Shown here: positions 1 through 32,104 of the stretch, in pieces
Numbering within the stretch: the stretch's first letter is position 1
How the letters are laid out: every line of letters starts with the position of its first letter
NCBI GenBank assembly: GCA_003563375.1
Contig: PWSB01000204.1
Coordinates: 1 to 32,104 of the forward strand
From: Actinomycetota bacterium
Lineage (GTDB): Bacteria; Actinomycetota; Humimicrobiia; Humimicrobiales; Humimicrobiaceae
Direction of reading: 5' to 3'
Length of the DNA: 32,104 nucleotides
Made by a program: the position numbers and the translations under genes
The notes under the pieces: generated by a model
Databases searched by the model: none
What the model was told of the DNA's origin: nothing
What the model saw: the letters and a program-made list of their open reading frames with translations, nothing else

Positions 1-40
1 ATAATTGACTACATATTGTATATAATTGACTACAATATGT
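1..40 (+). promoter_or_regulatory. Tandem direct repeat ATAATTGACTACA (1-13 and 22-34) with an embedded TATAAT (21-26). Probable promoter/operator region of the wHTH-NTase/HEPN operon.
   Basis: There are two exact 13-nt copies 21 nt apart. The 9-mers ACATATTGT (11-19) and ACAATATGT (32-40) are reverse complements. The region lies directly upstream of a gene encoding a wHTH domain, so autoregulation is plausible. Any -35 box for the TATAAT would lie outside the window. Confidence 0.35.
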
Positions 41-56
41 ATAAAGGAAGTGAATT

Positions 57-638
57 ATGCTAAATAAGCTTTTTTCTTCAAAAACTAGAGTAGAAATCTT
101 GAAGTTATTTTTATTTAATGCAGATGATAGTTTCTACCAAAGGCAGATCTCCACTCTTACCTCTCAATCCATAAGGGGTGTTCAGCGTGAAATTGAAAAA
201 TTAAGTAAAATTGGTATTATTGAAAGCTCCATTCAGGGTAACAGGAATTACTATAAGTTAAATAGAGCTTGCCCCATAGTCCAGGACCTAAAAAATATTT
301 TTTTAAAAACTGTAGGAGTGGCAGAATTACTAAAGGAGAGTTTTTATCAAAAGGGAACCAGGATTGCATTCATCTATGGTTCTTTTGCTAAAGGAGAAGA
401 AAATCTTTTAAGTGATATTGACTTAATGGTTATAGGTGATATAACGTCCAAAGAACTTTCAAGAATTCTTTCCGGGCCTAAGCAAAAACTGATGCGGGAG
501 ATTAATTATGCGGTTTTTTCACCAAACGAATTTAGAGACAGGGCTCAGAACAAAGATCATTTTATAAATTCTATCCTAGATGATAAGAAGATATACATCA
601 TAGGAAATGAGGATGAACTTAGAGGAATTATTAAGTAG
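57..638 (+). CDS. Winged-HTH fused to a minimal nucleotidyltransferase (MNT-type, antitoxin-like)
   Basis: 193-aa ORF. The N-terminal wHTH-like segment is KTRVEILKLFLF...SIRGVQREIEKLSKIGII. The NTase motif is GSFAKGEENLLSDIDLMV (G-S...D-x-D). An SD-like AAGGAAG lies at 44-50, 6 nt before the ATG. Confidence 0.8.
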   Translation: MLNKLFSSKTRVEILKLFLFNADDSFYQRQISTLTSQSIRGVQREIEKLSKIGIIESSIQGNRNYYKLNRACPIVQDLKNIFLKTVGVAELLKESFYQKGTRIAFIYGSFAKGEENLLSDIDLMVIGDITSKELSRILSGPKQKLMREINYAVFSPNEFRDRAQNKDHFINSILDDKKIYIIGNEDELRGIIK

Positions 639-1050
639 GGGCAGGCTAAAGCGTCACAAAACTTCAAATAAAGAAATTCAAAACTTGCTTGCGCTTGCAA
701 GAAGAGATATAAAAGATGCAAAAGTTAGAGGACTTTCTTCAGACAGAAGATTTGCCTGTGCCTATAATGCTGTTCTCCAGCTTGCTACAATTATGATTTA
801 TTGTAAAGGATTCAGGCCTCAAGGAATTGGCCACCACTTTGTAGTATTTGAAACTATGAAAATAATAACTGGAACTGATTATCATGAATTGACCGATTAT
901 TTTGATTCCTGCCGGTCAAAAAGGAATATAACTGACTATGATTATGCAGGTGCAATTTCAGATTCAGAAGCAAAGGAGTTAATTGAAGAAGCAGAGAGAT
1001 TTTTAAAAATAACCCTGGACTGGCTCAAGAAAAATTGTAAGGAATTTTAA
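607..1050 (+). CDS. HEPN-domain protein (toxin-like partner of the MNT gene)
   Basis: 147-aa helical ORF that overlaps the upstream NTase gene by 32 nt (ATG 607, alternative ATG 613). The C-terminal segment CRSKRNITDYDY resembles the HEPN R-x4-[HY] motif. The NTase-then-HEPN gene order is typical of MNT/HEPN pairs. Confidence 0.65.
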   Translation: MRMNLEELLSRGRLKRHKTSNKEIQNLLALARRDIKDAKVRGLSSDRRFACAYNAVLQLATIMIYCKGFRPQGIGHHFVVFETMKIITGTDYHELTDYFDSCRSKRNITDYDYAGAISDSEAKELIEEAERFLKITLDWLKKNCKEF

Positions 1051-1305
1051 AACAATTAATAGATGTACCCAAATGAAAAGAATATACATTTTTTAAAGCA
1101 ATATGTGATTTTGTTAAGCAATGATAAATCCAGAGGGATCAAGGTATTTTAAGCGGTGGTTTATTGATCCTTTTCGGGGACGGGGCTGGGGTTTTCTATT
1201 GCAAGAGAAATAGCAATATATAAAACGTAAATCAATGTAAGGCAAGATGGACAAAGGCTCGCTTTTTTTCTGTGGGTTTTAGATTAAATAATTTTTTGCA
1301 CTGGT

Positions 1306-2370
1306 TTAGAGTTTTGGTTTTTTTACTGTATAAGACAAGGATTTGGGCATGTCAGGGTTTAACCCTTTTTTAATGGTCTTAAAAAGTGCAGCTAATTGGA
1401 AAAATGGGATACATTGGAAGGCATTTGCAGATTCATTGGTTGCTTCTTTTCCAGAATAGGACCTTATTCCCCTATCTTGGATACCATCCGTTCCCTTGTT
1501 GCCGAATGTAACTATCTGGGCTCCAAGCTGGCGAAGTTCCATTGCAATATCTTCATACTTAAAAAGCTTGTTATCGGGGTTTAAAACAAGGCAAAGGCTA
1601 TTTATGTCCAGCAATGACTTTGGGCCATGGCTAAATTCATACAGATGGTAAGAGTAAGATGGCACTTGTGACATCTCTTTCATTTTTAGGTCTGCTTCCA
1701 CGCTAAGGCCATAATTAAAACCACTTCCCAATACAAAATATGAACTAAAATCAAATTCATCTATTAATCTTTGTGTATAGTCCTCCATCTCTGGGATATT
1801 AATATCGGATATTATCTTTTTAAAATCCTCTATTATGTTTTTTCTTTTTGCAGCTTTTAAAAGAATAAGGATATAGGCAAGCAGCATACTAGAGAAAGAT
1901 TCTGTCATCACTATGCTTTTTTCTACAGCATCCCTGCATACGAAATAACTTTTGGCTATATTGCAGATAGAACTGTTTTCTCTGCATGATATGCCAAGAA
2001 ATCTAATGTTTTGCCTACCGGTCAGGATTCTAAAAACATCTACAGTCTCTGTGGTCTCTCCCGAACGGGAGAAACCGACGAGTAAGTATTTTTTATCTCT
2101 CTTAAAATAATAATCCGGGTTTAACAATAGTTCGGAACTAGGAATTGCAAGGGCACTTTTTTGAGGCTCTCTTAAGGACCTTGTAAAAAATGCTGCAGAT
2201 TGTGCTAGATTATAGGAGCTGCCGCATCCAAAAAGAATTATCTCATCAATATTCTCAACTGAAATTTTATCGTGTTGAAGCTTTTTACCTATTATGTCAT
2301 CATAAACATTTTCCCAAGTATTATTTTGTTTCATTATTTCCTTATAGGTAGCATAATTTTGAAGCTTCAT
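1306..2370 (-). CDS. Double-SIS-domain phosphosugar isomerase/deaminase (AgaS / FrlB / GlmS-isomerase-half-like)
   Basis: 354 aa. The first SIS module has ILFGCGSSYNLAQSAA and LLVGFSRSGETTETV. The second module has FVLGSGFNYGLSVEADLKMKEMS. It starts 1 nt after the stop of the upstream kinase gene. Confidence 0.75.
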   Translation of the reverse strand: MKLQNYATYKEIMKQNNTWENVYDDIIGKKLQHDKISVENIDEIILFGCGSSYNLAQSAAFFTRSLREPQKSALAIPSSELLLNPDYYFKRDKKYLLVGFSRSGETTETVDVFRILTGRQNIRFLGISCRENSSICNIAKSYFVCRDAVEKSIVMTESFSSMLLAYILILLKAAKRKNIIEDFKKIISDINIPEMEDYTQRLIDEFDFSSYFVLGSGFNYGLSVEADLKMKEMSQVPSYSYHLYEFSHGPKSLLDINSLCLVLNPDNKLFKYEDIAMELRQLGAQIVTFGNKGTDGIQDRGIRSYSGKEATNESANAFQCIPFFQLAALFKTIKKGLNPDMPKSLSYTVKKPKL

Positions 2371-2371
2371 A

Positions 2372-3355
2372 TCATAGCCTTTCTTTTTGTTTTACTATAT
2401 CATATTTTTCCCTTATATCATTGAATTTGCTTTCTTCTCCTACTCCTCCGATATATTCTATGCTTTTTTCTGCACAGTAATTTGCAAATTCCATTGTTTT
2501 TTCAATAGGAAAATCTTTTAAAAAACAAAATATAAAACCTGCATCAAAATTGTCTCCTGCACCAGTTCCATCGATAAAGTTATCATTTAAGGTGTTATTG
2601 CACCGGAATCGATATTCTTTACCGTCGATTACAGCGAGCTGGCCCTCTTTGCCGAGCTTAATAATGACTTTGGGTACTGTTTCAGCTAGTTTATAGGCAG
2701 CTCTTTTTCTGTCGGTCTGTTTTGATATATTCAAGGCTTCATTTTCATTTAAAAAAAGAATATCTACCAAAGGCAAGATATCAAAGATCTCCGAATCCCA
2801 TTTTTCTTCAGGGTCATAATTTGTATCGAATGAAAATGTTATATTCTTGGATAAACTCTTAATTTTTTTTATGAACTGAGCATAATCTTTCTTGAGGTTT
2901 TGCATTATATAATAGGATGAAAAGTGTATATGCTTGATTTGTTCTATTTTTTTTAAAGAAATTTCAGAAAAACTAAGTTTTTTGACTGTTTCTATAGATG
3001 TGATCTGGCTTTTATCTTGTTCGTATGAAAGGTTTATAGTCAGACCTGTAACGCTATCCTTACTTATAATAATATCATCAGTATAAGTCCCGCTTTTTTT
3101 CAGACATTCAATAAGGTGGTGCCCAAAATAATCATTTCCTATTTTTGAGATTATCCCGGTCCTGATTCCCAGGCTGGAAAGAATAGATGAAAATATTCCA
3201 CCGGACCCGCCCACTACCAAGTTGTAATTTTGTGCAAGTATCTCGGTCCCTAAATCCGGTAAGACTTTAAGCCCGCACATTATGATATCAATGTTTAAAT
3301 CTCCGATTACCAGGCATTCTGGAAAGGTTTGCCGGTCTTTTTTTTCAGTTATCAT
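2372..3355 (-). CDS. PfkB/ribokinase-family sugar(-phosphate) kinase
   Basis: 327 aa. It carries a GG motif (VVGGSGGIFSS) and the PfkB signature DGTGAGDNFDAGF near the C-terminus. It is the first gene of a two-gene minus-strand operon with the SIS gene. Confidence 0.85.
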   Translation of the reverse strand: MITEKKDRQTFPECLVIGDLNIDIIMCGLKVLPDLGTEILAQNYNLVVGGSGGIFSSILSSLGIRTGIISKIGNDYFGHHLIECLKKSGTYTDDIIISKDSVTGLTINLSYEQDKSQITSIETVKKLSFSEISLKKIEQIKHIHFSSYYIMQNLKKDYAQFIKKIKSLSKNITFSFDTNYDPEEKWDSEIFDILPLVDILFLNENEALNISKQTDRKRAAYKLAETVPKVIIKLGKEGQLAVIDGKEYRFRCNNTLNDNFIDGTGAGDNFDAGFIFCFLKDFPIEKTMEFANYCAEKSIEYIGGVGEESKFNDIREKYDIVKQKERL

Positions 3356-3392
3356 TTAAATTGCCATTAAGCGTTTATTTTCGTTTATCATG

Positions 3393-3443
3393 TATAGTTC
3401 AATTTTCGTACTAATTATATTCTTATGATTGGCTGCTTGTCAA
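3393..3443 (-). promoter_or_regulatory. Consensus sigma70-type promoter for the kinase/SIS operon, with an overlapping 24-nt operator-like element (copy A)
   Basis: Read on the minus strand there is TTGACA (3443-3438), an 18-nt spacer, then TATAAT (3419-3414). This is immediately followed by and overlaps AATTAGTACGAAAATTGAACTATA (reverse complement of 3393-3416). The same element recurs at 4745-4768. Confidence 0.55.
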
Positions 3444-3573
3444 ATAAATATATGACAATTTTTCTTCAGGTATCCCAGCTATTATTCAAAAAACTTTAGC
3501 CATATAATTGGGAAGTTCAAAAAATTCTATATTTATTTCTGTATGTCTGTTAAAATGATTAAAATTAATCAGG

Positions 3574-3583
3574 TAAGCGCTTA
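3574..3583. promoter_or_regulatory. Perfect 10-bp palindrome TAAGCGCTTA (LacI/CcpA-type operator core AAGCGCTT) abutting the LacI-family gene start
   Basis: The palindrome is read directly from the sequence. It ends 1 nt before ATG 3585. LacI-family operators are CG-centred palindromes of the form AA-N-CG-N-TT. Confidence 0.45.
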
Positions 3584-3584
3584 A

Positions 3585-4598
3585 ATGGTCCTGAAAGGAT
3601 GTATTTTGGCTAATTATGAAGATATTGCTGGTCTTGCCCGGGTTTCTATAGCTACTGTTTCACATGTTATAAATGGGACCAGGTTTGTACTCCCCGAAAC
3701 TCAGAAACGTGTAAGGGAGGCAATGAAAAAATTAAAATACAGGCCAAACCTGTATGCCAGGGGCCTTGCAACAGGCAAAACAAATACGGTAGGGCTTGTA
3801 ATATCAAATATTAACAACCCTTTCTATCCTGAACTTGTGCAGGGTACCGAAGAAGTCGCAGTTAAAAATAATTATAATGTTTTTCTGTGCAGCACCGATT
3901 ATGACTTGAAGAAAGGTTTGAGTACAATCGGGGCCCTTATAAGCAGGAAGATCGATGGTATCATACTTGCCTCAAGCCAAATAGACGACTCAATCATCAA
4001 TGAAATTATAGACTATGGTATAAATTTTGTAATGGTAGACTGGGGTAACAGGAATATTAAAACCGACAGCATTATTTTTGATTATAGGGTTGGCATACAG
4101 GAAGCAATAAATCACCTGGTTGACCGCGGCCATAAAAGGATTTTTTTTATAAGCGGCCCCAAAAAACATAAAACTTCCATTGTAAGGATTAATAATTTTG
4201 TAGAATCCATTAAGAATTTAAACAAAGGTGATTTAGAATACAAGATCGTAGGGGGCAATCACAAACTCGAAGGAGGTTATAAAGCAGCAAAGGAAATAAT
4301 CAAATCGGATAAAATACCCAGCGCGGTCATCTGTTCCAATGATTTTACGGCTATAGGTGCGATGCATTCCTTTATGGACAGCGGATTGAAGATACCTGAT
4401 GATATATCAATAATAGGTCTTGATAATATAAAACTTACCGAAATACTCAAGCCTAGCCTTACTACCATCGAATTAGAAAGATATAATATAGGAAAAACAT
4501 TGATGCAGCTGCTTATAAACAGGGTAGATAAACCGGAACTGCCTCTTCAAAAAAAAGTATTTAAAACCAAACTTATCGTTAGAGAAAGTACTTCTTAG
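3585..4598 (+). CDS. LacI-family transcriptional regulator
   Basis: 337-aa ORF. The N-terminal HTH is YEDIAGLARVSIATVSHVINGTRFV...YRPNLYARGL, followed by a periplasmic-binding-protein type-1 sugar-binding core. The true start may be the in-frame TTG at 3606, which is preceded by AAGGA (3595-3599). ATG 3585 has only a weak SD. Confidence 0.9.
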   Translation: MVLKGCILANYEDIAGLARVSIATVSHVINGTRFVLPETQKRVREAMKKLKYRPNLYARGLATGKTNTVGLVISNINNPFYPELVQGTEEVAVKNNYNVFLCSTDYDLKKGLSTIGALISRKIDGIILASSQIDDSIINEIIDYGINFVMVDWGNRNIKTDSIIFDYRVGIQEAINHLVDRGHKRIFFISGPKKHKTSIVRINNFVESIKNLNKGDLEYKIVGGNHKLEGGYKAAKEIIKSDKIPSAVICSNDFTAIGAMHSFMDSGLKIPDDISIIGLDNIKLTEILKPSLTTIELERYNIGKTLMQLLINRVDKPELPLQKKVFKTKLIVRESTS

Positions 4599-4637
4599 CA
4601 ACACCTAGGGGTAGATTAAAAAATTATGGGTTAAAAC

Positions 4638-4696
4638 TTGACAAGAAAAAATAACTCTTATATGCTATTTAAGCACTTACGTAAGCACTTAAATAG
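4638..4696 (+). promoter_or_regulatory. Promoter-like TTGACA-17-TATGCT overlapped by a 32-bp near-perfect palindrome containing two tandem TAAGCACTTA boxes
   Basis: TTGACA lies at 4638-4643 and TATGCT at 4661-4666. The palindrome CTATTTAAGCACTTACGTAAGCACTTAAATAG (4665-4696) pairs at 14 of 16 positions around the central CG (4680/4681). TAAGCACTTA occurs at 4670-4679 and 4682-4691, and each copy is one substitution away from the TAAGCGCTTA box at 3574. Confidence 0.5.
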
Positions 4697-4744
4697 AAAA
4701 AGTTAGAAAAGAATTGACAAACTTCTTTTTCAAATTAAAATAAG

Positions 4745-4768
4745 AATTAGTACGAACTTTGAACTATA
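4745..4768 (+). promoter_or_regulatory. 24-nt operator-like element (copy B): AATTAGTACGAACTTTGAACTATA
   Basis: It matches the reverse complement of 3393-3416 at 22 of 24 positions. Internally it is an imperfect 19-bp palindrome, TAGTnCnAAnTTnGnACTA. It lies 62 nt upstream of the URO-D-like start codon. Confidence 0.5.
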
Positions 4769-4829
4769 AGAGGGTTTATCTTGACATATGCCTTGAAAAC
4801 AAGTGATTTAACAATGATCCAAACATAAT

Positions 4830-5921
4830 ATGAATTCAAAACAAAGAGTGCTTACTGCTTTAGACCACCTTGAGCCTGACAGAGTGCCTATGGTTTCGAG
4901 CTTTACGCCAGAGTTTGCTTCCAAACTAAAAAAATATTTTGGCCTAAGAGACAGCCTGGTAAATCCGCATGGCGGCATCGAGCATGACTTAGAGGTAAGG
5001 CTTGGAAATGATATATTGCAGACAGCCCAGGGTTTTGCAAATTCATATTATCAAAATTTTGACCATGGCTATACTGATGATTGGGGAATTGAATGGAAAA
5101 TAGTAGGCTACCAAACTTCGAAGGGGCCCGGGAAATATACTGAGATCGCCAATAATCCTCTTTCCGATGATAGCTGCATAGAATCATATCTTCCTCCTGA
5201 CCCTCTGGATGAAAAGAAATATGAGTCTTCAAAAAAACTAGTGCAGGATTTTGGTGAAACACACGCAATAATGGGAGTCATAGTCTGTACAGTATTCGAA
5301 ACTGCCTGGGCACTTAGGGGCCTTGATAAGTTGATGATAGACCTTGCCCTAAATGAAGACACCGCACAGAAAATTCTTGATATCCCATTCAAGTATCATC
5401 TTGAAGCTGGCAAAAAACTTGCCGGGCTGGGCGTGGATATGATTTGGACAGGTGATGATGTCGGGGGCCAAAACAGCATGATGATATCACCTCAAACCTG
5501 GAAAAAATTTCTTAAACCTCGGATGGCAACAATATTCGAGGAGGTAAAAAAGATAAATAAAGATATCAAGATAGCCTACCACTCTGATGGATATATCTAT
5601 CCCATAATAGATGACCTTATAGAGATCGGATTGGATGTGCTAAATCCCGTTCAGCCTAAAAGCATGGATCCAAATTATTTAAAAAAACGTTATGGCAAAA
5701 ACTTAAGCTTATGGGGGACAATTGATATCCAGCATACCCTTCCTTTTGGGACCGAGCAAGAGGTGGCCGATGAAGTAAAGACAAGGATAAAAAACCTAGC
5801 TCCGGGGGGAGGTTTTATTATAGCACCGACCCATAATGTTCAAATAGACACTTCAATTGAAAACTTTTTTGCCTTTTGGAATACAGTTAAGGAATACGGT
5901 CGCTATCCAATAAATACCTAA
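4830..5921 (+). CDS. Uroporphyrinogen-decarboxylase (URO-D)/MtaA-like fold protein, paralogue 1. Function unknown and probably sugar-related.
   Basis: 363 aa. The C-terminal block LNPVQP...LWGTIDIQHTLPFGT.EEV..EVK.RI..LAPGGGFIIAPTHNVQ.D....N is typical of the URO-D/MT2 family. No HemE-type MRQAGR motif is present. A paralogue lies at 30046-31203. There is no obvious SD before the ATG. Confidence 0.7.
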   Translation: MNSKQRVLTALDHLEPDRVPMVSSFTPEFASKLKKYFGLRDSLVNPHGGIEHDLEVRLGNDILQTAQGFANSYYQNFDHGYTDDWGIEWKIVGYQTSKGPGKYTEIANNPLSDDSCIESYLPPDPLDEKKYESSKKLVQDFGETHAIMGVIVCTVFETAWALRGLDKLMIDLALNEDTAQKILDIPFKYHLEAGKKLAGLGVDMIWTGDDVGGQNSMMISPQTWKKFLKPRMATIFEEVKKINKDIKIAYHSDGYIYPIIDDLIEIGLDVLNPVQPKSMDPNYLKKRYGKNLSLWGTIDIQHTLPFGTEQEVADEVKTRIKNLAPGGGFIIAPTHNVQIDTSIENFFAFWNTVKEYGRYPINT

Positions 5922-5994
5922 AACCTTTAAAGGGAGGAGGGATTATAAATAGATATTTTTTTACAAATAAGTATTAAAAAGAAAAGGAGAGAAA

Positions 5995-7008
5995 ATGAGA
6001 AAACCAATTAAGGTAATTTTGTATATCACAATAGCTGCAATACTAGCCTTTGGCCTTGCAAGCTGCAGGCCAGCAGCCGAAACCCCGGCCGCTGCACCTG
6101 CTGAAGAGGCGTCAGCCGAAGAAGCCAGAGATATAACCATTGCTACAATCACCTATTCCAACGAGATCGAATGGTTCTTTATTCTGGATCAAAACTACAG
6201 GGATGTTGCTGCTGAACTGGGTATAGAGCTGGTGCAGGTAGATGCAGAGATGGACCCTCAGACTCAGGTGGATTTGATTGAGCAGATGACCCAGAGAGGT
6301 GTCGATGCAATACTTATATCCCCCGTAGACCCCCAGGTGATAAGAGCTGCAGTGCAGGATGCACTGGATGCAGGTATTATCGTACTTATACAAGGCCAGG
6401 AAAGGGAGACAGTCCCCTGGTCGACAGCCAATTTCGGTTATGATGAAGCTCAGATGGGCACCTTGACAGGAGAGATTGCAGCAGCAGGTGTAAAAGATAA
6501 ATTCCCTGATGCCACTGAATTAAAGGTTGCTGTATTAGGAGACCCCGGCTGGGCTTCCTCGATTATAAGGATGGATGGGGCAAAACAAGCATTGATGGAT
6601 AACCTTCCTGATGTGAATATTGATTTTGTCCTGGACCACGTCCTCGGGGTGACCATTGAAACTGCAACCAATGTTATAGAAAGCGCTCTGCAGCAGCATC
6701 CTGACCTTAGGACCGTAGTGGGCATAAATGATGACGCTGCGATAGGTGCTGTAGGTGCAATGCAGTCAGCAGGAATTGATATCTCAGAAGCATGCATAGC
6801 GGGTGCTGGAAATAATAGAGGTACTTGGCCCTATATTGACAGGGGAGAGATACTTGGAAGTGTTGACCTGAACCATAGGGGGACAGCTGAAGTGGCTATC
6901 AATGCAGTTGTTAGCCTGCTGGATGGCGAAGAAGTCCCTGAGATGATGTATATCGACATGATAAAGGTAACTCCAGAAAACTTAGATAATTGGTATACCG
7001 GTGAATAA
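5995..7008 (+). CDS. Sugar ABC transporter substrate-binding lipoprotein (PBP type 1, RbsB-like, CUT2 family)
   Basis: 337 aa. It has a signal peptide with lipobox LASC (Cys24), then a Pro/Ala/Glu linker (RPAAETPAAAPAEEASAEEA) and a PBP1 fold (VDAILISPVDP, GINDDAAIGA). SD AAGGAGAG lies upstream. Confidence 0.9.
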   Translation: MRKPIKVILYITIAAILAFGLASCRPAAETPAAAPAEEASAEEARDITIATITYSNEIEWFFILDQNYRDVAAELGIELVQVDAEMDPQTQVDLIEQMTQRGVDAILISPVDPQVIRAAVQDALDAGIIVLIQGQERETVPWSTANFGYDEAQMGTLTGEIAAAGVKDKFPDATELKVAVLGDPGWASSIIRMDGAKQALMDNLPDVNIDFVLDHVLGVTIETATNVIESALQQHPDLRTVVGINDDAAIGAVGAMQSAGIDISEACIAGAGNNRGTWPYIDRGEILGSVDLNHRGTAEVAINAVVSLLDGEEVPEMMYIDMIKVTPENLDNWYTGE

Positions 7009-7023
7009 ATAAGACACATAAAT

Positions 7024-7055
7024 GGCAGGGCAAAATTTAATTTTTTTGCCCTGCC
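7024..7055 (+). promoter_or_regulatory. Intercistronic 12-bp perfect stem-loop between the SBP and ATPase genes
   Basis: GGCAGGGCAAAA (7024-7035) pairs with TTTTGCCCTGCC (7044-7055) across an 8-nt loop, TTTAATTT. No U-tract follows. The hairpin lies inside the ORF-track N-terminal extension of the ATPase. Confidence 0.6.
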
Positions 7056-7066
7056 AACATTTAAAA

Positions 7067-8551
7067 ATGAAACAGGACGTCTTAATAGATTTTAAAAATA
7101 TATCCAAAAGTTTTCCCGGCGTAAAAGCATTAAAAGAGGTAAGCTTTAATATAAAAAGGGGAGAGGTACATGCCCTGGTAGGGGAAAACGGGGCGGGTAA
7201 ATCAACGCTTATAAAGATAATATCTGGCTTGCTGCATAAAGATTCGGGACAGATCATAATAAACGGGCACCAGGCCAATATTAAGACCACCACCGATGCT
7301 TTTGGCTTGGGAATTAGCTGCATATACCAGGAACTGCCCCTGGCCTTTTCCCTGAGCGTTGCAGATAATATATTCCTGGGCCAGGAGATAAAAAAATATG
7401 GTTTAATAGACAAGAAAAAACAAAACAAAATCGCTAAAAAATATTTTTCTGATTTTGATGTTGAGATAAACCCCAAGGTAATCGTCGGCAACCTAAGTGT
7501 CAGCCTGCAGCAGATAACTGCTATAATCAAAGCCATAATGAAGGAGGCTACCCTCTTTATAATGGATGAGCCAACCGCTGCCTTGAGCGAGCATGAGGTT
7601 GACAGGCTTTTTGGTTTCATTAAAAGGATTAAGAAAAAAAATATAAGCATCCTTTATATATCCCACAGGATGGATGAGATATTCGGCATAGCGGACAGGG
7701 TCACGGTATTAAAAGACGGTATTAATATGGGTACAAGGATAGTATCCGAGATCAAAAAAGAAGACCTGATCAATATGATGAGCGGAAAAATAGTCCATGA
7801 CAGCTTGTCCTACGATAAAGAGAGAAAAATTGAAGATCAGAATATTATGGAGATTGAAAACCTGTGCTATGAGAATTTATTACAGGATATAAGTTTTAAT
7901 TTAAAAAAGGGTGAAATTTTAGGAATAACCGGCTTAGTGGGTTCAGGGAAAACAGAACTGCTAAAATGTATTTATGGGCTATATAACCACAAAATAGGCA
8001 AGATTAGCTTGGTGGGCAATGCTTCGGGAAAAAAACAAGGTAAGGAATTTTTTGGCTTTATTCCAGAAGACAGAAAAAAGGAAGGCCTCTTTTTGGATTT
8101 AAATATAATGCACAACATATCGATTTCAAGCTTAAAAAAGCTTTCAAGATTCAGTTTTATAAATAAAAGGAAAGAAAAAAACCTCATTAACAAATTTGTG
8201 AAAGATCTTGGCATCAAAACCGATACCATAAAAAAGAAAGTCAAATTTTTAAGCGGCGGAAACCAGCAAAAAGTAATTTTGTCCCGTTGGCTAAGCTCTA
8301 AAAAAAAGGTTCTTTTAATGGACGAGCCTACTAGAGGAATAGATATTTTATCCAAGGCGGAGATCTATAGACTGATGAACAGATTATCCAAAAACGGTAT
8401 TTCTATTATGTTTTCCTCTTCAGACATAAATGAAGTTTTAAGCATCTCAGACAGGATAGCAGTTATGAGGGATGGAAGAATAGTAGAGATATTCGAAAGA
8501 AAGGATTTTCAAAAAGATAGGATCTTGAGAAAAACCATAATGGACAATTAA
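7067..8551 (+). CDS. Sugar ABC transporter ATP-binding protein, fused two-domain type (RbsA/MglA-like, CUT2)
   Basis: It has Walker A motifs GENGAGKST and GLVGSGKTE, Walker B motifs LFIMDEPTAAL and LLMDEPTRGID, and the signature LSGGNQQK. The ORF track starts at 7022, but residues 2-12 of that version are encoded by the hairpin. By homology the canonical N-terminus is MKQDVLIDFKNISKSFPGVKAL (ATG 7067). Confidence 0.9.
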   Translation: MKQDVLIDFKNISKSFPGVKALKEVSFNIKRGEVHALVGENGAGKSTLIKIISGLLHKDSGQIIINGHQANIKTTTDAFGLGISCIYQELPLAFSLSVADNIFLGQEIKKYGLIDKKKQNKIAKKYFSDFDVEINPKVIVGNLSVSLQQITAIIKAIMKEATLFIMDEPTAALSEHEVDRLFGFIKRIKKKNISILYISHRMDEIFGIADRVTVLKDGINMGTRIVSEIKKEDLINMMSGKIVHDSLSYDKERKIEDQNIMEIENLCYENLLQDISFNLKKGEILGITGLVGSGKTELLKCIYGLYNHKIGKISLVGNASGKKQGKEFFGFIPEDRKKEGLFLDLNIMHNISISSLKKLSRFSFINKRKEKNLINKFVKDLGIKTDTIKKKVKFLSGGNQQKVILSRWLSSKKKVLLMDEPTRGIDILSKAEIYRLMNRLSKNGISIMFSSSDINEVLSISDRIAVMRDGRIVEIFERKDFQKDRILRKTIMDN

Positions 8552-8566
8552 AAAAAGGAGCATGAT

Positions 8567-9556
8567 TTGAAAAATAATAAGCAAGCTTTTTCCGGGCTTA
8601 AAAAAGAGGCATCCTCTGCTTCGCTGTCAAAAAAGTTTTTTGCTGTTGAAAATATAGGCATTTATATTTTTCTAACTATGCTTATCATATTTTTCTCAGT
8701 TATGACTAATGCTTTTTTGACCTTTAGCAATTTTATAGTCATCTTAAGGCAGGTTTCAATTATCGGCATAGCAGCTTTTGGCCAGGCACTTGTGGTCATT
8801 TCAGGCGGGATAGACCTTTCGGTAGGTTCCATAGTTGCCCTGTCAGGCGTAATTGCCGCTTCCCTGACCAATTTTTTCGGGGTACCCATACCACTTGCAT
8901 TTTTAATCGGTATTATGGCGGGGGGAGTCTGCGGCCTTGCCAATGGAGTGCTTGCCACTAAGGTTAAAATACCCCCTATTATAGTTACTCTGGGAACCCT
9001 GACCATAATAAGAGGCTTAGCTTTTATAATCGTGGGAGGCCATACCGTATTTGGTATGCCTGAAAGCTACAGGGTCCTTGGCAGGGGTTATGTGGGTTTT
9101 ATTCCCATTCCTGTGCTCATCATGATTGTATTTTTTATCTTATTTTTTATAGTGCTAAATAACTTAAACTTTGGAAGGCACATATATGCCACAGGTAGCA
9201 ACGAAGAAGCAGCCCTGATTTCCGGGCTTAATGTGGTAAAGATCAAGACCATGGTATTTGTCATATCCGGGTTAATGGCCGGTATAGGGGGCGCGATACT
9301 TTCTTCAAGGCTTGACAGCGGCCAGGCAGCAACTGCCCAGGGCCTGGAGCTGGATGTTCTTACCGCGGTGGTCCTTGGAGGGGTAAGTATTGCAGGAGGC
9401 AAAGGAAGGCTTGAAAGCGTGTTTGTAGGGGTACTCATAATAGGTATACTCGCAAACGGCATGGTGCTCCTAAACGTACAGCATTTCTATCAGTTGGTCA
9501 TAAAAGGGGCAGTGCTTCTTCTAGCTGTAAGCCTGGACGTTTTGAAGAAAAAATAA
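8567..9556 (+). CDS. Sugar ABC transporter permease (RbsC/AraH-like)
   Basis: 329-aa polytopic membrane protein with the motif ISGGIDLSVGSIVAL. It has a TTG start preceded by AAGGAG (8555-8560). Confidence 0.9.
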   Translation: MKNNKQAFSGLKKEASSASLSKKFFAVENIGIYIFLTMLIIFFSVMTNAFLTFSNFIVILRQVSIIGIAAFGQALVVISGGIDLSVGSIVALSGVIAASLTNFFGVPIPLAFLIGIMAGGVCGLANGVLATKVKIPPIIVTLGTLTIIRGLAFIIVGGHTVFGMPESYRVLGRGYVGFIPIPVLIMIVFFILFFIVLNNLNFGRHIYATGSNEEAALISGLNVVKIKTMVFVISGLMAGIGGAILSSRLDSGQAATAQGLELDVLTAVVLGGVSIAGGKGRLESVFVGVLIIGILANGMVLLNVQHFYQLVIKGAVLLLAVSLDVLKKK

Positions 9557-9572
9557 TACGAAGGAGGATAAA

Positions 9573-10922
9573 ATGAAACCAAAGATAGTTATAATAGGCT
9601 CTGGTAGCCAATTTACTGAATTTTTCCTACAAGAATATTTTAAATTTGAAGAATTTAAAGGCACTACCCTTTCTTTGGTAGACAGGAAACAGGGTAGGCT
9701 GGACCAGGAGATAAGATTAGCCCGGTCGCTGAATGATGCGGTAGGCTGGGAAGTTGAAATTGAAGGAAATACAGACAGGAAAAAGGCTCTGCAAAACGCA
9801 GATTATGTATACTGTTTTGTGGCTGTGAACCACATGGAGACATGGAAAAAAGAATTTGAAATAGCCAATAAAAATGGTATCTATCCTTTCGAGGCATATA
9901 CTGTGGGAGCACCCGGGCTGGGGATGTCTATGAGGCATGTTCCGGTCATGCTTGACATATGCAAGGACATGGAAGATATCTGCCCTGATGCTTGGCTCTT
10001 GCTCGACAACAACCCACTTGCAAAGATTATGGCGGCAGTCATGAAGCACACGAATGTAAAATGTATAGGTTACTGCAATGGACATGAACTCCTGCAGATG
10101 GCTTTGGAACAGCTTTTGGATATGGATGAAAGGGATGTTTCTGAGAGGGCAGCAGACCCTGTTGAAAGGGAGTTCATGGTTCCCGCAGGGAATATCGATA
10201 TCACCTTATCAGGGATAAACCATTGCCAATTTTTATTAGATATAAGAGATTCAAAAACAGGTGATGACCTTTATGGCCAGCTTAGAAAAAACATAGAGAC
10301 AAAGGAAATCCCAGCCGGGTATAAATTTTCTGCAGAAGTATGCAGGCTTCTTGGCTGGTTTCCTTCACCAGCTGATAACCACATAGCAGACTACATATGG
10401 TGTATTGATAAAAATATAAGTGAGGATTATGACTTGGCTCCGTATCCTGTAGACCAGTGGTTTGGGGGCAGGGATGAAAAACAATGGGCCAAAATAGCTG
10501 ACAGTATAGACTCCAAAAAAGATGCCCAAAATTTTATATCCAAAAGAAGGGTGGGATGGCTGAATGTACAGTTAGCTAGGGCTATGATGAAAGGGGTACC
10601 TACCTATTTTCCGGCTATAAACTTGTTAAACAATGGCTGTATACCCAACCTTGACCCAGATATCATTGTAGAAGTCCCTGCAGTGTTAGGGCCTGGCGGG
10701 GCTAAAGCTGTAAGCACGGGTGAACTTCCTGCAGAGGTCCAGCCGATATGCGCCCTTCATGGAAAGATAACCAATATTGTAGGGGATGCCGCAGCCCTAG
10801 GCTCAAAGGAGCTTGCACTTCAGGCACTTATTCTGGATCCTTTTATACCTGACCTTAAAACAGCCAAAAACATACTTGAAGATATGCTGGATTACAATAA
10901 AAATTATTATACCCGTTTTTAA
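9573..10922 (+). CDS. Glycoside hydrolase family 4 (NAD+/Mn2+-dependent alpha-glycosidase; alpha-galactosidase-like from context)
   Basis: 449 aa. It has the N-terminal Rossmann motif KIVIIGSGSQF, the DNNPLAKI block and the GYCNGHE (G-x-C-x-G-H) block typical of GH4. SD AAGGAGGA lies upstream. Confidence 0.8.
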   Translation: MKPKIVIIGSGSQFTEFFLQEYFKFEEFKGTTLSLVDRKQGRLDQEIRLARSLNDAVGWEVEIEGNTDRKKALQNADYVYCFVAVNHMETWKKEFEIANKNGIYPFEAYTVGAPGLGMSMRHVPVMLDICKDMEDICPDAWLLLDNNPLAKIMAAVMKHTNVKCIGYCNGHELLQMALEQLLDMDERDVSERAADPVEREFMVPAGNIDITLSGINHCQFLLDIRDSKTGDDLYGQLRKNIETKEIPAGYKFSAEVCRLLGWFPSPADNHIADYIWCIDKNISEDYDLAPYPVDQWFGGRDEKQWAKIADSIDSKKDAQNFISKRRVGWLNVQLARAMMKGVPTYFPAINLLNNGCIPNLDPDIIVEVPAVLGPGGAKAVSTGELPAEVQPICALHGKITNIVGDAAALGSKELALQALILDPFIPDLKTAKNILEDMLDYNKNYYTRF

Positions 10923-10930
10923 AATAGGTT

Positions 10931-12118
10931 ATGGAAGATTTTTTCAAAAAACAAGAGATGATATTCCTAGAAAAATTTATGGCTGGCAAAAAAAAGTTTG
11001 ATCCTGAAGAATCAGTAAAAGTGATATCTCCGGGCAGATTAAATATTATAGGCGAACATACTGATTACAATCTAGGATTTTCGCTTCCTATGGCTATAGA
11101 TAAGCATAAATATTTTACAGCTGTAAGAAATAATTCCAAAAAAGTTAAAATATTTGATAATGGGTTTAATGAATATTATGAATTTGACCTTGGTCATATA
11201 AAATATGACCGCAGCGTTAAATGGTCCAATTACATAAAGGGCGTAATAGATGAATACCAAAAAGACGGAAAGCAAATAGACGGTTTTAACCTTGTAATCG
11301 ATAGTGACCTGGTGTCAGGTGCGGGCTTAAGTTCTTCGGCAGCAATGCTTTTGGGGACTTCCCTGGCAATAGAAGGATTATTCGGTTTCAATAGCAAGAA
11401 AAATAAAATCTTAGGCTATTGCCATGATGCTGAAAATAATTTTGTCAGAATAAATAATGGTTTTTTGGATCATTTTTCTGTTCTTTTTGGTAAAAAGGAT
11501 AATGCGATTTTTTTAAATTTTAAAAACCTGGATTACAAGTATGTTCCGGTATCTCTCCAAAAGTATAGTTTTTTGGTCATTGATTCAAAAGAGGAAAGGT
11601 ATCTTCCCGAAACAGATTACAATAAAAGAAGATTGGAATGCGAACAGGCAGTTCGTTTTATCAATCATGATACTGCCAATAACATAAATTCCTTATCGGA
11701 TTTAAACATCGGTTTTCTGGGGGAAATAGCCAATAAAATCGATAATATCCTCTATAGGAGAGTAAAACATGTAGTGGAAGAAAACCAAAGGGTTGCCAGG
11801 TCTGTTGAGATATTGAGGTCAAATAAAATGAGTTCGCTCGGAGAATTATTGGTAGAATCCCATGAAAGTCTAAGGGATGATTACGAAGTCTCGACTCAAA
11901 AACTTGATTTTATAGTTGAAAGTCTGTTAAAAACCAGAGGAGTCCTGGGAGCAAGGATGATGGGCGCAGGGTTCGGCGGCTGCCTCATAAGCCTTATAGA
12001 AAAAAACAGGCTTGACGGAATAGTTGAAAAGATAAGTGATAGTTATTTTAAAAAGTTTAAAATCAGACCTGATTTCATCAACTGTAAGTCAGCTGATGGG
12101 GTCCATAGGATAAATTAA
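10931..12118 (+). CDS. galK: Galactokinase
   Basis: GHMP-kinase and galactokinase signatures are present: PGRLNIIGEHTDYN, GAGLSSSAA and MMGAGFGGC. Confidence 0.9.
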   Translation: MEDFFKKQEMIFLEKFMAGKKKFDPEESVKVISPGRLNIIGEHTDYNLGFSLPMAIDKHKYFTAVRNNSKKVKIFDNGFNEYYEFDLGHIKYDRSVKWSNYIKGVIDEYQKDGKQIDGFNLVIDSDLVSGAGLSSSAAMLLGTSLAIEGLFGFNSKKNKILGYCHDAENNFVRINNGFLDHFSVLFGKKDNAIFLNFKNLDYKYVPVSLQKYSFLVIDSKEERYLPETDYNKRRLECEQAVRFINHDTANNINSLSDLNIGFLGEIANKIDNILYRRVKHVVEENQRVARSVEILRSNKMSSLGELLVESHESLRDDYEVSTQKLDFIVESLLKTRGVLGARMMGAGFGGCLISLIEKNRLDGIVEKISDSYFKKFKIRPDFINCKSADGVHRIN

Positions 12119-12119
12119 A

Positions 12120-12317
12120 ATGATGAAAAAAAGAAAAATTATTACAAAAAAAAGGGAAAAAACAAATATTCCTACGGATGATGGCAGGTTAAGCTTGGCT
12201 ACGGACGAAGATGGCTGTGATAAAGGATGCATAATAGAAGAAGATAAAATAGTTAAAAAGATGATTGTAAAGGAAGATGGGAGATATTTGATATTTTATA
12301 ATTTCAAAAGGCCTTAA
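12120..12317 (+). CDS. Small basic ORF in the same frame as galT and 6 nt upstream of it. It resembles the N-terminal extension of long-form GalT, so the gene may be split.
   Basis: 65 aa. The C-terminal KEDGRYLIFYNF resembles the (L)ADGR.LIYY segment that precedes the R.DP...CPLCP region in long GalT proteins (recalled from memory). The TAA at 12315-12317 is in frame with the ATG at 12324. Confidence 0.4.
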   Translation: MMKKRKIITKKREKTNIPTDDGRLSLATDEDGCDKGCIIEEDKIVKKMIVKEDGRYLIFYNFKRP

Positions 12318-12323
12318 ATACCG

Positions 12324-13295
12324 ATGCTGCAATCAAGAAGAGACCCCATAAAAAATGATAGGATAGCAATAGCCACAAAAAGGCAGGGAAGGACATTTTT
12401 TCCACTAAAAGATTACTGTCCGTTATGCCCTACCCTAAATAAAAAAAATAGTACTGAGATACCAGATAAAGAGTATGATATTGTGGTCTTTGAGAATAAG
12501 TTTCCAACGTTTAGCAGAAATCCTGACCTGGGTGAACAAGATATCGGCCCTCCTTATGCTGTTTATCCCTCAAAAGGAATATGCGAGGTAATCTGTTATA
12601 CACAGAACCATCAAGAATATCTAGAAGATCAGCCCCTAAACAAGATAGAAAACTTAATAAATGTTTGGGCTGACCGGTATTATAATCTTGGTGCCAAAAA
12701 TTATATAAAATACGTTTTAATATTTGAGAACAAGGGAAAAGAGATAGGAGTGACCTTATCCCATCCGCATGGCCAAGTATACGCTTTTACCTATATCCCT
12801 CCGATTATCAAGCAAGAGCTGGCTTCTTCAAAAAAATATTTTAAAGCAAAAAAAGAATGCTTGCACTGCACCATCATCAAAAAAGAGCGGGAAGCCGGAC
12901 AGAGGATGGTAATAGAGAATAAAGAATTTATAGCTTTTGTCCCATTTTATGCTAGGTGGCCTTATGAAGTACACATATATCCATTGTCCCATCAAGAAAA
13001 TATTAGCCAATTAGGTGAAGAGCAAATAAAATACCTCGCAATGATATTAAAAGAATTGATCAACAGGTATAATTCATTGTTCAATTTTAAAATGCCTTAT
13101 GTGATGGTTATACACCAAACACCTACCGATAAAAAGGATCACGGTTATTATCACCTACATTTTGAGTTTTATCCTCCTTACCGGACCAGCAATAAGCTTA
13201 AATTCTTAGCGGGCTGTGAATTAGGTGCAGGAACATTTATCAATGATACATTGCCTGAAGAAAAAGCTGAGGAGTTAAGAAAGATCAAGGTTTAA
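12324..13295 (+). CDS. galT: Galactose-1-phosphate uridylyltransferase (HIT superfamily, class I)
   Basis: It has the zinc-region motif CPLCP, IFENKGKEIGVTLSHPHGQVYAF containing the H-x-H-x-Q active site, and a second half-domain with HLHFEFYPP. Confidence 0.9.
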   Translation: MLQSRRDPIKNDRIAIATKRQGRTFFPLKDYCPLCPTLNKKNSTEIPDKEYDIVVFENKFPTFSRNPDLGEQDIGPPYAVYPSKGICEVICYTQNHQEYLEDQPLNKIENLINVWADRYYNLGAKNYIKYVLIFENKGKEIGVTLSHPHGQVYAFTYIPPIIKQELASSKKYFKAKKECLHCTIIKKEREAGQRMVIENKEFIAFVPFYARWPYEVHIYPLSHQENISQLGEEQIKYLAMILKELINRYNSLFNFKMPYVMVIHQTPTDKKDHGYYHLHFEFYPPYRTSNKLKFLAGCELGAGTFINDTLPEEKAEELRKIKV

Positions 13296-13298
13296 TTC

Positions 13299-14561
13299 TT
13301 AGAGATATTTTGGCATCCAGTCCATTACCTGGTAGAAATTCTGATAAAAAATTTTATTGATATGATTTAATCCATATTTTATGGCCCCGACAATATGTGC
13401 ATTTTCCTTAAGTTTGGATGCGACGATCTTCACATTAAAAGGTGTTATGCAGTAAATTTCTTTTGTAAGTTTTTTTAAAAAACTTTCACCAAGAAGAAGG
13501 ACATTACCATTTATGATGATCAATTCTGTATCTATTATTGAAATAATAGAAGCGATTCCGATAGAAAGAATCTTTATAATTTGGTCATCTATTACTTTTT
13601 TTATAACCTTATTTTTATTATCCCTATAATTTCTACTTATTTCCTGGAAGTTCAGATCTTCAAAATTCTGAATACTTTTGGATTTTCTTAAGGCCTCATT
13701 GACGGCCTTAGTGATACCATGAATATCTACCTGGCTCTCAAATAAGCCTAGATCCATGGTGTTCTGTTGTAATTTTTTATTATCATAGTTTTTAGTTATG
13801 GGAAGATAGGATATTTCCCCCATCGCACCATTTTTCCCATCCACTATGTCCCCGTTAATAATAATCCCGGCACCTACACCACTTTCAATATCTATATATA
13901 CCAGGTCTTTAATATCTTTATAATATACCCATTGTTCCCCGATTGCCCCCAGGTTCACAGAGTTGTTTACTATAACGTCAAATCCATATTTATCTTCTAA
14001 AATATCTACAAGGTTTATCCCGCTCCAATCCTTTATATAAGGAGCTTTTATTATTTTATTTGATTTAGGGTCAACTATGCCATGGGTCCCTACGCTTATT
14101 ATTTTTACTTTTTTTGATATTTTATTTGACTTCTCCAATAAGTCATCGATTAGGTTAAAAATATAGTTTATGCTTTCCGCTCTATTCCTGCCGGGAAATT
14201 TTTCTTCCTTTTTACTATGGATAATTTTTCCTTTTAGATTTGCGATAGCGGCTTCTAGTTTTTCATAATGTATATCTAAAATCAGCATATATATCAAATC
14301 TTCATTTAATTTTAAAATTATAGGTTTCTTCCCGATTTTAGATTCAGCTTTTTTCTCCTCATACAGGACTTCCTTTAAAATAAGATAGTTTACAAGGTCA
14401 GATATTGTAGATTTGGGAAGGCCGGTCTCCCGGGCTATCTGCACCCTGGTAACGTTTTTTTTCTCTATCACCTTTTTAAGTATGAGGCCTATGTTCTGTT
14501 CCCTTAAAGATCGGTATTTAGCTTTTTTATTTTCTTTCTTAATTTTCTTTTCATTATTCAT
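13299..14561 (-). CDS. ROK-family transcriptional regulator (N-terminal wHTH plus ROK sugar-kinase-like domain)
   Basis: 420 aa. The wHTH is NVTRVQIARETGLPKSTISDLVNYL. The ROK core shows ISVGTHGIVD, NNSVNLGAIGE and GVGAGIIINGDIVDGKNGAMGEIS. The classical CxCGxxGC zinc motif is absent. Confidence 0.85.
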   Translation of the reverse strand: MNNEKKIKKENKKAKYRSLREQNIGLILKKVIEKKNVTRVQIARETGLPKSTISDLVNYLILKEVLYEEKKAESKIGKKPIILKLNEDLIYMLILDIHYEKLEAAIANLKGKIIHSKKEEKFPGRNRAESINYIFNLIDDLLEKSNKISKKVKIISVGTHGIVDPKSNKIIKAPYIKDWSGINLVDILEDKYGFDVIVNNSVNLGAIGEQWVYYKDIKDLVYIDIESGVGAGIIINGDIVDGKNGAMGEISYLPITKNYDNKKLQQNTMDLGLFESQVDIHGITKAVNEALRKSKSIQNFEDLNFQEISRNYRDNKNKVIKKVIDDQIIKILSIGIASIISIIDTELIIINGNVLLLGESFLKKLTKEIYCITPFNVKIVASKLKENAHIVGAIKYGLNHINKIFYQNFYQVMDWMPKYL

Positions 14562-14810
14562 TTTTTCTGGGGCAGGCTCAAAATAAATGGCAAAATCTTT
14601 GGGTCAATTATATATTAATTAATCCGAAATATGTACTAATTATTAATTTTTTAGAGAATACTAAGATAACAGTAAAATGTCATATATTTGATTGTGTTTG
14701 ATAATTTATTTTTGTTATGTTTTACTAATATAAATGAAATTTTAATATATAAATTATAAAATTCGCATATTCAAACTTTTGTTTGGGCATATATTTTTGG
14801 ATTAATTTAG

Positions 14811-16310
14811 ATGAAAGATAAATATATATTAAATAAATTTAGAAAATGCTTTGGCCAAACACTTAAAATATATGATTCCTCATTAGTTTCTCATTGTGGT
14901 AACAGGTTTTTTCTGGCTAAAGAAGGGCACCAAAAATTTTTATATATTATTGGAAATGAAGCTTATGGACGGCTGGAGGAATTTAGAGGCAAACCCATTG
15001 GGTCTATTGAAATAGACGGTTACGATTTAATAGCTGGAAAAGCGGAACTAAATCATATAAATCTTAAACTGATGCAGGAGATTTTCCCCCACCTTAATCC
15101 AAGCCTTTGCGGCCTAAAGCCATCATTTGGGACAGGGGACAGGCTGGGAATGGTAACCCCGGCACATGTAGGATCTTTTAGGGGAAGAAAAATATTTCCT
15201 TATTTCTGCCAGCAGTCGGTAAGGGAGTTAAATAAGACCGGCCGTTCTTGGCAGGAATCGATCAGGGATTCTATCTGGGGTGTATTTGAGGCCGGTTATA
15301 AAAATCCTTTCGGTGCTGATGCAGACCATGTTAAGGATATGGGAGATCTTAATGCTGCAATCAAAAATGGTTTTACGATGTTTACCATTGATCCTTCAGA
15401 TTTTATAGCAAACGGGCTTGGAAATGAAGAAAATAGGGAAATAAGCAAAAGATATGACTCTATTGTTGAAAAAAAAGAAATCGAGAGGTCCTATCTGGGA
15501 AAAAAAATAACCATTGGCAAAGAGGTACTGCAATTTGATTTAGATTCATTAAAATTTATTGCAGCCTGCTATTATGACGCTATAAAACATGTTGTAAAAT
15601 GTTATAAATTCATTGAAGAAAATAAGGAAGGTAATTTTGATTTTGAAGTTTCCATGGATGAAACAGAAAGTGCTATCTCGCCTCTGGCACACATATTCAT
15701 AACCGGTGAGCTCCAAAGGAACGAAGTAAACTTTCAGAACTTGGCACTCCGTTATCCGGGAGTATGGGAAAAAGCAGTAGATTACTGCGGTGATATTGAA
15801 GGATTCAGCAAAGAGCTGAAAACACATGCCCAAGTTGCTAAAAAATTTGGGCCATACAAGTTATCTCTTCATTCGGGAAGTGAAAAATTTTCTGTATTTC
15901 CTATTTTTTCTGAGGAGACCGGAGGGCTTTTTCATATAAAGACCTCAGGGACAAGCTGGCTTGAATCCCTAAGGACAATTGCTGCGGTAAACCCGGTCCT
16001 TTTTAAAGATATATATGATTATGCCCTTAACAATTATGAAGAAGAGAAAAAATCTTATCATATATCAACAGGCCTTTCATCTGTTCCAGCTATAACCAGG
16101 TTTAGCAGGGATGAGTATGGGGGCCTACTTGATAAAAAAGAGTGCCGGCAAATGCTGCATGTGACTTATGGCGCAATACTGACTGCAACAAAGCAAGAGA
16201 ATTATATTTTCAGGGATACTATTTATAAGGTATTGGATGAAAATGAGCCTGTTCACTACAGGCACATAACTGAAAATATAGATAAGCATCTTGACCTGGT
16301 AAGGATATAA
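14811..16310 (+). CDS. uxaE: UxaE-family sugar(-acid) 4-epimerase (tagaturonate/fructuronate epimerase-like)
   Basis: 499 aa. The length and motif pattern (SFGTGDRLG, FGADADHVK, SLHSGSEKF, HIKTSGTSWLE) match my recollection of the Thermotoga UxaE family. An SDR reductase and gnd follow, as in the Thermotoga cluster. Confidence 0.6.
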   Translation: MKDKYILNKFRKCFGQTLKIYDSSLVSHCGNRFFLAKEGHQKFLYIIGNEAYGRLEEFRGKPIGSIEIDGYDLIAGKAELNHINLKLMQEIFPHLNPSLCGLKPSFGTGDRLGMVTPAHVGSFRGRKIFPYFCQQSVRELNKTGRSWQESIRDSIWGVFEAGYKNPFGADADHVKDMGDLNAAIKNGFTMFTIDPSDFIANGLGNEENREISKRYDSIVEKKEIERSYLGKKITIGKEVLQFDLDSLKFIAACYYDAIKHVVKCYKFIEENKEGNFDFEVSMDETESAISPLAHIFITGELQRNEVNFQNLALRYPGVWEKAVDYCGDIEGFSKELKTHAQVAKKFGPYKLSLHSGSEKFSVFPIFSEETGGLFHIKTSGTSWLESLRTIAAVNPVLFKDIYDYALNNYEEEKKSYHISTGLSSVPAITRFSRDEYGGLLDKKECRQMLHVTYGAILTATKQENYIFRDTIYKVLDENEPVHYRHITENIDKHLDLVRI

Positions 16311-16346
16311 TAATCTTTAATATGTTTTTTAAGGAGATTTTTAAAA

Positions 16347-17168
16347 ATGATAGTTAAAAGTATTTTCGATCTAAAAGACAAAACAGCTGCTATTATAGGG
16401 GCAACAGGGTCTCTAGGTTTTTCAATTGCTGCAGGGCTAGCAGGTGCGGGAGCAAGGATTGCGGTATGCGGAAGATCCAATTACAGACAAAAAGCAGAAT
16501 CACTGGCAGGCAAAGGTATAGATGCAAAAGGTTATTATATCGATGTGATGGACAAGGATAAGATTATTCAATGTAGAAATAATATAATAGCTGATTTTAA
16601 GGGAGTCGATATTTTAGTAAATGCAGCAGGAGGGAATTTAAATGAAGCTACAACCAGCAGTGAGTTATCTTTTTTTGATCTAAAAAAAGAAAGCTTAAGC
16701 GAGGTAATAGATTTAAATCTCTTTGGCGGAGCCATACTCCCAGCCCAGGTATTTGGGAAAGAAATGGCAGAAAACAGTGGGGGAGGCTCGATTATCAATA
16801 TTTCTTCTATGAATGCTTTTAGGCCTCTTACTAAAATTCCAGGTTATTCTGCTGCCAAGGCAGCGGTATCAAATTTTACTCAGTGGCTCGCAGTACATTT
16901 TGCACAGGAATATAATAAAAACTTGAGAGTAAACGCCATAGCTCCTGGGTTTTTTTTAACCAGGCAGAATCATTATCTATTATTTGACAAGGAAGAAAAT
17001 CTTACAGAAAGGGGCCGGTCAATAATAGCCCATACCCCGATGGCTGGGTTTGGCAAGCCCGAAGACCTTGTTGGAGTATGCGTATGGCTTGCCTCTGAAG
17101 CTTCAAGATTTGTTACAGGCATAGTTATTCCTATAGATGGCGGTTTTAGCGCATATTCAGGGGTATGA
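16347..17168 (+). CDS. Short-chain dehydrogenase/reductase, YjmF/UxaD-like (fructuronate/mannonate oxidoreductase candidate)
   Basis: 273 aa. It has GATGSLG (cofactor binding), NAAGGNLNEATT, and a catalytic Ser...YSAAK triad segment. Confidence 0.75.
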   Translation: MIVKSIFDLKDKTAAIIGATGSLGFSIAAGLAGAGARIAVCGRSNYRQKAESLAGKGIDAKGYYIDVMDKDKIIQCRNNIIADFKGVDILVNAAGGNLNEATTSSELSFFDLKKESLSEVIDLNLFGGAILPAQVFGKEMAENSGGGSIINISSMNAFRPLTKIPGYSAAKAAVSNFTQWLAVHFAQEYNKNLRVNAIAPGFFLTRQNHYLLFDKEENLTERGRSIIAHTPMAGFGKPEDLVGVCVWLASEASRFVTGIVIPIDGGFSAYSGV

Positions 17169-17225
17169 CTACCTGTTTTTGAGTGATTTATGTAAGCAGT
17201 CATTTAAAATTGAAAGGAATTTAGG

Positions 17226-18704
17226 ATGGAAAAAAAAGATTTGGGCCTTATAGGCCTTGCGGTTATGGGTCAGAACCTTGTGCTTAATATAGAATCAAAA
17301 GGTTATTCTGCTGCAGTATACAACAGGACAGAAAGCAGGACAAAGGATTTTATTGAAGGAAAAGCAAAAGACAAAAATATAGAAGCCGCATTTTCTTTAA
17401 AAAAATTTGTGGACAGCATCAAAAGGCCAAGGAAAATCATGCTTATGGTAAAAGCCGGCAAGCCTGTAGACAATACCATTGAAGAAATCCTTCCCTTGCT
17501 TGAGCCGGGAGACCTTCTAATAGACGGGGGGAATTCATTTTATAAGGATACCATAAGAAGGGAGGAGTTTCTTTTAGAAAAAAATATCCTATACATAGGT
17601 ACCGGAGTTTCTGGCGGTGAGGAAGGGGCTCTTCTGGGTCCTGCCATTATGCCTGGAGGAAAGAGGAAGGCATATGATATGGTAAAAGATATATTTTCAG
17701 ATATTTCAGCAAAAGCAAAAGATGGCAAACCATGCGTATCTTATATAGGGCCAAATGGAGCCGGGCACTTTGTAAAGATGGTCCATAACGGGATCGAGTA
17801 CGGTGATATGCAGCTAATAGGAGAGTGCGTATGGGGTTTGAAGAATGCCCTTGGTTGGAATTCAGAACAAATTGCAGACATAATGGAAGAATGGGACAGG
17901 CCTTCTGACATATTATCCTCTTATCTTATAGAGATAACCGGCAAGGGGATGAGGGAGACCGAAAAGAAATCGGGAAGCTACCTGGTAGACAGGACCGCTG
18001 ATATTACCAGGATGAAGGGGACAGGCACATGGACGGTTGCAAGCGCTCTTGAGCTGCTTGTTCCAATACCTACAATAGCAGCAGCGGTATTTTCAAGGGA
18101 AACGAGCCAGGATAAGGACTTGAGGCTTGGGATTTCAAAGATATTGAAGCCGGCGGCTTCTAAAATAGATTTAAACGGGCAAAAATTCACTGATATAGCC
18201 CACGACGCCCTGTATATTGCCAAAATCTCTTCATACGCCCAAGGTTTTGCACTAATGGAGGCAGCGTCTTCTAAATACGGCTGGAACCTTGATATGGGAA
18301 GGATTGCCGAAGGTTGGAGAGCTGGATGCATAATACGGGCACAGTTTCTATCAAAGATCACTGAAGAATACAAGGCAGATCCAAAATTGCCCAATCTTAT
18401 GGCAGCGCCTTATTTTTCTAAATTTATCAACCAGAAACTTGTAAGCCTTTCAAGGTTTATTGAGGTTGCCCGCCATGTTGGAGTGCCTGCTCTTGCGATG
18501 GGGTGTGCTTATGACTACATACTTCAGATAGCCTCTCCTGTCATGGTATCAGCGCAGGTAGCCGCCCAGCAGAGGGACTACTTCGGCGCTCACGGCTATT
18601 TTAAGCTTAAGGATTCCCAAGAGATAGAGCTAAAACCTGATGGAAGCTACCAGGAATATCATACAGAATGGATGGAGGATGGCCGCCCGGAAAAAAAGTT
18701 ATAG
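17226..18704 (+). CDS. gnd: 6-phosphogluconate dehydrogenase, decarboxylating
   Basis: 492 aa. It shows GLIGLAVMGQNLVLN, GGNSFY, GTGVSGGEEGA, GAGHFVKMVHNGIEYGDMQLI and QRDYFGAHGY. Confidence 0.9.
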   Translation: MEKKDLGLIGLAVMGQNLVLNIESKGYSAAVYNRTESRTKDFIEGKAKDKNIEAAFSLKKFVDSIKRPRKIMLMVKAGKPVDNTIEEILPLLEPGDLLIDGGNSFYKDTIRREEFLLEKNILYIGTGVSGGEEGALLGPAIMPGGKRKAYDMVKDIFSDISAKAKDGKPCVSYIGPNGAGHFVKMVHNGIEYGDMQLIGECVWGLKNALGWNSEQIADIMEEWDRPSDILSSYLIEITGKGMRETEKKSGSYLVDRTADITRMKGTGTWTVASALELLVPIPTIAAAVFSRETSQDKDLRLGISKILKPAASKIDLNGQKFTDIAHDALYIAKISSYAQGFALMEAASSKYGWNLDMGRIAEGWRAGCIIRAQFLSKITEEYKADPKLPNLMAAPYFSKFINQKLVSLSRFIEVARHVGVPALAMGCAYDYILQIASPVMVSAQVAAQQRDYFGAHGYFKLKDSQEIELKPDGSYQEYHTEWMEDGRPEKKL

Positions 18705-18730
18705 AAAAAATACTGATTTAGGAGGCTGAT

Positions 18731-19810
18731 ATGACAAGTGAGTTTCGCAAAGACTGCAAATATAGCCTGATTACACCTACAAGCATAGGGGTCCGCATCA
18801 CTCCAGCAGGCAGGCAGCCGGTTGATTGCAGTTCAACTTTTTTTATGCAGACTACCAGTGCCGAGACCAATGTCGCAAGCGTGTCTTCTTATTTGGGCTT
18901 GCCCGTAAAAGTTCTTACTGTATTTGTAAAAGACAGTCCTATTTCAAAAATGATAAAAAGCAATCTAATGTCAAGAAATATGTCCTTTGAAGGCAAGGAT
19001 GTTTTCCAGGGGGGGCCATGGGGATACCGCCACCAGTTCAACATTGCTGACAGCGGTTATGGCTCCCGGCGCCCCAGGGTCCAAAATGACCGCGCTGGGG
19101 AAGTTGGCAGGATACTGAACACAGAGGATTTTGACCTGGATAGGATTTTTAATAGTGAGGGAGTTTCCATCCTCCACCTTTCGGGTCTTATCGTCTCCCT
19201 ATCCAGGCAGACAGGAAGCTTTTGCAGCAAGTTGGCCAAAGCTGCAAAGGAGAGCGGGACAAAGATTTGCTTTGATCTAAACTACAGGGCTTCATTTTGG
19301 AAGAACCGGGAAGATGAGCTTGGTAAAACCTTTTCCCGTATTGCACAACTTACAGATTACCTTGTGGGCAATGAGGAGGACTTCCAGCTCTGTCTTGGCT
19401 TAAAGGGCCCTGAGGCCGGTGGGAGGAAATTGTCCTCAAAGATTGAAAGCTTTAAGGAAATGATAAAGGATGTAAGGGAAAAATATCCCAGTACATCTGT
19501 TTTTGCCACGACCCTTAGAGAGGTGGTCAATGCAAATCGCCATCTATGGGGTGCAATAATGCTTGAAGGTGAAAGTTGGCATGTAATAGAACCGCGTGCA
19601 ATTGAGGTTATAGACCGGATAGGGGGCGGTGACGGATTTGTGGGGGGAATGCTTTACGGCATACTGAAGGGCTGGGAGCCTGAAAAGTGGATACAATTCG
19701 GCTGGGCATCCGGAGCATTCGTAGCTACCCTGATTACAGATTATGCTACTCCTGCAGACGAAGAACAGATATGGGATATCTGGCGCGGAAACGCAAGGGT
19801 CAGGCGTTAA
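18731..19810 (+). CDS. PfkB-family sugar-acid kinase (2-keto-3-deoxygluconate kinase-like)
   Basis: 359 aa. It has the C-terminal PfkB signature RIGGGDGFVGGMLYG and LVGNEEDF. Its overall layout resembles the long KdgK-type kinases. SD AGGAGG lies upstream. Confidence 0.7.
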   Translation: MTSEFRKDCKYSLITPTSIGVRITPAGRQPVDCSSTFFMQTTSAETNVASVSSYLGLPVKVLTVFVKDSPISKMIKSNLMSRNMSFEGKDVFQGGPWGYRHQFNIADSGYGSRRPRVQNDRAGEVGRILNTEDFDLDRIFNSEGVSILHLSGLIVSLSRQTGSFCSKLAKAAKESGTKICFDLNYRASFWKNREDELGKTFSRIAQLTDYLVGNEEDFQLCLGLKGPEAGGRKLSSKIESFKEMIKDVREKYPSTSVFATTLREVVNANRHLWGAIMLEGESWHVIEPRAIEVIDRIGGGDGFVGGMLYGILKGWEPEKWIQFGWASGAFVATLITDYATPADEEQIWDIWRGNARVRR

Positions 19811-19816
19811 AGCCTT

Positions 19817-21100
19817 ATGAGATTTATTGAAGATATAAACGGTATAGGCAAAGGTAAGCTTACCGGATTCATAGCTTCTATTTTAGAAGGTATAAATCCA
19901 GGCAAAAAGGTACTTGTGATCATTCCAGATTATACAAGGGTTGATTTCACGGATATAATCTGTCCCCTTATTGTAGATATTTTTAAAAAGAAAGGGGCCA
20001 TAAACTTAGATTTTCTAAATGCTGGTGGAACTCATAGGGGGATGACAGAGACTGAATTTTTTTTAAAACTTGGCCTGAAGGAGAAAGACTCAAGCATATC
20101 TTTTTATAACCATGATTACAGTGACCCCAAGAACCTGGTAACCATTGGGAGCATCTCTTTAGAACTTGTTAAAGAAAAAACGGAGGGCCAGCTTCGCAGG
20201 GCGATACCTGTGACATTGAATAAATTAATATTTTCTGGTTACAACACTATTATTGCAGTCTCCGGTACCGGGCCGCATGAAGCAGCTGGCTACTCGGGGG
20301 GCCTGAAGATTTTTTTTCCAGGCATATCAGGTCCTGAAGTGATTGACCTATTTCATTGGGCAGCTGTACTAGTGGGAATACCCGAAATTATGGGTACTGT
20401 AGACAATAATGCAAGGGATATAATCAACGAGGGGGCGGGACTTATATTTAATGGCATAGGTTGTGATGTTTTTACTTTGAATATGGTGAGTACAGAGGAA
20501 GACCGTTCAGTAATACCTAATGGCCTGTATTTGGACAAAGGTTATGAGGGTTTTTTAAATGTTTACAGGGCTGCCGCTGCTTTAAGCTCTAAACTTCATA
20601 TCAAATACATTGACCGGCCGCTTGAACGGGTGGTACAAGTAATCCCGGAGCACTTGGACGAGATCTGGACTGCTGCAAAAGGTTCATACAAACTACAGAA
20701 GCCCGGTGTAATGGCGAAGGGGGGTGAAATAATCCTGTACGGGCCGCATATAAGGAGCTTTCACTCCAATAAAAAAATAGATGAAGAACTCAAGGAAGTA
20801 GGTTATCACTGCAAAGATAAAATCTGCAGCATATTAGGCTCTGGAAAAAAAATAAGCAGAAAAAGCGCTTCTCATCTTATTAATGCAGCAGGACCTGGCA
20901 GATTTGACCCTGAAGCTAAAAAAGAAGAGATGGACTTTAAGCTTACCCTTGCGACCCAGATTCCCATGCAAGCCTGTAAGTCGATAGGATTAAATTACCG
21001 AGACCCAAAAACTATAAATAGATCTGATTTTCAAAAACCAGGTAGACTCTGGATCGAAAAAGGGGGAAAATATCTTTATATGCGAAAAAAAGGGGGGTGA
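19817..21100 (+). CDS. LarA-like (DUF2088) nickel-pincer-cofactor-type 2-hydroxyacid racemase/epimerase homologue
   Basis: 427 aa. It has IIPDYTRVD and NAGGTHRG (His73). In GPHEAAGYSGGLKIFFPG...FH, residues His154, Lys164 and His180 reproduce the H-x9-K-x15-H spacing of the LarA catalytic His, the cofactor-tethering Lys and the Ni-binding His (recalled as H174/K184/H200 in L. plantarum LarA). Confidence 0.7.
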   Translation: MRFIEDINGIGKGKLTGFIASILEGINPGKKVLVIIPDYTRVDFTDIICPLIVDIFKKKGAINLDFLNAGGTHRGMTETEFFLKLGLKEKDSSISFYNHDYSDPKNLVTIGSISLELVKEKTEGQLRRAIPVTLNKLIFSGYNTIIAVSGTGPHEAAGYSGGLKIFFPGISGPEVIDLFHWAAVLVGIPEIMGTVDNNARDIINEGAGLIFNGIGCDVFTLNMVSTEEDRSVIPNGLYLDKGYEGFLNVYRAAAALSSKLHIKYIDRPLERVVQVIPEHLDEIWTAAKGSYKLQKPGVMAKGGEIILYGPHIRSFHSNKKIDEELKEVGYHCKDKICSILGSGKKISRKSASHLINAAGPGRFDPEAKKEEMDFKLTLATQIPMQACKSIGLNYRDPKTINRSDFQKPGRLWIEKGGKYLYMRKKGG

Positions 21101-21168
21101 TACGGAAATAAAATATGTTTTTATGCTTTTTATTAATTTCAAAGTCTTAGGGAAAGGCGGTATGTGAC

Positions 21169-21930
21169 ATGGACAAGGAATTTACTCTTTTTAAAGACAC
21201 CGTATCAGGTATTCTGGAAAAAATAACAGGTGAAGAAAAAAATATAAAAAAAGCTGCAGATTTAATTGCCAAAGCCTTGATAAAGGGCAAAATAATCCAC
21301 GTAATCGGAACCGGGGGCCATTCTAATATGGGAGCTGAGGAGATGTTCTGGAGAGCAGGAGGATTGATCCCGGTCAATGCTATATTGGATGCCGGAATAA
21401 ATTTGATCAATGGAGCAAGAAGGACCACTATAATAGAAAGGACACCAGGCTATGGAATAAAGGTGATGGATGCATACAATGTCGGCCAAACTGCCGGTGA
21501 GGTTATTATTATCATAAACGCCTGCGGTATTAACACCATGACCATAGATGTTGCGCTGGAGGCAAAAAAGAGAAAGATGAAGACCATAGGGGTGACTTCA
21601 ACTTCTTTTGCAGACACGATCCCGAAAGGCCATCCGTCCAGGCACCCGAGCAATAAGAATCTGCATGATCTTGTCGATGTTTTTATAAATAATCACCAGC
21701 CCATAGGGGATGCAGTTATAGAGCTTGAAGGTGCAGACCAGAAGGTGGGTCCTGTATCTACTATTTGCAATTCATTTGCAGTGCAGCTGTTAGTAATAGA
21801 GACTGCAAAAAAGATGATAGAATCCGGGAAAAAACCTTTGATATGGAGGAGTGCCAATATGCCGGGAGGAGATGAGGCTAACCGTGAATATTTTAAAGAG
21901 TATTCTAAAAGGATAAAGCATCTGCTGTAA
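21169..21930 (+). CDS. Single-SIS-domain protein, UPF0309-like
   Basis: 253 aa. The pattern IKKAADLIAKALIKGKIIHVIGTGGHSNMGAEEMFWRAGGLIPVNAI is typical of the UPF0309/SIS_2 group. Confidence 0.7.
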   Translation: MDKEFTLFKDTVSGILEKITGEEKNIKKAADLIAKALIKGKIIHVIGTGGHSNMGAEEMFWRAGGLIPVNAILDAGINLINGARRTTIIERTPGYGIKVMDAYNVGQTAGEVIIIINACGINTMTIDVALEAKKRKMKTIGVTSTSFADTIPKGHPSRHPSNKNLHDLVDVFINNHQPIGDAVIELEGADQKVGPVSTICNSFAVQLLVIETAKKMIESGKKPLIWRSANMPGGDEANREYFKEYSKRIKHLL

Positions 21931-21990
21931 GGAAAGTTTTTTAAGGAAAGATGCATTCTGTTTGCTTATAAATACAAATAGGGGGGTTTT

Positions 21991-22956
21991 ATGAAAAAGC
22001 GGATCACAAGAGATAATGAGCCTGGTTTTGTTTTTGATTACAATAAAGAACCCGTGCTCACGGTAGAGGAAGGAGAAAGTTTTATAGTTGAGACCGAGGA
22101 CAACCTGTCAGGGCTTATCAAATCAGAAAATGATCCCCTGGTCGAAAAGCTTAAAAATTTTACCAAATATGATCCTCCAAAGTTTAATCCTGTCCATGGA
22201 CCCATATATATAAAAGGCGCTGCTAAAGGAGATCTTCTGGAAGTAAGCATTGAGAAAATAATACCTGCCCAAACAGGTATTTCAGCTATAGACCCAGATT
22301 CAGGGCCTCTTTCTGAAAACAAAAAATGGCCGGAGCTTGGGGAAGCTCATATAAAGATCTTAAAAAATATCCCTGGTCCCAGCGGCACTACCAGGGACGG
22401 AAAGGCTGTCTACAGTAAAAACATCTCCTGGGACCTAGACCCTATGATAGGGACAATCGGAGTGGCTACAGAATATGAGATACATGGTACATTAAATGGC
22501 CAGAAACCTTGTTGCGGCAATTGGGATTGCAAAGATATCAAAGAAGGAAGCAAGTTATATCTAAATTGCTTCCATGAGGGGGCCCTCCTTTTCCTTGGAG
22601 ATGTACATGCCAGCCAGGGGGACACAGAGTGGAGCTGTTCTGCCAATGAGGTGAAAGCAGAAGTCACGTTAAGCTGCAGGGTTATCAAGAATAAGAAAAT
22701 CCCCTATGCAAGGATAGAAAGAGAGGAATCGATTATCCAATTATTTGCGGATAAGCCTATAGAGGATGCATTACATAGGGCTATAATCCATCTTATGGAA
22801 TGGATGGTCGAAGAATACGGGGTAGGTCCAAAGGATGCTTATATAATGATCTCATGTAGTTCTGAGTTCAAAGTAAAGGTTTACCAAATGATAAGGAGCC
22901 CAAATCTTCCTTACGTTGTCGGAGCAGAAATACCAAGAAAATATCTGAAGGGATAA
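21991..22956 (+). CDS. Acetamidase/formamidase-family amidohydrolase (FmdA_AmdA)
   Basis: 321 aa. It has NPVHGPIYIKGAAKGDLLEVSI and CGNWDCKDIKEGSKLYLNCFHEGALLFLGDVHASQGDTE, which match the family core (GGN.D...G..lylPV...GAl...GD.HA.QGDGE). Confidence 0.75.
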   Translation: MKKRITRDNEPGFVFDYNKEPVLTVEEGESFIVETEDNLSGLIKSENDPLVEKLKNFTKYDPPKFNPVHGPIYIKGAAKGDLLEVSIEKIIPAQTGISAIDPDSGPLSENKKWPELGEAHIKILKNIPGPSGTTRDGKAVYSKNISWDLDPMIGTIGVATEYEIHGTLNGQKPCCGNWDCKDIKEGSKLYLNCFHEGALLFLGDVHASQGDTEWSCSANEVKAEVTLSCRVIKNKKIPYARIEREESIIQLFADKPIEDALHRAIIHLMEWMVEEYGVGPKDAYIMISCSSEFKVKVYQMIRSPNLPYVVGAEIPRKYLKG

Positions 22957-23003
22957 AAGGTTTTAACCAATATAATTATTTTTTATTATACGAGGAAGTA
23001 AAC

Positions 23004-24134
23004 ATGAAATATGAATGCTTGTGCCGTATTCCAAGCAGGACCGGGATATTTAAATTAATATATGGTGATGGCAAAATCAAATCGCTAAAGCCTGTGGAGG
23101 CTTTGAATGTGACAGAGTATGATATCCTTTGGCTTACTGCGGGCTTATTTGATATGCAGGTAAATGGTATGATGGGACATTTCCTATCTTCAGATGATTT
23201 AAATGTCAAAAAAATCTTAGAGATTGACAGAGAACTTGAAAAAAGAGGGACTCTGTTTTGGTGTCCAACCATTTGCACTCAAGAAACCAGGATTGTCAAA
23301 AAAAACTTAAAAATATTGAAAAGGGCAATTGAGCAAAAAACGCGGACCGGGATTTTTGGTATTCACATGGAAGGCCACTACATATCAGATTTAGAAGGCT
23401 ATAGAGGCGTTCATTCTCCTGAGTACATAAGGGATCCAGACATTGGTGAATTTAATGAATGGCAAGAAGCCTCCGGAGGCAATATAAGGCTCTTTTCACT
23501 AGCACCAGAAAGAAATGGGGGTATCGATTTTATTAAATATTTGAGAAATCAAGGCATAAAGGCCGGCTTGGCTCATCATTCTGCAGAATACAGCTTGATC
23601 CTGGAAGCAGTAGCTATGGGAGCAGACCTGGCCACGCATTTGATCAATGGCTGTGTTCCTTTCATACACAGGCAGCATAATGTGATATGGTCTCAGTTAT
23701 CAATAGATGAGTTGTGGGCTAGTTTTATTGCAGACGGCCATCACATCCCGCATTATACTTTAAGAGCTGCAATAAAAGCAAAAGGCACCAATAGGTCAAT
23801 ACTGATATCTGACCTATTTTATCTTTCAGGTTTACCCGAAGGGACGTATATATCGGAATCAAATAGGAAGGAAGTAATACTTAAAGACGATGGTTTATGG
23901 ATAAAGGATGAAGATATGTTATGTGGGGCCGCAAAGACCTTGGACAGGGGAGTTGAGTTTATTGCAAGGTATTGCAACTTCAGTATTGAAGATGCCCTGG
24001 TAATGGCTTCAATAAATCCAGCCCTTTATTTTGGGATTGAAGATAAGATGATGATCTACCCGGGCAGAAAAGGGCCCTTAGCAGTATTTGCCTGGAAGAA
24101 TAATAAGCTAGAAGTCGAAAAAATCTTAAAGTGA
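23004..24134 (+). CDS. NagA/AgaA-like amidohydrolase (N-acetylhexosamine-6-phosphate deacetylase family, mononuclear Q-x-N subtype)
   Basis: 376 aa. It has FDMQVNG (Gln52/Asn54 replace the H-x-H pair, as in E. coli NagA), HMEGHY, LAHHS, THLINGC, ADGHHIP and LISD. SD GAGGAAG lies upstream. Confidence 0.7.
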   Translation: MKYECLCRIPSRTGIFKLIYGDGKIKSLKPVEALNVTEYDILWLTAGLFDMQVNGMMGHFLSSDDLNVKKILEIDRELEKRGTLFWCPTICTQETRIVKKNLKILKRAIEQKTRTGIFGIHMEGHYISDLEGYRGVHSPEYIRDPDIGEFNEWQEASGGNIRLFSLAPERNGGIDFIKYLRNQGIKAGLAHHSAEYSLILEAVAMGADLATHLINGCVPFIHRQHNVIWSQLSIDELWASFIADGHHIPHYTLRAAIKAKGTNRSILISDLFYLSGLPEGTYISESNRKEVILKDDGLWIKDEDMLCGAAKTLDRGVEFIARYCNFSIEDALVMASINPALYFGIEDKMMIYPGRKGPLAVFAWKNNKLEVEKILK

Positions 24135-24151
24135 CAACTGCTTATCATTTC

Positions 24152-24928
24152 TCATATTATTCTTGAAGCTGATTCCATATCTAAAAACAACTTGGCCTTT
24201 TTAGTCTTACGAAGGATTGAAGCAGGAAACTTAGGGTCTACAGGTTTATTTAAAGTTGAATATACAGCCCCTGACTTTCTGCTTTCGGGGACAATGCAAA
24301 ATATTCTTTTTGCTGCCAGTAATCCCGGAATTGTGACAGAAATCGCATGAGTGGGGACATCCTTTATAGATTTGAAATGCCCCTCGTTGATCTGTTGCTG
24401 ACGGCTTTTCTCTTCCAGTTTTACAACCTTTACCCAAACAGGATCTTCAAAATCTGCAACACCGGGTTCATTAAATGCAAGATGCCCGTTTTCACCTATA
24501 CCTGCGCAACAGACATCTATGGGATGGGCTTTAAGCAGATATTCATAACCTCTGCAGGCAGTTTCTGGATCTTGGGGATGACCAGGGACAGGGAAAAACG
24601 AACTTACATTAGCATGACGCAAAAAATTTTTTTTCAAATATGATGAAAAACTGGCGGGGTGTTCAAAGGGTAGATCAAGATATTCATCTAAATGGAAAAT
24701 ATTTACGGCGGGCCAATAAATATCTTTTATTTTGGTCAATTTCTTTAAAAAGCTTAGCTGTGAATTGCCTGTGGCCAGCATTATGTTTGCGATGTTTTTA
24801 CTACTGATAGCCTCTTTTATAGCGGCAGCGGCTTCTTCTGCTGCAGCTTCACCCATTTGCTGGTTTGTTTGATATATCTCTATGCTTAGATCATCGACTG
24901 TCTTTTCGTGCAATAAACCAGTCCCCAT
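24152..24928 (-). CDS. nagB: Glucosamine-6-phosphate deaminase
   Basis: 258 aa. It has LATGNSQ, HLDEY and GIGENGHLAFNEPG. SD AAGGAGG lies on the minus strand just upstream of the start. Confidence 0.85.
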   Translation of the reverse strand: MGTGLLHEKTVDDLSIEIYQTNQQMGEAAAEEAAAAIKEAISSKNIANIMLATGNSQLSFLKKLTKIKDIYWPAVNIFHLDEYLDLPFEHPASFSSYLKKNFLRHANVSSFFPVPGHPQDPETACRGYEYLLKAHPIDVCCAGIGENGHLAFNEPGVADFEDPVWVKVVKLEEKSRQQQINEGHFKSIKDVPTHAISVTIPGLLAAKRIFCIVPESRKSGAVYSTLNKPVDPKFPASILRKTKKAKLFLDMESASRII

Positions 24929-25193
24929 AAAAACCTCCTTTTTTAGAATTAAGCCTAATGAACACTAATTATTTAAATTATCCTGGGAGGATCCGCTCCG
25001 GCCCAAGTACTATCATGAAGTCCCTAAGCCTCCTATTAAGCACCAAACCGGATTTATGGTATCATAAATTTGGGAGACTAACAATTCCTCTTTTTAATAA
25101 AAAATTTACCTATGTGGCATATCCGGGATAGTGAAGAATAAGTTGGCCAGTGAAACTGTTATGGGAATGGTGATTTCACTATCAAAGAAAAAT

Positions 25194-25243
25194 TTGACAA
25201 TATTCAATATATTATCTTATAATTAATTATGCAAACGTTTTAA
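25194..25243 (+). promoter_or_regulatory. Near-consensus promoter TTGACA-18-TATAAT followed by a LacI/CcpA-type half-palindrome TGCAAACGTTTTAA
   Basis: TTGACA lies at 25194-25199 and TATAAT at 25218-25223. The 14-mer at 25230-25243 is CG-centred and is symmetric at 5 of its 7 base pairs. It sits about 335 nt upstream of the SBP start. Confidence 0.45.
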
Positions 25244-25577
25244 ATTTCTGTGGCCTATTGTTATTTTAATCAATTTTAGTATATTTTTGGATTATAAGAG
25301 GTTTAAGGATTTAAAAGATGAATTCTGACAAACTTAAGTCCCCAAAACGAAATTTATTTACCAGAGAAATTTCATGTGACAGAATTTATAACATGTCTCC
25401 TAAATATACCCATACAGGAAATCTAGTTATATGACGAAACTTTTAGAGAAAGAACTATATAAAGCTTACATAAGGTTTTAAGAATTTCAGTAACAGGAGG
25501 TGATATCATCAAAAGACCAATGGGATTTGTTTATATAAATAAATTCCAACATAATTAAAAAAATTGGGGGAGGAAAA

Positions 25578-26672
25578 ATGAAAAAAATAATATTATGTAC
25601 TCTGGTTGTTGTATTTGTTTCAACGCTTACTTTTCTAGGGACAGGTTGTAGGCCCGCAGCTGTAGAAGAAGAGCCTACTGCCGAAGAGCCTGCAGCCGAA
25701 GAGCCTGCAGCCGAGGAGCTTGTAGAAGAGCCTACTGCTGAAGAACCTGCAGCCGAAGAGCCTGTAGTGGTCGCAGAAGAGGATTTAAAATTCATACATA
25801 TCAACGCTAGTGATCCTGCAGATCCTTTTATATCCAAAATAAGTGTGGGTTGGAATGAGGCAGTAGAGAAATTAGGGGTAGATTCAGATGAACGATTCGC
25901 TTATGGAGACGTATCAACGATGATAGATTATACCAATGCAGCCATTGCAGAAAATGTGGACGGTATTTTTGTATTTAACAGTCTTGATGCAGATGCCCTG
26001 CACCCGTCTGTGGAGCAGGCTCTTGACAATGGGATTGCATTTGCTCTGGTGAGTTCCAGGGATCCTGTATTTGGTCCCGAAGACGTTTCTTTTGTAGGCT
26101 TTGACCTTGAAGAACAAGGATATACATCAGGCGAATGGCTGGCAGAACAATTGACAGAAGAAGGAAGGACAACTGATGTAAACGTTGGTATAATGGCAGA
26201 ATTTAATGCACCATATTCTCAAATGAGGAGTGCAGGGATTCTTGCAGCATTGGATGATGCAGGGATAACTTATAATGCCTCAGAAATTTATGAGGTCGGC
26301 GTAGACCTTGGAGAAGCGGTAAATATCGTTCAGTCTTATATGCTAGCTAATCCTGATACAGATGTTCTTTTGGGAATGGGCAGTTTGTCCAGCCCGGCAT
26401 GTGTAATGGTATTGCAGGATCTGGGATATGAACCAGGAGAGACCATATGGGCTGGTTTTGACCTTGCTCCTGAAGTTGTAACCGGAATAGAAGCTGGATA
26501 CGGAGCCAGTAATGTGGATGAGGTGTTCAACTACGGCTTCCTACCGGCTATTGCACTTTACCTGAGAGCGAAATATGATTTCCAGGTTGGAGACCTACCA
26601 GTTGCTACAGTAATGGTAGATTCCACCAATATTGAAGGATTTCTATATTGGGTAGACCAGGGAATAAAGTAA
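25578..26672 (+). CDS. Sugar ABC transporter substrate-binding lipoprotein (PBP type 1, CUT2-like) with a repetitive acidic linker
   Basis: 364 aa. It has a signal peptide with Cys24 (FLGTGC), a roughly 45-aa Glu/Pro/Ala linker, then a PBP1 core. SD GGGGGAGG lies upstream. Confidence 0.85.
   Translation: MKKIILCTLVVVFVSTLTFLGTGCRPAAVEEEPTAEEPAAEEPAAEELVEEPTAEEPAAEEPVVVAEEDLKFIHINASDPADPFISKISVGWNEAVEKLGVDSDERFAYGDVSTMIDYTNAAIAENVDGIFVFNSLDADALHPSVEQALDNGIAFALVSSRDPVFGPEDVSFVGFDLEEQGYTSGEWLAEQLTEEGRTTDVNVGIMAEFNAPYSQMRSAGILAALDDAGITYNASEIYEVGVDLGEAVNIVQSYMLANPDTDVLLGMGSLSSPACVMVLQDLGYEPGETIWAGFDLAPEVVTGIEAGYGASNVDEVFNYGFLPAIALYLRAKYDFQVGDLPVATVMVDSTNIEGFLYWVDQGIK
25662..25781 (+). repeat. In-frame tandem repeat encoding the (V/A)EEP(T/A)A linker
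   Basis: The exact 15-nt unit GCCGAAGAGCCTGCA occurs at 25680-25694 and 25695-25709, with a degenerate third unit at 25710-25724. At a higher order there are two 20-codon units, VEEEPTAEEPAAEEPAAEEL and VEEPTAEEPAAEEPVVVAEE. Confidence 0.85.
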
Positions 26673-26690
26673 ATCCCTTAGCTCTAGTAA

Positions 26691-26728
26691 CGGCAGGGAG
26701 TAGGAATTCTACTCCTTGCCGCTTTTTT
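26691..26728 (+). terminator. Rho-independent terminator/attenuator between the SBP and permease genes
   Basis: CGGCAGGGAGTAG (26691-26703) pairs with CTACTCCTTGCCG (26709-26721) to form a 13-bp stem with one G-U pair and a 5-nt loop. It is followed by CTTTTTT (26722-26728). Confidence 0.75.
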
Positions 26729-26781
26729 AAATTTGAGAAAAAGCTTTTAGATTCAATATATTACTTCTGAAAGGCGGCAGG

Positions 26782-27783
26782 ATGAATGACAGGACCACCA
26801 AAAATATAGGGAATTTGAATAATAAAAGTATAGCTAGCAGGATTGGGGCGATAAGAGAAATAATAATCTTTGGGCTGACAGTTGGTTTATTTATAATTTT
26901 TTATTTCACGACCAGAGGTATTATGTTTGCCCCTGCTACTTTAAGGATAATATTTGTTGCTGTTGCTGAATTAGGGCTGGTAGCTATTGGCATAACTATG
27001 TTAATCATAGCTGGAGAATTTGACCTTTCTGTTGGCTCAATATCAGCTATGGGTGCTCTATTGGCTGCCAGGTTTTATCAAATGGGAGTTAATCCGTTTT
27101 TAGCCCTTGGTATCTCTTTGATTGCGGGTATTGCCCTAGGTGGTTTTAATGGTTTTATAACGGTTAGGTTTAAGCTGCCATCCTTCATAATAACGTTGGC
27201 CACCATGATTGGTTACAGGGGCCTGATTTACGTGATCACCGAAGGAGTACCGATAGGTTTCAGGGTTATAGACACTCATCCCGGCTTTCACAGGTTGCTT
27301 ACGGGTATGCTGACAGTGATTCCTATTCCTTTGATCTGGCTTGTAGTGGGTACTGTGATCCTTATATTGCTGTTGAATTTTCGAAGGTTTGGTAACCATG
27401 TCTATGCTGTAGGGGGACACAAGGAAACAGCAAGGGCAATGGGAATAAATATAAATAAAACAAAAATGATCTGTTTCATGATTTTAGGGATGCTTTCTTC
27501 TTTTGCAGGGGTAATGAGAGTAACCCGTATAAGAAGTTTTCATTCGCTGCAGGGAGAGGGGATAGCCTTGCTGGCTATTGCTGCTGCAGTGATAGGAGGG
27601 ACTCTCCTTCAAGGCGGTGTAGGAACAATACTGGGTGCTGTACTGGGAACTATTGTCATCGTGCTGATAGAATATGGCCTTATAATGTCTGGGGTTGGTG
27701 CATATATGTACAACCTTGTTTTGGGAGCTGTTATTATAATAGTTGTAATATTAAACAATGTTATTGAACAAAGGAGAACATGA
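26782..27783 (+). CDS. Sugar ABC transporter permease (RbsC-like)
   Basis: 333-aa polytopic protein with the motif IAGEFDLSVGSISAM. Its stop overlaps the ATPase start (ATGA at 27780-27783). Confidence 0.9.
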   Translation: MNDRTTKNIGNLNNKSIASRIGAIREIIIFGLTVGLFIIFYFTTRGIMFAPATLRIIFVAVAELGLVAIGITMLIIAGEFDLSVGSISAMGALLAARFYQMGVNPFLALGISLIAGIALGGFNGFITVRFKLPSFIITLATMIGYRGLIYVITEGVPIGFRVIDTHPGFHRLLTGMLTVIPIPLIWLVVGTVILILLLNFRRFGNHVYAVGGHKETARAMGININKTKMICFMILGMLSSFAGVMRVTRIRSFHSLQGEGIALLAIAAAVIGGTLLQGGVGTILGAVLGTIVIVLIEYGLIMSGVGAYMYNLVLGAVIIIVVILNNVIEQRRT

Positions 27784-28511
27784 TGGAACAGGTTTCCCTG
27801 CTGGAAACTAAAAATATTCATAAATGGTATGGAAAAATACACGCTGTAAATGGGGTAAGTTTTACGATAGATAAAGGTGAAATTCTAGGATTGATAGGAG
27901 ACAACGGGGCGGGGAAATCATCTTTATTAAAAGTTCTGTCAGGATATCATTGTCAGGACCAGGGAGAGATCTTCATAGAAGGGGAAAAGGTGGTCATCAA
28001 CTCCCCAGCTGATGCCAGAGAGCTTGGGATTGAGACAGTCTATCAAGAAAGGGCATTGGTGGATTCTATGAGTTTGGCCAGAAACTTTTATATGGGTAGA
28101 GAACCTGTGAATAGAGCAGGATTCTTAAACAAAAGAAAAATGGCAGAATGCATAGATGTATTAAAAGAAATAGGGCTTACAATTAACTCTCCAGACTATC
28201 TTGTCGCCAATCTCTCAGGAGGCCAGAGACAGGGTGTGGCGATAGGCAGGGCAATGTATTTTAAGGCTAAAATGGTTCTTCTGGATGAACCCACAACGGC
28301 TTTGTCGGTAAAAGAAGTGCACAGGGTGCTGGATTTAGTGCTTGAATTTAAAGCCGCGGGGATTGCTGTAATCTTTATCACCCACAATATTCAACATGTT
28401 TATGATATCTCTGACAGGTTCTTGATATTAGAAAATGGAGAAAAAATAAAGGATATCGAGAAGGCCGGTACGTCTGTGAAGGAACTCTCAGAAGTCTTAA
28501 TGGGTGAATAA
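27780..28511 (+). CDS. ABC transporter ATP-binding protein, single-domain type
   Basis: 243 aa. It has Walker A GDNGAGKSS, signature LSGGQRQ and Walker B LLDEPTTAL. There is only one nucleotide-binding domain. Confidence 0.9.
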   Translation: MMEQVSLLETKNIHKWYGKIHAVNGVSFTIDKGEILGLIGDNGAGKSSLLKVLSGYHCQDQGEIFIEGEKVVINSPADARELGIETVYQERALVDSMSLARNFYMGREPVNRAGFLNKRKMAECIDVLKEIGLTINSPDYLVANLSGGQRQGVAIGRAMYFKAKMVLLDEPTTALSVKEVHRVLDLVLEFKAAGIAVIFITHNIQHVYDISDRFLILENGEKIKDIEKAGTSVKELSEVLMGE

Positions 28512-29984
28512 ATGCCTGAATACATGCTTGGGGTTGATATTGGTACCGGTAGCTGTAAAGCCACTATCCTTAGCAATGAGGGTAATATCATTGCTACATG
28601 TTCAAATAAATATAATACCCATTACCCTAAAAGGGGATGGGCTGAACAAAATCCCCAGGATTGGTATCAAGCATTAAAGCGCTCCCTGCATCATATTTTT
28701 GATAATACAGGCCTCAAAAAAAAAGACATAGTCTCGATCGGGATAGACGGGATGATGAACAGCCCTGTTTTCCTAGACCAAGAGGGCAGGATACTCCGCT
28801 CGACTATCATCTGGATGGACCAAAGAAGCGAGGCCCAAGTTAAATGGTTGAAAAAAAACTTAAAAAATAATATAAAATTTCCTATTACTTCTACTACACT
28901 TCTCAGCAAAGCCATGTGGTTAAAGGAAAATCAACCTGGTATATGGAAGAAAGTATGGAAGATCCTTTTGCCTAAAGATTTCATCAGGTTTAAATTAAGC
29001 AATTCTTTTGTCACTGATTTCTCAGATGCTTCAGCTACCCATTTATTCGATGTAGAAAAACTTACCTGGTCCGATGAGATCATTGGAATAACAGGTATAG
29101 ACAAGAAAAAACTCCCTGAAGCTGTTTCGTCTACAGAAATTGCCGGCCGCCTGTCCAAGGGTCCAGCTGAGGAATTAGGATTGCAGGAAGGAACCCCTAT
29201 AATAGCTGGTTGTTCTGATTCAGCATCTGATAATCTTACTGCAGGGGTAATATATGCAAATCAGTGTTTGATCAGGCTTGGCACCTGTGGTGCATTATTC
29301 ATGCTGATAGACAAATTGCCTGCCGGGCAATCAGAGCGATACTACATAATTGTACATTCCGTACCTGACAGGTGGATGATACATCTAGCCACACCGGCAG
29401 GTCTTGCAATAGAATGGTTCAAGCAGGCCTTTTGCGGGCAGGATTCTGTTATTACTAATGAAACATTTGATGCTAGGGCCAAAGGGATCCCGCCAGGTTC
29501 ACATGGCCTTATTTTTCACCCTTACCTATCAGGGGAACACACTCCTCGTGAAGGGTTTGACCTGAGGGGAGATTTTGTCGGAATAAATCATAAGCATACA
29601 AATGATCATTTTTTCAGGGCTGTATTGGAAGGCATCTCATTTTCCATCAAGGAGTGTTTTGAGACATTTGAAGAAATAAACCCACAAATTAAGTCTATCA
29701 GGGCAGTGGGCGGGGGGATGAAAAGCAGACTATGGCGGGAGATCTTAACAAATATCATCGGCAAAGAAATGGAACTCCCTGTTTTTGAGGACCCATCGTT
29801 TGGGTCGGGGCTGCTGGGAGGGATAGGGGTCGGCCTCTTTGAGGATTTTGAAGATGCTGTAAAAAAATGCGTCCAAATAAAAGAAAGAGTAAAACCCGAT
29901 AAATCAATTCAAATAAAGTATAGCGAGGCCTTTGATTTATATAAAAACGTACTTGATAGACTGCAGGACCTATTATGGATATAG
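28512..29984 (+). CDS. FGGY-family carbohydrate kinase (xylulokinase-like)
   Basis: 490 aa. It has MLGVDIGTGSCKATI, GWAEQNPQDWY and the C-terminal GGGMKSRLWREILTNIIG. The start codon directly abuts the ATPase stop (TAA-ATG). Confidence 0.85.
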   Translation: MPEYMLGVDIGTGSCKATILSNEGNIIATCSNKYNTHYPKRGWAEQNPQDWYQALKRSLHHIFDNTGLKKKDIVSIGIDGMMNSPVFLDQEGRILRSTIIWMDQRSEAQVKWLKKNLKNNIKFPITSTTLLSKAMWLKENQPGIWKKVWKILLPKDFIRFKLSNSFVTDFSDASATHLFDVEKLTWSDEIIGITGIDKKKLPEAVSSTEIAGRLSKGPAEELGLQEGTPIIAGCSDSASDNLTAGVIYANQCLIRLGTCGALFMLIDKLPAGQSERYYIIVHSVPDRWMIHLATPAGLAIEWFKQAFCGQDSVITNETFDARAKGIPPGSHGLIFHPYLSGEHTPREGFDLRGDFVGINHKHTNDHFFRAVLEGISFSIKECFETFEEINPQIKSIRAVGGGMKSRLWREILTNIIGKEMELPVFEDPSFGSGLLGGIGVGLFEDFEDAVKKCVQIKERVKPDKSIQIKYSEAFDLYKNVLDRLQDLLWI

Positions 29985-30045
29985 GATTTTAGGAAGTAAT
30001 TGGCCTGACCTACAAAATGCCATCATGTCCTTATAAGGAGTTTAA

Positions 30046-31203
30046 ATGAATAGCAGAGAGAGAGTTTTAGAAACACTTAAGCACCGCGAGCCAGATTTAA
30101 TACCTTTCGATATAGGAGGAGCACCGAACACTAATATACATATAATCTCTTATCGCAACCTATTAAGATATCTGGGAGACAATAGAGAAGTAAAGCTGGG
30201 AGATGCAATTTTTCAGACGTCATTGATAGACGAAGATATTCTACAGCGGTTAAAGGTTGACCTGCGGGGGCTGGACTTTGCTGTCTTTGGTTCAGAGAAG
30301 ATCCACAATGAGCTAAAAGAAGATGAGAAATACTTTTATTTCACCGGGGATTGGGGCATTGACTGGGTCATGCCCAAAACCAATGGACTATATTTTGACA
30401 TAAGGCGGCGGCCTTTATCCGGCAGGATTGACAGCAGGGATGTGGATGCAATAGATGTCCCCGGCATGCCTAGCCAGGAAGAAATCGAAATCTTTAAAAA
30501 GAAAGCAAATTATTTTAAAGAAAGTGGTTTGGCAGTGGTGCTTGCGGGACCTGACGGGGGCATACTAGAACATGCCTTTGCTATCAGGGGCCATGAAGAT
30601 TTTTTAATCGACCTGCTCTCAGAACCCGGCTTGGCAAAAAGGTTGCTTGATAAGATTTTAAGATATAAGCTAAACTACTGGGAACTTATGCTTGAACAAA
30701 TGGGGGACCTTATAGATATAGTTTCAGAAGGGGATGATATAGCCACCCAAAAAGGCATGATAATGAGTCCCCAGCTGTACCGGGATATGCTTAAACCATT
30801 TCACCGTGAACTTTTTTCTTTCATTAAAAAAAATGCAAAAAAACCGCTGTTCATAAATTTCCATTCCTGCGGAGCCATCAAAGAGCTTATCCCAGACTTT
30901 ATCGAGGCAGGAATAAATTCCTTGCACCCTGTACAGGTTAGTGCAAAAGGCATGGATACAAAGGAACTGAAAAAAGAGTTTGGGGACGACCTGACCTTTT
31001 GGGGAGGGGGTATTGACACCCAACATGTATTATCACGGGGCACGACAGAAGAAGTAAAGGATGAAGTAAAAAGGAGGATAGACGATTTAGCTCCGGGAGG
31101 CGGCTTCATATTTGCAGCCGTACATAATATCCAGGCAGATGTACCCCCTGAGAATATCATGGCTATGTGGGAGACGTTCAATGAGTTTAGGAGTTATAAA
31201 TAA
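30046..31203 (+). CDS. URO-D/MtaA-like fold protein, paralogue 2. Function unknown and probably sugar-related.
   Basis: 385 aa. It is a paralogue of 4830-5921. It has H273-S-C275 (FHSCG, 30862-30870) at the position of the MT2 zinc H-x-C motif, and the C-terminal block LAPGGGFIFAAVHNIQADVPPENIMAMW. SD AAGGAG lies upstream. Confidence 0.7.
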   Translation: MNSRERVLETLKHREPDLIPFDIGGAPNTNIHIISYRNLLRYLGDNREVKLGDAIFQTSLIDEDILQRLKVDLRGLDFAVFGSEKIHNELKEDEKYFYFTGDWGIDWVMPKTNGLYFDIRRRPLSGRIDSRDVDAIDVPGMPSQEEIEIFKKKANYFKESGLAVVLAGPDGGILEHAFAIRGHEDFLIDLLSEPGLAKRLLDKILRYKLNYWELMLEQMGDLIDIVSEGDDIATQKGMIMSPQLYRDMLKPFHRELFSFIKKNAKKPLFINFHSCGAIKELIPDFIEAGINSLHPVQVSAKGMDTKELKKEFGDDLTFWGGGIDTQHVLSRGTTEEVKDEVKRRIDDLAPGGGFIFAAVHNIQADVPPENIMAMWETFNEFRSYK

Positions 31204-31244
31204 ATCAGGACCCAGGGCAATTTAATTTTGGCCAGGAGGGATAT

Positions 31245-32104
31245 ATGAGTCTTTATATAAAAGGGGGGAAAGTATTTTTACCGGATAAATCAATGTCATA
31301 TAATACCCTGCTAATAGAAGGCAAGCTAATAAGCGGGATAATTCCAACCGAATACAGACCTGGAAGCAAGGATAAAGTAATAGATGCAACCGGGATGATG
31401 TTAGTCCCTGGTTTTATAGATATTCACATCCATGGAGCCTTTGGCAAAGACAGCATAGAGGGTACTTGTGAGTCTATTAAAACGATCGGGAGGTTTATTT
31501 CCTCTCATGGCACTACGTCATACTTGCCGACGATCGGAACCTTTGAGTCAGGGTTGGTAATGAAATCTATACATAATATAATGGCCTGCACTCCTCCTGA
31601 AGATGGTGCCAGGCAACTAGGCGTTCATATCGAAGGCCCGTATCTTAATGTCGAACATAGAGGGGCCCAGCAAAAAGACATGATCAGAAGCCCCGATCCT
31701 TCCGAATATCAAGAATGGCTAGAGACTGAGGCTGTAAAATTGGTTACAATCGCACCGGAAGTCGAAAATGCCCTCGATTTCATTGATTTAGGCACAAAAC
31801 AAGGCGTGGAATTCGCAATAGGGCATAGTGGGGCAAGATATGAGCAGGTAATCGAGGCTGTTGAACATGGCCTCAGACAGGCTTCTCATTTATATAATGG
31901 TATGTCCGGGCTCCATCACAGAGCTCCCGGACCGGTGGGAGCCATTCTAACAGATGACCGGATCTTTGCCCAGATCATTGCCGATGGTGTCCACGTACAT
32001 CCGGCAATGGTTAAGCTTGCGGTTTTGGCCAAAGGTGTATCCAGGATAATTCTTATCTCTGATAGTATCCCCGGAACAGGGTTAGATGATGGAGATTATG
32101 ACTA
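31245..32104 (+). CDS. nagA: N-acetylglucosamine-6-phosphate deacetylase (binuclear H-x-H subtype), 3'-truncated by the window end
   Basis: This open frame is absent from the ORF track because it has no stop in the window. My hand translation gives MSLYIKGGKVFLPD...VPGFIDIHIHGAFG...HIEGPYL...IGHSGA...SHLYNGM...IADGVHVHP...LISDS. SD AGGAGGG lies at 31234-31240. Confidence 0.85.
   Translation, partial: MSLYIKGGKVFLPDKSMSYNTLLIEGKLISGIIPTEYRPGSKDKVIDATGMMLVPGFIDIHIHGAFGKDSIEGTCESIKTIGRFISSHGTTSYLPTIGTFESGLVMKSIHNIMACTPPEDGARQLGVHIEGPYLNVEHRGAQQKDMIRSPDPSEYQEWLETEAVKLVTIAPEVENALDFIDLGTKQGVEFAIGHSGARYEQVIEAVEHGLRQASHLYNGMSGLHHRAPGPVGAILTDDRIFAQIIADGVHVHPAMVKLAVLAKGVSRIILISDSIPGTGLDDGDYD

Follow-up and report, generated by a model that had tools for sequence, protein, structure and literature searches.

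In the 32-kb window analyzed here (the whole stretch of DNA, 32,104 nucleotides), the first gene of an operon for galactose-type sugars encodes UROD1, a protein of the URO-D fold. We think the chances are about even that UROD1 is a methyl-sugar:corrinoid methyltransferase, catalyzing the first step of an anaerobic O-demethylation that would lead into the Leloir pathway. Expressed in terms of known systems, it may, at the same balanced level of confidence, be the MT1 component of an O-demethylase system that depends on a corrinoid and has a galactose-type methylated monosaccharide or small glycoside as its substrate. The evidence comes from the protein itself, from the genes surrounding it, and from 160 related loci in which its orthologues are associated with sugar importers and, in a subset, with a conserved corrinoid protein.

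The UROD1 operon and the second sugar locus

Both the open reading frames and the domain matches (Table 1) place UROD1, which matches the Pfam URO-D domain (PF01208) with an E-value of 1.2e-25, at the head of a co-directional sugar run, in agreement with the sequence-only reading of this DNA. The genes that follow are, in order, those for a solute-binding protein (SBP), ATPase, permease, GH4, galK and galT. The importer has all the parts of a CUT2-type system, namely Peripla_BP_4, BPD_transp_2 and ABC ATPase domains, and the closest solved relatives of its SBP are ribose- and monosaccharide-binding proteins.

The spacer of 231 bp between the upstream LacI-family gene and UROD1 contains two promoter-like sites and a 32-bp palindrome, CTATTTAAGCACTTAC|GTAAGCACTTAAATAG, with the central core TTACGTAA. 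The total of promoter-like matches in this region is about the same as in shuffled sequence. The palindrome abuts the -10 hexamer of the first promoter match, and its core, for which 0.02 chance occurrences are expected in the window, is found there once; judged by its sequence, the palindrome is a candidate LacI-type operator. Immediately 3' of the SBP gene, a stem-loop with a 13-bp stem (-23.8 kcal/mol, z-score of -5.9) covers the listed ATG of the ATPase frame, whose true start is probably the Met at 7067.

A second copy, UROD2, shares 34% identity with UROD1 over its full length (E 2e-60), and the N- and C-terminal motifs reported as common to the two paralogues are found in both translations. 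As had been described, this copy lies within a sugar ABC locus, where it is the last gene, preceded by those for SBP, permease, ATPase and FGGY kinase. Among transporter types, that of this second set is the one found most frequently beside UROD1 and UROD2 orthologues elsewhere. The idea that the fold was recruited twice to transporters is correct in that there are two sugar loci, but it understates the case: UROD1 and UROD2 represent two out of five or more paralogue groups that occur together.

Table 1. Position, strand and assignment of the features in the window.
Feature	Position	Strand	Basis or remark
LacI-family regulator	3585-4598	+	Pfam LacI plus Peripla_BP_1/3; upstream of operon
Sigma-70-like match 1	4638-4666	+	TTGACA-17-TATGCT; consensus match only
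32-bp palindrome	4665-4696	.	candidate LacI-type operator
Sigma-70-like match 2	4714-4741	+	TTGACA-16-TAAAAT; consensus match only
UROD1	4830-5921	+	363 aa; URO-D fold; proposed methyl-sugar:corrinoid methyltransferase (MT1)
Solute-binding lipoprotein, CUT2-type monosaccharide ABC importer	5995-7008	+	Peripla_BP_4
Stem-loop, 13 bp	7023-7056	+	immediately 3' of SBP gene
Double-domain ABC ATPase	7022-8551	+	two ABC_tran stretches
ABC permease	8567-9556	+	BPD_transp_2
GH4 glycosidase	9573-10922	+	top model alpha-galactosidase-like, under cut-off
Galactokinase (galK)	10931-12118	+	GalKase_gal_bdg plus GHMP domains
Galactose-1-phosphate uridylyltransferase (galT)	12324-13295	+	GalP_UDP_transf N- and C-terminal domains
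SBP of second sugar ABC set	25578-26672	+	part of second sugar importer
Second sugar ABC set, permease	26782-27783	+	part of second sugar importer
Second sugar ABC set, single-domain ATPase	27780-28511	+	part of second sugar importer
FGGY (XylB-like) kinase	28512-29984	+	precedes UROD2
UROD2, UROD1 paralogue	30046-31203	+	URO-D E 1.1e-23; proposed second methyl-sugar methyltransferase
Incomplete ORF at 3' window end	31245-32102		amidohydrolase

Fold, metal site and family identity of UROD1

The predicted model of UROD1 (pLDDT of 91.6) adopts the URO-D (beta/alpha)8 fold, and the nearest solved structure is that of MtaA (4ay7), the top Foldseek match with an E-value of 5e-16 and TM scores of 0.70/0.75. 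The same structure led the search of the UROD1 family profile against the PDB (E 2e-15, versus only 1e-4 for HemE), and sequence and profile searches of the PDB returned solely MtaA and HemE, with no closer solved relative. In the curated models, UROD1 scored 24.9 bits against the hemE model TIGR01464 (cut-off of 302.95), and 67, 69 and 55 bits against the MT2 models TIGR01463, NF004889 and NF040654, whose cut-offs are 235, 244 and 400, respectively. The comparison with HemE and MtaA that had been proposed therefore puts MtaA nearest while the models of both families are missed, and scores so far under the cut-offs uphold the view that UROD1 is neither HemE nor a canonical MT2.

The Pfam match and the public annotations, which read 'uroporphyrinogen decarboxylase', would suggest that UROD1 is an ordinary HemE that lies in a sugar operon by chance. 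We consider this extremely improbable, and the identity as effectively refuted by the hemE model score, by an identity of only 12-18% to HemE structures (TM of about 0.7) and by the missing substrate-binding motif: the MRQAGR-type sequence of HemE is absent, as had been noticed, and VPMVSSFTPEF is found there instead. In addition, there are no heme-synthesis genes near, and the conserved context is sugar transport.

The profile alignment to MtaA 4ay7 matches the zinc-ligand motif H-x-C with H251-S-D253 and the distal P-G-C with P-T-H335, which corroborates both the H-S-D assignment made from the letters and the distal His seen in the two copies; UROD2 has H-S-C … H (A-V-H) at these positions. 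The UROD1 pattern is kept in 79-80 of 80 orthologues (79 for D253). Together with the model scores, these ligand changes rule out a canonical MtaA/MT2 identity. Residues invariant in the 80 orthologues are D17, H47, D61, Y81, W85, Y103, E157, R163, D171, D209, D210, Q214, K229, H251, Q275, D299, Q301, H335, Q338 and D340, and from E157 on the conserved residues follow the barrel strands of the predicted model. At the position of the HemE RQAGR-type motif UROD1 carries PDRVPMVSSFTPEF, in which SFTPEF is conserved in the orthologues, and the N-terminal 125 residues hold many conserved aromatics.

Sugar and corrinoid genes beside UROD1 orthologues

We compared 160 related loci, 80 from the genome set and 80 independent ones from metagenomes, in which the UROD1 orthologues share 49-69% identity. 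Their neighbours are CUT2-type sugar ABC transporters, LacI regulators, galactose- and fucose-type catabolic genes, and up to four other URO-D-like paralogue groups; UROD2 orthologues adjoin those of UROD1 in 24 of the 80 genome loci. LacI genes were found in 24 of the 80 genome-set loci, and in 19 cases the distance to the orthologue is no more than 6 kb. When the sugar-link counts were restricted to loci flanked on each side by 5 kb or more (39 and 23), components of ABC transporters were located within 6 kb in 26/39 and 13/23, another URO-D paralogue in 25/39 and 13/23, and sugar-catabolic genes in 20/39 and 14/23 loci. GH4 genes adjoin the orthologue in two loci (L088, L101) and lie near it in a third (L012), and the smallest loci consist of LacI-UROD1-SBP-ATPase-permease only. 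In other genomes, too, this subfamily is strongly tied to CUT2 transporters and sugar genes; a lack of enrichment, which would have spoken against a sugar role, is not what we found.

The family is also large, with 2,928 clusters at 50% identity in the profile search (E ≤ 1e-30) and at least 596 stretches encoding a relative among GTDB species-representative genomes. It extends across Chloroflexota, Atribacterota, Actinomycetota, Spirochaetota, Acidobacteriota, Verrucomicrobiota and Planctomycetota, and relatives beside sugar importers occur in hundreds of uncultured anaerobes.

Close relatives carry complete standard sugar pathways beside their URO-D genes. Locus L087, for example, has the order LacI-SBP-ATPase-permease-UROD2-UROD1-FucI-like-ROK-FGGY-aldolase II-GalK-GalT, so that no core sugar step is vacant there, which fits a role for the URO-D proteins in pre-processing the sugar.

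A corrinoid link emerged from the same loci. In 24 of the 160 loci, a conserved corrinoid protein, with B12-binding_2 and B12-binding domains and the DxHxxG motif, is encoded no more than 6 kb from the orthologue, always co-directionally and mostly in the adjacent position. In the genome set, 15 of 80 loci encode it: 12 copies lie within 2 kb and two at 2-4 kb, making 14 inside the 6-kb limit, all co-directional, while one is further away, and a histidine-kinase control lacked a comparable pattern of distance and direction. The metagenome loci replicated this result, with the corrinoid protein in 10 of 80, nine of these within 77 bp and all co-directional. The linked corrinoid proteins form one conserved group with a mean identity of 65%, whose nearest solved relatives are corrinoid proteins of methyltransferases (1y80, MttC and 4jgi). 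A reverse look-up of one of them revealed the order DeoR-SBP-ATPase-permease-CP-mutarotase-like-URO-D. Moreover, the UROD2 orthologue P0384 (44% identity over 385 aa) carries a fused B12-binding module, a single case from a contig of 6.8 kb that may be an assembly or frameshift artefact.

The suggestion that the chemistry may be cobalamin-independent was not sustained by these results, given the corrinoid protein within 6 kb in 24/160 related loci, the recurrence of this corrinoid protein together with a URO-D paralogue in a different sugar ABC operon, and the fusion. That suggestion had arisen from the window, where the absence of corrinoid protein and activase stands: our search, which extended to the incomplete ORF at the 3' window end, found no corrinoid protein, activase or cobamide gene in the 32 kb. 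This absence weighs little, because most related loci lack such a gene nearby and one corrinoid-protein gene proved to be unlinked. About 80% of the well-flanked related loci have no corrinoid gene within 6 kb, including the closest relatives (L008/L098, L087 and L089) and Caldatribacterium, and the corrinoid-linked orthologues share only 49-55% identity with UROD1. A screen of 125 unassigned neighbour ORFs yielded no recurrent RACE-type activase or pterin-binding methyltransferase, and a corrinoid-profile search for Atribacterota and Humimicrobiia copies was uninformative, its best 120 matches being mostly from Chloroflexota.

These observations leave room for a rather unlikely alternative, in which UROD1 is a cobalamin-independent, metal-dependent sugar converter (acting, for example, as an isomerase or epimerase, or taking off a different decoration) whose H-D-H site serves as a Lewis acid, the corrinoid link applying only to a subset of paralogues or lineages. 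It would account for the window and the majority of related loci without a corrinoid gene and for the minimal loci; the exchange of the MT2 Cys for Asp and His, which are harder ligands and characteristic of metal sites that act on sugars, is in line with it, as is the position of UROD2 in the window, after an FGGY kinase and with no isomerase near. Nevertheless, every conserved active-site residue is common to corrinoid-linked and unlinked orthologues, and in most of the 24 linked loci the corrinoid protein directly adjoins the UROD1 orthologue itself. Furthermore, URO-D loci already possess isomerase, kinase, aldolase, GalK and GalT, leaving no core step for a converter to fill, and to our knowledge no member of the URO-D superfamily is an isomerase.

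The direction of methyl transfer was considered as well. UROD1 could be an MT2 that passes the methyl group from a methylated corrinoid protein to a thiol or tetrahydrofolate, with UROD2 to UROD4 and the G3 protein as the sugar-specific components, a reading we hold to be improbable. It draws on the fact that MtaA, the closest characterized relative, is an MT2, on the nearly constant presence of another URO-D-like gene with UROD1 in corrinoid loci, and on G1-CP-G3 triads and CP-G1-…-G5 arrangements that resemble MT-CP-MT operons. Against this, UROD1 is the sole URO-D gene beside a dedicated sugar transporter in the window and in loci of Caldatribacterium, Halanaerobiales and Spirochaete, as fits a substrate-specific enzyme, and other paralogues pair with the corrinoid protein with no UROD1 near, so that UROD1 is not an obligatory shared partner. 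UROD1 also lacks the thiol-activating Cys ligands of MT2 enzymes, and its N-terminal aromatics are of the kind present in sugar-binding sites.

A further protein, G3, which has about 370 aa and matches no Pfam family, is encoded next to the corrinoid gene in many loci; it gave no PDB match, and its profile match to URO-D reaches a probability of only 8-35%.

Proposed demethylation and comparison with known systems

The glycans of plants, algae and microbes commonly contain methyl-etherified sugars, among them 2-O-methyl-fucose, 2-O-methyl-xylose, 3-O-, 4-O- and 6-O-methyl-galactose, 3-O-methyl-rhamnose and 4-O-methyl-glucuronate, and the methyl group blocks normal catabolism. In the literature searched we found nothing on how strict anaerobes handle methylated sugars, only an O2-dependent P450, no described enzyme for the O2-free removal of their methyl groups, and no described link between such sugars and URO-D-like or corrinoid proteins; relevance was limited to the preprint on Mlp clusters (PMC10418091) and the P450 study (PMC6292453).

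In the reading of UROD1 as a methyl-sugar:corrinoid methyltransferase, the fold, the changed ligand positions, the operon and the links of orthologues to sugar and corrinoid genes are shown, while its substrate and metal, the direction in which the methyl group moves and a corrinoid protein elsewhere in this genome are inferred. A methylated sugar would enter via the CUT2-type transporter and occupy the TIM-barrel site, where a metal held by H251, D253 and H335 would polarize the methoxy oxygen. The Co(I) of a separate corrinoid protein would then attack the methyl carbon, giving methyl-Co(III) and free galactose, which GalK and GalT would take into the Leloir pathway; for an imported glycoside, GH4 would release the sugar first. 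A second methyltransferase would collect the methyl group from the corrinoid protein, and both of these proteins, as well as any activase, would be encoded outside the window. At its own transporter locus, UROD2 may play the equivalent role, with another methylated sugar as substrate. The earlier proposal of a sugar-modifying activity is favoured by the neighbourhood as regards methyl removal before the Leloir steps, while its other example, carboxyl removal, found no support. A decarboxylase for uronic sugars was accordingly dropped, as there is no supporting context and the URO-D decarboxylation mechanism depends on a pyrrole electron sink. The known chemistry speaks against this reading: aryl methyl ethers are the substrates of those URO-D-type O-demethylases that have been characterized, an aliphatic sugar alkoxide leaves far less readily, and we know of no precedent for activating an aliphatic C-O bond other than MtaB, a zinc enzyme that is unrelated.

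On a broader scale, it is somewhat short of an even chance that the family constitutes a modular anaerobic, cobalamin-dependent O-demethylation system for methylated sugars. Here the five or more URO-D-like groups would be MT1s, each for a different methyl-sugar and with its own CUT2 importer and standard pathway, all served by one shared corrinoid protein. If true, this would close a gap in anaerobic glycan degradation, widen corrinoid O-demethylase chemistry from aryl to aliphatic ethers, and reveal that carbohydrate and one-carbon metabolism are joined by a new B12-dependent link in abundant uncultured lineages. It would also channel the sugar methyl groups of plant, algal and microbial glycans into C1 metabolism in sediments, peat and digesters, and a widespread misannotation as 'uroporphyrinogen decarboxylase' would be put right.

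Among known systems, the MT2 enzymes MtaA, MtbA, MtsA and CmuA (4ay7) are the most similar, as the top sequence and structure match with the same URO-D TIM-barrel, the first metal-ligand His, the N-terminal …RVL.AL.h.e.DRvP motif and a separate corrinoid protein as partner, the last of which we propose for UROD1. They differ in sharing only about 20% identity with it, in having the zinc ligands H-x-C…C rather than H-S-D…H, and in a context of methanogenesis instead of sugar import and catabolism; moreover, UROD1 is predicted to load the corrinoid, as an MT1, whereas MtaA-type MT2 enzymes unload it to a thiol. HemE has the fold and Pfam family in common with UROD1 and is set apart by its low identity, an equivalog score far under the cut-off, the substrate-binding arginines that UROD1 lacks, and another genomic context. 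The methanol:corrinoid methyltransferase MtaB, from general knowledge, offers a functional analogy, the attack of Co(I) on a metal-activated aliphatic C-O bond, but it belongs to a different family with different zinc ligands and was absent from all search results here.

The aryl methyl ether MT1s OdmB, VdmB, MtvB and MtoB are members of the same superfamily that use a separate corrinoid protein (PMC8630106, PMC10418091, and general knowledge), and their reaction is the one proposed for UROD1, in which a methyl ether and a Co(I)-corrinoid protein yield an alcohol and methyl-Co(III). They act on phenyl methyl ethers, whose leaving groups are good, and not, as proposed here, on an aliphatic sugar ether, and their operons usually include an MT2 and an activase; this comparison was made by description, not by sequence.

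Type 1 mlp clusters, which are widespread and uncharacterized in non-methanogens (Kountz & Balskus 2023, PMC10418091), resemble the UROD1 family in combining several MtaA-like paralogues of the UroD superfamily with a corrinoid protein. The Mlps are about 30% identical to MtaA/MtbA, cluster with a RACE activase, occur mostly in Firmicutes and have methyl-sulfur or methyl-selenium compounds as proposed substrates, with no sugar transporter described (PMC10418091). In the UROD1 family, by contrast, the corrinoid gene is often unlinked, there is no nearby activase, and CUT2 importers are the constant partner. Gene content thus sets the window, with its two unlinked URO-D genes, apart from a Type 1 cluster, which is defined by Mlp2, Mlp3, a corrinoid protein and a RACE activase.

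Finally, the only carbohydrate demethylase found in the literature searched is the P450 6-O-methyl-D-galactose demethylase of marine Bacteroidota (PMC6292453), which, as proposed for UROD1, takes a methyl ether off galactose for catabolism. That enzyme is an O2-dependent monooxygenase of unrelated fold that releases formaldehyde and is unusable in anoxic habitats, where the proposed UROD1-family system, if our reading is correct, would be its counterpart.

The UROD1 protein and its setting in the window

The URO-D-fold protein UROD1 matches Pfam URO-D with an E value of 1.2e-25, scores 24.9 bits with the NCBIfam hemE equivalog (cut-off 303), and reaches 55-69 bits with the MtaA/CmuA, PRK06252 and MtaA models (cut-offs 235-400). 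Since the hemE score is this low and the HemE arginine motif is absent from the translation, identity with HemE is excluded. The AlphaFold model is confident (pLDDT 91.6, pTM 0.90), and its top PDB neighbour is the methyltransferase MtaA (4ay7, TM 0.70/0.75, 20% identity), ahead of HemE structures (TM ~0.7, 12-18% identity) and, lower still, MetE; a family profile built from 27 sequences detects MtaA at E 2e-15 but HemE at no better than 1e-4. In the profile alignment, the MtaA zinc ligands H-x-C and P-G-C correspond to H251-S-D253 and P-T-H335 of UROD1, and the same positions read H-S-C and A-V-H in UROD2, its window paralogue (34% identity over the full length, E 2e-60). Together, the model scores, the proximity to MtaA in structure and profile, and the ligand alignment place UROD1 on the methyltransferase side of the superfamily, with a metal site that, judging from sequence, is kept but re-ligated.

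UROD1 opens a co-directional run with short spacers, as detailed in the table below. The ORF, operon and paralogue described in the sequence-only reading were all recovered in translations, Pfam matches and gene order, and the N- and C-terminal motifs quoted there as common to both copies are found in both translations. The 231-bp LacI-UROD1 spacer contains two promoter-like sites and a palindrome. A stem-loop lies directly 3' of the binding-protein stop codon. As it overlaps the ATG given for the ATPase ORF, translation of the ATPase probably begins at the Met codon at 7067; this element may increase the stability of the binding-protein mRNA or attenuate read-through. The galK-galT gap interrupts an otherwise tightly packed operon, and since the GalT match begins at position 34 of the profile, galT may in fact start further upstream. 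Both binding proteins in the table carry long Ala/Glu/Pro-rich low-complexity tethers behind the lipobox Cys and stand out from the other proteins by their marked acidity; GC content is 47.7% in the SBP1 gene region vs 39% window-wide.

UROD2 is the last gene of a second locus that encodes a binding protein, a permease, a single-domain ATPase and a XylB-like FGGY kinase. A second catabolic island, with an unusual gene combination, encodes the tagaturonate epimerase UxaE, an SDR, a 6-phosphogluconate-dehydrogenase-like protein, a PfkB kinase, LarA-like, SIS and acetamidase/formamidase-like proteins and a NagA-like deacetylase, with NagB on the opposite strand. The best model for the LarA-like protein is a nickel-pincer "putative hexonate epimerase" (167 bits, below the cut-off of 500). 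The two NagA-like genes and NagB hint at amino-sugar chemistry around the second locus.

Features of the window and of related loci (L-numbers)
Feature	Position	Remark
Nucleotidyltransferase/HEPN-like pair	57-1050	overlapping ORFs at window 5' end; putative MNT-HEPN-type toxin-antitoxin
LacI regulator	3585-4598	upstream of UROD1
Palindrome	4665-4696	32 bp; plausible candidate operator
UROD1	4830-5921 (+)	363 aa
Peripla_BP_4 binding protein (SBP1)	5995-7008	co-directional with UROD1
Double-domain ABC ATPase	7022-8551	co-directional with UROD1
Stem-loop	7023-7056	perfect 13-bp; -23.8 kcal/mol; z-score -5.9
BPD_transp_2 permease	8567-9556	co-directional with UROD1
GH4 glycosidase	9573-10922	co-directional with UROD1
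Galactokinase	10931-12118	co-directional with UROD1
galK-galT gap	12119-12323	205 bp
Galactose-1-P uridylyltransferase	12324-13295	co-directional with UROD1
Second catabolic island	14811-24134	
NagA-like gene	23004-24134	
Further binding protein	25578-26672	
UROD2	30046-31203	385 aa
Second NagA-like amidohydrolase	31245-32102	directly 3' of UROD2; truncated by window end
Transglutaminase-like protein	L072:4428-5474; L028:6170-7252; L037:7613-8656	9 more loci
G3 protein	L061:11119-12228; L028:1745-2899; L130:7089 onward; L165:9684 onward	examples
Glycyl-radical enzyme	L035:3-2476; L037:12977-15828; L075:12844-15686; L083:3091-5156; L139/L141:15849 onward	

Distribution and sugar-gene neighbourhood of the family

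More than 7,000 homologues were found in a large protein database at E < 1e-5, all named "uroporphyrinogen decarboxylase" or nothing, the best of them (70% identical) in MAGs of Humimicrobiaceae (Actinomycetota) and Atribacterota; an exhaustive profile search gave 2,928 clusters (50% identity) at E ≤ 1e-30. A GTDB scan with one genome per species yielded at least 596 stretches encoding a relative. From these, 80 loci were kept, with orthologues at 49-69% identity, from Actinomycetota, Atribacterota, Chloroflexota, Spirochaetota, Acidobacteriota, Verrucomicrobiota, Planctomycetota and others; 80 metagenome loci formed an independent second sample. ORFs were called, window proteins served as queries, and leftover neighbours were clustered and scanned with Pfam.

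Neighbours were counted within 6 kb of the orthologue in the 39 genome loci with at least 5 kb on either side. ABC transporter components, mostly of the SBP2, short ATPase and Perm2 types of the window's second locus, are present in 26 of the 39, a further URO-D-like paralogue in 25, and a sugar-catabolic gene (GalK, GalT, FGGY kinase, fucose-isomerase-like, class II aldolase, AraA, mutarotase, GH2, GH4 or GH42) in 20. Partners are mostly co-directional and their density declines with distance, with no comparable decay for the histidine-kinase control; the metagenome loci left the picture unchanged. The link to sugar genes that had been proposed from the window thus stands, as enrichment next to such genes is what the other genomes show.

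The operon type of UROD1 was found again in other loci: SBP1-ATPase1-Perm1-GH4-UROD1 with close orthologues of all four window partner genes (L101), the window-type transporter divergently adjacent with GH4 downstream (L012), and MFS-GH4-UROD1 (L088). The closest relatives (L008/L098) read LacI-UROD2-UROD1-SBP-ATPase-Perm-GalK-GalT, and L087 reads LacI-SBP-ATPase-Perm-UROD2-UROD1-FucI-like-ROK-FGGY-aldolase II-GalK-GalT. Five peat-metagenome loci (L119, L152, L167, L173, L175) and one from an Acidobacteriota MAG (L031) are without a transporter and carry, ~1-2 kb from the orthologue, a large opposite-strand protein provisionally classed from its sequence as GH2-like. In Chloroflexota loci, a gene for a secreted transglutaminase-like protein recurs between the ABC transporter and URO-D genes, in the reverse orientation.

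Paralogue groups and the corrinoid protein

URO-D-like neighbours form five groups, distinguished by their metal positions: G1, or UROD1 (H-[ST]-D … P-[TS]-H-[HN]-V-Q), G2, or UROD2 (H-[ST]-C … H-N-x-Q), G3 (F-H-x-D-G-K), G4 (H-S-C-G-D … A-H-D-V) and G5 (H-[TS]-D-G-R). The two window genes therefore belong to distinct groups, members of which stand side by side in 24 of the 80 genome loci. Across the 80 G1 orthologues, D17, H47, D61, Y81, W85, Y103, E157, R163, D171, D209, D210, Q214, K229, H251, Q275, D299, Q301, H335, Q338 and D340 are conserved, and D253 in 79. In the model, those from E157 onward come after predicted barrel strands, on the canonical TIM-barrel active-site face, and this polar and aromatic-rich set is what would be expected of a sugar-binding pocket with a metal.

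The second-largest cluster among unassigned neighbours is a corrinoid protein (CP) of 210-230 aa, with B12-binding_2 and B12-binding domains and the motif GDLHDIGKN. An HMM search located it in 15 of the 80 genome loci, with 12 copies within 2 kb of the orthologue and 14 of 14 within 6 kb co-directional, and in 10 of the 80 metagenome loci (9 within 77 bp, all co-directional); its frequency in well-flanked loci is 12/62. Typical arrangements include Perm-CP-UROD1, UROD2-CP-UROD1, UROD2-UROD1-G4-CP, CP-UROD1-mutarotase-like-G5-GalT-GalK-G2 and, recurrently, LacI-FucI-like-FGGY-aldolase II-UROD1-CP-G3-SBP-ATPase-Perm. In the UROD1-CP-G3 triad, the G3 gene lies directly 3' of the corrinoid gene; the conserved protein it encodes (~370 aa) matches nothing in Pfam or the PDB and resembles URO-D only marginally by profile. 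This protein is a candidate second methyltransferase, the component otherwise missing from the loci.

With a mean identity of 65%, the CPs make up a single conserved group, and the solved structures closest to it are those of corrinoid proteins from methyltransferase systems: 1y80 (Moorella), MttC and 4jgi (Desulfitobacterium). Reverse look-up of an abundant member, P0146, gave DeoR-SBP-ATPase-Perm-CP-mutarotase-like-URO-D (G5 type), with no G1 in its operon surroundings; another, P0218, is an orphan, so the corrinoid gene can be unlinked. In P0384 (648 aa), a UROD2 orthologue (44% identity over 385 aa) is fused through a ~55-aa linker to a complete B12-binding module, which is supportive rather than proof, as it is a singleton on one 6.8-kb contig. 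Several Chloroflexota loci also carry a glycyl-radical enzyme directly beside the CP and URO-D genes, along with its activase; L006 additionally has microcompartment shell genes in the vicinity. The enzyme falls with the 1,2-eliminases, closest to choline TMA-lyase and diol/glycerol dehydratases, and may perform a propanediol-type step after fucose/rhamnose release or be part of the same pathway.

Proposed function and relation to known systems

The conserved core of the loci is a sugar importer plus at least one URO-D-like enzyme, beside complete standard pathways (Leloir or isomerase/kinase/aldolase); the URO-D proteins therefore fit pre-processing and not a missing core step. Methyl transfer via a corrinoid is indicated by the fold and the relationship to MtaA as well as by the adjacent corrinoid genes and the fusion, and we therefore propose UROD1 as a methyl-sugar:corrinoid methyltransferase (MT1, which loads the methyl group). 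UROD1 would free galactose from a methylated sugar for GalK and GalT, preceded by GH4 in the case of an imported small glycoside, and UROD2 would be its counterpart for some other methyl-sugar. With ligands harder than the H/C/C set of MtaA, the H/D/H site would lend itself to coordinating an ether or hydroxyl oxygen; zinc-activated methanol in MtaB is a chemical precedent for metal-activated oxygen. A role as MT2, the enzyme that unloads the corrinoid, appears quite improbable, because each paralogue can pair with a CP on its own and in several lineages a dedicated transporter has UROD1 as its only URO-D partner, which favours substrate-specific MT1 enzymes over a shared MT2.

A B12-independent, metal-dependent sugar-converting enzyme is less probable than corrinoid methyl transfer and stays a serious rival, because corrinoid, activase and cobamide genes are all missing from the 32-kb window, a corrinoid gene within 6 kb is absent from ~4/5 of the well-flanked related loci, closest relatives included, no activase or pterin-type MT2 recurs among the neighbours, and sugar methyl ethers are chemically more difficult to demethylate than aryl ethers, the substrates of known O-demethylases.

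The nearest described systems are MtaA-type methyltransferases, aryl O-demethylase MT1 enzymes and type 1 mlp gene clusters. The latter resemble the present loci as multi-paralogue UroD-superfamily clusters with a corrinoid protein, but they carry the RACE activase, occur mainly in Firmicutes, are connected by the authors who described them with methyl-sulfur or methyl-selenium compounds, and are without a described sugar-transport link (PMC10418091). For carbohydrate demethylation, the literature searched turned up only an aerobic P450 system (PMC6292453), and no report linking corrinoids to methylated sugars. If UROD1 functions as proposed, its corrinoid-methyltransferase system would be new in both substrate class and genomic wiring.

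What the first reader, a model, noticed from the sequence alone, without database searches (positions are those of the whole stretch)
14811..21100. UxaE-like / SDR / gnd / PfkB kinase / LarA-like block: a hexuronate-to-pentose-phosphate route with a non-orthologous kinase
Seen in sequence: five co-directional genes are separated by gaps of 6-57 nt. Established knowledge (recalled from memory): in Thermotoga maritima, UxaE (tagaturonate-fructuronate epimerase) and an SDR fructuronate reductase sit next to gnd, a gluconate kinase and a DUF2088/LarA-like gene proposed to interconvert mannonate and gluconate. LarA homologues with D-gluconate 2-epimerase activity have also been reported. Inference: this block may run tagaturonate -> fructuronate -> mannonate -> gluconate -> 6-phosphogluconate -> ribulose-5-P. 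The differences are what make it interesting. The kinase here is a 359-aa KdgK-like PfkB enzyme rather than a GntK-type kinase. No uxaC, uxuA or KDPG aldolase gene is present in the window. The regulator is ROK-family rather than GntR/KdgR-type. The block also continues directly into amide-hydrolase genes.
Basis: partly seen in the sequence, partly recalled or inferred. Interest (0 to 1): 0.6.

Follow-up and report, generated by a model that had tools for sequence, protein, structure and literature searches.

The report
Sugar-acid operon with an unusual kinase
Five adjacent genes encode a route, first proposed for Thermotoga and only partly tested by experiment, that turns keto-uronic sugar acids into pentose phosphate through a nickel-dependent epimerase; here it uses an uncharacterised kinase family instead of the usual gluconate kinase, in a bacterium where no known enzyme for the usual first step was found.

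Summary
Five co-directional genes lie 36, 57, 26 and 6 nt apart: UxaE, an SDR mannonate oxidoreductase, Gnd, a 359-aa PfkB kinase and a LarA homologue. The LarA homologue matches T. maritima GntE2 (PDB 4NAR) over its full length. GntE2 is an assayed D-mannonate/D-gluconate 2-epimerase.

The kinase belongs to a large, unnamed family that is well conserved across phyla. In 30 loci from many phyla, Gnd accompanies it in 18, a LarA-type hexonate epimerase in 13 and UxaC in 7. Four genomes that carry it also have a separate KdgK beside KDPG aldolase. It is therefore a KdgK paralogue, most likely a gluconate 6-kinase (possibly a mannonate kinase).

I found no UxaC, Bh0493-type isomerase, KDPG aldolase, Zwf or recognisable GntK in the source genome or in a 97%-complete same-genus genome with the same operon.

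The block runs on, with no terminator, into SIS, amidase and NagA-like genes. An amino-uronate feed is possible, but my own test in 399 genomes did not show it to be general.

This scan met the LarA/Gnd/kinase module before on other DNA. Verdict: a new variant of a known kind.

The parts
13299..14561 (-). Divergent ROK-family (NagC/Mlc-like) putative regulator
   Evidence: PF00480 107 bits. The best NCBIfam match is NagC at 97 bits, far below its cut-off of 650. No homologue was detected in the 930 nt upstream of the block in G033, so its link to the operon is uncertain.
14562..14810 (.). 249-nt divergent intergenic region, the presumed promoter/operator of the operon
   Evidence: It is the only long gap before the eight-gene + strand run. 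Only weak promoter-like matches were found. It was not analysed further.
14811..16310 (+). UxaE: tagaturonate/fructuronate epimerase
   Evidence: PF16257 547 bits over profile positions 1-474 of 475. 471 bits to PDB 9LHW and 325 bits to Cohnella UxaE 6IL9. Single copy in the genome.
16347..17168 (+). SDR fructuronate reductase (D-mannonate oxidoreductase type)
   Evidence: NF006132 342 bits, cut-off 281. Best PDB match 4WUV at 217 bits; TM0441-type 1VL8 only 116 bits. The same NF006132 type (404-443 bits) sits in the four LarA-bearing kinase loci whose SDR was scored.
17226..18704 (+). Gnd: decarboxylating 6-phosphogluconate dehydrogenase
   Evidence: NF006765 587 bits (cut-off 413) and TIGR00873 563 bits (cut-off 427). 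It is the only Gnd in the genome. No Zwf was found in G000, G008 or G033.
18731..19810 (+). 359-aa PfkB-family kinase, a KdgK paralogue; predicted D-gluconate (or D-mannonate) 6-kinase
   Evidence: PF00294 70 bits. KdgK model NF052444 scores only 32 bits against a cut-off of 400. Best PDB matches are 4GM6 and 2AFB at 114-118 bits. Gnd lies near it in 18 of 30 loci. It forms a clade separate from the Eda-adjacent KdgKs. Asn104 and Asn119 replace tyrosines of the KdgKs compared, and the Gly-Gly lid motif is lost.
19817..21100 (+). GntE-type nickel-pincer (NPN) D-mannonate/D-gluconate 2-epimerase (LarAH group 20)
   Evidence: 461 bits to PDB 4NAR (TM0442/GntE2), query residues 14-424 against chain residues 14-423. 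His73, His154, Lys164 and His180 align with LarA His108, His174, Lys184 and His200; Asp38 and Arg41 align with Asp72 and Arg75. LarC and LarE are adjacent in G008, and G000 has a LarC fragment.
21169..21930 (+). SIS_2 (UPF0309-type) sugar-isomerase-domain protein, probably co-transcribed; possible entry enzyme
   Evidence: PF13580 121 bits; NF002805 240 bits. It follows the epimerase gene after a 68-nt gap with no terminator. Conserved in G008 and G033 at 83%.
21991..22956 (+). Small FmdA/AmdA-family amidase
   Evidence: PF03069 97 bits. Found in only 7 of 61 related genomes, counting G000.
23004..24134 (+). NagA-like deacetylase, last gene of the + strand run
   Evidence: TIGR00221 206 bits, below its cut-off of 226. 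One of four NagA homologues in the genome.
24152..24928 (-). Convergent NagB-like deaminase/isomerase
   Evidence: PF01182 77 bits. TIGR00502 131 bits, below its cut-off of 237. It is the only NagB homologue in the genome. Its position is conserved in G008 and G033.

Best explanation
The five genes are the lower part of a hexuronate catabolic route that ends in the pentose-phosphate pathway rather than in KDG and KDPG. UxaE epimerises D-tagaturonate to D-fructuronate. The SDR reduces fructuronate to D-mannonate. The GntE-type nickel-pincer enzyme inverts C2 to give D-gluconate. The PfkB kinase phosphorylates C6 to give 6-phosphogluconate. Gnd decarboxylates that to ribulose-5-phosphate. Supported by homology to assayed or solved enzymes: the identities of UxaE, GntE and Gnd. 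Inferred from family membership: the reductase step. Inferred from gene context and residue changes: the kinase's substrate. The kinase is a KdgK paralogue that stands in for the FGGY GntK of Thermotoga. The five genes are probably co-transcribed with three downstream genes (SIS, amidase, NagA-like), and how tagaturonate or fructuronate is supplied remains unsettled.
For: Enzyme identities. Enzymology of the GntE2 orthologue: free D-mannonate, Km 17 mM, kcat 197 per s (PMC7583248). Link between kinase and Gnd: Gnd is present in 18 of 30 kinase loci from Planctomycetota, Clostridia, Bacilli, Bacteroidia, Spirochaetota, KSB1 and Actinomycetota; 17 are co-directional and 14 lie within 200 nt. The Gnd genes scored are bona fide (TIGR00873 712-761 bits). 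A hexonate-type LarA is present in 13 of 30 loci, of LarAH group 18 in the four loci that cleared the NF052594 cut-off and of group 20 here, so one kinase pairs with different epimerase groups. UxaC is present in 7 of 30 loci, and one block contains a transketolase. The kinase is not the cell's KdgK: in 4 genomes KDPG aldolase sits beside a different PfkB kinase only 26-32% identical to this one, and the tree places the two on either side of a very long branch. Support for gluconate as the substrate: 2 of 5 genomes with a kinase/Gnd pair have no Lar_N gene at all. In one of them the neighbouring SDR best matches glucose 1-dehydrogenase, whereas the SDR is a mannonate oxidoreductase in the four LarA-bearing loci scored. 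Gnd-only and LarA-linked kinases are intermixed in the tree. Gnd has no other source of substrate here: no Zwf in G000, G008 or G033. No P-loop GntK was found over the cut-off, and the best FGGY candidate in G000 is XylB at 574 bits. The cofactor genes LarC and LarE are present in G008.
Against: No member of the kinase family has been assayed, so its substrate rests on context alone. One locus (L016) places the kinase directly after UxuA, which would suit a KDG kinase. The glucose 1-dehydrogenase call for L030 comes from a permissive subfamily model (225 bits against a cut-off of 215). The source genome has 13 FGGY paralogues, none over the GntK cut-off but not all examined. No known source of tagaturonate was found: neither the UxaC type nor the Bh0493 type of isomerase. 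GntE2's Km of 17 mM for mannonate is high and leaves room for a different native substrate.
Confidence: 0.7

Rival explanations
1. Same genes, opposite order, as in Lactobacillus suebicus. The PfkB kinase is a D-mannonate 6-kinase, and the LarA-like enzyme epimerises 6-phosphomannonate to 6-phosphogluconate.
For: Valk et al. 2020 (PMC6978723) showed this order in cell extracts and could not assign the genes. [quoted passage not shown] No later paper in the library assigns the genes. GntE2's Km for free mannonate is high at 17 mM, and 6-phosphomannonate is not among the substrates reported as tested. Phosphatases (PHP, His_Phos_1, ARMT1-like) recur inside these operons, which fits a kinase that makes more than one phospho-hexonate.
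Against: The GntE2 orthologue does turn over free mannonate at 197 per s. Kinase/Gnd pairs occur in genomes with no LarA homologue, and there a mannonate-6-phosphate product would be a dead end. Gnd-only and LarA-linked kinases are intermixed in the tree. Valk et al. attributed the L. suebicus activity to gluconate-kinase homologues and do not mention PfkB.
Confidence: 0.17
2. The kinase is an ordinary KDG kinase of the classical Ashwell route, and its place beside Gnd and LarA is incidental.
For: Public sources auto-annotate the family as 2-dehydro-3-deoxygluconokinase. Its nearest solved relatives include TM0067 KdgK (2AFB, 114 bits). In L016 it follows UxuA.
Against: No KDPG aldolase was found in G000 or G008, and no credible UxuA in G000. 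KdgK model NF052444 scores 32 bits against a cut-off of 400. Four genomes carry a separate KdgK beside Eda. None of the recurrent gene clusters near the kinase in the 30 loci that I annotated is a KDPG aldolase, while 18 loci have Gnd. Two tyrosines conserved in the KdgKs compared are Asn in all 33 family members.
Confidence: 0.04
3. The route is as in the best explanation, but it is fed from plain galacturonate or glucuronate by an unrecognised uronate isomerase. Candidates are the co-transcribed SIS_2 protein or one of the Amidohydro_2 paralogues. On this reading the NagA and NagB genes serve ordinary amino-sugar use.
For: The Pfam UxaC model already misses one real isomerase type: the Bh0493-type enzyme (600 bits to PDB 2Q08) sits next to UxaE in 4 of 18 'UxaC-less' genomes. 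G008 and G000 encode 432-aa Amidohydro_2 proteins with faint UxaC similarity, two of them near SIS_2 paralogues. SIS domains catalyse aldose-ketose isomerisation (established knowledge). The NagB-like gene is the genome's only NagB homologue and may be housekeeping.
Against: No SIS-type or Amidohydro_2-type uronate isomerase of this kind is known to me. The G008 protein shows no significant similarity to Bh0493.
Confidence: 0.25

Closest known systems
Thermotoga maritima gnd-uxaR-uxaE-uxaD-gntE-gntK cluster (Rodionova et al. 2012; Rodionov et al. 2013, PMC3750489)
   Same: It has the same proposed chemistry from tagaturonate to ribulose-5-P. UxaE, GntE (LarAH group 20, PDB 4NAR) and Gnd have close counterparts here.
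   Different: The kinase is PfkB-fold here and FGGY-fold there. The reductase is of the NF006132 type, not the TM0441 type. The neighbouring regulator is ROK-family, not GntR. No UxaC, UxuA/KdgK/KdgA branch or pectinase genes were found. Three amino-sugar-type genes are attached.
LarAH group 18 operons (NCBIfam NF052594 'putative hexonate epimerase'; Desguin et al. 2020, Table S1)
   Same: They share the same kinase family, a bona fide Gnd, an NF006132-type SDR and often UxaC. Table S1 lists Gnd (32%) and a ribokinase-family kinase (16%) beside group 18.
   Different: The epimerase here belongs to group 20 (167 bits to the group 18 model, cut-off 500). Desguin et al. did not assay a group 18 enzyme, whereas they did assay group 20.
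KdgK, 2-keto-3-deoxygluconate kinase (PDB 2AFB, 1V19/1V1A)
   Same: Both have the ribokinase/PfkB fold. The catalytic G-G-G-D motif (Asp301) is kept, as is the D-R pair aligned with T. thermophilus residues 104 and 105.
   Different: Identity to the Eda-adjacent KdgKs of kinase-bearing genomes is about 26-32%. The Gly-Gly lid motif is replaced, a P-W-G insertion lies at 96-98, and Asn104 and Asn119 stand where the KdgKs compared have Tyr. The family is never seen beside KDPG aldolase in the loci examined.
Lactobacillus suebicus mannonate kinase / 6-phosphomannonate 2-epimerase pathway (Valk et al. 2020, PMC6978723)
   Same: It is also a redox-neutral link from the isomerase pathway to 6-phosphogluconate.
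   Different: The order of the kinase and epimerase steps is reversed, and its genes are unassigned. Which order applies here is untested.

Membership tests
UxaE tagaturonate/fructuronate epimerase (PF16257) | Full-length match to the family model and to solved UxaE enzymes | tested here: met
   547 bits over profile positions 1-474 of 475. 471 bits to 9LHW and 325 bits to 6IL9.
UxaE tagaturonate/fructuronate epimerase (PF16257) | Epimerase activity on tagaturonate/fructuronate, with the metal and catalytic residues in place | not tested
   I did not map the active-site residues. Activity needs an assay.
GntE / LarAH group 20 (NPN-dependent D-gluconate 2-epimerase) | Close full-length similarity to the assayed enzyme GntE2 (TM0442, PDB 4NAR) | tested here: met
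   461 bits, query residues 14-424 against chain residues 14-423. Activity of GntE2: PMC7583248.
GntE / LarAH group 20 (NPN-dependent D-gluconate 2-epimerase) | The two catalytic His, the NPN-tethering Lys and the Ni-ligand His of LarA | tested here: met
   His73, His154, Lys164 and His180 align with LarA His108, His174, Lys184 and His200 through the 2YJG alignment.
GntE / LarAH group 20 (NPN-dependent D-gluconate 2-epimerase) | NPN cofactor biosynthesis genes (larB, larC, larE) in the genome | tested here: inconclusive
   G000 has only a LarC fragment at a contig end. G008 has LarC and LarE side by side, and G033 has LarC. LarB was not searched.
GntE / LarAH group 20 (NPN-dependent D-gluconate 2-epimerase) | Published group 20 context: SDR, FGGY kinase and GntR regulator | tested here: not met
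   Table S1 gives SDR 100%, COG1070 kinase 86% and GntR 86%. Here an SDR is present, but the kinase is PfkB-fold and the neighbouring regulator is ROK-family.
Gnd, decarboxylating 6-phosphogluconate dehydrogenase | Score above the curated equivalog cut-offs | tested here: met
   NF006765 587 bits (cut-off 413) and TIGR00873 563 bits (cut-off 427).
SDR D-mannonate oxidoreductase (NF006132) | Score above the curated subfamily cut-off | tested here: met
   342 bits against a cut-off of 281.
Thermotoga UxaD (TM0441-type SDR fructuronate reductase) | Orthology-level similarity to TM0441 (taking PDB 1VL8 to be TM0441, from memory) | tested here: not met
   1VL8 scores 116 bits, against 217 bits for 4WUV.
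KdgK (2-dehydro-3-deoxygluconokinase) | Score above the KdgK equivalog cut-off | tested here: not met
   NF052444 32 bits (cut-off 400); NF041332 90 bits (cut-off 440).
KdgK (2-dehydro-3-deoxygluconokinase) | Genomic partnership with KDPG aldolase | tested here: not met
   No Eda hit in G000 or G008. In 4 other genomes Eda pairs with a different PfkB kinase.
KdgK (2-dehydro-3-deoxygluconokinase) | The tyrosines at the positions aligned with T. thermophilus Tyr103 and the upstream Tyr (I recall them as KDG contacts) | tested here: not met
   Asn119 and Asn104 occupy these positions in at least 32 of the 33 family members. Asn119 aligns with Tyr in 1V19, 2AFB and 4GM6; Asn104 aligns with Tyr in 2AFB and 4GM6; three Eda-adjacent KdgKs also have Tyr at both positions. 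Their role as ligand contacts is from memory and was not verified.
PfkB / ribokinase superfamily | Family model match and the C-terminal G-x-G-D catalytic motif | tested here: met
   PF00294 70 bits (cut-off 25.8). D295-R-I-G-G-G-D301 is conserved.
PfkB / ribokinase superfamily | N-terminal Gly-Gly lid-hinge motif | tested here: not met
   The family reads T-T-S-A-E-T-N where the KdgKs read G-G-A-E-A-N.
Known gluconate kinases (FGGY TIGR01314; P-loop TIGR01313) | FGGY fold or P-loop fold | tested here: not met
   The protein has the PfkB fold. So, if it is a gluconate kinase, it would be a third, analogous type.

The most novel reading that the evidence does not exclude
The eight co-transcribed genes plus the convergent NagB-like gene form one complete pathway, not yet described, for an N-acetyl-hexosaminuronic acid such as N-acetylgalactosaminuronate from bacterial surface polymers. 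The NagA-like enzyme (and/or the small amidase) would remove the acyl group. The NagB-like or SIS enzyme would deaminate and isomerise the unphosphorylated amino-uronate to tagaturonate or fructuronate, doing the job of UxaC. The five-gene block would then carry the product to ribulose-5-P, using a third, PfkB-type class of gluconate kinase.
Probability: 0.27. Interest if true: 0.75.

Novelty: new variant of a known kind. Interest (0 to 1): 0.5.

Why it matters
The route from mannonate through gluconate to 6-phosphogluconate converts uronic acids to pentose phosphate without net use of redox cofactors, which makes it attractive for fermenting pectin-rich waste (PMC6978723). Its kinase step has no assigned gene outside Thermotoga, and the genes for the L. 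suebicus mannonate kinase and 6-phosphomannonate epimerase are still unknown.

The 359-aa PfkB family identified here is a concrete and very widespread candidate. Assaying one member would correct a large number of annotations and would also settle the order of the kinase and epimerase steps.

This window is also a clean test case for a second question: what feeds UxaE when neither known uronate isomerase is present? In a sample of 399 genomes, 20 of the 33 with UxaE lack a Pfam-detectable UxaC.

Tried and rejected
I used `genome search` and `fetch from genomes` instead.

2. The metagenome scan with UxaE returned one weak locus and was uninformative.

3. The C. thermocellum 'PfkB' paper describes a fructokinase and is irrelevant here.

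4. The marginal UxuA hit on C103 (25.9 bits) has no NCBIfam match at E of 1e-15 or better, so I rejected it as a mannonate dehydratase.

5. The best FGGY 'gntK' candidate in G000 (C58) is XylB at 574 bits. The window's own FGGY kinase also best matches XylB.

6. I tested the idea that NagA/NagB-like genes generally accompany UxaE where UxaC is missing. In ±8 kb around UxaE in 30 genomes of the class of L019's genome, they appear in 1 of 18 UxaC-less genomes (the seed itself) and in 1 of 12 UxaC-positive genomes. The link is therefore not general in that sample.

7. L019's NagA scores as a canonical nagA (249 bits against a cut-off of 226), so that adjacency may be coincidental.

8. The weak UxaC-like ORF on G008 contig C71 is not a Bh0493-type isomerase. 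It belongs to the Amidohydro_2 family and its function is unknown.

9. The two UxaE homologues in G030 (35-36% identical) sit in ABC-transporter/URO-D operons and say nothing about this block.

10. I did not run structure prediction of the kinase, because the tools return no coordinates or ligand contacts that could separate gluconate from KDG.

Full report
**Observation**

The window (contig C239 of a 1.50-Mb, 240-contig, 84.8%-complete genome) carries five + strand ORFs at 14811-16310, 16347-17168, 17226-18704, 18731-19810 and 19817-21100. The gaps between them are 36, 57, 26 and 6 nt.

Profile searches identify the five products:
- UxaE (PF16257, 547 bits).
- An SDR of the D-mannonate oxidoreductase subfamily (NF006132, 342 bits against a cut-off of 281).
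- Bona fide Gnd (NF006765, 587 bits against a cut-off of 413).
- A PfkB-family kinase (PF00294, 70 bits).
- A LarA homologue (Lar_N, 82 bits).

The + strand run continues with gaps of 68, 60 and 47 nt into a SIS_2 protein, a small FmdA/AmdA-type amidase and a NagA-like deacetylase. A convergent NagB-like gene and a divergent ROK-family gene lie at the two ends. No terminator-like site lies in any intergenic gap, and the count of such sites in the region is at chance level.

**The well-anchored enzymes**

The LarA-like protein matches PDB 4NAR at 461 bits over its whole length. Desguin et al. 2020 identify 4NAR as GntE2 (TM0442, LarAH group 20). They showed that it epimerises D-mannonate to D-gluconate with the nickel-pincer cofactor (Km 17 mM, kcat 197 per s; PMC7583248).

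Through the alignment with lactate racemase 2YJG, the window's His73, His154, Lys164 and His180 correspond to LarA His108, His174, Lys184 and His200. Asp38 and Arg41 correspond to Asp72 and Arg75.

The same-genus genome G008 has LarC and LarE side by side, and the source genome has a LarC fragment at a contig end.

UxaE scores 471 bits against solved tagaturonate/fructuronate epimerases.

The SDR is not an orthologue of the Thermotoga reductase structure 1VL8 (116 bits, against 217 bits for 4WUV). It does belong to the same NF006132 type found in the other kinase loci that carry LarA and whose SDR I scored (404-443 bits).

**The kinase**

This is the real point of interest. Its best solved relatives are 4GM6 and the T. 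maritima KdgK 2AFB, at only 114-118 bits. The KdgK equivalog model scores 32 bits against a cut-off of 400.

The family is very large and well conserved. The listed hits from about the 10th down to the 120th are still 71-78% identical. Sources name them only 'sugar kinase' or, automatically, '2-dehydro-3-deoxygluconokinase'.

I examined 30 loci from species-representative genomes of many phyla, where the kinase is 59-72% identical to the window's. The neighbours are as follows:

| Neighbour | Loci (of 30) | Notes |
|---|---|---|
| Gnd | 18 | 17 co-directional, 14 within 200 nt |
| LarA homologue | 13 | all co-directional |
| SDR | 8 | |
| UxaC | 7 | |
| UxaE | 3 | |
| UxuA | 1 | locus L016 |

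The four neighbouring Gnd genes that I scored are canonical (TIGR00873, 712-761 bits). Of the five neighbouring LarA homologues scored, four belong to NF052594, that is LarAH group 18 (573-662 bits against a cut-off of 500); the fifth, in L008, falls below that cut-off. So the same kinase is recruited alongside at least two different hexonate-type epimerase groups. One block (L008) even contains a transketolase.

Desguin's Table S1 already lists Gnd (32%) and a ribokinase-family kinase (16%) beside group 18. For group 20 it lists an FGGY kinase (86%) and a GntR regulator (86%). The window is therefore a hybrid: a group 20 epimerase with the kinase that usually accompanies group 18.

**It is not the cell's KDG kinase**

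Four of five kinase-bearing genomes that I searched have a KDPG aldolase elsewhere in the genome. In each case the aldolase sits beside a different PfkB kinase that is only 26-32% identical to this family. In a tree, the 359-aa kinases form one tight clade separated by a very long branch from three of those KdgKs.

The family also carries a signature:
- The Gly-Gly lid motif is replaced (T-T-S-A-E-T-N against G-G-A-E-A-N).
- A P-W-G insertion lies at residues 96-98.
- Asn104 and Asn119 stand where the three Eda-adjacent KdgKs, 2AFB and 4GM6 have Tyr; Asn119 also aligns with Tyr103 of T. thermophilus KdgK (1V19).
- The neighbouring Arg121 (aligned with Arg105 of T. thermophilus KdgK) and the catalytic G-G-G-D301 motif are kept.

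I recall those tyrosines as KDG contacts but could not verify that in the library. If so, a change to Asn would suit a fully hydroxylated hexonate.

**Gluconate or mannonate?**

Two of five genomes with a kinase/Gnd pair have no Lar_N homologue anywhere. In one of them (L030) the adjacent SDR best matches glucose 1-dehydrogenase rather than mannonate oxidoreductase; the model behind that call is permissive. Gnd-only and LarA-linked kinases are intermixed in the tree. The GntE2 orthologue acts on free mannonate. Together these favour epimerase first, then a gluconate 6-kinase.

The reverse order was demonstrated in L. suebicus extracts, with the genes still unassigned (PMC6978723). It remains a live rival, particularly given GntE2's high Km and the phosphatases that recur in these operons.

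- In the source genome I found no UxaC, no KDPG aldolase and no credible UxuA.
- I also found no Zwf and no P-loop GntK over the cut-off. The best FGGY candidate is a xylulokinase.
- Gnd, the kinase, LarA, UxaE and NagB are all single-copy.
- The same-genus genome G008 (97% complete) and G033 (another genus of the family, 69% complete) carry the identical nine-gene arrangement at 69-85% identity.
- Neither G008 nor G033 has UxaC or Zwf. G008 also has no Eda, which was not searched in G033.
- The kinase occurs in only 2 of 41 related genomes searched, plus G033. Gnd and the kinase are richer in G+C (0.44-0.48) than UxaE, the SDR and the ROK gene (0.32-0.40). The block was therefore probably acquired horizontally.
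- With no Zwf, Gnd can only be serving this operon.

**What feeds UxaE?**

Other notes of this scan propose that NagA/NagB-like enzymes convert N-acetyl-amino-uronates to tagaturonate. I treated those notes as leads and tested the idea on 399 genomes from the class of L019's genome.

- UxaE occurs in 33 of them. Only 13 of those have a Pfam-detectable UxaC.
- Within ±8 kb of UxaE, NagA/NagB-like genes appear in just 1 of 18 UxaC-less genomes, which is my seed L019, and in 1 of 12 UxaC-positive genomes.
- Instead, 4 of the 18 'UxaC-less' genomes carry, right next to UxaE, a 416-aa protein that matches the Bh0493-type uronate isomerase at 600 bits (PDB 2Q08). The Pfam UxaC model does not detect it.
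- That second isomerase type is also absent from G000, from 60 relatives including G008 and G033, and from L019's genome.
- G008 and G000 encode uncharacterised 432-aa Amidohydro_2 proteins with faint UxaC similarity. Two of them lie near SIS_2 paralogues, on G000 contig C204 and G008 contig C13.

The entry step is therefore open. It may be an amino-uronate deacetylase and deaminase module, an unrecognised isomerase (the SIS_2 or Amidohydro_2 proteins), or uptake of a keto-uronate.

**Comparison, novelty and provenance**

The chemistry is that of the Thermotoga proposal. It is backed by experiment for UxaE and GntE and is curated by NCBIfam for group 18. The differences here are:
- the PfkB kinase;
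- the NF006132-type reductase;
- no GntR regulator in the window, with a ROK gene as neighbour instead;
- the lack of either known uronate isomerase and of the KDG branch;
- the attached SIS, amidase and NagA genes.

I found no paper in the library that describes a PfkB-type gluconate or mannonate kinase or a catabolic route for galactosaminuronic acid.

This scan had already met the LarA/Gnd/kinase module in at least 8 other genomes, and kinase look-alikes in 41 other windows. The finding is therefore a new variant of a known kind.

No claim here rests on the genomes flagged as unpublished (G051, G067). The organism appears to be an uncultured bacterium that NCBI labels Actinomycetota. This rests on an 83%-identical kinase, P0004, which lies on a contig of 33,925 nt, the same length as G008 contig C13.

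Noticed in passing
L104-L107 (for example L107:5172-6422): A Bh0493-type uronate isomerase (600 bits to PDB 2Q08) lies next to UxaE and a mannitol-dehydrogenase-type reductase in 4 genomes. The Pfam UxaC model PF02614 does not detect it, so 'no UxaC' calls based on Pfam alone can be wrong.
   Followed up: yes
399 genomes of the class of L019's genome: UxaE is present in 33 genomes, and 20 of these have no PF02614 UxaC. After allowing for the 4 with the Bh0493 type, most still have no identified source of tagaturonate.
   Followed up: partly
G000 C204:2252-3514, G000 C225:10333-10557, L055:1114-2412, L048:67-570: These are 432-aa Amidohydro_2 proteins with faint UxaC similarity and unknown function. 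Those on G000 contig C204 and G008 contig C13 lie near SIS_2 paralogues. They are candidates for a third kind of sugar-acid isomerase or for a lactonase.
   Followed up: partly
L013:4998-6492; L019:13427-14320: Phosphatase genes (PHP, histidine-phosphatase, ARMT1-like 'damage-control' type) sit inside LarA/Gnd/kinase operons, and other notes of the scan report the same. They may clear a mis-phosphorylated hexonate.
   Followed up: no
L030:7748-12588: In a genome with no LarA homologue, the locus reads: glucose-1-dehydrogenase-like SDR, Nramp-family transporter, the kinase, then Gnd. It looks like a glucose-to-gluconate shunt into the pentose-phosphate pathway.
   Followed up: partly
window 17226-19810: Gnd and the kinase have G+C of 0.44-0.48 (GC3 0.43-0.48), against 0.32-0.40 for the ROK gene, UxaE and the SDR. 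This fits horizontal acquisition of the core, or strong constraint on it.
   Followed up: partly
window 14791-14810: No Shine-Dalgarno-like purine run precedes the UxaE start codon, whereas most of the other genes in the run have a recognisable one. The Pfam match begins at residue 21, so the true start may lie downstream.
   Followed up: no
L072, L073 (G030 contig C4): A related genome has two UxaE-family paralogues (35-36% identical) inside ABC-transporter/URO-D-like operons, and has neither the kinase nor UxaC. They probably act on a different substrate.
   Followed up: no
window 57-1050: A nucleotidyltransferase gene and an overlapping HEPN-domain gene lie at the start of the window. This resembles a toxin-antitoxin-type pair.
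   Followed up: no
L008:740-11080: A KSB1/Deferribacteres-labelled genome has KduD, UxaC, UxaE, transketolase, Gnd, a LarA homologue that is below the group 18 cut-off (181 bits) and only 34% identical to the window's, and then the kinase. This may represent a third epimerase group paired with the same kinase.
   Followed up: partly

Follow-up and report, generated by a model that had tools for sequence, protein, structure and literature searches.

A separable gene module in an Actinomycetota genome that may serve the phosphate-independent catabolism of an acidic N-acyl amino sugar

A 32,104-nucleotide stretch of DNA from an Actinomycetota bacterium (GCA_003563375.1, PWSB01000204.1; the window) carries a triad of genes encoding a single-SIS protein of the UPF0309 family, an FmdA-like amidase and a NagA-like deacetylase, with a convergent gene for a NagB-like deaminase/isomerase next to it. 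Our tentative explanation, in which we place slightly less than even confidence, is that these four proteins constitute a phosphate-independent pathway that parallels NagA/NagB amino-sugar catabolism. Its substrate would be an N-acyl amino sugar of acidic character and probably an N-acetyl-hexosaminuronate, with GlcNAcA, ManNAcA and GalNAcA as candidates. What was observed is which genes are present, together with their motifs, folds and conserved linkage, and from this we infer the identity of the substrate and every reaction.

Gene organization of the window

The window is a patchwork of sugar operons (Table 1). Eight genes, from UxaE to the NagA-like gene, lie on the plus strand between 14811 and 24134 and are separated, in order, by 36, 57, 26, 6, 68, 60 and 47 nt. 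Since these gaps are only 6-68 nt, no ninth gene fits in the interval, and the nine-gene unit proposed there by an earlier sequence-only reading contains eight genes; a count of nine requires that either the divergent ROK regulator or the convergent NagB-like gene be included. The same reading had correctly placed three co-directional genes behind the LarA-like gene, at distances of 68, 60 and 47 nt, and had seen no convincing terminator in these gaps, which also held: a consensus scan found no terminator-like sites in them, and folding gave only weak, AT-rich hairpins (-4 to -9 kcal/mol). A purine-rich ribosome-binding site precedes each gene of the triad. The block from UxaE to the LarA-like gene and the triad thus share one strand, with short gaps and no terminator, as in a single operon, and from this gene layout we infer their co-transcription. 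The promoters are probably located in the intergenic region between the ROK regulator and UxaE (14562-14810; 249 nt, 21% GC). The upstream sugar-acid block (14811-21100) is probably the downstream half of the triad's pathway.

Table 1. Position and assignment of the genes and units in the window.
Feature	Position	Strand	Basis
ROK-family (NagC/Mlc-like) regulator, divergent	13299-14561	-	Pfam ROK; NCBIfam NagC-like, 96.8 bits
UxaE	14811-16310	+	Pfam, NCBIfam
SDR D-mannonate oxidoreductase	16347-17168	+	Pfam, NCBIfam
Gnd	17226-18704	+	Pfam, NCBIfam
PfkB KDG-kinase-like kinase	18731-19810	+	Pfam, NCBIfam
LarA-like nickel-dependent hexonate epimerase homologue	19817-21100	+	Pfam, NCBIfam
N-type UPF0309 single-SIS protein (NagS/BH3325 fold), 253 aa	21169-21930	+	Pfam SIS_2, NCBIfam PRK02947
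FmdA-like short amidase, acetamidase/formamidase family, 321 aa	21991-22956	+	Pfam FmdA_AmdA
NagA-like deacetylase, mononuclear Q-x-N type, 376 aa	23004-24134	+	TIGR00221, motifs
NagB-like deaminase/isomerase, convergent to the triad	24152-24928	-	TIGR00502, motifs
Separate downstream unit, accompanying the triad in relatives	25578-31203	+	Pfam, NCBIfam, synteny
Monosaccharide-type ABC transporter	25578-28511	+	Pfam, NCBIfam
FGGY xylulokinase-like kinase	28512-29984	+	Pfam, NCBIfam
URO-D/MtaA-like protein	30046-31203	+	Pfam, NCBIfam
Second NagA, canonical H-x-H type (first 286 codons, then window end)	31245-32104	+	Translation

The stop codons of the NagA-like and NagB-like genes are 17 nt apart. 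Further downstream, a consensus scan found a perfect match to the sigma-70 consensus at 25194-25223, and the unit that follows is syntenic with the triad in relatives (loci L001, L004, L088, L093-L096 and L168).

Features of the SIS, NagA-like and NagB-like proteins

The SIS protein matched Pfam SIS_2 with 121.4 bits, the domain extending over the whole protein, and PRK02947 with 239.5 bits (cut-off 135). Its sequence matches in the PDB include 3cvj (4e-33) and 9eol (NagS; 3.5e-27), and its AF2 model (pLDDT 88) aligned with both at TM 0.88-0.89 and with GmhA and MurQ at TM 0.57 or less. One UPF0309 member, NagS/SCO4393 (PDB 9eol), was characterised in 2025 as a GlcNAc-6P dehydratase forming 6P-chromogen I (PMC12680351), so that the sequence-only reading, which had assigned the protein to an uncharacterised SIS subgroup, was right about the family, and its term 'uncharacterised' calls for revision. 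The NagS reference residues are the catalytic His53, Arg64, Glu94 and Asp179, together with Ser91 and Asn228, and the phosphate residues Ser54, Ser119 and Ser121. The catalytic set is kept in the window's protein (His51, Arg62, Glu90, Asp181 and Asn230), Ser91 is replaced by Thr87, and Ser119 and Ser121 of the phosphate loop are replaced by Asn117 and Cys119, while Ser52 is retained. The resulting loop, N117-A-C119-G-I-N, is invariant or nearly so among orthologues, and in every protein of this type the S-x-S-G-R-N loop of NagS reads N-x-x-G-I/V-N. NagS proper is restricted to Streptomycetaceae, with at least about 59% identity to the S. coelicolor protein and a divergent dmdR1 gene, and homologues of about 30% identity from outside that family showed no GlcNAc-6P dehydratase activity (PMC12680351). 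The present protein shares about 28-30% identity with S. coelicolor NagS and is flanked by the LarA-like and FmdA-like genes instead of dmdR1. By score and predicted fold it is a member of the UPF0309/NagS family and not NagS proper, and its sequence places it in a separate, widespread branch, here called N-type.

The NagA-like protein scored 205.8 bits against TIGR00221, slightly below the equivalog cut-off of 225.65. Alignment with the NagA proteins of E. coli (1ymy), V. cholerae (3egj) and B. subtilis (2vhl) showed Gln52 and Asn54 at strand 1, where other NagA proteins carry H-x-H. These residues had been singled out in the sequence-only reading as a departure from the H-x-H metal pair; they are indeed there, but as the ordinary mononuclear motif of the NagA enzymes from E. 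coli and V. cholerae (PMC6016474). Against the E. coli reference (Glu131, His143, His195, His216, His251 and Asp273, with H-x-H or Q-x-N accepted), all metal and catalytic residues are present (Glu123, His137, His191, His212, His247 and Asp270), as are the residues for the C6 anion, Asn215 (the Asn of H-L-x-N) and Arg223 (the partner-subunit Arg). NagA requires an anionic group at C6 and accepts sulfate in place of phosphate (PMC6016474), and Asn215 and Arg223 cannot discriminate phosphate from carboxylate. That the NagA-like protein retains the phosphate-binding Asn and Arg of canonical NagA counts against the uronate reading, and its substrate may thus be phosphorylated. The context argues for a non-phosphorylated acidic substrate over GlcNAc-6-phosphate.

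On the near-identical contig L168, a second UPF0309 gene, with the S-x-S-G-R-N loop retained, comes after the second NagA. This NagA scores above the TIGR00221 cut-off (312.6 bits) and shares 29% identity with the NagA-like protein, and the second UPF0309 protein (200 bits against PRK02947) shares 33% identity with the N-type SIS protein. Because a canonical H-x-H NagA, an S-type UPF0309 and an FGGY kinase are encoded on the same contig, neither set merely duplicates the other.

The NagB-like protein fell below the TIGR00502 cut-off (131.4 against 236.9 bits) and matched 2bkv in the PDB (5e-27). It keeps the catalytic Asp81, His149 and Glu154 as well as Lys218, corresponding to Asp72, His143, Glu148 and Lys208 of NagB. 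Arg172 of the E. coli enzyme, which binds phosphate, is replaced by Gly183 in the sequence N-E-G183-H-F. The N-[AS]-R-[FY]-F motif and its Arg are absent from all of the approximately 30 SIS-linked NagB-like proteins analysed, and the Arg is present in B. subtilis, S. mutans and human NagB. The gene accompanies the triad in relatives; although unmentioned in the sequence-only reading, it belongs with the triad and encodes the likelier deaminase.

Distribution of the module in bacteria

To place the triad in a wider context, 49 dereplicated, unrelated metagenomic loci with N-type SIS orthologues were compared, 22 of which span at least 10 kb. The orthologue group is tight, with 56-62% identity across phyla. 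In this comparison of neighbours across genomes, a kind of check suggested by the sequence-only reading, TRAP genes, which encode carboxylate importers, lie beside the SIS gene in 36 of the 49 loci (DctQ in 33, DctM in 31 and DctP in 26), NagA-like genes in 24, NagB-like genes in 19 and GntR/FCD regulators in 12, and a NagA-like or NagB-like gene occurs in 19 of the 22 longer loci. A kinase gene was present in only a few of the 49. The closer orthologues of the NagA-like protein (54-55% identity) are again flanked by an N-type SIS gene, an ABC transporter and GntR/FCD genes.

Several loci join the module to uronate enzymes. L145 carries, on one strand, NagB-NagA-DctPMQ-SIS-UxuA, its TRAP binding protein being closest to sugar-acid and sialic-acid binders, and L157 carries DctPMQ-cupin-NagB-NagA-UxuA-D-mannonate oxidoreductase (430 bits for the last). 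A KDG kinase is added in L110 and L134, UxaE and a mannonate oxidoreductase are added in the lineage of the window, and in L099 NagB directly precedes UxaE. Linkage to UxuA or UxuB is confined to just 2 of the 49 loci, which, like the open-ended role of the SIS protein, counts against the uronate reading. LarA-like genes nearest malate/lactate racemases lie beside SIS in 6 loci and D-2-hydroxyacid dehydrogenase genes in 4; these LarA-like proteins of other lineages form a subfamily distinct from that of the window, whose LarA-like protein is nearest a putative hexonate-epimerase family and not lactate racemase, and this difference also counts against the uronate reading. No NanA/NanK/NanE-like cluster was found among the recurrent neighbour families of the SIS orthologues.

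Among close relatives, the triad is linked to the uronate block with the order kept in L004, L005, L088, L092 and L168, and rearranged yet linked in L099. The junction of block and triad ranges from 68 to 2307 nt and holds an IS element in L092. The block is absent beside the triad in at least seven close relatives (L001, L089, L090, L093-L095 and L097); SIS_2 is the first gene of its own unit in L095, and NagB adjoins SIS_2 in L097. The blockless relatives and the IS element count against the uronate reading. The triad, described in the sequence-only reading as appended to the sugar-acid block, is rather a separable, autonomous module, given these relatives, the IS element and the independent unit of L095.

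The FmdA-like amidase

Pfam FmdA_AmdA matched the amidase with 97.2 bits (gathering threshold 27), bearing out the family assigned to it in the sequence-only reading. An identity with the 400-aa formamidase FmdA was rejected: the protein is short, NCBIfam formamidase NF045496, whose cut-off is 500 bits, gave 57.5 bits with only residues 175-235 matched, and the AF2 model (pLDDT 86) reached TM 0.59 to 2wkn. The model aligned at TM 0.80-0.84 with 5ubu, 3tkk, 2ii1 and 2f4l, which are also its sequence matches in the PDB. By sequence and model, it is a short amidase (about 320 aa) of an uncharacterised structural-genomics subgroup of the acetamidase/formamidase family.

Its role is the least certain part of the pathway. 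The protein may lie outside sugar metabolism altogether, as a general small-amide hydrolase (acetamide, formamide or lactam) kept for nitrogen scavenging or present by chance, which we regard as a minority prospect but one to be reckoned with. Its structural relatives are all uncharacterised 'acetamidases', and its orthogroup (45-62% identity) occurs in about 75 genomes without a SIS, NagA or NagB neighbour, typically beside Tdh/Kbl/SDR/FAD oxidase genes, 2-oxoacid dehydrogenase genes, or FGGY and transaldolase genes. Because the orthogroup occurs elsewhere in such unrelated contexts, a sugar role is weakly founded. Against a role outside sugar metabolism, all close relatives, which show four different arrangements, have the gene fixed between SIS and the NagA-like gene, and distant family members (26-32% identity) independently recur in ABC-type loci beside N-type SIS genes (L083, L101/L107, L119 and L152). 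FmdA-family genes were present in 5 of the 13 SIS loci without TRAP genes and in none of the 36 with them (Fisher p = 7e-4, a significance overstated in that the loci are not phylogenetically independent).

Discussion

In the pathway that we favour, the catabolism of an acidic amino sugar, the C6 carboxylate would replace the 6-phosphate as the anionic handle. The substrate would be taken up by the ABC system here and by a TRAP carboxylate transporter in most other lineages, its N-acetyl group would be removed by the Q-x-N NagA-like protein, and the NagB-like protein would carry out an aldose-ketose deamination to a keto-uronate (fructuronate or tagaturonate) and ammonia. The N-type SIS protein, with its NagS-type catalytic set, would remove the sugar's C2 proton, leading either to 2-epimerisation (manno to gluco) or to beta-elimination at C3. 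Where a neutral substrate is imported through an ABC transporter, the FmdA-like protein may hydrolyse another amide, for instance a uronamide or an N-formyl group. The keto-uronate would then pass through UxaE, the SDR fructuronate reductase (to mannonate), the LarA-like protein (to gluconate), and the PfkB kinase and Gnd. The coupling of TRAP, NagA-like and NagB-like genes, the scarcity of kinases, the replacement of phosphate-binding residues in the SIS protein as well as in the NagB-like proteins and the fusion of UxuA and an oxidoreductase to the module in two loci support entry of an N-acetyl-hexosaminuronate into the uronate branch. They likewise uphold the core of what the sequence-only reading had proposed, the deacylation and deamination or isomerisation of an N-acylated amino sugar acid ahead of the uronate/gluconate branch, all except the sugar role of the amidase. 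Also in favour of the pathway are the catalytic residues of NagS, NagA and NagB, all of which are kept, the presence of a second, canonical set on the same contig, the sulfate tolerance of NagA, the similarity of the L145 binding protein to sugar-acid binders and the restriction of FmdA-family genes to SIS loci without TRAP genes.

An ordinary phospho-amino-sugar catabolism, with the NagA-like and NagB-like proteins acting on GlcNAc-6P, GalNAc-6P or ManNAc-6P, the SIS protein in an accessory role, isomerising or dehydrating, and the uronate operon as an unrelated neighbour in a sugar-utilisation island, would agree with the complete catalytic and anion residues of the NagA-like protein and its score near the nagA cut-off, the Q-x-N motif shared with E. 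coli NagA, the nearby NagC-like ROK regulator, the mosaic window and the relatives without a uronate block. However, the same contig already encodes, 7 kb downstream, a canonical NagA together with an S-type UPF0309 and a kinase, the phosphate-binding residues are lost in both the SIS and NagB-like proteins, the orthologous modules come with TRAP carboxylate transporters and only a few with a kinase, L145 and L157 have UxuA/UxuB fused to the module, and distant UPF0309 homologues were inactive as GlcNAc-6P dehydratases (PMC12680351). We consider this explanation unlikely.

Still less probable is a pathway for MurNAc or another 3-O-substituted acidic amino sugar, in which the SIS protein would be a MurQ-like etherase/lyase removing the 3-O-substituent (D-lactate), the NagA-like and NagB-like proteins would finish the sugar, LarA-like proteins or 2-hydroxyacid dehydrogenases would dispose of the hydroxy acid and the FmdA-like protein would split an amide or stem-peptide bond. 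MurQ forms the clade sister to UPF0309 and half of its reaction is carried out by NagS (PMC12680351), MurNAc is a carboxylate suited to TRAP uptake, and racemase-like LarA and D-2-hydroxyacid dehydrogenase genes do lie beside SIS, but this pathway leaves UxuA, the mannonate oxidoreductase, UxaE and the KDG kinase of the same operons unexplained, the model superposes poorly on MurQ (TM 0.55, compared with 0.89 on NagS), the window's own LarA-like protein is nearest the putative hexonate epimerases and, as reported in PMC6016474, mycobacterial NagA was inactive on MurNAc-6P.

The catabolism of an acidic amino sugar, as favoured here, would share with the NagA/NagB pathway (E. coli nagBA, B. subtilis nagAB) two enzyme families, all their catalytic residues and the logic of deacetylation followed by deaminating isomerisation. 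The module differs in that its NagA-like and NagB-like proteins fall under the NCBI equivalog cut-offs, its NagB-like protein lacks the phosphate-binding Arg, and its orthologous forms, rich in TRAP genes and poor in kinases, are linked to uronate enzymes and not to glycolysis. NagS (SCO4393; PDB 9eol; PMC12680351) has the same UPF0309 fold and shares the His, Arg, Glu, Asp and Asn, whereas the N-type protein differs in identity, in the replaced Ser119/Ser121 loop and in the lack of dmdR1 synteny, its partners being a TRAP or ABC transporter and NagA-like and NagB-like proteins. MurQ, sister of UPF0309 (PMC12680351), is likewise a single-SIS enzyme, combining C2-proton abstraction with C3 elimination on a 2-acetamido sugar, but it shares only 14-19% identity with the SIS protein, which stands among uronate enzymes and not MurNAc transport and kinase genes. 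In sialic acid clusters (H. influenzae), the SiaPQM TRAP system for an acidic N-acetyl sugar stands beside nagA-nagB, as in the module, and the L145 binding protein resembles SiaP about as much as other sugar-acid binders; the module loci, in contrast, carry the N-type SIS gene and sometimes UxuA/UxuB, without recurrent NanA/NanK/NanE-like neighbours.

The module shares operons with enzymes of the hexuronate (Ashwell) pathway, which are UxaE and UxuA, KDG kinase and a mannonate oxidoreductase (fructuronate reductase) of the short-chain type. The known hexuronate pathway starts from glucuronate or galacturonate via the isomerase UxaC, and its UxaE variant was reportedly described in Thermotoga by Rodionova and colleagues in 2012. 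The module, in contrast, contains no UxaC, and entry would be by deacetylation and deamination of an amino-uronate. To our knowledge, only the oxidative chitin pathway, acting on GlcNAc1A, has been described as leading from an acidic N-acetyl amino sugar to KDG with no phosphorylation beforehand. It comprises the deacetylase OngB, the deaminase OngC and KdgK (PMC9537276, PMC12017989). Its substrate is, however, an aldonic acid without an aldehyde, for which chemistry rules out a NagB-type isomerisation; the relatives of OngB are D-aminoacylases and not NagA, and the pathway has no SIS or NagB-type enzyme. In the literature we found no aminouronate catabolic pathway described for comparison. 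The phosphorylation-free breakdown of an acidic N-acetylated amino sugar proposed here would, if true, be a hitherto undescribed pathway.

Gene organization of the triad and the surrounding window

The SIS_2/UPF0309 gene, the FmdA-like amidase gene and the NagA-like gene (the triad) were found on the plus strand behind the uronate block (UxaE, SDR, Gnd, PfkB and LarA-like), at the positions and with the gaps of 68, 60 and 47 nt after the LarA-like gene that had been read from the sequence alone. The proposed nine-gene unit at 14811–24134 contains eight plus-strand genes, and the gaps of 36, 57, 26, 6, 68, 60 and 47 nt are too small for a ninth. The claim that the triad gaps lack a terminator was borne out: a consensus scan of the block's intergenic gaps detected no terminator-like site, folding of the gaps gave only weak AT-rich hairpins (−4 to −9 kcal/mol), and a purine-rich ribosome-binding site precedes every triad gene. 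No promoter-like site was found in the 68-nt LarA/SIS gap, and the promoter scan is uninformative because it returned 48 sites in the window versus 38 ± 6 expected from shuffles. Co-transcription of the triad with the uronate block in the window is plausible. The stop codons of the NagA-like gene and the convergent NagB-like gene are 17 nt apart (24135–24151) with no terminator-like structure, so the two transcripts would overlap or collide.

Positions of the features discussed, in the window unless a compared contig (L-number) is named
Feature	Coordinates	Strand	Remarks
Overlapping nucleotidyltransferase (Polbeta/NTP_transf_2) and HEPN-domain genes	57–1050	+	like a type VII toxin-antitoxin module
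Double-SIS GlmD/AgaS-like gene	1306–3355	−	173 bits to archaeal-type GlcN-6P deaminase model, below cut-off
PfkB ribokinase-like kinase gene	3585–4598	+	
First URO-D-fold gene	4830–5921	+	
LarA-like gene	19817–21100	+	directly before triad
SIS gene	21169–21930	+	253 aa; Pfam SIS_2 121 bits; PRK02947 239.5 bits (cut-off 135)
FmdA-like amidase gene	21991–22956	+	321 aa; Pfam FmdA_AmdA 97 bits
NagA-like gene	23004–24134	+	376 aa; TIGR00221 205.8 bits (cut-off 225.65)
NagB-like gene	24152–24928	−	convergent; TIGR00502 131 bits (cut-off 236.9)
NagB/SBP spacer	24929–25577		649 nt
Sigma-70 consensus in spacer	25194–25223		TTGACA-18-TATAAT, perfect
ABC binding protein gene	25578–26672	+	
FGGY kinase gene	28512–29984	+	TIGR01312 (xylulokinase) 382.3 bits (cut-off 380.25)
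Second URO-D-fold gene	30046–31203	+	
Second NagA gene, first 286 codons	31245–32104	+	TIGR00221 312.6 bits
L168, second NagA then second UPF0309	18747–20463		
L092, transposase-like ORF	8207–9469	−	420 aa
L164, LarA-superfamily stretch	9989–14053		
L119, LarA-superfamily stretch	5130–8239		
L101 and L107, stretch downstream of N-type SIS	~12000–19800		
L083, URO-D-like gene	393–1562		
L102, URO-D-like gene	15363–16565		
L111, URO-D-like gene	15367–16557		

Searches of the whole window with Rfam (gathering thresholds) and ARAGORN gave no match, and no riboswitch or RNA from these searches accounts for the NagB/SBP spacer, which contains a perfect sigma-70 consensus and is GC-richer near 24985–25060. 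The adjacent ABC binding protein has a lipoprotein-like N-terminus, an acidic linker with several (A/P)EEP(A/T)AEE repeats and then a Peripla_BP_4 domain. Both URO-D-fold proteins are weakly MtaA/CmuA-methyltransferase-like (50–70 bits) and are encoded at ABC-transporter clusters, one just upstream of the first and the other as the last gene of the ABC/kinase cluster. Near N-type SIS genes (defined below), URO-D-like genes recur in Spirochaetaceae and other metagenomic loci (L083, L102 and L111); in a sugar context they might serve O-demethylation or decarboxylation. The GlmD/AgaS-like gene and the PfkB ribokinase-like gene both adjoin a LacI regulator, and may form a third amino-sugar or fructosamine-type module of the window. 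A toxin-antitoxin-like gene pair lies at the window start.

The SIS protein belongs to a distinct branch of UPF0309

The SIS protein matches SIS_2 over its full length. Its sequence matched the solved structures of BH3325 (3cvj, 4e-33) and the UPF0309 protein SCO4393 (9eol, 3.5e-27), and its AlphaFold model (pLDDT 88) gave TM scores of 0.88–0.89 to both versus at most 0.57 to GmhA and MurQ. Structure predictions confirmed the folds only and yielded no functional information. SCO4393 was described in 2025 as NagS, a GlcNAc-6P dehydratase, in which His53, Arg64, Glu94 and Asp179 are essential and Ser91 and Asn228 important (PMC12680351). Their counterparts in the SIS protein are His51, Arg62, Glu90, Asp181, Thr87 and Asn230, respectively. 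Two of the three phosphate-binding serines of NagS are missing, the loop S119-L-S121-G-R-N reading N117-A-C119-G-I-N. Across 22 aligned orthologues (58–85% identity) that span several phyla, Asn117, Ala118, Gly120 and Asn122 are invariant, indicating that the phosphate-loop change is not private to the window protein.

By sequence, UPF0309 splits into two types. The S-type, with [IV]-S-x-S-G-R-N, includes NagS, BH3325 and the second paralogue of the island, seen on the near-identical contig L168. The N-type has N-x-x-G-[IV]-N and one extra residue ahead of the catalytic His; it includes the window SIS protein and every paralogue found beside Q-x-N NagA-likes. NagS homologues of ~30% identity from outside Streptomycetaceae were reported not to dehydrate GlcNAc-6P (PMC12680351). 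A protein search with the window SIS protein returned 1178 clusters at E ≤ 1e-10, the best 120 of which share at least 57% identity.

Phosphate ligands of the NagA-like and NagB-like enzymes

The NagA-like protein scores slightly below the NagA model cut-off, and alignments placed Gln52 and Asn54 at the H-x-H position of NagA, as the sequence-only reading had stated. The same alignments showed Q-x-N in the NagA proteins of E. coli (1ymy, 'DVQLNG') and V. cholerae (3egj), and all remaining metal-ligand and catalytic residues (Glu123, His137, His191, His212, His247 and Asp270) are kept; Q-x-N is a known NagA variant and does not point to lost function. A search for loss of anion-binding residues in the NagA-like protein found none, and since Asn215 and Arg223 (C6 anion) are retained, this protein cannot tell phosphate from carboxylate. 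Where the B. subtilis, S. mutans and human enzymes carry the canonical NagB motif N-[AS]-R-[FY]-F, the window NagB-like protein has N-E-G183-H-F. The motif Arg, the phosphate ligand R172 of E. coli NagB, occurs in 0 of ~30 SIS-linked NagB-likes, and the catalytic Asp, His, Glu and Lys208 are retained. As judged from motifs, phosphate ligands are lost in two of the three sugar-binding enzymes, N-type SIS and NagB-like. SIS-linked NagA-likes fall into two classes, Q-x-N beside a transporter and H-x-H always adjoining a NagB-like gene.

The second NagA, downstream of the URO-D-like gene, is canonical, with H-x-H and 29% identity to the Q-x-N protein. On L168 it is followed by the second UPF0309 gene, an S-type with the S-x-S-G-R-N loop kept, and the FGGY kinase gene precedes both. 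With the two sets coexisting, the island holds one phospho-type and one non-phospho-type NagA/UPF0309 pair within 10 kb. The FGGY kinase barely reaches the xylulokinase cut-off, an odd assignment for a cluster ending in a canonical NagA.

Module boundaries and gene partners in relatives

Four arrangements were found in close relatives, which are uncultured Actinomycetota with triad proteins of 69–86% identity. The window order is present in L004, L005, L088, L092 and L168. In L001 and L093–L095, the triad, the convergent NagB-like gene, ABC transporter, FGGY kinase and URO-D-like genes occur with no upstream uronate block. The uronate block is also missing upstream of SIS_2 in L089 and L090, and L091 and L096 share this downstream order, their upstream sequence being too short to judge the block. 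In L099, a minus-strand LacI gene is followed by NagB-UxaE-SDR-Gnd-LarA-PfkB-SIS-FmdA-NagA on one strand, and in L097 by NagB-SIS. The LarA/SIS junction measures 68 nt in the window, 223 nt in L004, 234 nt in L005, 808 nt in L088 and 2307 nt in L092, where a transposase-like ORF lies exactly between the two genes and identifies this junction as the edge of a module. The SIS gene of L095 comes first after a divergently oriented gene. This variation in arrangements and junctions shows that the triad plus NagB is a self-contained module. It lies with the sugar-acid block, as in the sequence-only reading, in L004, L005, L088, L092, L168 and, rearranged, L099, and lacks that block in L001, L089, L090, L093–L095 and L097.

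To cover distant relatives, metagenomes were scanned with the SIS alignment, giving 80 loci whose ORFs were labelled with window proteins; neighbours within 8 kb were clustered for 49 dereplicated loci (SIS protein 56–62% identical). The TRAP components DctQ, DctM and DctP were found in 33, 31 and 26 loci (36 with any), followed by NagA-like (24), NagB-like (19), GntR/FCD regulator (12), ABC permeases (10 and 7), LarA-like and Zn-dependent alcohol dehydrogenase (6 each), FmdA-family (5) and D-2-hydroxyacid dehydrogenase (4). No kinase family is among the recurrent neighbour clusters of the 49 loci, and few loci have a kinase gene. Among the 22 loci of at least 10 kb, 18 carry TRAP and 19 a NagA-like or NagB-like gene. 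TRAP systems are carboxylate importers; the SIS gene usually directly follows dctQ, and the TRAP binding protein of L145 is closest to sugar-acid and sialic-acid binders. In a further arrangement, orthologues of the window NagA-like protein (54–55% identity) were accompanied by two N-type SIS genes, an ABC transporter, GntR/FCD and a cupin.

L145 carries NagB-NagA-DctP-DctM-DctQ-SIS-UxuA on one strand. L157 has DctPMQ-cupin-NagB-NagA-UxuA-SDR, its SDR scoring 430 bits with the D-mannonate oxidoreductase model, and L110 and L134 add KDG kinase. The window lineage has UxaE and an SDR of that same family (342 bits) as partners, and L099 has its NagB-like gene immediately ahead of UxaE. The module is thus linked, in four independent arrangements, to the section of hexuronate catabolism that handles fructuronate, mannonate and KDG. 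Only two distant loci showed linkage to UxuA.

Other neighbours were also observed. In L164 and L119, LarA-superfamily genes are immediately flanked by N-type SIS on one side and by NagA-like or FmdA-family genes on the other; they are nearest malate/lactate racemase models (~317–322 bits, below cut-offs), a different subfamily from the hexonate-epimerase-like protein of the window. L101 and L107 carry two GFO/IDH/MocA oxidoreductases, an N-acylglucosamine 2-epimerase-family protein, a distant FmdA-family amidase and an aldehyde:ferredoxin oxidoreductase, and in L001 and L170 a class-III aminotransferase and a GFO/IDH/MocA oxidoreductase adjoin the module. Such neighbours may represent an alternative route for amino-group removal.

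The FmdA-like amidase

With the formamidase equivalog model, the amidase scores only 57.5 bits (cut-off 500). Its nearest structures (5ubu, 3tkk, 2ii1 and 2f4l; best E 1.5e-34, TM 0.80–0.84) are uncharacterised structural-genomics 'acetamidases' of ~300 residues, and true formamidase and gamma-lactamase structures are much more distant. Of the 13 SIS loci without TRAP, 5 carry FmdA-family genes, which belong to different subfamilies, as against 0 of the 36 with TRAP (Fisher p = 7e-4, the loci not being independent), and all five also have an ABC transporter. This pattern would agree with a step that turns a neutral precursor, for example a uronamide or an N-formyl sugar, into the acid. The genome-wide neighbourhoods of the orthogroup (79 loci), in contrast, are heterogeneous and mostly non-sugar, so they indicate no substrate class and count against such a role. 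The amidase is the weakest link of the proposed pathway, and that it is a passenger rather than a sugar-pathway enzyme is conceivable, if rather doubtful.

Discussion

Substrates and reactions are inferred here from gene context and motifs. We tentatively propose a phosphate-independent pathway for N-acetyl-hexosaminuronates, and also their neutral amide or N-formyl forms, so far undescribed, in bacteria of anoxic sediments and bioreactors. In this pathway, NagA and NagB paralogues would have been retuned, a C6 carboxylate replacing the 6-phosphate. An imported N-acetyl-hexosaminuronate would be N-deacetylated by the Q-x-N NagA-like enzyme, and the NagB-like enzyme would then deaminate/isomerise the product, which would join the hexuronate pathway as fructuronate (gluco or manno series) or tagaturonate (galacto series). 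UxaE, SDR, the LarA-like epimerase, PfkB kinase and Gnd would lead to ribulose-5-phosphate in the window organism, and UxuB, UxuA and KdgK would take over the downstream steps in other carriers. Because the NagS catalytic set is retained, the N-type SIS protein should deprotonate C2 of the open-chain sugar, which would make this NagS/UPF0309 branch the site of a new reaction on an amino-uronate, 2-epimerisation or elimination at C3. The short FmdA-family amidase would form the substrate from a uronamide or an N-formyl sugar.

Ordinary phospho-amino-sugar catabolism, juxtaposed with uronate genes by chance, is improbable, as the canonical set lies next door, phosphate ligands are lost, and the module is coupled to TRAP and shows UxuA fusions. 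A MurNAc-type route, in which the SIS protein would act as etherase, is more improbable still, leaving the uronate enzymes unexplained. Sialic-acid catabolism, suggested by TRAP beside nagA/nagB, was rejected for want of a recurrent aldolase, ROK kinase or epimerase cluster. N-acetylglucosaminate (GlcNAc1A) was also rejected, since NagB-type and SIS-type chemistry needs an aldehyde and the known enzymes for it, OngB and OngC, are of other families.

Among known systems, those most similar are the NagA/NagB pathway, NagS, MurQ, the hexuronate pathway including the variant that uses UxaE, sialic-acid TRAP-nagAB clusters, and the GlcNAc1A route of oxidative chitin degradation (PMC9537276). None of them matches, in agreement with the earlier statement that no characterised operon of this composition is known. 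Literature searches on amino-uronic acid catabolism found no catabolic pathway, and a search on UPF0309 found nothing. The folds and the chemistry are known, but apparently moved from a phosphate to a carboxylate anchor.

Amino-uronic acids (GlcNAcA, ManNAcA, GalNAcA, GulNAcA and their amides) occur commonly in the surface polymers of bacteria and archaea, and N-acetyl-hexosaminuronic acids are components of capsules, O-antigens, teichuronic acids and archaeal walls. Should the substrate guess be wrong, the S-type/N-type split with its distinct gene partners can still be used as a rule for annotation. If true, the proposed pathway would close a gap in how the carbon and nitrogen of microbial necromass are cycled and provide an example of a phosphosugar pathway re-anchored on a carboxylate. 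The large UPF0309 branch, tightly conserved and as yet without an assignment, would also gain a function from it, as would the Q-x-N NagA-likes and Arg-less NagB-likes that pipelines now label 'GlcNAc-6P deacetylase' and 'GlcN-6P deaminase'.

Follow-up and report, generated by a model that had tools for sequence, protein, structure and literature searches.

A conserved operon-like locus joining an ABC sugar importer and an FGGY kinase to an MtaA/CmuA-like URO-D-fold protein and NagA in an Actinomycetota bacterium

Introduction

The methyltransferase I of the O-demethylases of acetogens and Desulfitobacterium (MtvB, OdmB and Dhaf_4610 type) is a URO-D-superfamily protein that transfers the methyl group of an ether to a corrinoid protein. 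Its substrates are aryl methyl ethers, which have a good leaving group. To our knowledge, no aliphatic (sugar) methyl ether has been shown to be cleaved in this corrinoid-dependent way. Two related proteins are MtaA, the methylcobamide:coenzyme M methyltransferase of Methanosarcina (PDB 4AY7), and CmuA, a chloromethane methyltransferase with a fused corrinoid-binding domain. Methyl ethers that block sugar catabolism can be removed by another route, since a cytochrome P450 sugar O-demethylase acts on 6-O-methyl-D-galactose (PMC6292453, PMC10033563). This enzyme has an unrelated fold, depends on O2 and yields formaldehyde.

Several pathways process N-acetylated amino sugars. The aga (N-acetylgalactosamine) pathway of Escherichia coli combines PTS uptake with AgaA, AgaS, KbaZ/KbaY and tagatose-6-phosphate kinase. 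The oxidative chitin (GlcNAc1A) pathway of marine bacteria reportedly runs through unphosphorylated intermediates, with enzymes (OngB, OngC) of other families than those described below; OngB is said to be related to amino-acid deacetylases. In this pathway an N-acetylated amino-sugar acid is deacetylated and deaminated to a KDG-type product, and the abstracts that describe it name neither a URO-D-like nor an FGGY component (PMC9537276, PMC12017989). In Streptomyces, the GlcNAc-6-P dehydratase NagS (SCO4393) and NagA act one after the other on a common metabolite; NagS orthologues that have been verified share at least 58.7% identity, occur only in Streptomycetaceae and are linked to dmdR1, and homologues from outside this family that are 26–36% identical are inactive on GlcNAc-6-P (PMC12680351).

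Here, we analyse a locus at the end of a 32,104-nt stretch (the window) of an Actinomycetota bacterium (contig PWSB01000204.1, positions 1 to 32,104). It joins an importer, an FGGY kinase, a URO-D-fold enzyme and NagA, a combination for which the original prediction knew of no characterised pathway and for which we also found no published description. We propose, with a probability of about 0.4, that it is an operon by which a modified, probably methylated, sugar of the N-acetyl-hexosamine type is taken up and broken down.

Results

Layout of the locus

Six genes on the forward strand run to the window end (Table 1), all where the original prediction had placed them. Their very tight packing was also found in the sequence. 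An ATGA at 27780–27783 gives a 4-nt overlap of permease and ATPase genes, and the ATPase stop (TAA, 28509–28511) is followed after 0 nt by the kinase start (ATG, 28512–28514). Gaps of 61 and 41 nt precede the URO-D-like gene and nagA, which have the ribosome-binding sites AAGGAG and AGGAGG, respectively. Such packing is common to any operon and unremarkable alone; it is meaningful here because the gene order is conserved in relatives. Just upstream, the window encodes a string of genes for UxaE, a mannonate oxidoreductase-like SDR, 6-phosphogluconate dehydrogenase, a KDG-kinase-like PfkB and a nickel-dependent putative hexonate epimerase, together with SIS_2, FmdA/AmdA amidase and NagA-like genes.

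Table 1. Positions of the genes and of the putative regulatory sites of the locus in the window.
Feature	Position	Strand	Details
nagB-like glucosamine-6-phosphate deaminase gene, divergent	24152..24928	-	shares a 649-nt intergenic region with the operon
Promoter-like site TTGACA-18-TATAAT	25194..25223	+	sigma-70-like, 12/12 matches, ~355 nt 5' of SBP start
LacI/cre-like half-palindrome TGCAAACGTTTTAA, candidate operator	25230..25243	+	just 3' of the -10 box; 2 mismatches to TGCAAACGTTTGCA
Leader stem-loop/palindrome, conserved	25521..25548	+	12-bp arms; 30 nt 5' of SBP start codon
SBP, lipoprotein-type, 364 aa	25578..26672	+	Peripla_BP_4 fold; Ala/Glu/Pro-rich linker
G+C-rich hairpin and T run between SBP and permease genes	26691..26731	+	-24 kcal/mol
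ABC permease, monosaccharide (CUT2) type, 333 aa	26782..27783	+	BPD_transp_2
ABC ATPase, single nucleotide-binding domain, 243 aa	27780..28511	+	ABC_tran
FGGY-family sugar kinase, xylulokinase-like, 490 aa	28512..29984	+	FGGY_N + FGGY_C
URO-D-fold protein (paralogue 2), MtaA/CmuA-like putative zinc methyltransferase, 385 aa	30046..31203	+	PF01208; H273-S-C275, H360-N-x-Q363
nagA, N-acetylhexosamine-6-phosphate deacetylase	31245..32104	+	TIGR00221; first 286 codons, rest past window end

Both promoter hexamers are kept in one relative (L137), where the rest of the intergenic region differs. The candidate operator TGCAAACGTTTTAA is the best match to TGCAAACGTTTGCA in the window, and GCAAACG.TTTAAATTT is conserved in L137. 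The leader stem-loop is common to the window and to L087, L137 and L001; both arms have changed, L001 has a large loop insertion, and no T run follows the structure. The 109-nt gap between SBP and permease genes contains a hairpin of 13 bp in the ViennaRNA fold (14 pairs in a pattern scan). Such hairpins are common in ABC operons, and this one probably acts as a partial terminator through which the SBP is expressed more strongly than the rest of the operon. Nowhere else in the operon is a long, G+C-rich stem followed by a clean T run, as in a terminator. A single upstream promoter-like site, the lack of later terminator-like sites of this kind and the overlapping or abutting genes suggest that the six genes behave as one unit, as originally predicted.

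Conservation of the gene order

Eight related contigs (68–78% identity) keep the order FGGY, URO-D, (SDR), NagA, SIS_2. Four of them (L001, L087, L137, L089) also have the SBP, permease and 243-aa ATPase genes in front. The core outlasts rearranged surroundings in L002 (FGGY, URO-D, NagA, SIS_2) and in L003 (FGGY, URO-D, ZnADH, SDR, SIS_2, NagA, SIS). The divergent nagB-like arrangement recurs in L087 and L137. What follows nagA, a question raised by the original prediction, is a NagS-like SIS gene in the contigs of these relatives.

The pairing of URO-D-like and NagA-like genes recurs independently in distant Chloroflexia loci (~45% identity), where the two genes overlap by 8 nt, a GntR/UTRA regulator lies nearby and KDPG aldolase genes are recurrent neighbours. 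URO-D/NagA and URO-D/FGGY pairs are found in unrelated phyla, with non-orthologous kinases (27–33% identity). The original prediction would have been abandoned for an order that varied among relatives; given the eight contigs and the independent Chloroflexia pairing, this is not what we observed.

The URO-D-fold protein resembles MtaA and CmuA

The window encodes two URO-D-like paralogues that are 34% identical. The predicted difference at their putative metal site is real and was read directly from the sequence: paralogue 2, the protein of this locus, has F-H273-S-C275-G where paralogue 1 has Y-H251-S-D253-G. Of 120 homologues, 114 have the motif H-[ST]-C-G, which makes it the family norm, and H-C-C-G replaces it in two others.

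By profile, MtaA (4ay7, E 9e-9) is the nearest protein of solved structure, with HSCG aligned to the HiCG of MtaA, i.e., to its zinc-binding H-x-C-G. MtaA is also the top Foldseek match (E 4e-14, TM 0.64–0.72, same URO-D barrel) of an AF2 model with a pLDDT of 94.9; haem URO-D structures form a second tier, and MetE is among the structural matches. The N-terminal H-x-EPD-x-x-P matches GEPVDKVP of MtaA. However, the identity is only ~16%, the protein has 385 residues instead of 340, with an insert around residues 40–130, and where MtaA has its third zinc ligand (Cys in PGCG) the family has a Gly (APGGGF), followed by an invariant H-N-x-Q. The context is sugar uptake rather than methanogenesis. 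Among curated models, paralogue 2 matched only the MtaA/CmuA type (TIGR01463), at 55 bits for a cut-off of 235; unlike CmuA, it is unfused and encoded in a carbohydrate operon.

Identity as a haem decarboxylase was rejected for paralogue 2, which does not match the curated hemE model, lacks the substrate-binding motif RQAGR and has MtaA as closest relative. The original prediction had the protein process the imported compound and gave no chemistry for it; our evidence speaks for an MtaA/CmuA-type methyl transfer and not for decarboxylation.

The family is large (1,115 clusters at E ≤ 1e-30), and we found no experimental study of any member of this subfamily in source names or in the literature. 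This apparently uncharacterised family is related to vitamin-B12-dependent methyltransferases. Every family-invariant residue is kept in the window protein, which indicates selection for some activity. Of the 68 distant loci that are well flanked, i.e., with at least 4 kb on both sides, 27 (40%) have CUT2-type ABC genes no more than 4 kb away, and in many phyla a URO-D-like gene comes straight after ABC transporter genes. Other recurrent neighbours are FGGY kinases, xylose-isomerase-like barrels, GFO and Zn-ADH oxidoreductases, and KDPG aldolase.

Association with corrinoid proteins and its loss

Of 160 related loci, 19 encode an MtaC-type corrinoid protein (PF02607 + PF02310) adjacent to or near the URO-D-like gene. 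Among the 68 well-flanked loci the count is 10 (15%), leaving 85% without one nearby. The loci with such a gene are scattered across the family tree and include the sister group of the window clade. One neighbourhood (L027) also encodes MtaB, DUF1638, RACo and an Hcy S-methyltransferase domain. In L097 the order is URO-D, corrinoid protein, a 165-aa ORF and a URO-D2-type gene; the methyltransferase–corrinoid protein–methyltransferase triads of L097 and L066 resemble the O-demethylase systems in their gene arrangement, whereas the context of the window is sugar import with sugar-phosphate enzymes. One homologue (P0124, 45% identical along the whole length) is a natural fusion to a complete cap and B12-binding module with a D-x-H-x-x-G loop, the domain order of CmuA.

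Closer to the window, at 61% identity (L091), an intact corrinoid-protein gene immediately precedes the URO-D-like gene, and at 50% (L097–L099) one lies a short way upstream. At 68% (L003) it is a frameshifted, loop-deleted pseudogene fused to the URO-D-like gene, and it is absent at 71–80% and in the window. Genes for a corrinoid protein, a RACo activase or a second methyltransferase are missing from the whole 32-kb window. They are also missing within 10 kb in the seven closest relatives (68–78%) with an upstream flank; L088 was left out because its contig begins ~300 nt before the URO-D-like gene. A tblastn search retrieved no corrinoid-protein remnant. The dedicated corrinoid protein of the relatives has been lost in the window lineage.

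The pseudogene points to a partner that this lineage could do without, and the enzyme may therefore have ceased to use a corrinoid. It is conceivable, if rather unlikely, that the operon serves the same class of substrates and that the His/Cys/His-type metal site is now used for another reaction on a sugar or sugar phosphate, e.g., direct alkyl transfer to a thiol, as in MetE, or a hydrolytic, lyase or isomerase step. The gradient from intact gene to absence, the 85% of loci without a corrinoid gene nearby, the full set of invariant residues and the presence of the cobalamin-independent MetE in the same superfamily are all consistent with this. Yet the invariant residues are common with the corrinoid-linked relatives, which argues for unchanged chemistry; a corrinoid protein can be supplied from elsewhere in the genome; and the alternative activity is without precedent in the subfamily.

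Importer, kinase and amino-sugar enzymes

The best curated model for the SBP is the rhizopine SBP, a weak match (74 bits, cut-off 420), and its best solved relative is 2h3h (62 bits), deposited as the periplasmic sugar-binding protein of a sugar ABC transporter. The permease matched GguB, YjfF, RbsC and AraH-like models at 150–164 bits, all below the equivalog cut-offs. The ATPase covers only positions 1–235 of the ~500-residue YtfR, XylG and AraG models, whereas the other transporter locus of the window (locus 1) encodes a 509-aa double ATPase. The predicted CUT2 assignment hence suits the permease, with the half-size ATPase as a caveat.

Import by an ABC system instead of a PTS makes a kinase necessary. 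The FGGY kinase barely exceeds the cut-off for XylB (TIGR01312, 382.3 bits for 380.25), its second-best model is gluconokinase (265 bits) and its best solved relative is E. coli XylB (2itm, 231 bits). Phosphorylation of an amino sugar, as originally predicted, is at odds with these nearest relatives, which use open-chain or ketose substrates and not pyranose amino sugars. We know of no FGGY kinase that acts on an N-acetylhexosamine.

Although its window copy is incomplete, nagA scores 237.1 bits with TIGR00221 (cut-off 225.65), and full-length orthologues of 382–389 aa are encoded in L001, L002, L087 and L089. In L087 the gene behind nagA encodes a UPF0309/SIS_2 protein that shares 39% identity with NagS (201.8 bits) and keeps all nine active-site residues (H53, S54, R64, S91, E94, S119, S121, D179, N228; PMC12680351). 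The NagS-like nature of this neighbour supports the amino-sugar reading, since NagS acts on GlcNAc-6-P in partnership with NagA. However, the inactivity of the homologues that are 26–36% identical means that a protein at 39% may have another substrate, and the pair is here in a catabolic operon behind an importer, unlike in Streptomyces. An AgaS/GlmD-like double-SIS protein is encoded at 1306–2370 of the window and adjoins the operon in L001–L003, and a GatZ/KbaZ homologue (487 bits) is found in L001, L002 and L089. With NagA and PfkB kinases, these recall the aga pathway, from which the locus differs by its ABC uptake and FGGY-type kinase, by URO-D-like and NagS-like genes without counterpart, and by the lack of a KbaY aldolase in the window and the relatives compared.

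We consider it doubtful that the compound is instead an N-acetylated amino-sugar acid, i.e., an aldonate (2-acetamido-2-deoxygluconate from oxidised chitin) or an N-acetyl-hexosaminuronate, which the FGGY kinase would phosphorylate as an open-chain acid, and which NagA and the SIS protein would deacetylate and deaminate or dehydrate to KDPG or 6-phosphogluconate. Such an acid would suit the substrate preference of FGGY kinases and the gluconokinase match; 6-phosphogluconate is a tight binder of NagS; and KDPG aldolase accompanies the Chloroflexia pairs. In L001, L087 and L088 the operon continues into the same uronate/aldonate-type genes, from UxaE to the putative epimerase, that form one string just upstream in the window. 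A catabolic pathway for GlcNAc1A is known (PMC9537276). On the other side, nagA exceeds the cut-off of a GlcNAc-6-P deacetylase equivalog, and the AgaS/GlmD-like, NagB and GatZ/KbaZ genes of the window and relatives suit neutral hexosamine phosphates. The reportedly unphosphorylated intermediates and different enzymes of the GlcNAc1A pathway also count against an acid.

A chance juxtaposition of a pentose importer and xylulokinase with an unrelated URO-D-like gene and a housekeeping nagA is very unlikely. The XylB score and the sugar-binding relative of the SBP would fit it, and a common order among close relatives may reflect no more than the relatedness of their genomes. But we found no xylose isomerase gene in the window, the core survives in rearranged surroundings, the pairs with non-orthologous kinases recur in unrelated phyla, and URO-D-like genes directly after ABC transporter genes are found in many. 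Least probable of all is a true cofactor-free decarboxylase that takes the carboxyl off an acidic amino sugar: the Pfam URO-D domain, the second-tier haem URO-D matches and the uronate/aldonate neighbours in window and relatives are set against the missing hemE match and RQAGR motif, the closeness to MtaA with its aligned H-x-C, the lack of a rationale for corrinoid-protein neighbours and for one intact and one decayed fusion, and the fact that a sugar carboxylate lacks the pyrrole electron sink needed by URO-D chemistry.

Discussion

We favour the uptake and breakdown of a modified, probably methylated, N-acetyl-hexosamine-type sugar. The lipoprotein SBP, the permease and the single-domain ATPase would import the compound, and the xylulokinase-like FGGY kinase would phosphorylate either this compound or one derived from it. 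The URO-D-fold protein, of MtaA/CmuA type and probably zinc-dependent, would strip a small alkyl group, most likely a methyl, from the sugar and pass it to cob(I)amide, with a corrinoid partner that may now be encoded elsewhere in the genome. NagA would then take off the N-acetyl group. The NagS-like SIS protein (just past the window end), NagB and the AgaS/GlmD-like SIS protein (elsewhere in the window) would lead the product to central metabolism. The succession of kinase, URO-D-like protein and NagA, taken only from the order of the genes, is tentative.

If this is correct, the P450 sugar O-demethylase is a functional analogue of the URO-D-like protein; compared with the P450 route, the system would be independent of oxygen and would conserve the methyl group. 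The kinship of this family with vitamin-B12-dependent methyltransferases hints at an oxygen-free route for removing methyl groups from sugars.

A proposed operon for a modified sugar

The original prediction had placed a CUT2-type ABC system, an FGGY kinase, a URO-D-like protein and NagA in six closely packed genes. All six were recovered on the + strand at the predicted positions (see table below), and the packing could be read directly from the sequence. The permease stop overlaps the ATPase start (ATGA at 27780), the ATPase stop abuts the kinase start (TAA-ATG, 28509-28514), and short gaps of 61 nt and 41 nt, with good ribosome-binding sites, precede the URO-D-like gene and nagA, respectively. 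We refer to the URO-D-like protein of this operon as paralogue 2, and to that of the first locus of the window as paralogue 1.

Features of the operon and its leader (window positions)
Feature	Position	Strand	Basis
Perfect TTGACA-18-TATAAT promoter-like site	25194-25223	+	Pattern scan
LacI/cre-like half-palindrome, after the promoter-like site	25230-25243	+	Motif match
Stem-loop/palindrome, 12-bp arms, just upstream of SBP start	25521-25548	+	Kept in four contigs
Lipoprotein-type SBP, Peripla_BP_4 fold	25578-26672	+	Pfam match, 106 bits
Permease, BPD_transp_2	26782-27783	+	Pfam match, 137 bits
ATPase, ABC_tran, 243 aa	27780-28511	+	Pfam match
Kinase, FGGY_N and FGGY_C	28512-29984	+	Pfam match
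Paralogue 2, URO-D domain	30046-31203	+	Pfam match
nagA, 286 codons present	31245 to window end	+	Curated NagA cut-off reached despite truncation

The SBP and permease matches fit a CUT2-type monosaccharide importer. Its ATPase has a single ABC_tran domain, covering model positions 1-235 of 492-513, and lacks a second fused nucleotide-binding domain. Two-domain ATPases of about 500 aa are usual in monosaccharide importers, and the first locus of the window has one; half-size ATPases are known in some systems of the CUT2 class. The FGGY kinase marginally exceeded the cut-off of the XylB equivalog TIGR01312 (382.3 bits, cut-off 380.25) and matched E. coli XylB with 231 bits. No gene for a xylose or other pentose isomerase was found in the 32-kb window or in five related loci (L001, L002, L003, L087 and L137). 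The 286 available residues of NagA scored 237.1 bits with the equivalog TIGR00221 (cut-off 225.65 bits), and the product of an upstream NagA-like gene (23004-24134) stayed under this cut-off (205.8 bits).

The promoter-like site and the half-palindrome are both kept in L137, where the remaining intergenic region has diverged. The leader stem-loop is kept in the window, L087 (about 5325-5352), L137 and L001, with changes on both arms and a variable loop that carries a 30-nt insertion in L001. No T run comes after it, and it matched no Rfam family. Neither an Rfam search of the whole window nor a permissive scan of the 650-nt leader revealed a riboswitch, cobalamin type included. The 109-nt gap 3' of the SBP gene contains a hairpin (-24 kcal/mol) and, after it, a run of T; the simplest explanation is a partial terminator controlling how much SBP is made relative to the membrane components. 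We rejected a LacI-type operator common to the two URO-D loci: the sole good site is at 25230, and a different palindrome lies upstream of paralogue 1.

Conservation of gene order

Close relatives of paralogue 2 (68-80% identity of the URO-D-like protein, as for all loci below) were found in metagenome contigs only, the best match among reference genomes being 54% identical. The original prediction had proposed a comparison of synteny, and the core of the operon turned out to be kept in every contig long enough to judge. L001, L087, L137 and L089 encode SBP, permease, 243-aa ATPase, FGGY kinase, URO-D-like protein, NagA and a SIS_2 protein, in this order. The core recurs with additions in L003 (permease, ATPase, FGGY, URO-D, ZnADH, SDR, SIS_2, NagA, SIS) and, in other surroundings, in L002 (SIS, FGGY, URO-D, NagA, SIS_2). 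An SDR gene between the URO-D-like gene and nagA is missing in the window, L002 and L089, and present in the others. L087 and L137 also keep the upstream block of the window (SIS_2, FmdA/AmdA, NagA-like and divergent NagB), so that its last 11 kb are syntenic. The relatives also indicate what follows nagA beyond the window end: in them the next gene encodes a UPF0309-type SIS_2 protein of 250 aa. Further 3' the relatives encode either GatZ/KbaZ or a string of five genes, for UxaE, a mannonate oxidoreductase-like SDR, 6-phosphogluconate dehydrogenase, a KDG-kinase-like PfkB and a nickel-dependent putative hexonate epimerase; in the window this string sits upstream (14811-21100).

Identity of the URO-D-like protein

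The haem-pathway decarboxylase HemE was rejected as the identity of this protein: paralogue 2 did not match the hemE model TIGR01464 (cut-off 302.95 bits) at E ≤ 0.001, and paralogue 1 scored 24.9 bits. The N-terminal substrate-binding motif of the HemE family, R-Q-A-G-R, is absent from both paralogues, and the N-terminus of paralogue 2 resembles that of MtaA. Neither paralogue reached the cut-off of the MtaA/CmuA subfamily (TIGR01463, 235.4 bits): paralogue 2 scored 54.9 bits and paralogue 1 scored 67.3 bits. Both are remote relatives of MtaA/CmuA and not members. Searching the PDB with a single URO-D-like sequence returned noise only, and we therefore used a profile of 31 sequences, for which the best solved relative was MtaA (4ay7, E 9e-9), with HSCG aligned to the MtaA zinc motif. 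MtaA also ranked first among the structural matches to an AlphaFold model of paralogue 2 (pLDDT 94.9), ahead of HemE structures and MetE.

The two paralogues are 34% identical and differ, as had been noted, at the putative metal site: paralogue 2 has H273-S-C275, which aligns with the H-x-C of MtaA, whereas paralogue 1 has H251-S-D253. The position of the third zinc ligand of MtaA, a downstream Cys, is a Gly in paralogue 2, and an invariant histidine, part of the motif H360-N-x-Q363, lies eight residues further. The motif H-[ST]-C-G occurs in 114 of 120 homologues and H-C-C-G in two more, whereas few (3 of 120) have Asp as in paralogue 1. The family comprises 1,115 clusters (50% identity) at E ≤ 1e-30 and 11,156 at E ≤ 1e-3. 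Members are named in their sources as "uroporphyrinogen decarboxylase family" or with an MtaA-type label, and none has a more specific functional name.

In the reading that we consider most likely (probability around 0.4), the six genes form one operon for a modified sugar of the N-acetyl-hexosamine type, from which the URO-D-like protein would remove a methyl (or similar) group by MtaA/CmuA-type chemistry. Gene content, layout, synteny, fold and motif are observed, as is the association of the family with sugar importers and corrinoid proteins; from these we infer the chemistry, the substrate, the order of steps and the present source of corrinoid.

Neighbourhoods of the family

We compared the neighbours of the URO-D-like gene in 160 related loci, from reference genomes and metagenomes, with the proteins of the window and with each other. 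Frequencies were obtained by counting neighbours within 4 kb in the 68 distant loci (43-63% identity) whose flanks reach 4 kb or more in both directions. CUT2-type ABC genes, often directly upstream of the URO-D-like gene, were the most frequent (27 of the 68 loci, 40%). An amidase of any of three types was encoded in 13 loci (19%), an MtaC-type corrinoid protein in 10 (15%), a NagA-like gene in nine (13%), and an FGGY kinase in six (9%). Other recurrent neighbours were xylose-isomerase-like barrels, GFO and Zn-ADH oxidoreductases, and KDPG aldolase. The clustering of neighbours gave priority to ORFs with homologues, since high-GC contigs of Chloroflexia contain long antisense ORFs that would distort it; several Chloroflexia ORFs without a family are probably shadow ORFs.

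Some loci contain hardly more than regulators, a transporter and the URO-D-like gene, which fits an enzyme turning an imported compound into an ordinary metabolite. The homologue of Thermanaeromonas (52% identical) lies amid amino-acid and oxidoreductase genes, with no recognisable sugar-catabolic locus; a CUT2-type ABC transporter is encoded on its strand about 7 kb upstream. The association of the family with sugars is therefore frequent but not universal. Four loci (L013, L056, L165 and L166) share a module of a creatininase-family amidohydrolase, a xylose-isomerase-like barrel, an FGGY kinase and the URO-D-like gene, followed directly in L013 by a corrinoid protein. This module parallels the amidase/kinase/URO-D theme of the window with non-orthologous parts.

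Corrinoid partners and their stepwise loss

MtaC-type corrinoid proteins were encoded in 19 of the 160 loci. These adjacent proteins of 210 aa combine a cap domain (PF02607) with a B12-binding domain (PF02310) carrying the D-x-H-x-x-G loop. An Anaerolineae locus (L027, 3397-16871) encodes a CUT2 importer, DUF4380, a xylose-isomerase-like barrel, the URO-D-like protein and a corrinoid protein, together with MtaB, DUF1638, a RACo activase and a homocysteine S-methyltransferase domain, so that sugar-uptake genes here adjoin a complete system for methyl transfer. In L097 and L066 a corrinoid-protein gene lies beside or between two URO-D-type genes, the layout typical of methyltransferase systems. 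One homologue from the protein collection (P0124, 45% identical over its full length) is an intact natural fusion to a complete corrinoid module, i.e., the architecture of CmuA. On a neighbour-joining tree of the family, corrinoid-linked members occur at scattered positions, among them in the sister group of the window clade.

Towards the window, this partner disappears in steps. At 50% identity (L097-L099) a complete corrinoid-protein gene lies close upstream, with one 165-aa ORF between, and at 61% (L091) its 3' end is directly upstream. At 68% (L003, 3040-4770) the gene has decayed: in this pseudogene the cap domain is in another frame, a deletion of 17 residues has removed the cobalt-binding His loop, and loss of the stop codon joins what remains in frame to the URO-D-like gene. 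Three member sequences in the protein collection (P0018) represent this fused frame. We found no cognate corrinoid protein in the window or in seven relatives (68-78% identity) with flanks extending upstream, and tblastn detected no trace of the gene at 71-80% identity or in the window. The enzyme may have ceased to need a corrinoid protein, or it may now obtain one encoded elsewhere. Paralogue 2 keeps all family-invariant residues, and therefore is still under selection. The main rival to demethylation by MtaA/CmuA-type chemistry is built on this loss: the operon would be the same and the enzyme would have become corrinoid-independent, which we regard as possible but doubtful.

The link to amino sugars

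NagS of Streptomyces, the only characterised UPF0309 protein, dehydrates GlcNAc-6-P to a product on which NagA then acts, and is inhibited by 6-phosphogluconate (PMC12680351). The SIS_2 gene after nagA in L087 (13258-14010) encodes a protein 39% identical to NagS (201.8 bits), which keeps all nine of its catalytic and binding residues (H53, S54, R64, S91, E94, S119, S121, D179 and N228; list from PMC12680351). Verified NagS orthologues are at least 58.7% identical, and homologues at 26-36% are inactive on GlcNAc-6-P. The 39% of the L087 protein falls between the two; the genomic context also differs, with no dmdR1 linkage. Its ligand is likely to resemble an N-acetylhexosamine phosphate. A MurQ-type etherase was rejected for the SIS_2 proteins, with no match to the MurQ model at E ≤ 1e-5.

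Distant Chloroflexia loci (about 45% identity) are a second, independent instance of URO-D/NagA pairing: here the URO-D-like gene and a NagA-like gene share 8 nt, with a GntR/UTRA regulator encoded near these pairs. Amide hydrolases of three folds recur near the URO-D-like genes of the family: NagA-type, creatininase-type and, in the window, FmdA/AmdA-type.

At the level of the substrate, an N-acetylated amino-sugar acid is a rather unlikely alternative to the modified hexosamine. It would agree with the similarity of the FGGY kinase to both xylulokinase and gluconokinase, with the contiguity of the operon and uronate and aldonate genes in relatives, and with the binding of 6-phosphogluconate by NagS. 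Chance juxtaposition of the genes is very unlikely given the conserved core, and so is a true decarboxylase, the last alternative.

Other loci of the window

A string of same-strand genes (14811-24134) combines five uronate/aldonate genes with those for a SIS_2 protein, the FmdA/AmdA amidase and the below-cut-off NagA-like protein. It contains no transporter gene. A coherent reading is the catabolism of an N-acetyl-hexosaminuronate, in which deacetylation would be followed by deaminating isomerisation to tagaturonate/fructuronate, and then by conversion to mannonate, gluconate, 6-phosphogluconate and ribulose-5-P. Its SIS_2 protein (21169-21930), a second one of the UPF0309 type, is 29% identical to NagS and keeps H53, R64, E94, D179 and N228. 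Its phosphate-binding serines are altered (S119 to N, S121 to C), which would fit a non-phosphorylated (carboxylate?) ligand.

The first URO-D locus (3585-13295) encodes LacI, paralogue 1, an SBP, a 509-aa double ATPase, a permease, a GH4 glycosidase, GalK and GalT. Its Leloir genes point to a substrate based on galactose, for which a methylated galactose or galactoside would be the obvious candidate if methyl removal is what the family does. A 222-aa antisense ORF (6982-7650, - strand) lies across the junction between the SBP and ATPase genes of this locus, over the end of the one and the start of the other; it is of low complexity, rich in Leu, Ile, Phe and Ser, and looks like a shadow ORF rather than a gene. 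Both SBPs of the window have long Ala/Glu/Pro-rich linkers after the lipoprotein signal. The G+C content varies from 0.31 to 0.46 across the window (1-32104), with peaks in both SBP genes and between 17 and 21 kb. A nucleotidyltransferase gene (Polbeta/NTP_transf_2) overlapping a weak HEPN-domain gene (57-1050), where the sugar island borders the window start, resembles a minimal NTase-HEPN toxin-antitoxin-like pair.

Discussion

Binding-protein-dependent sugar catabolic operons are a familiar kind of locus; this one includes an uncharacterised enzyme family and an undescribed combination of steps. We found no published description of the family or the operon in the literature on URO-D-like or corrinoid proteins with sugars or ABC transporters, or on UPF0309, and no paper describing the gene combination, in line with the original prediction, which knew of no characterised pathway that has it. 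Glycans of algae, plants and microbes commonly contain methylated sugars, on which the usual catabolic enzymes are blocked by the methyl group. The sole sugar demethylases that we found in the literature are P450 enzymes, which require oxygen (PMC6292453); how anaerobes of sediments, guts and digesters handle methylated sugars thus seems an open question. A preprint on the mlp gene cluster concerns other MtaA homologues and does not mention sugars (PMC10418091).

In many phyla, genes of this family (at least 1,115 clusters) follow sugar-importer genes directly, and its proteins recur as partners of B12-binding proteins or fused to them. This association makes the family a concrete, testable candidate for the missing demethylation chemistry. 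We tentatively suggest that its URO-D-fold proteins may be the catalytic parts of an undescribed oxygen-independent, corrinoid-dependent demethylation system for imported methylated sugars, whose substrates would be a methylated N-acetyl-hexosamine here and a methylated galactose or galactoside at the locus of paralogue 1. If true, anaerobes would have their own counterpart to the P450 sugar demethylases, and it would be widespread among them, in Chloroflexota, Spirochaetota, Verrucomicrobiota, Bacillota and others. The lineage of the operon is a clear case of stepwise loss of a partner gene. Should the methyl hypothesis prove wrong, there would still be an uncharacterised amino-sugar route, whose FGGY kinase, URO-D-like protein and NagS-like SIS protein are three enzymes of uncharacterised specificity. 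If confirmed, the hypothesis would link carbohydrate degradation to one-carbon and cobamide metabolism.
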